Shown piece after piece: positions 1 through 50,556 of a stretch of 50,556 bases of DNA. Location of the stretch: the NCBI RefSeq assembly GCF_001194135.2, contig NC_068987.1, positions 61,513,871 to 61,564,426 on the forward strand. Reading direction: 5' to 3'. The notes under the pieces are model-generated. The model did no database searches, had not been told where the DNA came from, and worked only from the letters and a program-made list of their open reading frames with translations. Position numbers and translations under genes: made by a program. The stretch's first letter is position 1. The number at the start of each line of letters is the position of its first letter. Source of the stretch: Octopus bimaculoides (lineage: Eukaryota).

Positions 1-43
1 AAGTTATTTCTGGGGAGGTTCTTCTCTCTTCCCCACCCAACTT

Positions 44-107
44 CCTCTTCCCCCCTCACCACCTCCCTCTTCCCCCTCACCACCTCCCTCTTCCCCCTCA
101 CCACCTC
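44..107. repeat. 21-bp tandem repeat x3 within a C/T-rich tract (about 20-200)
   Basis: Unit cctcttccccctcaccacctc. Confidence 0.9.
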
Positions 108-960
108 CCACTTGCCCTCCTCCCCTCCCCCTTATTCCTCTCCTCCTCACCTCATCCCTTCTCAACTGCTTCTTCCCCACCTCCATCTCATCCTACCCCA
201 CCAGATATTGTTTCAGTGGTGTTTGTTTGTCTGTGGACAAGATATTTCAAGAACCCCTGGATGGATTCAGATGAAACTTTCAAAGATATTTGGCCTCATG
301 ACTGGCACGGTCTCATTAGATTTTGGGATCGATCCAATACCAGACAAGGATTCTGGATTATTTTTCCAATTCTTTTTACTTTACATGAATATGTAAAGTT
401 CCACATAGTTCTCTTGTACACGCACACACATACACACGTATACTCACACATTTTCAATGTTGAACACTACAATCCCATTTCCATTGTACATACACACATA
501 CACACACACACACTTAAACATACCTCTCTTTAGACACACATATACTCAGACTTCAAACACCATTTATTGGCTTTTTCACTCCTTCCTTCGTTAGTCATCT
601 ATCACCCCTTCCTTTCACATTCATATGATGCTCTCTTTGCCCATTGTCATTACTTTCTCTCACTCCCTCTCAGTCATGGCTATTACTCTCACTACTTCCC
701 TTTCACTGTATTAGTATTTCATCTCCCCTCCCTTCACTCAATATATATATATTTGGATTATTTTTCCATTTGAGAATGGTCGGGTTCATTTTCAGTATTC
801 TCATTTGTGAGACCAGTCTCCGGTTAATTGTTGAGAGGACGTTGGTGTTGCCTTGGCGGAGGTTTGTGCTCTCTGAGTACTCTTGTTTTTATTATTTTTC
901 AGTATTGACTGAAACACATAGACAATGTTTATCATTGTCTACGTGACAATGATAGTGAAG

Positions 961-1017
961 TTCTTGTGGGCCACTAACAGTAAAGTTCTTGTGGGCCACT
1001 AACAGTAAAGTTCTTGT
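961..1017. repeat. 25-bp tandem duplication
   Basis: ttcttgtgggccactaacagtaaag x2 plus a partial unit. Confidence 0.95.
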
Positions 1018-1340
1018 CATCATTGGTGGCTCACCTTACAAAGGTATTAGTTGATGCCTGTGAGGGTGCGTGGCTATTTCAATGCTTTAGCTTTGCCATC
1101 ACCCATGGTAATGCTGCGAGTGTTTTAGCTTGCTTCAGTAGATTCTATTGAACTTTATGGTGTGTGACCAATTGAAACACTTTATGTTGAATTGATGACT
1201 TTTCTTTCTTTTCTTCCTTTTGTCTATTTTTACCTCTTTTTTTCTTCTTTTTATTTTCTCTTGGCACATTCCTGTTTTCTTTGCTTTTAGATTTGTATTT
1301 TAATGTAGTTTTGTTTTATATATATATATCATATAAGACA

Positions 1341-1552
1341 GTGAGCTGGCGGAGTCATTAGCATACTGGGTAAAAGGCTTAGCGGTATTTTGCTCATCGC
1401 TACATTCTGAGTTCAAATTCCACCAAGGTCGACTTTGCTTTTCATCCTTTTGGGGATCAATAAATTAAGTACCAGTGAAACACTGGGGTAAATGTAATCG
1501 ACTAGTCCGTTCCCACCAAATTTGAGGCCTTGTGCCTCCAGTAGTAAGGATT
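1341..1552 (+). mobile_element. tRNA-derived SINE family A
   Basis: A/B-box head (tggcgga... gagttcaaattcc) and body gtcgactttgcttttcatcc; more than 12 copies in the window. Confidence 0.85.
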
Positions 1553-2005
1553 ATATATATATATCATATACATATGGCAGTGCTCTAGCATGGCCACAGT
1601 CAAATGACTGAAACAAGTAAAGGGATATGTGCTATTTAAAAAGGGTGAAGACCTCCCTTCAGTCATAAATGACCATGGGATTGCACCTAGAAAGTTACCC
1701 TCCAAAGCACAGGTCTGGGCAAGGCTGTTTATGGAAGACCAGCAGTCACCCATGCACACCAACCTCCCCTATCCATGCCATCGATGTTATCCCAGGGAAA
1801 GACAAAGGTTAATACAGCTTGGCACCAGTGACATTACAATTCATTTCTACAGTTAAGTGAACTGGAGCAATGTGAAATAAAGTGTCTTGCTCAAAATGTG
1901 GGAGTGTCTAGAAAGTGTCAATGTCTACTCACAACAACATATGCACCTAAAAGAATTAGCAAGGTACATGTTACAAAGTCATACTTGTTCATGAGTGATG
2001 GCTGT

Positions 2006-2252
2006 GGAGGCATGTGGCTTAGTGGTTAGGGTGTTGGACTCATGGTTGTAGGATTGTGGTTTCAATTCCTGGCCTGGGCGACATGTTGAGTCCTTGAGCG
2101 AAATATATCATTTCATGTTGCTCTAGTCCACTCAGCTGGCAAAAATGAGTAAACCTGAGATGGACTGGTTCGCATCCAGGTGGAAAATATATACAGCATG
2201 GAAACCAGGAAACTTGCCCTTGGGACTTAGCGTGACTCAAGAAATTAACTTT
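2006..2252 (+). mobile_element. tRNA-derived SINE family D (second copy at 26134-26387)
   Basis: Head tggcttagtggttagggtgttggactc...gtttcaattcc; body ccactcagctggcaaaaatgagt. Confidence 0.85.
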
Positions 2253-3002
2253 TTATTTTGTTATGAGTGACGGCTGGCTCTAACAAGGATGTAAAGAAAA
2301 TCAAAAGGGTTTTGAGGAATGAAGTCTTCTGTCTCTTTATAAAGCAATCCTTTGAAACATAGGCACTAAATACAAAGGGACTGCAAGTTCTCTTGCAGCT
2401 CCAATCTAAGTAAAGTTTGCTGGATGTGCAGTTTTTATTTACCTGATAGGTTGAGCATAAGCATGTTAAGAAAGTAACAAGGTGCTAAAAACAGTGGTAA
2501 ATTTATGCTACTGGTTGGTGCTTGCAGGTAGAAATTCAGTATGGAATTTTGTAGGCCACGATACATAAACAATTTACACCTAGAAAACAAATTCTTCACA
2601 GTAAACAAGATATGTCACATGTACCTGTTGCTATGAAAATTGACTGAAAGATTTCTTCTGAATCTCCACAGCAGATGAAATTGCTTAGTCACTATAAAGT
2701 TTCATTGCTATGAGTGGAAGCAACCAACAGCAATCTGTTGAATGAATTTAGGTTTTGATCACATCTAACAATTCTACTTCTTGGTTGTCACTAACTGCAG
2801 ATATCAACAAAGCTTCACAAAGAAGCACATTGACTGCATTAACTCTTAGGAAACCATCTTGATGGGTAATTGTTTTTAGTTATGATAATTTATGTACTAG
2901 ATCATATAACTTGCAACATTTAATTATTTTCATTTTCATACTGCTATCAATTGAGAACATCCTCAAGTATAATAAATTTACAATATCATATAACTTACAA
3001 AG

Positions 3003-3211
3003 GTGGCGAACTGACAGAATTGTTAGCACACTACACAAAATTCTTAGCAGCATTTCGTCTGTCTTTACATTCTGAGTTCAAATTCCACAGAGGTCGACTT
3101 TGCCTTTCAGGGTTTATAAAATAAGTACCAGTTAATCATTGTGGCTGGAGTAATTACTTGACTTACCCCATCCCCACAAATTGCTCGCTTTCTGCTAAAA
3201 TTTGAAACCAA
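3003..3211 (+). mobile_element. SINE family A
   Basis: Same consensus as 1341. Confidence 0.8.
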
Positions 3212-3695
3212 TATATAGTTATCTTCCCTTCCATACTGTTATTAATTAAAGAACCTTCTCAGAAATAATTTATTTACTTTATGATAAGACTTATGCAGTT
3301 ATCTTCTCTTCCATCCTATTATTTATAGAAAACTTCATGATGATGGATTTTTCATCTGTTTCATGTTCAGTAACAAGCCTCACATTTCCTTGAGCATCAT
3401 CATGTGCTAAAATCACATTTTCTTGAAAGACATAGTATGAATATATAGTGTAATTGGATGATGCTTGCTGAAAGAGAAACTCCTCTCGAAAAATGCAAAC
3501 ATAATAAATGTGATTTTTTTGTGTTGTTGTTTTATGGCAGAGATAAAACAACAATGACTTGAGAAAGTAGTTAAACATAACTTCATATGTGTACTATTGC
3601 AGGATAGTAATATAGGAATAATGTAATAGATCAATCTAATTCATACTAGATTAGGAGGAAAAAAATGGATATTAAAAAATAGTAACAAAATAGTA

Positions 3696-4079
3696 CTCTT
3701 TTACTCTTTTACTTGTTTCAGTCATTTGACTGCGGCCATGCTGGAGCACCACCTTTAGTCGAGCAAATCGACCCCAGGACTTATTCTATCAGTCTCTTTT
3801 GCCGAACTGCTAAGTTACGGGGATGTAAACAGAGCAGCATCAGTTGTCAAGCGATTTTGGGGGGACAAACACAGACACACAAACACACATATATATATAT
3901 ACATATACATATATATGACGGGCTTCTTTCAGTTTCCGTCTACCAAATCGACTCACAAGATTTTGGTCGGCCCGAGGCTATTGTAGAAGACACTTGCCCA
4001 AAGTGCCACACAGTGGGACTGAACCCAGAACTGTGTGGTTGGTAAGCAAGCTACTTACCACACAGCCACTCCTGCGCCT
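3696..4079 (-). mobile_element. tRNA-headed SINE family B, full length with internal (TA/CA)n
   Basis: Head tggctgtgtggt...ggttcagtccc; tail aaatgactgaaacaagtaaaagag; about 15 copies in the window. Confidence 0.9.
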
Positions 4080-5051
4080 ATGTAGTTTAATCCACCCAAT
4101 ATCTTACCATCTGTGCTAATGGTAAAATTTTTTGGCGTTCCTAAACATAACACTCAGTGATGTCTGCATTGATGTGTTTAAAAATAAACACATCACAATT
4201 TCAGGAAATATTACATTATCACATAATAAATTTCATTTGTTTGTTTTCAGTCCATTTTTCCATGCTAGCATGGGTTAGATGAATGTATTATTGAGATATA
4301 GTTTTACAGCTGGATGTCTATCCTGTTCCCAATCCTTATCTGCTTTTCAAGTAGGGATCTCTTATTTCATACATCTTTGAAGGCATGAACCATATGGGTG
4401 ATATGTTGACAGGAGATGAGACAACAGCATTCATAGCTCATGATATTCATACAGTGCAAATGTAAACATGCACACACACACACACACACACACACGTGCA
4501 CACACACGTGCACACACACACATACATACAAATACATACAAACACACACATACACAAATGCATGCACATGCACATACACACACATTCTCTCTCTCACACA
4601 CACACACATGATGTTTTCTTTTAGGTTCCGTCTACCTAATACACTTTGTCCTAATGCTCAGAGTGCCAGTTACCCATTTATTTCAGACATATAAGAGACC
4701 GAAATCACAATATTTCCTCTAAACGGGCAACCGATTCATCACCGGATTACTCATTTATAGCCGAGTGGATTTGAACAGCATTAAATAAAGTGTTTCACAT
4801 AAGAACACAGCGTATTGAAACCATAACTTTGCAATCACAAGTAAAACACTTTAACCACTAAGCCACATACCTTCATGCACACACACACAACTGACCAGCA
4901 AATGTTTGTCTCATTACTCCGGAATTCTTTTGAGCCCATTTTTCCCTACAGAGTTTGTCTTACAGATGTTAAAGCGAAACACCAACCACATTAATCTCAC
5001 AGAATATCTGTGAAAGTTATAGACACTACATAATATTTCTTTTAAAAATTA

Positions 5052-5660
5052 GGCACAGGTGTGGCTGTATGGTATGAAGCTTGCAAGCTGGCAGAAACAT
5101 TAGCACGCCGGGCGAAATGCTTAGCGGTATTTCGTCTGCTGTTACGTTCTGAGTTCAAATTCTACTGAGGTCGACTTTGCTTTTCATCCTTTTGGGGGTC
5201 GATAAATTAAGTACCAGTTACGCACTGGGGTAGGTGTAATCGACTCGATCCCTTTGTCTGTCCTTGTTTGTCCCCTTGTGGGCAATAAAGAAATAAGATG
5301 CTTGCTTCCCAACCACATGGTTCTGGGTTCAGTCCCAATGCATGACATCATGGGCAAGTGCCTCTACTATAGCCTCAGACCAACTAAAACCTTGTGGGTG
5401 GATTTAGTAGATGGAAACTGAAAGACGCTTGTCGTATATATATATATATATATATATGCATATATCTGTGTTTCCACCCACCCTTTGACAACTGGTGTGG
5501 GTGTGTTTACGTTCCCGTAACTTAGTGGTAAGGCAAAAGAGAGAGGTAGAATAAGTACTAGGCTTTAAAAAAAAAAAATCCCGGAGTCGATTTGATCGAC
5601 TAAAAAACCCTTTATGCAATTCCCCAGCATGGACACAGTTTAATGACAAAAACAAAAGAC
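5052..5660 (+). mobile_element. SINE family B interrupted by family A
   Basis: Head at 5052-5084; resumes at 5298. Confidence 0.85.
5085..5297 (+). mobile_element. SINE family A nested in the head of a family B SINE
   Basis: Flanked by gaagcttgc / gatgcttgc. Confidence 0.85.
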
Positions 5661-5964
5661 AGAAGTCCATTAGCTAGAAGCATAACATATTCAAGGGAGA
5701 GAACTCTTTAAAAATATTTTTGAGTTGTTTCACCCCAAATCGAGCAGCTCTCCAATTAAAAGGCGTTCCGTCCATGAATAACCCGCCTCTTTAAAAGTAT
5801 CCCGAGCCTTCACTCTTGTTTTGATATGGTGGAATGTGACTTGACGGAGAATTTACTCTAATCTCCAGTTTGTTAAATGATCACACAGAAACTCCGTCAT
5901 TGACCAGAATATTTGAGTAGCTTATCTTCCTAATTTATACTATGTAAACTCAATATTTTTTACT

Positions 5965-6325
5965 TCTTTTAGTCATTATACTGCGGCCATGCTGGGGCAT
6001 TGCCTTCAGAAATTTTAGTCAACAAATCGGCCCCAGGACTTATTAATTTTATTATACCTGTTACTTATTCTATTTTCCTCTTTTGCCAAACCGCTAAGTT
6101 ACAGGATGTAAACGCACCAGCACCGAATGTCAAGCAGTGATGGGGGACAAACACAAGATACAAAGACGCATACACACACACACACACATATATATGACAA
6201 GCTTCTAGTTTCTGTCTATCAAATTCAGTCACAAGGTTTTGGTCAAACTGAGGCTATAGTAAAAGACACTTGTCCAAGGTGTCATGCAGTGGACTGAACC
6301 CGGAACCATGTGGTTAGGAAGCAAA
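5965..6325 (-). mobile_element. SINE family B
   Basis: Reverse complement of the consensus. Confidence 0.85.
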
Positions 6326-6384
6326 AGTTGCAAAACTATTTAGTTATTATAGCCTGCCAGGTAAAGAAAGAAATTCCAAATGTG

Positions 6385-6778
6385 TGCAACAGGAGTGGCT
6401 ATTTGGTAAGTAGCTTGCTTACCAACCACATGGTTCTGGGTTCAGTCCCACTGCGTGGCAACTTCGGCAAGTGTCTTCTACTATAACCTCAGGCCGACCA
6501 ATGCCTTGTGAGTGGATTTGGTAGACGGAAACTGAAAGAAGCCCGTCGTATATATGTATATATATATGTATGTGTGTTTGTGTGTCTGTGTTTGTCCCTC
6601 CACCATCGCTTGACAACCGATGCTGGTGTGTTTACATCCCCGTAACTTAGCGGTTCAGCAAAAAGAGACTAATAGAATAAGTACTAGGCTTACAAAGAAT
6701 AAGTCCTGGGGTCAATTTGCTCGACTAAAGGCGGTGCTCCAGCATGGCCGCAGTCAAATGACTGAAACAAGTAAAAGA
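6385..6778 (+). mobile_element. SINE family B, full length, young
   Basis: Matches the consensus; CpGs retained. Confidence 0.9.
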
Positions 6779-6894
6779 GCAACATCCTGGACCTCTGTCA
6801 TTGTTCTGTCTCTTGGGTCACATAGACTTCTGCCAATCTCAGTCATATTGCCTCAAATAACACTGTAACACAATCTTTGTCCTTGGGTAGCAAT

Positions 6895-7195
6895 TGCTAT
6901 TTCCTATTTGCTTACCCCTAGAAAGGATGAAAAATGGCTAATATTTCCTTCAAACTTTGATTTTGTTACATTTATTCAAACCCCAAAGAATCCCTCTCAA
7001 CACATGGCTATGATGCTCATCCACTACTACTCCTACTCATGATCAGAGATGCACAGTCAGTCACTAAGGGACACTGAAATGTAATGGAAAATAGGTCAGT
7101 TTAAAAACATTGATATCCAGGTCATAAAGGCAAAGTTTGAAGGGAATAACAGTCATTTCCTTTGATTTCCAGATAGAAGCAAATAGGAAATAGCA
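6895..7195. mobile_element. MITE with 19-bp perfect TIR
   Basis: tgctatttcctatttgctt (6895-6913) is the exact inverse of 7177-7195. Confidence 0.65.
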
Positions 7196-7789
7196 CTTAC
7201 TGACCTAAGACAAAAGAAAATTAAAAATTTTGTTACGCAGTATAATTGTTCCTACCTCAAAATATTGGGTACTTCTATCACTCCACTTCTTATCATACAT
7301 CCTGCTAATCACTATCATTCATGCCTGTATCACTCTGTAAGCTTATCACTCTGTAAAGAGGAAGACAATTGAGCAGGAACAAAAAGTTGCAAGGTCCTTT
7401 TTGTCATGTCGAGAACATGACTATGTTTCTAGTGCTGGTGTCATGAAAAACACACCCAGTATATACTGTAAAGTGGTTGGCGTGAGGAAAGCCATCCAGC
7501 CAAACTGAAACATGAGCGAGACAAGGTTTCTGCCCATCCCCACCATCAACTTGTTTAGGTTAGCAAACCTGTCCAATTCATGCCAGCATAAACAGTTAAC
7601 AAAAAGCAACAATGATGATGATGATGTTCAAACCATCGGTCAAAAGTGGGAAATATGATGTTAAGGGAAATAATGCAATTAAAAGCAAAAAAAAAAAAAA
7701 AACAAGACTCAGTAATAACACAAAAATTTAATGACATTTTATTTAAGACACAGGAATGATTACAGCTAACCATTATATTTCATACATTC

Positions 7790-7980
7790 ATAGATATATA
7801 TATATATATAAATATATAACTATATATATATATGAATATATATATATAAAAAATGTATATATAGATATATATATAAATGAATATATATATATATATAATA
7901 TATATATATGAATATATATAAAAAATATATATATATACATATATAAATCTCTATATATATATATGAATATATATATATAT
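7790..7980. repeat. Compound (AT)n microsatellite
   Basis: About 190 bp of interrupted AT. Confidence 0.95.
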
Positions 7981-10900
7981 CACAATGAAAATACAAACTA
8001 AGTAATCTGGTCATAGTAAAACTAAATAGGTATGTAAAACTTCCAAAGAAGTATTTTGTGTGTCTGTGGGTGTGAGGCAATAAAATCATTTGTCCAGACC
8101 AGATTATTACACTATATAATCATCTATTTAATCCTACCGGGGACTAAGGGTTGGAATTTCTGAGACACTAAAGAGGTAGATAGACATGTCTGATGATGAG
8201 GAGGAAGAAGAGAGGTAGAAATTCTTGGGAAAGTATTTTCTCCTCTTTATTAATGAAAAAGATGACACATGTATAAAAAAAAAAAAAAAATTTTTTAATT
8301 AATAGACACACAACAGACAACAAAATACAACAATATAGTTGGTTTAATTTTTTTTTTTTTCCCTGCAGACTCAAAGAATTCCAGTAGTCATTTCAAGATT
8401 AATCCATAATCATTCTGAAGTAATCTTGAAATAATTCTAGCCAAGGCAATTTGTTTAAATTAAAGAACAGTAAAACATTATGGTTCTTTAACTTAACATT
8501 AGCCATATAGGAAGAAACATTTAATTCATTGTTTGTTTGTTTTGTTTTTGTTTTTGTTTTTTTATTATTTCCATTCTATATTTTATAGAACCATTGATTC
8601 CTGAAAATAATGGATCAGAACATTTAGGGAAATGTACTGTAGAAATAAATAAATAAATATGAAATAGATGATGATATCTTTTGCCATGGTACAAGGTGTT
8701 TTGCTTTTTAAAAGAGAGTAGAGTTAATAGAATCTAAGCTCATAGCCGTTTCCCACCTCACACCCCAACCAAAAAGCTGAGGGAATCAATTCTGGTAAGA
8801 ATTTATTGAATTCAGAATGGGTATGGGTTCTAGAAACACTGTGAAATTATCAAAAGTTACCACAGATAAAGTTAACTCTCCCAATTCACAACCAGGATAT
8901 TTATGAAAAATTAATATTAATGCCGATATCTATTAACTAATTTGTTAGAGAAAGTAATGGGAAATAGAAAATATAGGGACAAAGAGCTATTTCAAATGAT
9001 TCAGTAATATGAACTTTTTTTATTGGCATGGAAGGTGTGTTTGGTAAAATACTTTAATGATTTAGGTTATTGATTGTACAAAATGAAATATAATCAGATG
9101 ATAAATATATATCATTTTTTTCTCTCCTGAAGATGTGGATAACACATTACTTTCAAATGAATTATGTATTTTATGCCATTGAAAAAGCTGGGACAGGCAA
9201 CTTATGAACTGTGTGAAATTTATGCTTTTATGCTTCTCATTATATATATAATGTTTTGGAGAATCGGAATCAACAGTTTGGCTATGCATGAAATCAAAAT
9301 ATGCTATCTTGTTTTGTAAAGGTATCATGTCTATGTCCAAAATCCTTCTGAATAATTTCTAAATGAATACTGACACATTCCAGTTGTGATATCAACTCTC
9401 AGTAAGCAATTTAGCAATGTTTCATTAAAAAAGGTAGGTTAGGAAGGAATGACAATGCCCTTTTATTTTAATAAATACCATTGTCACCTGGTCAACAAGA
9501 GATGCAAATTCATAATTCCTGTTGAGCAGTTCAATGCGTTGTTTATGACTAAACCCCATAGTTTACAAATATTTGAAGATATAATATTTCTATAAATACA
9601 TGTAAACTTTTGACTAAGAATAAAACCCTCTCCTGTAAAGACATACATTAGGCAACTGGTTGTTATTTTATTCCAGAGAGGTATAACTTTTTGTTCGCGT
9701 TTCTCAAAACACCAGAATTAATTATAGATTCCAAGAATATGATTTATGCTATTTTCACTCTCTTGAGTGGTAGACTGAAATACAATTACCTAGTCTTTGA
9801 GTGCCTTTAAAGCAGAATCTACTTCGTTCTGAACACCAATCCCAGTTCCCTCCCAGATCACCTTTGTTTTGCACATGCTTGAATAAAGCATATACTGCAT
9901 GAATCTCACCAATATGGTAGCACATGCAAAGGTTGTGGATACTGTCCCTCCTTCCCAATGTTTGTTGATTTTTATGTCCATATTTTCAGGCTAGCATGGG
10001 TTAGATGAATATATTTCTGAGGTATTGTTTTACAGCCAGATGCCCTTCCTTTTATTAACCCTTATTTATAAAAGAAAATGAACTTAAGCTTTGTAAGTGC
10101 AAGGCAAAACAATTATTAGCATAATCTTAAAACTAATTATAGTTAAAAATTAATTATACCTATTAGCATAAGTTTAAAACTATGAAAGCAAAAAGATGAT
10201 CATTTTATAATAAGATAGAAATGATTTGGGGATTCTATGATTGACATTTTAATAGAAATAAGAAGCCAGTAATATCCTAATTATTTCTCATATTTCTGAT
10301 CACTGTGGTGATGAACAGATTTAAATTAGCTTTATTAACTCCAGCAGAATGGATATTTTCGACAGCTTTTACCAAAACTCAAAAGGTTCTAGCCTCTTAC
10401 AATGTAAATAAACAATGCCAAGCTCTAGAGCCAGAAGAAAGTAAAAGTCTTTTTCTCTGCATGGAAAAAGATCAGTTCAATAAAATTCAGGAAGTTGAAT
10501 AATTTGTAAGGTGAGAAGAGAAGATAACTTTGCTGTCTTAGGCAGAGCCTTTTAATGAAAGTTCTGACAACACATGGAAAAGAGACTAAATTCCAGAGAG
10601 GTATTTTTTCTTGCAATATTTAAAAGGATAAGTATTTATTACAACTGAATTACCATATTCTGCTTAGTTAAAATGTTTGTGTGTGTGTGTGTGTCCGTCC
10701 TTAGTGTTTTTTCTTTATTCATAATCAGTTAAGCATTAACTGAAGGATTACTCAATGCATTTAAAGAAAGACATAAAAATAATTTTTTACAAGGGAACAT
10801 TTGACAGTAACTTCAAAGCTTTGCCATGAAGTGACTTCCTCAGACTGTCTGGGGAAGCCAGTTCATGATGAAACTTGGGAGACACTGTTAACCTTTCCTG

Positions 10901-11499
10901 CTCTCAAAAGGCCCAGAGGGGAACTTAATGTCTAAAACATTAGCATACAAAGCTAGAACTGCTTCAGGTAATAGAAGACAGAAAACTATTTCTCCAGTCA
11001 GAGCAACCACAGTCATTACAAACAGATACTGTTATTATTGAGGTATTTGTCATATATCTGCAATTGGAGCTAATAAAAACCAAACTAATAATTGATTTGT
11101 AATCAGAGACAGAACAAAGGAATCGCTGGTTCAAAGTGTATAGTGTGATAACTATGCAACACCATAGACTTTCGTATCTTTTGTGCAGTGTCTTCCTACA
11201 TATATATATATATATATATATATATAAACAGCATAGACTTTTAAAAACTTTACATTAGTAAGTCTTTGCCAGTGATTTCGAGCTGCAGGCTAGAATTTGA
11301 TTGTGGCTGGAGAAGTAAATGAAATTTAAAAAAATTTTAAAAGGTGATTTAAAAAAAAATGTGTTCTACATGTGTTCAACATTCATATACTTTGGGCTAC
11401 TAATTAAAAATGAAGCCTTAATTATTAGACAATTATTGAAAAACACATACATCAGCTTGCTTCAAGTACTTTACAAAGTATCTGACAAAACAGTGTTTG

Positions 11500-12855
11500 A
11501 CAACAATCAGTATGTTAATAACATCGAGAAGAAATTTGATTTTATACAAAATAACAAGAAGTAACATGTAAGCAACACATGAAAAGCTAACAAAGAAAAA
11601 TATTTAAACATGATAATTCTTATCCATTTTCAAATGCTGATGTCTTTTGACTCGCCACATATGCAATTTATTTTTTAAAAGGAGAGTAATAATTGATTGA
11701 TTGAATAGACTCCCTGTATATTACTGGTATTTTATTGACTTATGAGGTGATGATCAGACCAAACTGAGTCCAACAAGACACATATATATATATATATATT
11801 TATACATATATAGTTCCATATACAAGTTTTAAAATACTTGGATGGAATATAAGCAAAAAATTGTAAATGTTAGTTTATTATTTTTAGATAAATAAGAGTA
11901 GACTTTTATTTTTAAAAAGTGAACTGATATTTTTTATTTATAGATTATCAAATTATTATATATTTTTTTATCAATATCATAAATAAGAATTATGCTATGT
12001 ATGGTTTAAAAAGGATGTAAAAACAAGTAATTCATTTGGAAGTCAGTAGAAACCAACAGCCAAAAAGCAAGTACTTATAGTTGTAGATGTAGACAACTAT
12101 ATGTGTTTGTGGGTTGATGTACCTCTTGTAGATAACATTTTAGAGATACACACTGTTACTGTGATATATGTGGTAAATAGAAAGATAAAAAGAAATACAT
12201 GCCTGACAGCAAGAAAATTCTCAAAATACAATAATATTTTTTTTCAAAAACCCAAACAAACAGATATTTACATAAGCCAGAGATCAAAAAAATTTACTGA
12301 GCAGTTTTCTTCAAGAACCCTTCTCATGAACTGAAGCTAACTTTGAAAGAAGTTAACATGCCATAAACTAACACTCAAAAATAAATGAATTATTCTTAAA
12401 GCTTTTTAGAATATCATTAAACAACAGCAACAAATTCAGTTGATTTTATTATAAGTTATGTTAAAATATTTTTTATTAGAATATAAAAGTGAAAGAGAAT
12501 TGGTTTAGGAAATAGAGAATAGAAATAAAACTTTCCATTTAAAAAAAAAATTGACATCCAGCCAGGTTTTACTATAAAAATTTCACAACACTTTTTATAA
12601 ATGTTTGAAAATTTGAAAGCTGTCAATCAAAATTTTTTTTAGTTAATATTTGGAGATAATTATTGATACAAATTAAAAATAATTAGTAATAAAATATTCC
12701 TTATTTCACAAAATAAGCAATGAGACAAATAAAAATAAAGACTCATATTAGAGAGAAGTTAGTAGAAAGATGGTAAAACATAGATTGGAAAAAGGCAACT
12801 AGCTGAGTTTCTGTTTATCTATCTATCTTCAAAATAAAAGATGATGCTTGTAGAA
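11500..12855 (-). other. Probable R3HDM4 3' UTR (end undetermined)
   Basis: Follows the stop codon; very AT-rich and SINE-free; several AATAAA on the minus strand (e.g. 12445-12450, 12472-12477). Confidence 0.45.
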
Positions 12856-12959
12856 TCACTGGTTTTTCTGAATATACTGGCTCAGTAGAACATTTGGAGG
12901 CCTGAAGTAGTCCTTGGAATTTTCCACTTCAATTCTCCTGATGCCTTCTTCTTCGAAAC
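12856..12959 (-). CDS. R3HDM4: R3HDM4 terminal coding exon 7 (FEEEGIRRIEVENSKDYFRPPNVLLSQYIQKNQ*), 104 nt
   Basis: Acceptor aaatctag in phase 1; TGA at 12858-12856; matches the R3HDM4 C-terminus [30 protein letters not shown]. Confidence 0.93.
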
Positions 12960-13071
12960 CTAGATTTTAAATGGTAAAAAATAAATTATCAAGTAAAAAG
13001 CATAAATTTAATTAGATATAAATAGAATGGTTTTTATCTTTCGTCTTCTTTTTTTTTTTTTTTACATAATT

Positions 13072-13392
13072 GCGTGGCAACTTGGGCAAGTGTCTTCTAC
13101 TATAGCCTCGGGTCGACCAAAGCCTTGTGAGTGGATTTGGTAGACAGAAACTGAAAGAAGCCTGTCGTATATATGTATATATATATATGTATGTGTGCGT
13201 ATATGTTTGTCCCCCCCAACATTGCTTGACAACTGATGCTGGTGTGTTTGTCCCCATAACTTAACAGTTCGGCAAAAGAGACGGATAGAATAAGTACTAG
13301 GCTTACAAAGAATAAGTCCTGGGGTCAATTTGCTCGACTAAAGGCGGTGCTCCAGCATAGCCGCAGTCAAATGACTGAAACAAGTAAAAGAG
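13072..13392 (+). mobile_element. SINE family B, 5'-truncated, in intron 6
   Basis: Consensus body and tail. Confidence 0.85.
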
Positions 13393-13875
13393 TAATTGTT
13401 TGATTTCTGATCTATAGATATATCTACTCAGAGAATTACAGTCTGTGAGGTTTCCACCCTCATAAATCCCCTTTTTACTAGAGTTTCCATCCTGCAGCTG
13501 TTCCTATTTGGAAATACTCCTCCTAGATGGGTCGCATACGATGAGGTTTGTAGAGTTCATCTCAGCTAAATGTTCCATTCTTGGCATAGTATCCATGCCT
13601 CTATGCCCTTCATATGACCAGACACTTTTCAGTATGGACTGGGTGCATTTTATTGTGTCTCCAGCACCATAGAGTGTGTCTGTGGCAAGACTAAACAGTA
13701 CCTTCTACTCTGTATTGGTTTTTACTCAGAGTAACTGCACTACTAAATGAATTCTATGTGCTACAATATATAGAGTTCAGTTTTCCTCATTTTTGGTATA
13801 CTTTCACAGCTTGATGCTCTCATTCGGAGAAACTGTCACCTTAGGAGAGCTATGCCCAATGAGTCTTTGGATTTG

Positions 13876-14345
13876 CATCATCATCATCATCATTTAACAT
13901 CCTTTGTCCATGCTGGCATAGGTTGGACAGTTCGACCAGAGCTGACAAGCTGGAGAGCTGCCTCAGACTCCAGTCTGATTTAGCATGGTTTCTACAGCTG
14001 GATGCCCTTCCTAACACTAACCACTTTACAGAGTGTGCTGGGTGCTTTTACATGGCATTGCACAGGTGCTTGTACGCAGCACTGCATGGACACTTTTATG
14101 TGGCACTGCACAAGCACTTTTACATAGCACTGCACAAGCGCTGTAATGTGACACCACACGGGTGCTTTCCCTTGGCACTGCACATGTGCTTTTACATGGC
14201 ACTGCAGAGGCACTTTTATGTGGCATCGCATGGGCACTTTTACGTGGAACCGCCATGAGTGCTTTACACCACCAGCAGGATTCACCTTAACACTTCTGTT
14301 GTTGTAGGGTACGGTTCTTCTTGAGTACAGCCAGTGAACTCTTAG
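13876..14345 (-). mobile_element. Repeat family C with an expanded internal 24-bp array
   Basis: (cat)n tail, family C core, then about 9 units of gcttttacatggcactgcacaagc. Confidence 0.85.
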
Positions 14346-14811
14346 TTACAGGAGAACTAAGTTACTTCCACTATGTAAGCAGAGGAAGGGATGAGAGAGA
14401 TAAAATGTGGTTGCTCATAGACAAGACACTTCCAACAGTATTTCTAAACAATCCTTTTACCATTTCTAAACTACAATTTCAAGCTTTTAATTATAAATTA
14501 CAATTTTAAAATACAATTCTAAGACAAAAATCACTCATAATTCCAATACTTTTTACCAAGATTAGTAAATTTCTACATATTTCATAGAACTCATCTTGAC
14601 ACATTTTCTCTAAATACATATACAAAAAAAGTAACATAACATATTTAAGTAGCTTAGCTTTCATCTCCTAGAATTCTATAATCTGCTGGACAGCTTGTAT
14701 CTGACTGGTCACTGATTACATGGTTTATAAATGACCTTGACTTATCTGGATGGACACTTCCAACAGCATTTGTGAACACCGATGTTACAATTTCTAAATT
14801 AAATTTGCTAT

Positions 14812-14855
<44 letters not shown>

Positions 14856-15945
14856 CCATCTATCCACATCAAACATTCATCTTTGGATCGGACACCGCTG
14901 CCACCACTGCCACCACCACCACCACTACCACCACCACCATCATCATCATCATCTAACATTCATCTTTGGATTGGACAGTTTTGCAAGAGCTGGTAAACCA
15001 GGAGGCTGCACCCAAGTTCCACTATCTATTTTTGCATGGGTTTTTATGGTGGAATGCTCATCCCAACAACACCTACTTTACAAAGTGGACTGAATACTTT
15101 TCGCATGGCATCAGAACACTGGCAAGGTCTGCTTTGGCATAGCTTTTACAGCTGGGTGCTCTTCCTAACGCCAACCACTTTACAGTGTTGACTGGGTGCT
15201 TTTTACATGGCACCAGCAAAAGCAAGGTCACCAGGTAACTTGTGAGACAAAATATATATTCAGCAGCAGCAACATCATTTAGCATCTGTGTTTACGCTGG
15301 CACAGGTTGCATGGTTTGATAGAGTCTGAGTTTAATGTCTGTTTTGGCATGGTCTCTACAACTTGATGCCTTTCTTACTGCCAACTACTTTACAAAGAGT
15401 ATTGGCTGCTTATACAACAAGCTTCTTTCAGTTTCTGTCTACCAATGATCAGATTGGGGTTAAAGTAGAAGACGCCCAAGGTTCCACACAGTGGGACTGA
15501 ACATGAGACCATGTCGTTGGGATGCAAACTTCTTAACGACACAGCCATGCCAGCACCTGGCATTCATACTGCATTAAATTGGGTCTATAAGGTGAAACTG
15601 TATTAAATTACTCTTAAACAGGCACTCTATTGATTATGATGACATGAGTTCCAGTTGATCTGATCAATGGAATGACCTGCTTGTGAAATTAATGTACAAG
15701 TGGCTGAGTACTCCACAGACATGTGTACTCTTAACATAGTTCTCAGGGAGATTCAGAGTAATACAGAATGTGACAAGGCTGGCCCTTTAAATTACAGGTA
15801 CAACTCATTTTTGCCAGCTGAGTGGACTGGAGCAATGTCAAATAAAGTGTCTTGCTCAAGGACACAATGCCCTGCCAGGAATCGAACTCATGACCTTATG
15901 ATTGTGAGCTGAATACCCTAACCACTAAGCCACATGCCTTACTCA

Positions 15946-16122
<177 letters not shown>

Positions 16123-16779
16123 CTAAAACAGAAAGAGAAAAATTATAATTTTACCATTCTTTTCTTTTTTTGAGTCTGCCAAAATTTTTTTTTTGGCATT
16201 TTGGAAAATTTTATGAAGAAATACACAAGAAAAGAAAAGCCAAGAATTTTAATTGCTGACATCATAAGAATATACAGACCTTGGGAAAATGAAATACTTT
16301 TTGTTTGGAGTAGTGACTCTTGAAGCAGACAAAACTCTAAATGATAGCATGTAAATATTGGGTTAAAAACCTTTTTGATAGAAAAAGTCAAAGGCTGCCC
16401 ATGGGACAGGCGTTTTTTAATTTTTTTTTTTTATCCAAAGGGTTTTCAGAACCAATACTTGCACACTATTGTTTACAGTTCTATCTGCTTTGGGATTTAT
16501 CCTTCCAAAACAATAGGAATTTCAATGTGTTCTTATATAATATTTTACACTGTTATAATAATTGTAGCAGTTAATATGACAAAGCATTAACATCATTTCA
16601 TTAGAAACAAGTTCAATCTGTGTAAAAAGGAGATAGCTATATAATAAATTAAACTGAACTGGGTACCTTTCAGCTATCTATTTTAGTGATCCAAGGGGAT
16701 AAAATGATATTTCCACTATGGCAACATTTAAGTTCAAAATAGAATCAATAAAATATCCAATCTGGTGTTTGACTATGTT

Positions 16780-16823
<44 letters not shown>

Positions 16824-17396
16824 TCTCTATCATGGTTGTGGGTCCAATCCCAAAATCATGTGGTTGGGAAGCAAACTTCTTAATCATATAACCATGCCTG
16901 CACCTATATGTTTCTTCATGTATTAATTCCCATCTCAGTTTTTAACAGGTAAGGATTTTTTTCTTAAGCAATATAATCCCTAAGTTAAAACAAAAACAAA
17001 ATCATTGTATTTGAGCTTTTCTGTTATTCAGACTTACACTTTTTCACCATCCTTATTTGTATTTGTATCTCTATGTGCAAACACATAAAAAAATGCCTGA
17101 GGAGATAGATTTTTCAACAATGAGAAATGTGTTTTGTAACAAACTTAAATTTTTATCATAAAATTTCAAAAAAAACTAAGGATAATAATTAAATTTGATA
17201 TTTTGATAACTTTTAACATTTACTCGGAGATAAAATAGAGACATAAGATTGAAGTCTGAAAACCCAGAGGAAAGATTAAACGGTATAAAGGAATCAATAC
17301 AAGTAAAATAATTTTACTATTAATGGGTTATGCAAATGAATGCCACCCCCTCCAAACAAAAAAAAAAAAATATAAGAAAACTATGAATTGGCTTAC

Positions 17397-17482
17397 TTGA
17401 GGGAAATGACGTCGCTTCAAGGTTGCTCTGATGTTCCGATCAAGTTTTTGAAAACACTGTTCGGCAGTATGTGCTGGATGGG
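17397..17482 (-). CDS. R3HDM4: R3HDM4 coding exon 5 (HPAHTAEQCFQKLDRNIRATLKRRHFPQ), 86 nt, phase 1 to 0
   Basis: Acceptor ttctttttcatttag, donor CAA|GTAAGC; matches R3HDM4 [27 protein letters not shown]. Confidence 0.95.
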
Positions 17483-18626
17483 CTAAATGAAAAAGAAATA
17501 GAATTATCAATGACAACAGGGCATAGAGAATGTTCTCAAGACAAATCCTCATCATTTAACGTCCATTTTCCACGCTGGCATGGGTTGGACAGTTTGACTG
17601 AAAACTGTTAAGCCAGGGAACTGCACCAGGTTCCAATTTGATTTGGTATAGTTTCTACAGCTGGATTTCCTTCCTAACGCCAATCACTCCAAGAGTGTAG
17701 CAGGTGCTTTTTATGTACCACCAGCAAAGGTGCCAGTTATGTAACACCAGTGTCAGCCATGACTACAATCTCATTTCGCTTGACAAGTCTTCTCAAGCAT
17801 AGTATATTGCCAAAGGTCTCATTAAATTCATCTCTTACTCACATGGTTATTAGCAAAAATACAGGTCTTAATGCCAATCATAGAAACTGTCTCATTCAAA
17901 ATAAGAGAGCTGTGATCAGAAATTATCTATTCTGCCAAGTACTCAACCAGAAATGACTTGCCAGAGCTTAAAAAAAAAATACTTTATTAGATTATCAGAA
18001 AGTGAAAAACTTGAGGCAAGTGTCCAAAGAAGGTACTCAGCTACCAGATGGATGATGCCTGTCTTTGGTCATGTTAAAACTATTTTTAGGTCTTCCTGCA
18101 CTGCTCAGTGCATTGGGCAGCAAAGTTTCTAAACAAAAGGTGAAATTTATGGAAGTTATTTCATACAGAAAATACAAAATAACTTAAAGTATCCCAATTA
18201 CTGAACTACCTGACTCAAAGCAATGTGAAATGACTTGCCAGAGTTATGAAATTTCTTTAATAGATCATCAGATGGTGAAGACTAGAGACGCATGACCAAA
18301 GAAGATACTTAGCCACCAGGTGAATAATACCAGTTAAAGGCTATGCTATATAGACAATATCAGCAGTGACTTGAAGTAGCTCAACTCATATCAATATGAA
18401 AAGTGCACGGTAGATTAAACAAGAGCAATGATGACAAAATAATCTCTGTAGCACCTAACTGTTTTTATATGGAGAACAGAGAAAAATTAATAATACTGAT
18501 GCTATAATAGTAAATGCTTTATTAGCGTTTTCTCTTTAAAACGTGGGTTTCAAATTTTGGTACAAGGCCAGCAATTTTGGGGGAAGGTGTAAGTTGAATG
18601 ACCCCCCATGCTCAATTGGTACTTAT

Positions 18627-19106
18627 AGGTGCCGAAAGCAAAATCGTGATGGCACCTGTACCAGTAGATCACTAAGAGCACCGTCCGAGCATGATCGTTG
18701 CCAGACCAGCTGTCTGGCTTCCGTGCCGGTGGCATGTAAATAGCACCATTTGAGCGTGATCGTTACCAACGTTGCCTTCCTGGCACTTGGGCACGTGAAA
18801 AGACATTCAAGTGAGTTCGTTGCCAGTACCGCTGGACTGGCTCCTGTGCAGGTGGCACGTAAAATACACCATTTCGGGCATGACCGTTGCCAGTACCTCC
18901 TGACTGGCCTTCGTACCCGTGGCACGTAAAAGTACCCACTACACTCTTGGAGTGGTTGGCGTTAGGAAGGGCATCCAGCTGTAGAAACTCTGCCAAATCA
19001 GATTGGAGCCTGGTGTAGCCATCTGGTTCACCAGTCCTCAGTCAAACCGTCCAACCCATTCTGGCATGGAAAGCGGACGTTAAATGATGATGATGATGAT
19101 GATGAT
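18627..19106 (+). mobile_element. Repeat family C (ends in (GAT)n), young copy splitting a family A SINE
   Basis: Core ttggcgttaggaagggcatccagctgtagaaac; internal subrepeats; the A halves lie at about 18545-18626 and 19107-19225. Confidence 0.88.
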
Positions 19107-19421
19107 TGACTCTGAAATGATGAAAGGCAAAGTTGACCTCTGTGGTATTTGAACTCAGAACATAAAGACGGGAAAAGCCGCTAAAAATTTTAATGGCATG
19201 CTAATGATTTTACCAGCTCACCACCTTTTCTCATTTTAAAATATTTCTAGATATATTTATTATATGACCACATGTATGGTGGTGAGGTTAAGAAGTCTGC
19301 ATAGCAACAACATGGGTCTAAGTTCAATTCAACTATGCAGAACCTTGGGTAAGTGTCTTTTTACATAGCTCCAAAAATGGAGCTAACAAAACAAATAAGC
19401 AAAAAGCACAACAGTATATTA

Positions 19422-19620
19422 TCAGGTTGGTGCATAATTATTGCAGCTTTTTTGCGATAAATTTTATTCAACAAAAAATTTTAACAAATCGCCAAACAGA
19501 AATTGAAATAGATGGTGAATATGCTCCGGAATAATCATTTAAAGATGTTTTTGTTAAATGTTGTTTTTGTTGAGTAAAATTTATTGAAAAAAAAGCTGCA
19601 ATAATTATGCATCAACCGAA
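19422..19620. mobile_element. Mariner-type MITE (199 bp)
   Basis: TA TSD; about 60-bp TIR starting TCAGGTTGGTGCATAATTATTGCAGC, similar to the Hsmar1/MADE1 TIR. Confidence 0.85.
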
Positions 19621-20834
19621 TATTTTCTTTATAGACTTGTTAATAGAGTGGTAAACAAGATTTGTTCTGGCACCATTGAAGACTTCTGCTAGAACACATA
19701 CAGAATGAAGGTAGTCAGGAAGGTGTAAGAACATACCATGAGTGGCATGACCATATTGTTTTTGGTAACATCAAGAGCAATGTGGCTGTTGTTTTTGTGG
19801 TTTAACTCCAAGTCACCCCTGATTGAACAAATTTATGACCAAAGGTATTCCAGTTATGACCATCCAGTCTTTTTGTATAACAACAACTACATTGTCCATC
19901 ATATACACGAAAGACAATATAAAATAATAACACAGCAGCATGTGAATTGAGAGAGAAGTGACTGCTGTTTCTAGGAAGTTAAACAACTATGTACAGGTTA
20001 ATGCAGTATGGTAATTAGAACATGTTATCCCTGTATCCAGCCAATTTATAAATAACTGAAGATTCTGGTGGAGAGAACATTTTATAGAGATTGTACAAAC
20101 TCAGTCAGTGTTGAGAAGTGTTCCTTCACTGGAACTGGCTGCAGAGAATTTGAGCTTATTGTGCCAATTGATATCATAGAAATATCATAGAAAAGTGGGT
20201 GTCAAAATGATGATGACAACAGATTTTCTATCTTAAAATGATGTTTGTTCTTGTAACAGAGTCATGATCTAAGGCATTCCAGCCTTGACCATCCCATCTT
20301 TTCTTGTTTTTAAAGGCATAGGAGTATGTTATTGAATGTGTTGTTCTCTTCCAAGATAGTGTGATGTGAAGATTTGGCTGCTATTTCTAGCAGGTCAGGT
20401 AAATGTACTGAAAATAGCACCCACATTGTCTCATAAATGGTGTTTGTTGCTAAATAATGTAACCTTGTGACATATGATCATCAATAAATAAATAAAAATT
20501 CTAAGATGCACAAGAAATGATGGGAGGAAGGCAGACAGTTGAGAAGTGTGAATTTAGATGAAAGAGATATACAATGAACTAGGTTGGAAGAGGGGAGACT
20601 GGAGTAATTGTGATAGAAGAGACAGGACCCAGCCAAACAATAAGCAAAGAATTGTAAAGAAGTGGGTCGTTAGAGAAAGTCTTGTAGTTTGTTACTGAAT
20701 CAAAAACAGTCTTTTTTTAGAAAGTGTTAAAACAATATATCAATTAAATTAATACATACCAGTTCTCATATCAGGAACAATTTCCCAATTCTCTTGATTC
20801 AAATCTTTGTCTTTTAAAATCTGGTCGGACTTAC

Positions 20835-20922
20835 TCCTTTGGTAGCGTGAATTACGACTGTTAGATTTTTGCAAGATTTTTTGCTGCTCTTCTTCTGATT
20901 GGTTAATGAAATCATTCCAAAC
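20835..20922 (-). CDS. R3HDM4: R3HDM4 coding exon 4 (VWNDFINQSEEEQQKILQKSNSRNSRYQR), 88 nt, phase 0 to 1
   Basis: Acceptor ttcttttcttag, donor A|GTAAGT; matches R3HDM4 VWNDFMNRSGEEQERVL. Confidence 0.95.
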
Positions 20923-21214
20923 CTAAGAAAAGAAATTATTAAGTCTTTAATAATAGCCATAGCCCAAAATAAGTACGGCTGGTAGAAGTAAAATAGATGA
21001 GTGCTTAAGGTATAGGAATATTGCCTCATAGACCTTCAATTCAAATTTACTACAAATATTTCCTTACATATTTGAGCAGAATATTTAATTAGACACAGCT
21101 TATTCAGTACAATTATGAGAATTTGAGGAGACTAATAGGGGTGTGCACTAGCAATGAAAAAGAGGTTGACATGAGTTGAGGAAATACACAATGTTTTTAA
21201 TGTTTCAAGTAGAG

Positions 21215-21427
21215 CTTAGCATTCAGACTACTCTGTCAAATGTTATGCTTATTCACATTGTTTTGAATTAATTATTTATCATCTTGTGGCTTTGGGATTT
21301 CAATGAGATGATTGTTTATTTTTAGAATGACAGTGTAGGGTAGGTATGAGAGGTTGGATCAGGTCAGTTTGAACATAAAGCAGGTAGAATATCTGGGCAG
21401 GATATGACTGGTTTAAATGCTAAAGGG
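21215..21427 (-). mobile_element. piggyBac-type MITE, inverted copy
   Basis: Ends AAAGGG|TTAA; inverse of 34480-34697. Confidence 0.7.
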
Positions 21428-21877
21428 TTAATTTTTCAGATTCAGTGTTCGTTATTCTGGGACTATTATCAATGAGAGATTATTATTTTATTCACAAAGA
21501 CAACTTATCCCTCATGTAATTAACACCATGAAACTAAAGAGCTAAAGGCTGGCTTATATAATCCTCTTGAGATTTCAGAGATGATGATGATGCTGCCAAT
21601 AAAGCCATCATCATTGTCAGATGGAGCAGGTAGTGTAGTCCTAAAGTGAATTTATTGAAAGATGGGTGAAAGCAACAAAAATGGTGAATGTGAACTGCTT
21701 TGGGCATACATCTATTGACAAAAGAACAACAACTGGGAAAACTTGTCCTTGGTGTTCATGTTGACCTTGGATCTGCAGAGTTCCTTGATTGACTTTAGCT
21801 GGAAGTCTTCTTGCATCAGGTGGTGATGGTCGTCATTATATTTGACAATAACGGCATTGTTATCGTCATTCATTAAG

Positions 21878-22413
21878 ATGGTGAGTTGGTAGAATCGTTA
21901 CCATACTGAACAAAATACTTAGCATAATTTCTTCTGCCAAGGTTGACTTTGTCATTCATCCTTTCAGGGTTGATACAGTATCAGTTGAGTATTGGGGCTG
22001 ATATAATCAACTAACCCTATCTAACCCTCTCTCCCCAAATTTCAGGTCTTAAGCCTATAGGAGAAAGAATTACTATCATTCATTATTTCTATACCATGTT
22101 CATTTCTGTTTCATTCCTTTCTTCACCTTCATTCAATTCTCAATGAAAACCCAATATTTTAAGTTTTTGTAACTGTCCCCCTCAGAGCCATTAGTAATAT
22201 TATTATTATGATTAAGACGATGAGCTGGCAGAAACATTAGCATGTCAGGTAAAATTGTTAGTGACATTTCATCTGTCCTTACATTCTGAGTTCAAATTCC
22301 ACCAAAGTCGACTTAGCTGTTCATCCTTTTGAGCACTGTGGTTGAAGTAATCGACATGCACCTGCTCTTGAAATTGCTGGTCTTGTGCCAAAATTTGAAA
22401 CCATTATTATTAA

Positions 22414-22446
<33 letters not shown>

Positions 22447-23180
22447 ATAAGGGAGTAAGCTGGCAGAATCGTTAGCACGCTGGATGAAATGCTTAGCGGC
22501 ATTTCGCCCATCACTACGTTCTGAGTTCAAATTCCGCCAAGGTCGAGAAAATAAGTACCAGTTACGCACTGGGGTTGATGTAATCGATTATCCCTCCACC
22601 CCAAATTTCAGGCCTTGTGCCTATAATAGAAAGGATTATTATTATCATTAATTAGTTACATCATGATTCGACACAGTAAGATCTGACCTTCCTAAGCAAC
22701 TGATACCAGCAAGTTTAAATAAAAATTCAACAGATAAAACTCATAATCAGTCTCAGAAATGTAGTAAAGGTTAAAATATTTTTCAAAATAGAAACAAAAG
22801 GAGATTTCGAAAGGTAAAAAAAAAACAAAAAAAAACTAACTAAACAAAATAAAACAGTAACCAAGGAAACAACGCTAGATTATTTTCCTAATTTTAACTT
22901 GTGAAATTTTTACCGGAGTAAACAAATGTAAGACTTCAATTAAAAAAATATTTTTGATATTACATTCAATTTAGGGCATCAAGCTGGCTGAATCATTAGC
23001 ATGCCAGGCAAAATGCTTAGCAATATTTCATCCACCTTTATGATCTGATTTCATACCCTGCAGAGGTTGACTCTGCTTTGCATCGTTTTAGAGTCAGTAA
23101 AATAAGTACCAGTCGAACACTGGGGGGGGGGTCTTATCCCACCCCGGAATTGCTGGCCTTGTGCCAAAATTTGAAGTCAA
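21878..23180 (+). mobile_element. Cluster of four co-oriented family A SINEs (about 21878, 22216, 22452, 22976)
   Basis: Repeated family A consensus; (att)n lies between the middle two. Confidence 0.8.
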
Positions 23181-23204
23181 TATTACATTCAATTTAAAAT
23201 CTTT

Positions 23205-23420
23205 TTGATACTAACCCACCTGAGAATGTTCCTGGTTTGATGATAAGCTTCCTGTTTTTAAAAAGGATTTAATTACAAGTCTCCCATAAAAAAAAATCAG
23301 GTTATGTTCCAAACACAAGCAGACTAAAAACAAAATTATTTTCGTAATTCTTCATTAATTTCAAAATTGATTGAAACAAAGTCAACATATTTCAAATGAA
23401 ATCTGGTAACAAAAGGATTA
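23205..23420. mobile_element. Second CCCTTT/AAAGGG-type MITE family (another copy at about 28212-28395)
   Basis: Degenerate inverted ends ctttttgatac / ggtaacaaaagg; the two copies are homologous. Confidence 0.55.
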
Positions 23421-23477
23421 AACTGCTTTGTAAAATCTCTAAAATCATTAATACAGTATTCTGTTGTGTTTGGAGAG

Positions 23478-23617
23478 AGTCATTCTCTTTTAGTGCCTTT
23501 TAATTTAACACAAAAGGTTGCAAGATGCAACAAAAATTTTAGAAAAATAAAGAAGGAAATGAGTGGAAATTTTACCGGTGAGTGTGTTAAATTATCAGGC
23601 ACTAAAAGAGAATGACT
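23478..23617. repeat. 35-bp inverted repeat with 70-bp spacer
   Basis: 23478-23512 versus the inverse of 23583-23617: 2 mismatches. Confidence 0.92.
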
Positions 23618-24132
23618 TTCCCCAGACACAACAGAAAATGCTTCAATACACGAATTCAGATAAAGAATCTTGCAAATCAAATCCAAAAACGCAATTTAAT
23701 ACAGTAATTTGTTGCTAAATTGATATGGATTAGAAAAAAATGAAAAAAATCTGGTCAAATAAGCTGTTGGCCACTCCCAGTTGTTATCCAATCCCAAAGT
23801 ATTTCGGAATTTCCTAAAGAGTTCTGAAAATTTAAATGTTTACTACAGATATGCAAGGATGAGAGAGAGAGAGTGTGAGTGTGTATACGCATGCATGTAT
23901 GTGTGTGGCTGTGAGTTAGGAAAGGGAAAGAGACGGAGATAAAGGACAATGAGACAGAGAAAACAGAGTAAGAAAAACCAAGTGAGTGAGAGTGACAGTT
24001 AAGAAGACAGAGTGAAGAAAGAAAAATAGTGTAGGAGAGAGAGAAAGAGAAGGTGAGGAAAAAATGAGAAAGTGAGGGAGAGAAAGAGAACTGCTTTCAT
24101 TGAAAGACAAAATACTGCAAGAGAACTTTTAC

Positions 24133-24251
24133 CTTCCATTTCTCTTTGTCCATTAAAATCTCAGCAAAGACTGACATCCTGGGCTCAACGCGGTCAATTT
24201 TCTCCAAGTTTCCCCAGTCATCTTTGTCAACCAGATTCAGGAGATAGCATA
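24133..24251 (-). CDS. R3HDM4: R3HDM4 coding exon 3 (CYLLNLVDKDDWGNLEKIDRVEPRMSVFAEILMDKEKWK), 119 nt, phase 1 to 0
   Basis: Acceptor ttttctttaacag, donor AAG|GTAAAA; YLLNL and SVFAE match R3HDM4 YLLTL and GIFAE. Confidence 0.93.
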
Positions 24252-24734
24252 CTGTTAAAGAAAATAGTAATGCATGCATATATATATANNNNNNNNNNNN
24301 NNNNNNNNNNNNNNNNNNNNNNNNNNNNNNNNNNNNNNNNNNNNNNNNNNNNNNNNNNNNNNNNNNNNNNNNNNNNNNNNNNNNNNNNNNNNNNNNNNNN
24401 NNNNNNNNNNNNNNNNNNNNNNNNNNNNNNNNNNNNNNNNNNNNNNNNNNNNNNNNNNNNNNNNNNNNNNNNNNNNNNNNNNNNNNNNNNNNNNNNNNNN
24501 NNNNNNNNNNNNNNNNNNNNNNNNNNNNNNNNNNNNNNNNNNNNNNNNNNNNNNNNNNNNNNNNNNNNNNNNNNNNNNNNNNNNNNNNNNNNNNNNNNNN
24601 NNNNNNNNNNNNNNNNNNNNNNNNNNNNNNNNNNNNNNNNNNNNNNNNNNNNNNNNNNNNNNNNNNNNNNNNNNNNNNNNNNNNNNNNNNNNNNNNNNNN
24701 NNNNNNNNNNNCATCATCACTGTTTAACATCTGC

Positions 24735-24786
24735 CTTGTGAGTGGATTTGGTAGACAGAAACTGAAAGAAGCCCGTTGTATATATG

Positions 24787-24817
<31 letters not shown>

Positions 24818-25028
24818 ATATGTTTGTGTGTCTGTGTTTGTCCCCCCAACATCGCTTGACAACCTATGGTGGTGTGTTTACGTCCCCGTAACTTAGTGGT
24901 TCGGCAAAAGAGACGGATAGAATAAGTACTAGGCTTCCAAAGAATAAGTCCTGGGGGCGATTTGCTCGACTAAAGGCGGTGCTCCAGCATGGCCACAGTC
25001 AAATGACTGAAACAAGTAAAAGAGTAAA
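24735..25028 (+). mobile_element. SINE family B, 5'-truncated, in intron 2
   Basis: Consensus body and tail. Confidence 0.85.
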
Positions 25029-25184
25029 GAGAGAGAGTAACATGTTTATTCTTTTCCTGGGTCATAAAAATGGTCCCAACTTGTTTCAAGCAGAAGTCTC
25101 TTAGGCTACCTCTCCAAATGGTCTTAAACATTTAACACTCTACAGTTGTTTACCACATTTTAAATATACTCATAAATTACTTAC

Positions 25185-25357
25185 AGTTTTCACATCGGCG
25201 ACTTTTATTAGCACCAAGCTTCTTATGGACATACAGGTCATCAATGGAGGTATATAAAGAACCAAGTTTTTTAGAACTGTGGTACTTGGTCAACCTGGAT
25301 GGTTTCTTTATGTTGCTGACACCTTCATCTGGGCATTCAATGACCGTGTCAAGTACG
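25185..25357 (-). CDS. R3HDM4: R3HDM4 coding exon 2 (VLDTVIECPDEG...KKLGANKSRRCEN), 173 nt, phase 2 to 1
   Basis: Poly-T tract plus aaacag acceptor; GTAAGT donor; only one frame is open; the end resembles vertebrate R3HDM4 KGRKSLQRLEN. Confidence 0.9.
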
Positions 25358-25587
25358 CTGTTTATAAAACAAAAAAAAAAAAAAAAAAAAAAAAAAGAAA
25401 AGGTGAGAGAGAGAGAGAGAAAACATTAGAATTGTATATCAAAGCAGCTGTTATTGGTGTTATATTTTATACACTTCTTTATATCTGCTAATGTTTTTGG
25501 CTTCAGAAGATCTTGGAAAGAATATACTAGAGTGGTATTGTGTATATTGTAATGAAGGGGAGGTATTGTGTATATTGTTAAGAAAAG

Positions 25588-25815
25588 CTGCGAGCTGGCA
25601 GAAATGTTAGCACGCCGGGCAAAATGCTTAGCAGTATTTCATCTGCCACTACGTTCTGAGTTCAAATTCCGCCGAGGTCGACTTTGCCTTTCATCCTTTC
25701 GGGGTCGATTAAATAAGTACCAGTTACGCACTGGAGTCAATCCAATCGACTTAATCCGTGTGTCTGTCCTTGCTTGTCCCCTCTGTGTGTAGCCCCTAGT
25801 GGGTAGTAAAGAAAT
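25588..25815 (+). mobile_element. SINE family A, young full-length copy
   Basis: CpGs retained; complete head and tail. Confidence 0.9.
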
Positions 25816-26133
25816 GTTATGAAAGGGAGGATAAAATTCTAGCTACTGTGACAGTAAGCTGCACAATATCATCATCATCATCGTTTAACATCCATTTTCC
25901 ATACTGGCATGGGTTGGATGGTTTGACAGGAGCTGATTAGCTGAAGGGCTGCTCAGGTTCCCTGTCTGTTTTGGCATGATGCCCTTCCTAACACCAGATG
26001 TTCAATTAAGAGGGCTGCTCAGGTTCCCTATCTGTTTTGGCATGATTTCTATGGCTGGATGCTCTTCCTAATGCCAGATGTTCAATTGAGAGAGGTGATC
26101 AATTAATGGACATTATCTCAGTTGAGAAACAGT

Positions 26134-26387
26134 GGAGGTGCATAGCCTAGTGGTTAGGGTGTTGGACTTATGATTGTAAGATTGTGGTTTCGATTCCTGG
26201 ACTGGGTGACACATGTTCTTGAGGAAAACACTTCATTCCATGTTGCTCCAATCCATTCAGCTGGCAAAAATGAGTAACCCTGCGACGGACTAGCATCCCA
26301 TCCAGGTGAGGAATTTATACGTCATGGAAATCAGGAAACTGGCCCTTGTGAGTCAGTATGACTCAAGAAGGAAACTTTACCTTTACC
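26134..26387 (+). mobile_element. SINE family D
   Basis: Homologous to 2006-2252. Confidence 0.85.
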
Positions 26388-29300
26388 AGTTAAGAAACAC
26401 CAGCAGCCACAGCTATGTCAGATTGTGACAACAATTGGCAAGTTCCCTAAAAAATACTGATGTTAATTAACATGTTATTGGCAAGAGAAGGAAGAGAGAG
26501 TTTGGTGTGTCAGTCTGGATACTGGGTAACATGTCACAACACTGGAAAAAAAAGGTTACAAACGTATGTGACTTTTTGGAGGATTGGTGCATGAGTATAA
26601 AAGGCAGGCAGTAAGCAGAGGTCAGGTGTTGTGAATGCAGGCAATGAAGAACTCCATTCCACAACACATCTAGCTATGCATGACTTCTTCTTCTTCTCTG
26701 GGCAAATTGACTTGCTGAGCTGGCCCATGGTTTCCCTGTTTCTAGCTGTTGGAGCCGTTTTGGTGTCAGAGGCCATGTTTTGCAACTATATTCTTTCCGA
26801 GTGTATTCTTTCTCTAGGTCTACAGAAGGATTATGAAGTCAGCGATGCAAACTAGTCAAATACTTGTTAATCATGCAGCAGTGAATTGTAATTCAATACA
26901 GCACACATCTATAAATAGGGAGACTCTATCATCTACATAAACATATCATCGTTGTTGTTTTAACATTCACATTTCTATGGATTGGATGTGATTATGTTGA
27001 GGCAGGATTTCTTCAGCCTTTTTGATGCCAAACCTCAAAAACGATTTCAAACACATGCCTGTCTACTTGTCATTTCCACCATCACCACTACTATCGTCGT
27101 CATCATCATCATCCGTTTTCCGAGTTGGCATAGATTGGCTGGTTTGACAGGATCTGGTGACCTGCAGGGTTGCATCAAGCTCCAATGTTAGCTTTGGCAT
27201 GGTTTCTATAGCTGAATGCCCTTCCAAACACATTAATAATAACATACTGAATTTTGAGACCAGTTGATGACAGCATAAGAGTTGTCACCCTTATTTGCAG
27301 GAAAGAGGAAGAAATTATGTTGCTGAAGAATATTTTTTTCTTCCTCACGGTACATTGTTGACTTGTTCATACTTCTTGCATTAAATATGTTAACATACCC
27401 AAGGTGAAGGACAGTATAGGTCAAACAAATTTATGCATCTTGCAACAGTTGGAAAGAAAATATAGAGTTTTTTTTTTTTTTAGTAGGTAAATAAAAATTT
27501 TGAGGCATATCAGTGGCACTTCAATTACTGACCTCACTGGGACCAAATTAAATTCTGTAATAACTTCATAATTAATGCACTGCTGTTCTCAAATATCTTC
27601 ACCAACCCTCCAGGGAGAAAATATTTGTGATGATTTATAAAATGCATATTAATATCTTTGGTAAGAGATTATGTGAAATGGAGAAAGAAATAGTAAAAAC
27701 AGTAGGGATAATGTGTTAGATCCTGCTTTTTCATAAATTATTTATTAGGATTTGAATGTTATAAAGATTGAGAATTATTACATGTATATATCGCCTTTAC
27801 AGTAAGACATCTGTTTCTGTCCCTTCGACACACTCTAACCTCTCATCACCTGACACAAGGCCACTTTTTCCAANNNNNNNNNNCTTCATCTTGTGCGATA
27901 CCTGGTAACCCCACTGGTGCTGATGCCATGTAAAAAGCACCAAGTCTACTCTGTAAAGTGGTTGGTGTTAGGAAGAGCATCCAGTTGTAAAAACCACGCC
28001 ATAACAGATCTCGCTGGTGCTGTTGCCACATAAAAAGCACCCAGACCACTCTGTAACATGGTTGGCATCAGGACAAGCATGCAGCTGTTTAAAAAGCTAT
28101 GCCAAAACAGACAGTGAAATCTGGTGCAGTCCTATCAAACTGTCCAACCTATGCCAGCATGGAAAACAGATGTTAAATGATGATGATGATAATGTTGGTA
28201 ATTATGATAAACCCTTTTGATACCAACTGGCCTAAGACTGTCCCTGGTTCTTGGATACAAACTTCATGCTTTTAAGTGATCTGCATCAAAATATCATGTT
28301 AAGTGAAGCTCGAAATACTAAATTCAACATTATTTTAAAAATTAATTGAAACAAAGGCAATATATTTCAACCAAAATATAGTAACAAAAGAGTTGAACTT
28401 CAAACTTCTGCATTCGAATCACAGTAATTAAAAACTGTCTTCGAGTAAGTAAACATGCCACAACGCGTAAGCAACATTAGGAGTACATAAAGTACTCATA
28501 CCCCAAGTACTTTATTTATTAATCTATTGATATGAAAGACTGAAGATATGTAGTTGCTTGGGTAGACTGAAGGTGTCCAGTTGCTTAGATACGTATCTCT
28601 CAGTTGTGTTTTATGTATGTTCATTTATCTTCTATCTTTTATGTGTTTCGGTCATTGGCTTGTGTCCATGCTGCGGTACCATCTTGAAGGGTTTAGTCCA
28701 ACATATCAAAACCAGTACTATTTTCTTTTCCTGGAACTTATTCTATCAGTCTCTTTTGCTGAACTGCTAAGTTACAGAGACATACACAAACACCAGTTGT
28801 GAAGTAGTGGTAGGAGATAAATCCACACACACACAAACATGTATATATATATATTAAGTAAAAAGAGGTAATCAGAATTTTGGATAACCCTTTACTAGCA
28901 CTGTCATCTCATTCATCAAGACTCCTCAGATATGGAGTTTTACAGAAAATTTCTGTGACTTTTGTACAAATCTGGAAAAGAACTTGTTTTTGTTTGTTAT
29001 CTGTACGTGTGTGTATATAGAAAAGAGAAAAGAAAGGAGACAAAGAAACTCATATCTGAGGAATCTCAATGAATAAGATGAAAGCACTAATAAAGAATTA
29101 TTCAAAATTTTGACTACCTATTTTTTCTTAATATATAAAATCAGTACATCACTTCAAACAAGACTGTTGGTCAACTCAAGGCTATAATAGAAGACACTTG
29201 CCCAAGGTACCATGCAATGGGATTGAACCCTAGACCATATGGTTGGAAAGCAAACTTCTTAACCACACAGCTATGCCTTCACCTATTTGTGGACACTTTC

Positions 29301-30590
29301 AACATACAGAGTTGTCATATAAGATAACCTTTCATTTGACCAGCTAAAATCATAGCCAAATCTCCCTCAAATCACTCCACATCATCATAAAAGAAAAGAA
29401 GGCATTGGATAATATGGCCCTAAACACACTATATTTACATAAGAAAAGACGAGAAGGTGACAGCAGTGTTTGATTGTAGGGCTTTCTTGAGGTTGACCAA
29501 TATTAACTCCTACTTGACTTCCCTTTCATTAGAAAACTACCACTTAACCATTTTAATACCAAACCACTCAAAACTGCCTTTAGTTTTAGACTTCCCATGT
29601 TAAGGTGATCTAAATTAAAACTTTCTATCAAAATTTCACGTTAAGTTCCAAACATCAGCTCATTAATTCTGAAGTTCTTTTTCTATATTTATCTTTTATC
29701 TTTGACATGTTTTAGTCATTAGACTATGGCCATGCTGGGGCACCAACTTGAATAATTTTTAGTCAAATGTATTGATGCCAATGCTTANNNNNNNNNNAAT
29801 TTTTAGTCAAATGTATTGATGCCAATGCTTATTTTTTTTAAAGTCTGGTACTTATTCTATCACTCTCTTTTGCCAAACTGTTAAGTTACGGGGATGTAAG
29901 TACACCAGCACCGGTTGTCAAGCAGTGGTGGTGTGTGGGATGGGACAGACACAAATACATACACACACACACACATGACAGGTTTCTTTCAGTTTCCATC
30001 TACCAAATCTACTCACAAGGCTTTGGTCAGCCTGAAGCTAGAAGACACCTACCCAAGGTGCCACACAATAGGACTGAACCCCGAACCATATGGTTGGGAA
30101 GCAAGTTTCCTACTACACAACTATGCTTGCATCTTCATAATTTTTTAAATTAATAGAAAAAGAAAAAAAAGATGATAAATAAAGAAGTGTATTTCAACAT
30201 TAAATATGGTAACAAAAAGGATAGAAGCACTCTTCTAATAGCAATGGTATATGAAACGGAAGGAAAAGTATTCCAGCTTATCTATGACTGGTTATCTATG
30301 ATTACAAATTTGTGTTAGTTGTTTTAAATAGTAACAGTAAAAGTGGTAGAAACATTAAGATCAGAAGACTTTAATTAGAACACAAATGTTTTGTCCTACT
30401 TTATGCTCAACACATCCACAGGACTTACTACAATCATTTACACCTGCTTGCTGCAGGTTGCAATGTAAACAGAACTGTCATGTGAGCACAGCTATAAATA
30501 CAGCTGTCATTGAGCCAAAAGTAGACCCTTACATGATTGTGTAAACTGCTAGAAACAACAGCCATATCTTCCTTGAATAACTCCTTAATG

Positions 30591-31106
30591 CAGGGGTTGG
30601 GGAACTTTTTTTAACCAATTACCCCAAAATGTATTTATTTACACTGACATTACCTCCCTGATTTGAAAGAAAGAAAATCATTGATTCTTTGAATTCAAAA
30701 GGTTTTTGAATCCATTTTATTGAATCTATTTATACATCCATTACATTAGACATATGCTGGGCGAAGTACTTAGCGGTATTTCATCTGCCGTTATGTTCTG
30801 AGTTCAAATTCTGCCAAGGTCGACTCTGCCTTTCATCCTTTTGGGGTCGATAAATTAAGGACCAGTTATGTACTGGGGTGATGTAATCGACTTAATCCCT
30901 TTGTCTTTCCTTGTTTGTCCCCTCTATGTTTAGCCCCTTGTGGGCAATAAAGAAATAAGATGCCGTGCTGCCAGAAGAAAAATTTCTGTCATAACAAGGA
31001 ACATGTTTTTTATTTAATTTTACTTATGTCTAATGAGTCCTAATTACTCCCAAGAATTTCATCTTCACCCCACTTGGGGTAATTTACCCTGGCTCACCAA
31101 TCCCTG
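30591..31106. mobile_element. hAT-type MITE with a nested family A SINE
   Basis: TIR caggggttgggga / tcaccaatccctg; degenerate 8-bp TSD ccttaatg / ccttcata. Confidence 0.6.
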
Positions 31107-31121
31107 CCTTCATACTTTAGG

Positions 31122-31722
31122 TTAGTGTTTCTTAACCCTTTTATACTTATGGACCCTTTAGATTCTATTTTACTCAGATGGATCCTCCAAGCCATTCAAT
31201 GTTTAAAGGAACTTATATATTTTTTTAATATTATTAGGAATTGTATAAAAAAAAAACTGTTAAGATATTTTGTGTAGTGTAGAAATAAAACCAATATTTT
31301 CTCTTTCACTTATTTTACTTGTTTCAGTCATTTAACTGTGGTCAGGCTGGAGCACCACACTGAAGGGTTTTAGTTTAGCAAATCAACCCCAGGACTTTTT
31401 TTTTTTAAGCCCAGTACTTATTCTATCCATCTTTTTCGCCAAACTGCTAAGTTATGGGGACATAAACACACTAACCATTGTTGACAAGCAGTGATGGGTG
31501 ACAAACACAGACACGATGGGTTTCTTTCAGTTTCCATCTACCAAATCCACTTGCAAAGCTTTGGTCGACCTGAGGCTATAAAAGAAGACACTTGCTCAAG
31601 GTGTCACACAGTGGGACTGAATCCAGAACCATGCAGTTGGGAAGCCTGCACCTACATAAGTTTTAACAGCAAAATCTTATATGGATCCCCAAGGGCCATA
31701 TGGACCCCAGTTGATAACTGCT
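31122..31722 (-). mobile_element. hAT/Charlie-type MITE (same family as 40975) with a nested family B SINE
   Basis: Ends are the inverse of the 40975-41236 ends; the SINE interrupts it at about 31310-31650. Confidence 0.75.
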
Positions 31723-34479
31723 GTTTTAAGTAATGAAAAGACACATTAGATAATATAGTTCAGATGGGGTGGTTATGGTTGGAATGAGGCTGATCTGCTG
31801 AAGAATCAAAAGCAGCCTGGGGTTAAGTAAAAGACCTGAATTGTAATTTATTTATTTATTGTTTGTTGTCCAATGTCCAATCAATTCTGTGGATTCACTG
31901 CGTTTATCTTTTACTTCTATCAGTCATTCAACTGTAGCCATGTTGGAGCACCTTAGTGGAACAAACTGACCTCAACTGTCAAGTGGTAGTGGTGGTGGTG
32001 GGGAGACAAACACAAAGAAACATACACATGCACTTCTTTCAGTCTCCATTTCTTAAATCCACTCACAAGGCTTTGGTTGGCCTGGGGTGATAATAGAAAA
32101 CACTCACCCAGTGTGCTACATACTGAGACTGTACTCAAAACAGTGTGGTTGGGAAGCAAACTTCTTACCACAAGGTCTTACTCATGCCTTTGTTAATAAT
32201 ATTAAAATTCAGTTTTTAAACTTTATTTACTGAAATATGATTTATTTAACAAGTTTCCTTTAATTTGTGCTTCAATGTTATTTCCACATATTTTTCTCAT
32301 ATTTCAGTCTCTGAAAACATCTCAGTGAAATTTTTAAAATAAGGAACAAAAAACACAAACCCTTGAAATGGAAATTCTCAATTAAGAGTTTGATCTTATC
32401 AGAATATTTATCAAGTCATCACGTTTTAAACAATTCCTCTTTACTATTGATTGTTATTTATAACATTTGTCTTGATTACTCATTATTCTGTTTTCCCTGT
32501 TTTCTCTAAGGACCCTTTTCTATCCTTGTTAGGGGTCAGATGAGAGTGTGGTGGGAAAGAGCCTTTCTATGATTGGATATCTTTCCTGTCACCAACCCCC
32601 ACTTGTTTGCAAGTTAAGTTATAATTTCCCAGTTTAGAAAACAACCCAAACACGAACTGGAGATAAACAGCACTGTCAGCGAAACCATTCTTTTACTCTT
32701 TTACTTGTTTCAGTCATTTGACTGTGGCCATGCTGGAGCACCACCTTAAAGAGGTTTTTTTAGCCAAAGAAACTGACCCCAGTACTTATTCTTTGTAAGC
32801 CTAGTACTTATTCTATTAGATTCTTTTGCCAAACTGCTAAGTTACAGGGACATAAACACACCAGCATCAGTTGTCAAGCGATGGTGGAAGTGGAGGGGGG
32901 ACAAACATACGCATACAAATATATACATACATACACACACACATATACGACAAGCTGCTTTCAATTTCCATCTATCAAATCCACTCACAAGGCTTTGGTC
33001 AGCCTGAGGCTATAGTGGAAGACACTTGCCCAAGGTGCCACACATGTTTTTGGGAAACAAGCTTCATACCACACACCCACAAAACACCACTAGACAAGGA
33101 AAGTACAAACACACACACACAACAGGTTTCTTTTAGTTTCCCTCAACTGTATCCACTCGCAAGGCTTTGATTAGCTGGGAGCTATAATAGAAGGTGCAAC
33201 GCAGTGGGATTGAACCCAAAACCACATGGTTGGAAAATGAACTTCTTAGCCAAACAACCATTGCATGTTAATTCTTAATTAGCTAACATGACCCTGTCTA
33301 AAGATAAATATATTCATTTGAACATACAATACCTGTTGTGAAAATTATACAAGTAAAATAGAATGTTCGATTTGTTTTCATAGTTCTATGCTTGACAGGA
33401 TATGGTGATAACCTTATTTCTTGAGCTGCCTGAGCAAAGAAATGAAAATTCACTGACAAAGTTGTTACAAAACTACAGGAGAAGCAAAGACAACAAACGC
33501 CACTGATTTTTGTATTTTGAAAGACAACATATACCTTTAGTCTTTGTAATTTGGAACTTTTTAAGTTGATAACATGATAACATGCAAAGTAAATGGTTAT
33601 GAAATCTCTGTAAGAGATGAAAGTAGTAACTGTACTGGCAAGTAATGTTAGTAGCCACTTCAACATGGCTATTAAGTATGAATGGACATTACTGCAATTT
33701 TTTAACTCCAAGAGAACATTTCCTCTAGCTGGTTAACGATGCAATCTGCATCCGATATATTGCAAGTAGGGGAGTCAACCCCTGCCACATTCTAGCAAAT
33801 TGACAGCTAAATCTCCTCTAAATCACACCCAGTTAGCTATGTTAGCATCTGATGGAAACTATGATAGGACTAAACAACAATAGCTCTTCAAATTAAGGTT
33901 TGAACATGAAAAATAAATTCATTAGCAAACCCATTTGTGAAAATATTTCTCTCAAAACACACTGTCTTTCTTTCAATTTATTTCGAAAAATAGTTTGTTT
34001 ATTCTATTACTTGTTACAGTCATTTGACAATGGCCATGCTATGACATCACCTTGAAGGGTTTTAGTCAAAGGAATCAACCCCAGGACTAAATTTTTTTTT
34101 CTAAGCTTCATACTTATTCTATCAGTCTCTTTTGCCGAACCACTAAGTTATTGGGACATAAACATACCAACACTGGTAGTTAAGTGATGGTTGGAGGACA
34201 AACATAGATACAAAGGCAGACACATAAATATATACATACATATATATATATATGTGTGCGTGTGTGTGTGATGGGCTTCTTTCAGTTTCTGTCTACCAAA
34301 TCCACTCGCAATGCTTTGGTCATCTCAAGGCTATAGTAGAAGACACTTGTCCAAGGTGTCACGCAGTGGGACTGAATCCAAAACCATATGATTGGGAAGC
34401 AAGATTCTTACCACACAGGCATACTTGTCATTATTACTGGTGTTTGGAACATGAATTAAGATGAAAGGTTTTAATCTAA

Positions 34480-34697
34480 CCCTTTAACATTCAAACCCAT
34501 CATATCCGGCCAAAATATTTTAAGTTATATGTTGAAACTGGCCAGATCTGGCCTCTCAACTCATCCCTGCAATGTCATTGTAAAACTAAGCAGTCACGTC
34601 ATCAACATCTCTAAGCTACAAGATAATGCATGATTAATCTAAAACAATATGGATAAACAAACATAACATTTGGCAGGATAATCTGAATACTAAAGGG
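34480..34697 (+). mobile_element. piggyBac-type MITE
   Basis: (T)TAA|CCCTTT...AAAGGG|TTAA termini; related copies at about 21215-21427, 36269-36489 and 39437-39613. Confidence 0.8.
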
Positions 34698-35309
34698 TTA
34701 AATCACTTCAAAAGAATGAAAAAAAAAACAAAATAAAATTTGTTTTTAATCAAGTCTTTGAAGCCAAACATTTCCACCATGTCTTGGAAGCAAGTCATAG
34801 AAACTGCAGCTGTTGAGTATTGATTCTTATTAACACTTTTTCCTCTATCCACATACAGGGTAATTTTTCAGGAAAAATTTAGCTGCTATTTCTAGCAGAT
34901 AAAGAGAATGCAAGGAAAGGCTTTTGCTTTTGTTTGTACATGATGTGGATTTCATGTTGCCGTATTTTTCTATGTACTGCTGCTGCTGCTGCCGCCGCCA
35001 CCGCCTCCACCACCACCACTATTATCATCAATTTAACGTCCATGTTTCCAAGCTTACATGTGTTGACTGGGTGTGTCTGCAATATATCACATTGTTATGC
35101 AATTTGATCTTTTTCCTTCCCACCATAGAGAACAAACACCCAGGTTTCATCAAACAACATTATTTCTTTACCATTAATATGTCTAATAACTTTCCTGACT
35201 GAGAATGTAATATACTTGGCCACTACCTTACTAAAATTAGTAGCCAAGCCACCCAGAAATCACAACCAACGGTCATAATAAAAAAAGGGGGCGGATACAT
35301 TGGTTAATA

Positions 35310-35643
35310 TCATCATCATCGTTTAACGTCCGCTTTCCATGCTAGCATGGGTTGGACGATTTGACTGAGGACTGGTGAAACCAGATGGCTACACCAGGCT
35401 CCAATCTGATTTGGCAGAGTTTCTACAGCTGGATGCCCTTCCTAACGCCAACCACTCAGAGAGTGTAGTGGATGCTTTTACATGTCTCCCGCACGAAGGC
35501 CAGTCAGGCGGTACTGGCAACAGCCATGCTCAAAATGGTGTATTTTATGTGCCACCCGCACAAGAGCCAATCCAGGGGCACTGGCAAAGATCTCTACGAA
35601 GGCCAGTCAGGCGGTACTGGCAATGGCCATGCTCTTATGACCC
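35310..35643 (-). mobile_element. Repeat family C, young copy running into a gap
   Basis: Near-exact inverse of 18627-19106. Other copies at about 7440-7630, 14940-15410, 17550-17830, 25868-26085, 26945-27235, 27890-28190 and 38610-38910. Confidence 0.88.
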
Positions 35644-36268
35644 NNNNNNNNNNNNNNNNNNNNNNNNNNNNNNNNNNNNNNNNNNNACATAAAAAGAAAA
35701 AAAAATGAGATGGACAATGTTAGAATGCCTTCAATCAGTCCTACTTAACTAGGGTTGACCTGTGGCTAAACAACTTCTGCCTTACATAATTAGTTTTATG
35801 CCTAGTTGCAAAGAAATACATTTAAAAATTTACTTTTTTTTCTTTTTAATGGGGAAAACAAATTCCTGACTCAGACACTATTTTACAAGTACAAAAGTGG
35901 GGAAATGATATCACGTGATGTGTATGCTTTTCTGAAAGCATTCGAAAGCATTAGCAATAAAACGGGTTTATCAAGGAAATTATAAAATGAAAATGAATTA
36001 CTAACATGAAAAAAAAACAAAAAAAACAATGTTTTTACATTGAAATATTTCAATAATCAAAACATGTCTGAAAAGTATTCAGGTAATTCAAAACGCAACT
36101 AATTTAAAATAAACTGAATCACTACTACTTCTGCAAAGAAGAGACTGCCACTTTGTAGGTACTCATCCTGGAAGAAATAGCAGCCATATCACCCTTGAAT
36201 CATACTCAACTGTCTTTAAAATAGATTCAAGACACACGGGATAATGTAGTCATAGATACATAGTTTAA

Positions 36269-36489
36269 CTCTTTGGCATTATTTAACTTGGCCATATCTA
36301 GCCTATATTTTATTAGCCTTATGTTCAAATCAACCAGATCCGCCTTCTCACATCTACCCTACAGTATCAGTCTAAAAATAAACAATCACATCATTGAAAT
36401 CTCAAAGCTGTGAGATAATACATGATTAATTCAAAACAATGTGAATAAACAAGCATTATATTTAACAGGGAAGTCTAAATGCTAAACAG
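36269..36489 (+). mobile_element. piggyBac-type MITE, diverged copy
   Basis: TTAA flanks; homologous to 34480-34697. Confidence 0.7.
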
Positions 36490-37009
36490 TTAAATAAAAG
36501 ATAAGGTGATGGTGGCTGGAATATCTTTCATCATAAGTTTGCTCAATCATTGTTGTAACACGGCTCAATAATATCAACTGATCTTTTATCTTTTGTTTGT
36601 TTCAGTCATTGGACTGTGGCTATGCTGGAGCATTGACCTGAAATGTTTTAGTCAAACAAATTGACCTCAGTACTTATTTAGTACTAGCACTTATTCTATC
36701 AGTCTTTTAAAACCAAACTCCTAAGTTACAGAGAAGTAAACAAACCAACACCAGTAGTCAAGCAGTGGTGGGGGGCAAACACAAAAACATACACAAATGT
36801 ATATATTTTTATATATTTATACACACACACACACACAGCAGGCTTCTTTCAGTTTCCATCTGCCACATCCACTCAGAAGGCTTTGGTTAGTCTGGGGCTA
36901 TAATAGAAGACACTTGTCCAAAGTATCATGCAGTGGGACTGAACCTAGAACTATGTGGTTGGCAAGCAAACTCCTTATGATACAACCATGCCTGCACCTA
37001 TTGATACTG

Positions 37010-37925
37010 GTTTCAAATTTTGGCACAAGGTCAGAAAGTTTTGGAGAAGGGGTATGTTGACTACATCGACTTCAGTACCCAGCTGGTACTTTTTTATCAA
37101 TCCCGAAAGGATGAAAGGCAAAGACAACCTTGGTGGAATTTGAACTCAGAACATAAGGACAGACGTTGCTTGGCATGCTAATGATTCTACAAGATCACTG
37201 CCTTTGCACCTTTTGAAATGGTGTCATGGTAATGAACTGAGTCCAGTCTAATTTTGATCAAAATAGTTTCATTTCACTTCGTCTGCTAAAACTCTTGGGA
37301 AAGGTCTGAACATCACAACTTCTTAGAAGACAGTACAGGAGTTAAGTAAATATTAAAACTTTTATGCCTTGTTGGAGAGAAACTAATGCAAATAATATGC
37401 ACTGAAAAGCAGTAATTCCTGAAAGTATACTGAAGTTAAGAATTAATTTAACTCTAATTGGGTTTACATGTGTCACTGCTTTCAAAATAAGAAAGAAAAA
37501 AACAGAGAAACATTATTGGCTTTCTAAATAAAACGGAAAGGGAATAGTTCCAAAAACAGAAATGTAACACAAATGAAAATAGGTTAATTTGATAGAAAGT
37601 AAAATGTAATTAAAACCTAAAAATAACAACAACAATAAGAACAGTCCAACTCATGCTAGCACAGAAAATGGATGCTAAATGATGATGATGATGATGATGA
37701 GGAAAGGTTTCAAATTTTAGCACAAGGCCAGGAATTTTGGAGGGACTGGGTTAGTCGATTACAGCACCTCAAATGCTCAACTGGACTTATTTTAATGATC
37801 CAGAAAGGATAAAAGGCAATGTTGACCTTGGCAGAATTGGAAATCAGAACAAAAAAGTTGGTAGAAATGATGTTAAGCATTTTTGTCCAACACAGTAATG
37901 ATTCTGCCAGCTCACTGCCTTAATA
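37010..37925 (-). mobile_element. Two family A SINEs (about 37010-37200 and 37705-37925)
   Basis: Reverse complement of the family A consensus. Confidence 0.7.
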
Positions 37926-39436
37926 ATAAGAATAATAATTTTATTACCACCAGATCAAATGGTCTGTAGGAGAGGATAATCAGCTAAATCAACCCTAGTA
38001 TTTGACTGGTACTAATTTAAATCATCTCTGACCAGATTTGAAATCAGAACATAAAATGGCATAACTAATTACCAGTAAGCGTTTTGTTTGACATTCTGTT
38101 GATTCAATCAATCCACCAGCAGTAACTATCATTATTATTAATTAGAAAAAGATACTAAGCTATAAAAATACCCATTTCCAAAAAGAAAAAAAAAAGAAAA
38201 AAAGCAATAGTATCTATTTTTAAATGTGAAAATTAATATACTGCAATTAAGTGTGTATAATGAATTAAAAAATCAACAACAAATGAAGAAACTGAATATA
38301 TTGTGTTGGTAATGCCAACCAAAAAAAAAAAAACCCATTTCTTTTCAAGTATCATTATTTGATGAATGTGTCATGGTTATGATAATTACATAAGAACTGC
38401 AACAGTAAGTAATTAAGTTCCAAACTTCAGATGCCCATGATAAATGATTCATTTAGTTCACCAAAGTTGTTGAAATGGAACGTCTTAAAAGTGCTTGTGA
38501 CATCTAACTAGTAATTACCTTAAATAACCCTGATTAATGCAAACAAAGTCACAATAACATTAGCATAACAATATCACAGACAATGTTGATAGTGTGCAGA
38601 AGCTGACCAGCATCATTATCATCAACATTTGAAGTTCATTTTCCATACTGGTATGGACTAGGTAGTTTGACAAGAACCAGTGAACTGCAGAGCTGTGTCA
38701 GGCCCCAATGTCAGCTTTGCCATGGTTTCTATGGCTGGATGCACTTCCTAATGCCAACCACTTTACAGTGTGTACTGGGTGCTTGGTATGTTTACATATT
38801 CATATTAGAGTATTCAGAAAGTAATTATGTATTACAGAAAGTAATTGTGTATGTTTCTGTTGAGTGGTTGGTGTTAGGAAAAGCATCCAGCTGTAAAAAG
38901 CCTGCCATAACAGTCACAACAGTCTGGTGATTCTTGCTATGCATCTGTTAGAACACAACTGGTATTATCCATGATGAAGAAATTAATCAAAGAAAGATCA
39001 TTAATGCAGATGTTATTGCCAGCAACTTGGTTGTGTAAGTGAAGCAATACATCAAAAGTAGCCAGCTTTGTTATACAGGGACAGTGTTAATCTCCATCGC
39101 TAAATATGATGATGGAGCACCCTATCAACCATAATATGTAACCTATACGCCTAACCATCCTCTTCCTTTTTCTATGCATTAATGATCCACTTATCCCCTC
39201 CAGAAAATACAATGCTTTATTCATTCCTATTCTATCACATCCAAATGTCATCCACATGCAACCTAGACACATCACACAAAATTTGCAATCACTCCATGAT
39301 CAGTAACCTTGAAAACATCTGTCAATAAAGTCATCACCACCAAAAAAACAAACCAAATAATCGTCTCCTTCAGTTAGAGAAAGAGCACAATCACTGCAGA
39401 TATCAAGTAAACATTATTGTACAGCATCATCTTTAA

Positions 39437-39613
39437 CCCTTTAGCATTTAAGCTGACCCTATCCAGTCCTGTTTTATGTTAAAACTGACCAACCTCTCAC
39501 ATCTACCCTTCAATGTCATTCTAAAAATAAACAATCACATTATCAAAATCTCAAAGCTATGAGACTATGTAGATAAGTATTATCTTTTACAGAGTAATTT
39601 GAATGCTGAAGGA
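39437..39613 (+). mobile_element. piggyBac-type MITE, internally deleted copy
   Basis: TTAA|CCCTTTAGC start; TTAA end. Confidence 0.7.
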
Positions 39614-39710
39614 TTAAACATGAGCAGTGTGCAACTAGGTCAACTTCAAGATCAACTTCACTTCAAATGCTAGGCTTCACTATTACTATGGATCTCACCT
39701 GGCAAACACA

Positions 39711-40780
39711 TGTAGTGAAACCAACTCTCGGTTATTTATTTACAAACGCGAACGTAGCAGGTAACATCTATCTCTTTCCCGCCTTTGGACCCTGTTGTGT
39801 CATCACCTGACTGACTCTTATTTGCACGGCAATTGTCTCCAGTCCTGTTCGCGCCAGGGTGCAAACCGACCAATCGTGGCCATCTAATAAGGTCACGTGA
39901 GAGAGTGTTTTTCTGATCTTTCTGGAGCCTCTATTTACCTATAAATAGCCTGCTTTAACCCGCGCCACTTTGTCGCGGCTTCAGATCTCTCACAGGTCTG
40001 GTCACTGACCACACACGTCTTCGAATTCAGATCTCTCACAGGTCTGGTCGTTGACCACACACATACAGAACACAGCTACAGCCAGTTCCAGCGCCGACGT
40101 CTTCACCACCAATGCACTGTCTACCATTGTCGTCACCAGCAACACCAACATCAAAAAGAGCGGTTTTATCTTGACGCTGTTGAGTGGATTGTTTCCACCC
40201 ACGAATAACAGTCAGAACTAACCAGCCAGAATATACTATACCAGGTAACACAGGTCCCAGCATTCAACGCTCAACACCCATAGTGTGATACTACAGTTCT
40301 GCTCCCTGACCACAACTTCCTGCGTATGAACATTCTATCTCCTTGTGTAACTTTAATACGAACTGGTTTTTCTCTATAGACACTCTTTCTATGTTCTGTG
40401 TTACTTTCTCTCACACACACACTTGTACACACACATATTGTACACACACTATTGCTTATATGACTGTCCGTCACTTCACATTGTTGTATACCTTCTCTTG
40501 TATCAAAAGGCCTGATTTATCTACTGTGTTAATTGTATATGTCGCATGCACGCACACACAGACAGTTTCACTTTGTTAATAAATTTATTCTCATTATATA
40601 TTTAACAGTTGAGTTGTCCTAAGTTCTTATTACTGGCACTATGGCTCGTATTCTCTTACGAGGAGCCTTCTTCTATTATATATATCTTTATTTTTGTGTT
40701 CGACCGTGCGATATGGTAAAAAGGAGCCTTTTCCCGTCTACGTTGCCATCTCCTTTGGTTCACATGGTCGAAGTATTACA
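39711..40780 (+). mobile_element. Solo-LTR-like element (1070 bp) in R3HDM4 intron 1, antisense to the gene
   Basis: TGTAGT...ATTACA termini; 4-bp TSD caca (weak, because the context is CA-rich); TATAAATA at 39940; AATAAA at 40578; CpG-rich; internal 46-bp duplication at 39980-40062. Confidence 0.72.
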
Positions 40781-40974
40781 CACACATCCTTAACATAGCA
40801 AAGACAGCATCTCAAAAACTGATCTTTCACTTCAGAACCAGAAAATACTTCAGTCCCTTCCTTCCACACCCAAATTCCTAACCCTCTACAAATCTCAGGT
40901 GAGACTCACAGTAGAGAACTGATCCTATATCTGGGATGGTACTGTTGTTATACATACAGAGAGACATCCTAGAC

Positions 40975-41236
40975 CAGTGGTTCTCAACTGGGGTCCATAT
41001 GGGCCTGGGAAGGTGGGGTCCATATAAGTTTTTGTTGAGAAAATTTATGTGCAACAAATTGGTTTTTACTTCTTCAATACACAAAATATTTAAACTTTTT
41101 TCTTTATGCAATACCTAATAATATGTAAATATAAAAATAGAATAGGATTTTTTAAATATTGAATGACTATGAAGATCCACCTGAATACAATGGGAATCAA
41201 AAGAGTCCATAGATAAGAAGTGGTTGAGAACCGATG
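40975..41236 (+). mobile_element. hAT/Charlie-type MITE
   Basis: TIR cagtggttctcaac / gttgagaaccgatg; 8-bp TSD tcctagac / tcctggac. Confidence 0.85.
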
Positions 41237-41465
41237 TCCTGGACCAAATCCAGAGAAAGGTCACCTAATTGGGATGAAATCACTCACAAAAACATTTCTA
41301 ACTCTAGCGCTGTCACCTCTTTGTCTTTTCTACTGCTACTACAGTGGTCTATGCTCTCCTACAGCCAGCTGATTTTGTGTCACTTCCACTTAGTTACACA
41401 CAACTCACTCTCCTCTTCCCATCACCTATGTATTATGAATCATATTGTGTTCATCACCACACAGT

Positions 41466-41845
41466 GGGGGCGCAATGGCCCAGTGGTTAGGGCAGTGGAC
41501 TCGCGGTCATAGGATCGCTGTTTCGATTCCCAGACCGGGCGTTGTGAGTGTTTATTGAGCGAAAACTCCTAAAAGCTCCACGAAGCTCCAGCAGGGGATG
41601 GTGGCGAACCCTGATGTACTCTTTCACTACAACTTTCTCTCACTCTTACTTCCTGTTTCTGTTGTGCCTATAATTCAAAGGGTCAGCCTTGTCACACTGT
41701 GTCACGCTGAATATCCCCGAGAACTACGTTAAGGGTACACGTGTCTGTGGAGCGCTCAGCCACTTGCACGTTAATTTCACGAGCAGGCTGTTCTGTTGAT
41801 CGGATCAACTGGAACCCTCGACGTCGTAAGCGACGGAGTGCCAAC
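41466..41845 (+). mobile_element. tRNA-derived SINE family E, young copy
   Basis: Head tggcccagtggttagg...gtttcgattccc; partial TSD tcatcacca. The 3' part is the inverse of an older copy at about 15622-15945. Confidence 0.85.
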
Positions 41846-42449
41846 GATCATCACCAAACCACTACCACAAAAACCTCAACATTCTGACTTTCGTTCCCAG
41901 AACATCAATTCCTCTGTAATTGCTTCCAGGTATGTCTTCTTCCGAAGTTATCTACTTGGAATAGTTTGAGTGGAAAGTAATCGGTATATGTTTCAAAAGA
42001 TATGGACCCAGCTCCTTCCTCCAGATCAAAACAATTAAAAAAAATTTCCCTCCAATCGCAACCTAATATATTAAAACAAAAAAGACACACTAGATATGTT
42101 CCTAGATACACTATTTCTCAAATAAATAAATAAACGACTCGCCAAGGTTGGAATACATTTGCTCGATCAGTGCTGACCTGGAGTTAAAGAACAACAATCC
42201 ACTATCCTAAAATACAGTTTATAAAACGGATCAGTTACAGTGGTCAGACACTAGGCCTGTATGTTTGGGCAAGGCCATTATTAGTGGCGAGTCAGGTAGG
42301 GTTTTGTGTTCAACTTGAGGGAATGCATAAATTATTTATTAGTAAACCGCACAATTATATAAGTTCGTACATACCCTAATAATCTTTTATTTGTTGTTTA
42401 TAAGCATAACGCAATCACAACGAAAGCAAGTGAAGCTGATAGCATAACT

Positions 42450-42800
42450 ACTCAAGAAGCAGCCAAACCTCCTTCCATATCACAGCCTACCATATGACAA
42501 AAGAAAGAAAATACTGGACAATGCAGTTTAAGATATACTGTGTCCGTAAGATGGCGGCAAGACAGTCATGATAGGAACGTCTTTGATCATAGGTTTGCGC
42601 TATCAGAGATGACAAGGGGCTAAAGAACAACAGTCCCTTTATGTTTAGAGTTCAAATCCCGTCGATAGTCGATAAAATAAGCATTAGTTAGCTCTGATCG
42701 AAGAGACCTATGATCAGAGGCATTCCAGCTATGACCATCTCATCTTAGATTATTTTTCTAGGTGTGGTGTATATTGGTCAATATTATCCAATCTATATTT
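42450..42800. repeat. Dispersed repeat family F (two opposed fragments); also at about 19785, 20260, 29330, 30530/31730, 36150 and 42120
   Basis: Shared motifs gacctatgatcaaaggcattccagc and gatttggctgctatttctagc. Confidence 0.65.
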
Positions 42801-44069
42801 CCTTCTTCCTTTTTTTTAGCACAAGATTAAATCGTCCACACCTCGTCCTCATATCAATCAATTTGTGGCCTTGTCCCTAAGAATTTAAAATTATTTTTTA
42901 AAAATTATGAAAAAAAAGGTATGGGTTAAAGTAAGGTTAAGAAGTTCACTTATTAGTGGTTGTCTATGCAAGGTGTTAATTTGCAATCACACTAACTTGA
43001 TACAATAATAGGGTTTATCTGCAGTTTAAATATTCTTCGAAGTCACTATCAACGTTTTCCTTGCTGAAGTCAAAATGTACTCAAATAAAAAGTATCGAAT
43101 AACGCTTCAGTACAATGTTCGTTTATTATTATTATTATTTTATTTATAACTTGAAATAAAACTAAACACACACATATGTGTGTGTATATGATGGACTCTC
43201 CCGTCGGTTTCAACAACCAACACTTTCTTTATATTTGTGTGTGTGTGAGAGAGAGATGGGGATATACCCACATATAAATACATACATAAACACGAGCTAT
43301 GTATGTAAACAAATTTACATCTACATAAAATTTTCGCAAGAGAAGCAAGAATATCGATTCATAAAACAGAATTCTACAGACTATACACACACACACGCTT
43401 ATATAAATGCTCGTAAAATTTCCATAAATACATTGCAATATATTGGAAAAAGCAAAAAGAAAAAAAAAATTCAGTGATCACGCAAGAAGAACAGCTGTTG
43501 ACACATTAAATAGGAGTAACTGACACAGAATTTGACAGAATAAAGAAATGGGAAGACAAATATACAAAACAAAATACAATTAGACCCAAATATATGAATA
43601 TAAGAGAAACACGGATTGCAACTTAGTGTTTCAATCGATGTTAAAAGCTGTCGAATCCAGGGCTTGTTTTAAATGCGAGGTGAGTCATCGAACATATAAC
43701 AAATAACTATGTTGTGAAATATAAGACGAGTACTCTGGGTCAATTCTTCCTAGGTAACAGACTTTGATGAAGAATAAATGAAAATAATTGAATTCGTGGC
43801 ATTAATACATAGGAATAACAGAGTTTTATGAGTGTGCGTTTGTCCTTCCTAGACATCCACAAATGCATGGAAAAAAGGAAGGGAGTAGGAAAAGATAGAA
43901 TAAATAAATAAATATCTGTGTCAATATTGATGCTACCATGTTTACAATGTAAAATGTATTCGAACCAATTAAGAAACAGAGAGAGAAAACAATATTTTAG
44001 TGAAAGAATTATAAAAAATAACGATATTATTTCAGCAGCGAATTTTAAAACAGAGATAGTTTAGCTTAC

Positions 44070-44134
44070 ACCAAGTCATCTTCGATAATCTCAGGGTCGT
44101 AATAATCCCTGTTACTATCACGGTTGATACCCAT
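44070..44134 (-). CDS. R3HDM4: R3HDM4 coding exon 1 (MGINRDSNRDYYDPEIIEDDL/V), 65 nt, ends phase 2
   Basis: ATG at 44134 with an in-frame upstream TGA; donor GT|GTAAGC; phase 2 matches exon 2; NRF1 motif and CpG-rich DNA just upstream. The sequence itself is not recognisably conserved, so the assignment rests on phase and context. Confidence 0.7.
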
Positions 44135-44186
44135 TCTGGATGAACCTTGTCAGACAACTGCCATTAACACATCAACAACTATACAC

Positions 44187-44198
44187 TGCGCATGCGCG
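44187..44198. promoter_or_regulatory. NRF1/EWG-type palindromic site TGCGCATGCGCG in the putative R3HDM4 promoter
   Basis: Core palindrome GCGCATGCGC at 44188-44197, about 55 bp upstream of the ATG. Confidence 0.6.
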
Positions 44199-44381
44199 CA
44201 CACAACAACGGGGGATAATTCACTTCAACCTCCACAGAAAGACACTCAAGAAGAAAGGGTCACATTGACATTCAAATTTCTTTTCTTTTCTCTTTCTACT
44301 AAAGGAACAATGTCTGAAATTTTCTTGGGTAGGAGAGTTAGTCGATTACATCGACCTCATTGCTCAGCTGGTACTTATTTT

Positions 44382-44976
44382 GGCATACTTTGTGTGTGAC
44401 AAAATTCTTTCCTCATAACTTTAGAAAATGGATAATTTTTTTAGTGAAATTTTCTACAAATTCCTCTCAGATTGTGTAGATTATGATGATATCGGAATTT
44501 AATGTGAAAAAAAAAATTGGTGGGCACACACTCATACATACTGACATACATCACATTTATGTATATATCTACAAAATAAAACGAAAAATTTCGAAAAAGA
44601 TTGTGACGTGTCAGTATCTATGTGTGCGCAACAAGTTTTTTGGGTTTTTTTTTTTNNNNNNNNNNGGTTTTTTTTTTTATTTCATATTAAATTCCGATAT
44701 AATCGAAATCTACACAATATGACAAGTATTTGTGAAAAATGTCATTAAAAAACACTCATTTTTCTGGAAGATGTGCTGAAACAAAGTTGACTCGTGAAAA
44801 TTATCTGAAACTCATCTTCACCCATCTCCGAAAAAGTTTTCCACAGCAAATTTCGATATAATCGGAATCTGCATTATCTGAAATGTATTTGTAGAAAATG
44901 CCATTAAAACTCCCTATTTTTCTGAAAGTTATGAGGAAACAAAATCGGTAGGAGGGGAAACACGAGTAGGCATACC
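44382..44976. mobile_element. Foldback/MULE-like insertion with long imperfect inverted repeats, splitting a family A SINE
   Basis: 8-bp TSD cttatttt (44374-44381 and 44977-44984); about 44400-44510 is the inverse of about 44850-44945; an extra subunit lies at about 44685-44800. Confidence 0.65.
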
Positions 44977-45457
44977 CTTATTTTATCGACCCCAAAAGGA
45001 TGAAAAGCAAAGTCAACCTCGGTGCAATTTCAATTCAGAGCGTAAGGCTGAAAGAAGTGTCACGACGCATTTTATTCCCTGTGCTAATGATTCTGCCAGC
45101 TCGGTTGTTGCTCGTTAGAGGGAGAATGTGCTATTTGTATCACATCACAGAAGCAAAGCAACGATTTGCATGATGCAATAACGTATTTTTTNNNNNNNNN
45201 NNNNNNNNNNNNNNNNNNNNNNNNNNNNNNNNNNNNNNNNNNNNNNNNNNNNNNNNNNNNNNNNNNNNNNNNNNNNNNNNNNNNNNNNNNNNNNNNNNNN
45301 NNNNNNNNGATTTTTGCCAATTTTTTTTGCAGATTCGTATTCCTCGTAGCCGAGAACCGGGGCTTGTGTCGAAAACAAAGGAAATAATTATAAAGAAAGG
45401 GTGTTTTGGTGGTGTGGGTGGACGGGCAGAAGTCTTGCCATACACAGGAAAAGGTTG

Positions 45458-45501
45458 ACAGTGACTCCGAAGTTTCGGCTTGCTCGCCATCATCGAACTG
45501 C
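45458..45501 (-). ncRNA. Minimal type I hammerhead-ribozyme-like motif, copy 1 (Penelope-type)
   Basis: GCAGU UCGAUGA U GGC-GAGCAA-GCC GAA ACU-UCGG-AGU C ACUGU: stems I, II and III all pair, with GAAA and a GUC cleavage triplet. The core reads UCGAUGA rather than CUGAUGA. Confidence 0.6.
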
Positions 45502-45567
45502 TGGTTTATAGACAGGCATCTCAAAAGTAAATAGACGTTATTTTTTGCCATACAAAGGAAAAGGTTG

Positions 45568-45611
45568 ACAGTGACTCCGAAGTTTCGGCTTACTCGCCAT
45601 CATCGAACTGC
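45568..45611 (-). ncRNA. Minimal type I hammerhead-ribozyme-like motif, copy 2
   Basis: Identical to copy 1 except loop II (GAGUAA); 110-bp period. Confidence 0.6.
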
Positions 45612-48444
45612 TGAATTATATAGACAGGCATCTCAAAAGTAAATAGACATTATTTTTTGAAAACTTTTATTTCTAGAAGCAATGCGTTTAAATACTTAAT
45701 CTATTATTTAGTAGACCTGTTTTGTGTATAATACATTAACAAACTTTGAAACACCAGGTAATGTCCGCAAATATAAAGCAGCATAATGAGTGGTGTCTCT
45801 ACTTTTGAGATATTTCTGTATACGTATGTATGTTGTGCCTTATACATACATACATACACACATATATATAATATATATACATACATACACACACCTTTTC
45901 CTCGACTTACGACCACAAAAAAAAATAACTAATTAAAAAATCGATTTTTGGACGTTGAGTTTTGTCTACTGTCCCTACTCGTCTATCCAGAGAGGTACAT
46001 TTTCTTTTTCTCTCCTTGTTGTTTGTATATTGGAACGATAAAATAAAGAGCATTTTCAACTATCATTTTCTTCTGTCATTTATTGCATAGACTTCAAAAA
46101 CAATCGACTGAACCATTATGTTCTTTGTGACCTGACATCTACCATACATCTTTGACGACAACAACGTTTAAAAAACCAAACATGCACTCTTTTCAAGTTG
46201 CCAACCATCAACATATAAACTGTTGCATTTCTGGTGAAGACGACGTGCAAACAGCAGCACGTATTTAATTACACACACACACAACTAGTGAAAATGTTGC
46301 AAGTCACAATGAAAATTTTAGTAAAAAAAATAACAAGTAAATGAGTGGAAAACAGACCGGTGAATGTGTTAAATTAATAAGACACTAAAAGAGAATGACT
46401 CAACACACGAATTCACATAAAGAATCTTGCAAACCACATACAAAAACGAAGTGCAGTGTTTCTTTTCTGGTTTTGTAAGTGTTGTGAATGAGAAAGGAAA
46501 CAGAGATGCTGGGTGCTCTGAACTAGGTAAATTTACTCTATGTGCAACGTGACCGAAACGAAGTCGTACAGGTGATTAAGCGATGGTACAGAAAACACGT
46601 TCTCTTTTTTGTGTGTGTGTGTTTGTGTGAAAATGCCACGAGAAAGTAGCAACGATATTAGGTCTGTTCAAGTTAAGCTGGGAAGCGAGTTCCAATGCAG
46701 TCGACAGGTAATGTAATGTATTGTGAACTCTCGCGAGGTGCAGCACCGAACGTGGGTAGTGTTGGGAATTAGAGCTAACTTGACACAGACCGAAAAAAAT
46801 CGCAGGCTGCATATGTGTAATAGGATGTATGCACGTTGTTTACGCCAAAAAGAGAAAAGTGCAGCAAAATTTAAGTAACCTGAGGAAACTGCAAACATTT
46901 ATAGGAAAGTGGGTTATACATCATTAGATGTACACCTGACTTTCCTATATTAAATTAGAAATTAACGGCAACGCTGAACTCCAGACTATCAACACAAACA
47001 ATATTTATTCATGGTGGAAAATATACATCTTTAATCTTGTTTGTTGAGACGTCTTCGGTGTGTGAGAACATGGTTGTTGGGACGTTGGTATATTGATGTG
47101 AGCTGTATAGCGTGAGTTCGAAAGATGGAGAGACAACTAGANNNNNNNNNNNNNNNNNNNNNNNNNNNNNNNNNNNNNNNNNNNNNNNNNNNNNNNNNNN
47201 NNNNNNNNNNNNNNNNNNNNNNNNNNNNNNNNNNNNNNNNNNNNNNNNNNNNNNNNNNNNNNNNNNNNNNNNNNNNNNNNNNNNNNNNNNNNNNNNNNNN
47301 NNNNNNNNNNNNNNNNNNNNNNNNNNNNNNNNNNNNNNNNNNNNNNNNNNNNNNNNNNNNNNNNNNNNNNNNNNNNNNNNNNNNNNNNNNNNNNNNNNNN
47401 NNNNNNNNNNNNNNNNNNNNNNNNNNNNNNNNNNNNNNNNNNNNNNNNNNNNNNNNNNNNNNNNNNNNNNNNNNNNNNNNNNNNNNNNAAACATGCAATA
47501 TGGTGTGTCCCTGGTGGTGGGGTTGTTGGCGCACGACATTGTGGTAGACAGTACATTGATGGAGAAGACGTCGGCGCAGGAACTGTAATATAGCTGTAGC
47601 TGTGTTCTGTATGTGTGGTGGTAATGATGTTGACGGTGGTAATGATGTCCTGTTGAAACAGTTGGCGACGTCGGGGGAATGCTTGTAGTTGGTAGTGGTT
47701 GTTGTTGTCGTCGCGGTGGTAATCTTGGTTGAACGAAGCTGGTGGCGAAAAGGCTGCTTGGTGATGATGGTGTTTGAAGAGGTACGCTTTTACAGACGGT
47801 CGACAGAAAAACTCTGTACGACCATTAGCGTTGACCTTGATGAGATTTTCTTAACCCAAGATGAAAGAACGACCGTGCGAACTCAAAAAGGAGAAATGGT
47901 GACGAATGGAAAAACAGAGGACTCCTTTTATTTAAACGTGTCACACGGTCGAACACAAAATAATATATCAAAGATGATATACAAATAATTATGTTATACT
48001 ACGATAACATAAATAGCCNNNNNNNNNNNNNNNNNNNNNNNNNNNNNNNNNNNNNNNNNNNNNNNNNNNNNNNNNNNNNNNNNNNNNNNNNNNNNNNNNN
48101 NNNNNNNNNNNNNNNNNNNNNNNNNNNNNNNNNNNNNNNNNNNNNNNNNNNNNNNNNNNNNNNNNNNNNNNNNNNNNNNNNNNNNNNNNNNNNNNNNNNN
48201 NNNNNNNNNNNNNNNNNNNNNNNNNNNNNNNNNNNNNNNNNGTCAGTACACGTGAGAGTTTTATACCAAGTTCTTGAGTACACAATTGGAAGTATCGCAG
48301 GCTGTAATTCTTGTCTGTTTATTATCGTGGTGAAGCTAAGTCACCTAACAGAATCGAAGAGAGAGATTTGTCGCGGTGGTTTAGTTCGGTGTACATAGTA
48401 AGTCGTGTTGACTATGGTTGGAGATGTCGGTGGTCATCGTTGCT

Positions 48445-48620
48445 TGGTAGTTCAGTCTCCATGGCCGCATTTGTTCTTTAGTCGGGGTCACCAGTTATAG
48501 GTTGGTAGTCCAGAATCCATGGCCGCGTTTGTTTCTTAGTCGGGGTCACCACTTTATAGGTTGGTAGTCCAGAATCCATGGCCGCGTTTTATCTTAGTCA
48601 GGGTCACCACTTTATAGGAA
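48445..48620. repeat. 58-bp tandem repeat x3, each unit carrying a 13-nt PBS and the LTR end
   Basis: gtcggggtcacca at 48481, 48539 and 48597 (the last is gtcagggtcacca), each followed after 2 nt by ttatagg. Confidence 0.92.
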
Positions 48621-48666
48621 AGTTGGTTATCAGTTATATAGAAATAGTTGTTATTGTAGCTCAGCG

Positions 48667-48698
48667 GGCTGCGTGTTTGAATCACGTCGGGGTCACCA
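48667..48698 (-). promoter_or_regulatory. Primer-binding site complementary to the tRNA-Trp 3' end (32 nt including CCA)
   Basis: Plus strand ggctgcgtgtttgaatcacgtcggggtcacca equals the eukaryotic tRNA-Trp 3' half plus CCA with 1 mismatch, 2 nt from the LTR end. Confidence 0.88.
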
Positions 48699-50556
48699 CT
48701 TTATAGGAAAGTGGGTTATACATCATTAGATGTACACCTGACTTTCCTATATTAAATTAGAAATTAACGGCAACGCTGAACTCCAGACTATCAACACAAA
48801 CAATATTTATTCATGGTGGAAATATACATCTTTAATCTTGTTTGTTGAGATGTCTTCGGTGCGTGAGAACATGGTTGTTGGGACGTTGGTATATTGATGT
48901 GAGCTGTCTAGCGTGAGTTCGAAAGATGGAGAGACAACTAGACACGTCCTTGCTCAATCGCTGGCCAGCAAGAAAGAGATCGATCAAAGCGGGAAAGCTT
49001 GGTTGTTGAATTCCACGCATGCGTGAGACTACGCATGTGCACGGCGTTACTACACATTCATACAAAAGCATGAAGTGAAAACTATTGCAAGAGAACAGCA
49101 TGTGGTGTTAATGCATGATGGATAGTCTGTAAACGGCTGGAGAGAAGGGAACATCATGAAAGATGCGTGCACGTGGAATAGTCGTCTGCAAGTGGGTCTG
49201 CAGAGGAGGAATGCAGTATTAGCTTTGAGCATAACTGTGTTGTTGTAAGGTTATAAGCGTGCTAACATGAGAACGAATGAAGTTTGCCGGGAGGAATTTT
49301 TTTTTTTAACAGAACGAAATGAAATATAACATATTGGATTAATGATTCTTGGAGGAAACAAAATAGGAACATGCAAAGAAAGAATTCTTGAGTGCCTATA
49401 AAGTGAGTGTCCGGGTGGAATTTGACGAAAAATGTTGGTTCCGAAGTTCTGGACGCGAGATGAAAATAACGTGTGCGCAGTCACATTTCTGTTCATTGTA
49501 ACCTTCCATAGTCTCTACTATGTGATCATATGTGCGAACAGTTGTTAGGATGCATTTCATTGATGTGTGAAGCGTGTTGGAAACAGAGCTCTCATCGGCT
49601 GCAAGCCGGGCCGCGAAGTTCAACAGCCGGATTTTCATGTCAATTGTCATTTCTGGTGGTCTTGTTACCATTTTGTGGTTCATAGTTGAACATTGTCATA
49701 CATACATACATACATATATTTCCAGAAGTTTATCCATTATACATAAGCATGTCGAGATATGCAACTATATATGCATGAGAATGCATACATAAAACACACA
49801 AATCTGCACATACATACACACATACAGACAGACAAACAGATACACAAACAAACAAAAATACCCTGTTGTTGATGTTGAAATTCCAGTGAAGGAGCCTTGG
49901 ATCTACGTTAGAAACTGGTTCTTTCTCTATTGGCAAGAAATATTGAAATAAACTGAATAATGACATACACATACATACATGCATGGATGCGTACATACAT
50001 ACATACATACAAATGTATATACGTACATACATGCATATATACTTACGTACGTACGTACGAGCATTCATCCTTATTTAAATGCATGCATATACATACATGA
50101 ATATGTTGTTGGTATTTCAATGGGGGAACTAGAAATCGGCTCTTTCCATTGGTGAAGAATTCCCAAAATAAAACTAAGCGAACGTACATATCTTTGCAAC
50201 ATTGTGATGAAAATGTGTATCTGTGTGCCAAATTATGGATTGTGTTGGCATCTTTAGGATGCAATTTCTGTGTGTAACAGCAGCATTTTTCCTGACGTGG
50301 GCCTTACTTGCGCTTTATAGAGGGTCTGCAGTATCTTCTGACCTTTTACAAGTGTTTGGGATGTGTTGAATGTGAGAATTCCGGGGTTTTTATGGGACCT
50401 AGAATCTGTGTCTGATGAATTTAATTGTGTGTCCTTGTACTGTTAGGAGAAACAAAACTGGGTAATCTTCAAGTTTAGGGGGATAAAAAAATAAATAAAA
50501 ATATTCAAGGGAAATAACTGAACGACTTACCAGGGATCTTGTTCAAAACGGGGGCA

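Follow-up and report, generated by a model that had tools for sequence, protein, structure and literature searches.

The window, by which we mean the whole stretch of 50,556 nt from Octopus bimaculoides that was analysed, carries at 48667-48698 a 32-nt copy of the 3' part of tRNA-Trp, and we are highly confident that this copy is the primer-binding site (PBS) belonging to an LTR element on the minus strand. In position, in orientation and in its first 18 nt the site is an ordinary tRNA-Trp PBS, and it is unusual in its length. We lean, with moderate confidence, to the view that the extra length is a copy of the primer that arose by read-through past A58 during plus-strand strong-stop synthesis, the product then being fixed. 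Taken alone the window is a well-explained curiosity, a molecular fossil rather than a new system.

The tRNA-Trp match

On the plus strand 48667-48698 reads GGCTGCGTGTTTGAATCACGTCGGGGTCACCA, which is the sense 3' part of a eukaryotic tRNA-Trp(CCA), positions 45-76, including the added CCA. The plus strand is thus the tRNA-sense strand, and the PBS and the element are therefore on the minus strand. For reference we used tRNA-Trp genes in eukaryotic metagenome contigs, as a proxy for the host's own tRNA-Trp. They were found by a metagenome scan with tRNA positions 49-73, leaving 56-57 free, which gave at least 120 loci, and at nearly every locus listed the match was called tRNA-Trp(CCA) by ARAGORN. 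The genes read ...AGATCAGAAGG[C/T]TGCGTGTTC[A/G]AATCACGTCGGGGTCA, or in a longer form ...CTCCAGATCAGAAGG[C/T]TGCGTGTTC[A/G]AATCACGTCGGGGTCA. The isodecoder with GGCT at 45-48 and CG at 56-57 makes up 28 of the 108 tRNA-Trp genes that have an intact anticodon loop among the matches listed, and with CCA added it agrees with the window at 31 of 32 positions. The two differ only at position 56 (window 48678), where the window has T in place of C, a CpG to TpG change; all 108 of these listed genes have C there.

The three parts of the tRNA-like block are as follows, with A58 at 48680 and CCA at 48696-48698.

48681-48698, minus strand: canonical 18-nt PBS, complement of tRNA-Trp 59-76 including CCA; 18/18 identity to the tRNA-Trp 3' end
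48667-48680, minus strand: PBS extension beyond A58 (tRNA-Trp 45-58: T loop, 5' strand of the T stem, variable loop); 13/14 identical
48658-48666, minus strand: decayed tRNA complement, positions 36-44; 6/9 identical, chance p about 0.02

The sequence-only reading had described a 32-nt match with one mismatch that takes in CCA, the 3' strand of the acceptor stem, the whole T arm and part of the variable loop, and the 31/32 identity to the isodecoder bears this out. Its extent is another matter: the near-perfect 32 nt stand, but the length was understated, as likeness to tRNA-Trp goes on to 48658 (position 36), giving 41 nt with 4 mismatches by BLAST and local alignment, and BLAST gives 89.5% for 48658-48695 against tRNA-Trp genes. 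That reading had also named two outcomes that would count against it. One was a match ending at 18 nt or fewer, and against the proxy tRNA-Trp genes it runs to 32 nt; the other was an extension confined to this copy and derived from a tRNA pseudogene, and the extension recurs in other contigs while the ARAGORN and Rfam searches came back empty. The minus-strand placing, the length of about 41 nt, the position of the site as first of four copies, the CpG decay at the mismatch and the two N gaps had escaped it.

Mismatches in the tRNA-like block follow a gradient, the proximal 32 nt having 1 and the distal 18 nt having 8 (Fisher p = 6e-4). ARAGORN found 0 tRNA genes on the window, and Rfam gave 0 matches in the window at gathering thresholds and 0 at E <= 10 on 48350-48760. 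A tRNA gene, pseudogene or SINE was considered and rejected, given that both searches were empty, that CCA, which eukaryotic tRNA genes do not encode, is present and that only positions from about 36 to 76 are represented. The identity to tRNA-Trp includes CCA, and the block therefore derives from the mature tRNA and not from a gene.

The element around the site

The PBS abuts one member of a 98%-identical pair of direct repeats (48699 to about 49403, and 46898-47142) that behave as LTRs. Over 244 nt the two copies differ by 3 substitutions and 1 indel, a divergence of about 1.6%. Position 48700 is the first of the shared repeat and 48698 the last of the PBS, and in the orientation of the element the junction of LTR and PBS (marked by a slash) is ...CCTATAAAG/TGGTGACCCCGACGTGAT, also written ...CCTATAAAG/TGGTGACC... 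The features of the element, from its 5' end, are these.

48699-49403, minus strand: 5' LTR, about 705 nt, direct repeat with 46898-47142; the inner (U5) end is certain
48806-48811, minus strand: candidate poly(A) signal AATAAA in R/U5 (TTTATT on the plus strand), from a motif search
48702-48751, minus strand: U5 hairpin with 23-nt arms, 83% complementary, stopping 3 nt upstream of the PBS, from an inverted-repeat pair
48242-48443, minus strand: leader-side non-coding interior downstream of the PBS array
48020-48241, no strand: second N run (assembly gap) within the element
47489-48019, minus strand: internal sequence between the gaps, without gag/pol similarity
47143-47488, no strand: N run (assembly gap) covering the rest of the 3' LTR, the polypurine-tract site and some interior
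46898-47142, minus strand: second LTR copy (candidate 3' LTR), outer U5 end ...CCTATAAA, cut by the N gap after 245 nt

The outer end of the 5' LTR would lie at about 49403, judging from a terminal inverted repeat CTTTATAGG...CCTATAAAG. An 11-nt inverted match between 48697-48707 and 49395-49405 (counterpart CCTATAAAG(TG)) was seen in 13/20000 shuffles. The U5 hairpin has an MFE of -32.7 kcal/mol and a z of -4.5, and 0/200 shuffles fold as well. AATAAA was found on the minus strand of the LTR and not on its plus strand, which supports the minus-strand orientation of the element.

No TSD was found on comparing the flank at 46893-46897 (AAACA) with the flank after 49402-49405 (GTGAG or AGTGT), several LTR boundaries being tried. 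As there is no TSD and two N gaps lie between the LTR copies, it is uncertain that both belong to a single insertion.

The interior, so far as assembled (47489-48019 and 48242-48698), has no coding sequence, and its true length spans the two N gaps. The assembled element sequence has no uninterrupted ORF of 120 aa or more, and tblastn with 120 gag-PR relatives and the pol ORFs of three elements described below (L033, L094 and L039) found no gag or pol in the assembled sequence of the window. The window element is probably non-autonomous. Further copies of its family were not found by an exact look-up with the longest ORF of the LTR, by a homologue search or by a scan of IMG/VR for the U5/PBS junction. 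The internal sequence at 47512-47622 resembles 40054-40153 on the opposite strand.

Internal copies of U5 end and tRNA complement

The window has four copies of a module that joins the end of U5 to a tRNA complement, of which the PBS is the first and the other three are internal and degenerate. Its 13-nt core, GTCGGGGTCACCA, occurs at 48481, 48539, 48597 (with 1 mismatch) and 48686, four copies against 0.32 expected.

48610-48639, minus strand: internal fragment like the last 30 nt or so of U5, preceding PBS-like copy 2; 48611-48630 is 95% identical to 46898-46917
48444-48618, minus strand: tandem array of three 58-nt units (TRF: period 58, 3.0 copies, 90% matches)

Each 58-nt unit is made up of the last 9 nt or so of U5 (CCTATAAAG) and a degenerate tRNA-Trp complement, of which the first 13 nt are intact in two of the three units and have 1 mismatch in the third. 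In element order the LTR is followed by copy 1 (32-41 nt), 16 nt, the U5-like piece of about 30 nt and copy 2, and then by 9 nt of U5 end with copy 3 and 8 nt of U5 end with copy 4. Copies 2-4 have departures from the tRNA in common and were therefore duplicated from one unit that had already diverged. They are colinear with the tRNA complement up to the anticodon loop (GATTCTGGA vs GATCTGGA), their T-arm part is not conserved, and the upstream part of the units, taken alone, gives p = 0.01-0.04 against the tRNA complement. The units also show CTACC as in the D loop, a likeness too brief to be tested.

Extended sites at other loci

Perfect tRNA-Trp complements of 29-50 nt are present at nine metagenome loci and on two contaminant contigs. 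The nine metagenome loci were picked from the 120 or more by the 25-nt pattern (49-73), and they thus show recurrence and not frequency. They have no tRNA gene, and show the tRNA 3' part followed by CCA. The perfect runs are listed here.

L019: 31 nt
L023: 50 nt, reaching position 27
L033: 32 nt
L039: 39 nt, then one mismatch at G37 and match to position 28
L058: 35 nt
L094: 32 nt
L103: 37 nt
L116: 29 nt
L119: 29 nt
L158: 39 nt, on a contaminant-like contig from the 18-nt-seeded GTDB scan
L176: 33 nt, on a contaminant-like contig from the 18-nt-seeded GTDB scan

Three of these loci carry retrotransposon proteins downstream of the site, in the predicted orientation: L033 has protease, RT, RNase H and integrase and L094 has RT and RNase H, both with pol split over more than one reading frame, and L039 has a gag with two CCHC knuckles and a protease.

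There are multiple copies at some of these loci also. In L033 the stretch from the LTR end to the leader contains four PBS-like copies. The first is an 18-mer that differs by two transitions, the second is partial and reaches about position 40, the third is the perfect 32-mer, and the last is a 14-mer preceded by about 10 nt that resemble the U5 end. This 14-mer and the leader are orthologous to the single 14-nt PBS and leader of a relative, L133. In L094 and L116 a second PBS copy comes after the extended one, lacking its first 8-10 nt and joined at CC.

Kinship of L103 with the window element had been proposed on a BLAST match (81% over 68 nt) and was dropped, as the likeness in U5 is non-significant once the tRNA part is removed. 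A TAAAG/TGG junction is common to the window element, L103 and L131.

Sites of canonical length

A scan of IMG/VR seeded with the 18-nt tRNA-Trp PBS only gave nine contigs, all retrovirus-like, which we take to be of the avian retrovirus group that uses tRNA-Trp. In 9/9 of them complementarity is lost exactly at A58, giving 18 nt, and the 28-nt extended pattern was found in 0 IMG/VR contigs. The sequence-only reading had stated that a stop at m1A58 limits the PBS to 18 nt or fewer; these contigs agree with it, as does the literature, in which strong-stop synthesis normally stops at m1A58 to leave an 18-nt PBS (PMC8599865, PMC13191261, PMC6380271).

Relatives of L033 were chosen by their gag-PR protein, including matches in termite and beetle genomes, and were taken with their flanks. 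Their PBS runs are 13 (with one mismatch), 11, 14, 14 and 18 nt. Long pairing is therefore sporadic and is not required for priming. For L133 and L143 an LTR end was verified, and it is 0-3 nt away from the PBS.

The 18-mer scan of GTDB gave chiefly chance matches in GC-rich bacteria, and also bacterial tRNA-Arg(CCT) genes, with the last 27 nt including CCA in common. Six contigs that look like eukaryotic contaminants have runs of 18 (L144), 18 (L174), 20, 19, 33 (L176) and 39 nt (L158), and L174 has DUF7041 and RT downstream of its tRNA-Trp PBS. Only a minority of sites extend beyond about 22 nt, none of them in the retrovirus-like set, and such extension is not a clade-wide property.

End points and tRNA modification

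For the pooled loci an end point at or before A58 was classed as canonical. Of the longer copies, those in the window, L033, L094, L019 and L176 end at 44-46, and that in L103 ends at 40. L158 ends at 38, one base 3' of G37; the perfect run of L039 ends there too, its one mismatch falling on G37. L023 and L039 end at 27-28, one base 3' of G26. No copy among the pooled loci reaches the tRNA's 5' end.

These end points resemble, as far as sequence can tell, the stop profile of an RT on a modified tRNA. Both m1G37 and m2,2G26 are methylations of the Watson-Crick face at which RTs stop or misincorporate, and in human tRNAs 25/25 detected m2,2G26 sites were in the high-modification group (PMC5066629). 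A native tRNA gives discrete RT products and an unmodified transcript is copied to its 5' end, and the lack of any copy to the tRNA 5' end is thus what is expected of a partly modified tRNA and not of an unmodified one (PMC13191261).

A second kind of mark is seen at A58. In L174, L143 and one L033 copy the element strand has a C opposite A58, which is a mismatch, and the match is then renewed for 6 nt (L174), 3 nt (L143) and more than 13 nt (the L033 copy). The mismatch looks like a scar of misincorporation. In the window A58 was copied faithfully and there is no such scar.

Position 54 of vertebrate tRNA-Trp is a pseudouridine and not a methylated U (PMC6380271). If tRNA-Trp has no second stop of the tRNA-Lys3 type, an RT that got past A58 would be expected to run freely through the T arm. 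The commonest end point, at about 45, is not beside any known blocking modification, and may reflect a pause at the foot of the anticodon stem, together with CC microhomology.

Origin of the extra length

In the origin that we favour the reverse transcriptase would pass A58, either on a primer that lacks m1A58 or by bypassing m1A58, and synthesis would carry on across the T arm and enter the variable loop or the anticodon arm. The over-long product would then enter a progeny copy, probably by re-alignment at a C-rich microhomology or by repair of the unpaired tail. Once established the extension could sustain itself, as strong-stop products that end anywhere from A58 to about 45 would still be fully complementary to the minus strand; such longer products could complete the second strand transfer, and each cycle might 'refresh' the block from the tRNA.

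The arrays may be read in the same way. A unit consisting of the last nt of U5 and a tRNA complement is what the 3' end of plus-strand strong-stop DNA would be, and we therefore read the arrays as over-long strong-stop DNAs that re-aligned. Their sequences look like the products of strand switching: over-long strong-stop DNAs would re-align at short C-rich homologies and later be amplified by unequal exchange. In the window the three 58-nt units and the U5-like piece of about 30 nt would be older products of like events, or would come from unequal exchange between modules.

The LTRs differ by about 1.6% and there can have been few substitutions since insertion. The decay of the distal part therefore predates this copy, and the proximal 32 nt were kept or renewed. 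Either re-copying of these 32 nt from the primer in each cycle or purifying selection on them fits. Re-copying matches the logic of the lentiviral case, where complementarity to position 55 keeps longer products usable (PMC8599865).

The sequence-only reading had put forward read-through, a hypomodified primer and a selected pairing without ranking them. Read-through or a hypomodified primer can now be set first, on the strength of end points at RT blocks, the scars, the arrays and the short-PBS relatives. The third, in which a 32-nt duplex with the whole T arm and variable loop is selected as it improves primer capture or initiation, we consider improbable. Selection would account for the contrast between a near-perfect proximal 32 nt and a distal 18 nt that is half decayed, in an element with LTRs only about 1.6% apart, and also for the ending of three to five independent elements at 44-46, where the anticodon stem begins, with no stem having to be melted. 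On the other hand 11-18 nt suffice in the protein-selected relatives of L033 and in the retrovirus-like contigs, the T-arm part is not conserved in the internal degenerate copies, and a need for pairing does not easily explain extensions of 39-50 nt that end by G37 or G26, or have a mismatch at G37. There are extra contacts of primer and template in other systems (PMC13191261, PMC6380271), but those known are non-contiguous boxes and not a continuous copy.

We give still less credence to priming by a 3' half or other long 3' fragment of tRNA-Trp, the length of the extension then being that of the fragment. One element of Drosophila is known to take a tRNA fragment as its primer, and ends at position 38 (L158, L039 and L058) fall where tRNA halves begin; the weak likeness in the window ends at about position 36. 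With a fragment A58 must still be unmethylated or be bypassed, however, and ends at 27-28 and 44-46 are unlike the usual ends of fragments, while a stop at m1G37 explains the ends at position 38 equally well (PMC5066629).

An origin at the DNA level or an artefact is very improbable; the block would then be a pseudogene, a SINE head, a retro-copied fragment of a tRNA or a misassembly, and would lie beside the repeat by chance. In its favour are the assembly gaps between which the region lies, the lack of a TSD to join the LTR copies and the lack of gag or pol in the assembled sequence of the window. Against it, the block has CCA, lacks the tRNA 5' half (the promoter half that a SINE would have), is negative with ARAGORN and Rfam, and is placed at the LTR end exactly as a PBS would be, in both register and orientation. 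The junction recurs four times in the window, and at least 11 contigs that are unrelated have a like arrangement, several of them with pol downstream.

Implications

At these loci the 18-nt limit of the PBS, usually taken as fixed by m1A58 of the primer, has been crossed again and again in nature, with products that are inherited. A wider proposal, which we put forward tentatively and think rather doubtful as yet, is that read-through of A58 is a recurrent and heritable process in invertebrate retrotransposons primed by tRNA-Trp, one that writes into them a footprint of tRNA modification, with stops beside G37 and G26 and scars at A58 and G37, and that builds arrays of U5 end and PBS by re-alignment at microhomologies. 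If so, an extended PBS would free the element from m1A58 for the second strand transfer, and the distribution of PBS lengths in a genome would be a fossil read-out, for each host, of tRNA-Trp modification in the germ line.

If it holds at the scale of families, read-through would offer a way to judge, from sequence only, the strictness with which tRNA-Trp is modified at A58, G37 and G26 in the places where the elements replicate. It would also account for a class of tandem repeats in the leaders of retrotransposons, and would bear on annotation software in which PBS matches longer than 18-30 nt are capped or passed over.

Comparison with known systems

In the literature searched, which covers older retrovirology thinly, we found no account of an extended PBS or tRNA read-through pattern, of clustered end points or of U5-PBS arrays. 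That older work does include tRNA sequences at the LTR-LTR junctions of circular viral DNA, to go by one paper as it is cited within PMC6380271. An LTRdigest survey gives PBS alignments of 11-28 bp (median 15) in Drosophila and 11-18 bp in mouse (PMC2790888). It too has matches above 18 bp in LTR elements of invertebrates, but gives the range of lengths only, with no analysis of end points and no arrays.

The canonical part of the site may be compared with the 18-nt tRNA-Trp PBS of the nine retrovirus-like IMG/VR contigs. The first 18 nt (TGGTGACCCCGACGTGAT) are identical, and the window site resembles theirs also in lying directly 3' of U5 with structured U5 just upstream. Those of the IMG/VR contigs stop at A58 (9/9), whereas that of the window runs 14-23 nt further and has the module repeated internally.

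In the CsRn1 clade of Ty3/gypsy elements a tRNA-Trp PBS goes with a CHCC gag motif CX2HX9CX3C and a 4-bp TSD (PMC2582038). The tRNA-Trp PBS is common to the window element, and the CX2HX9CX3C signature is present in the gag of L033, which has relatives in termite and beetle. The window element differs in having, in its assembled sequence, no gag or pol by which to classify it and no TSD, and the sampled members of the clade have a PBS of 11-18 nt.

Contacts of the primer outside its 3' 18 nt are known as non-contiguous pairings, including the avian U5-TpsiC interaction, the primer activation signal and the boxes of Ty1 and Ty3 (PMC13191261, PMC6380271, PMC5371799). There as in the window other parts of the tRNA can pair with element RNA, in the window by sequence. 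The known contacts are separate short boxes, often upstream in U5, while the window has one uninterrupted colinear copy downstream of the PBS.

A parallel for the extension itself is seen in lentiviruses, which have complementarity to tRNA-Lys3 up to position 55 and a second RT stop at m5Um54 (PMC8599865). In both cases contiguous complementarity past A58 would keep longer strong-stop products usable for the second transfer. The lentiviral extension is of only 4 extra nt (the 22-nt case) and ends before a second blocking modification, whereas the copy in the window spans the whole T arm, and its match, instead of ending one nt before position 54, passes through 54-45.

Assignment of short PBSs to tRNA-Trp

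Among the GTDB-genome contigs matched by the 18-nt PBS scan, L151, L152 and L163 are bacterial tRNA-Arg(CCT) genes in alphaproteobacteria-like genomes, and L148, L153, L159 and L171 are probably genes of the same kind. The final 27 nt of these genes, including the encoded CCA, are also those of eukaryotic tRNA-Trp, and whether a short PBS belongs to tRNA-Trp thus has to be judged from positions 45-49 and from context. Eukaryote-type LTR/PBS junctions are present on other contigs that GTDB lists under bacterial or archaeal genomes (L144, L158, L161, L172, L174 and L176), with DUF7041 and RT also found on L174, from an Alcanivorax assembly. These contigs are likely to be contamination from a host or other eukaryote.

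The metagenome locus L023 has a 50-nt tRNA copy, and downstream of it is a 571-aa ORF (1627-3339, minus strand) that has a NADAR domain (E = 6e-20) instead of gag or pol. The ORF may be host sequence, either captured or neighbouring.

PBS copies and the position opposite A58

In the metagenome locus L033 there are four PBS-like copies between the leader and the LTR end (about 5270-5400 in element orientation), of which the one adjoining the LTR is the most decayed, while the perfect 32-mer is an internal one. Its relative L133, selected by gag-PR protein, has only one PBS, of 14 nt, at the orthologous site. In L033 copy 2, in L174 and in L143, another L033 relative, the element strand has a C precisely opposite tRNA A58, after which complementarity resumes, and it is possible that this C is a scar of misincorporation at m1A58.

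The Octopus element also has an array, downstream of its PBS:

48444-48618, tandem array of three 58-nt units

Each unit comprises the final 8-9 nt of U5 followed by a degenerate tRNA-Trp complement, from which about 10 nt near tRNA position 26 seem to be absent, as though skipped.

Other repeats and gaps in the window

A 111-nt segment within the element (47512-47622) has 81% identity to the opposite strand of 40054-40153, at a distance of 7 kb, and may represent a separate repeat family or a captured fragment. Several further dispersed repeat families occupy 1300-6800, 13000-17700 and 22000-37000. The remaining features are:

2004-2083, 26132-26211 and 41465-41544, tRNA-like (SINE-like) repeat in three copies, none of which ARAGORN called
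14040-14277, tandem repeat of 24-nt period, about 10 imperfect copies
about 24290-24720, about 45300-45420, 47143-47488 and 48020-48241, assembly gaps (N runs), the last two inside the element

LTR ends and U5 hairpin

The LTR termini of the window element differ from the usual TG...CA. The sequence CCTATAAAGTG at 49395-49405, the probable marker of the LTR's outer end, is an exact inverted match to the LTR/PBS junction, including a TG that at the opposite LTR end is part of the PBS. The inner end carries a further feature:

48702-48751, strong U5 hairpin with 23-nt arms, stopping 3 nt short of the PBS

The location of this hairpin is reminiscent of the U5 stems that adjoin the PBSs of retroviruses.
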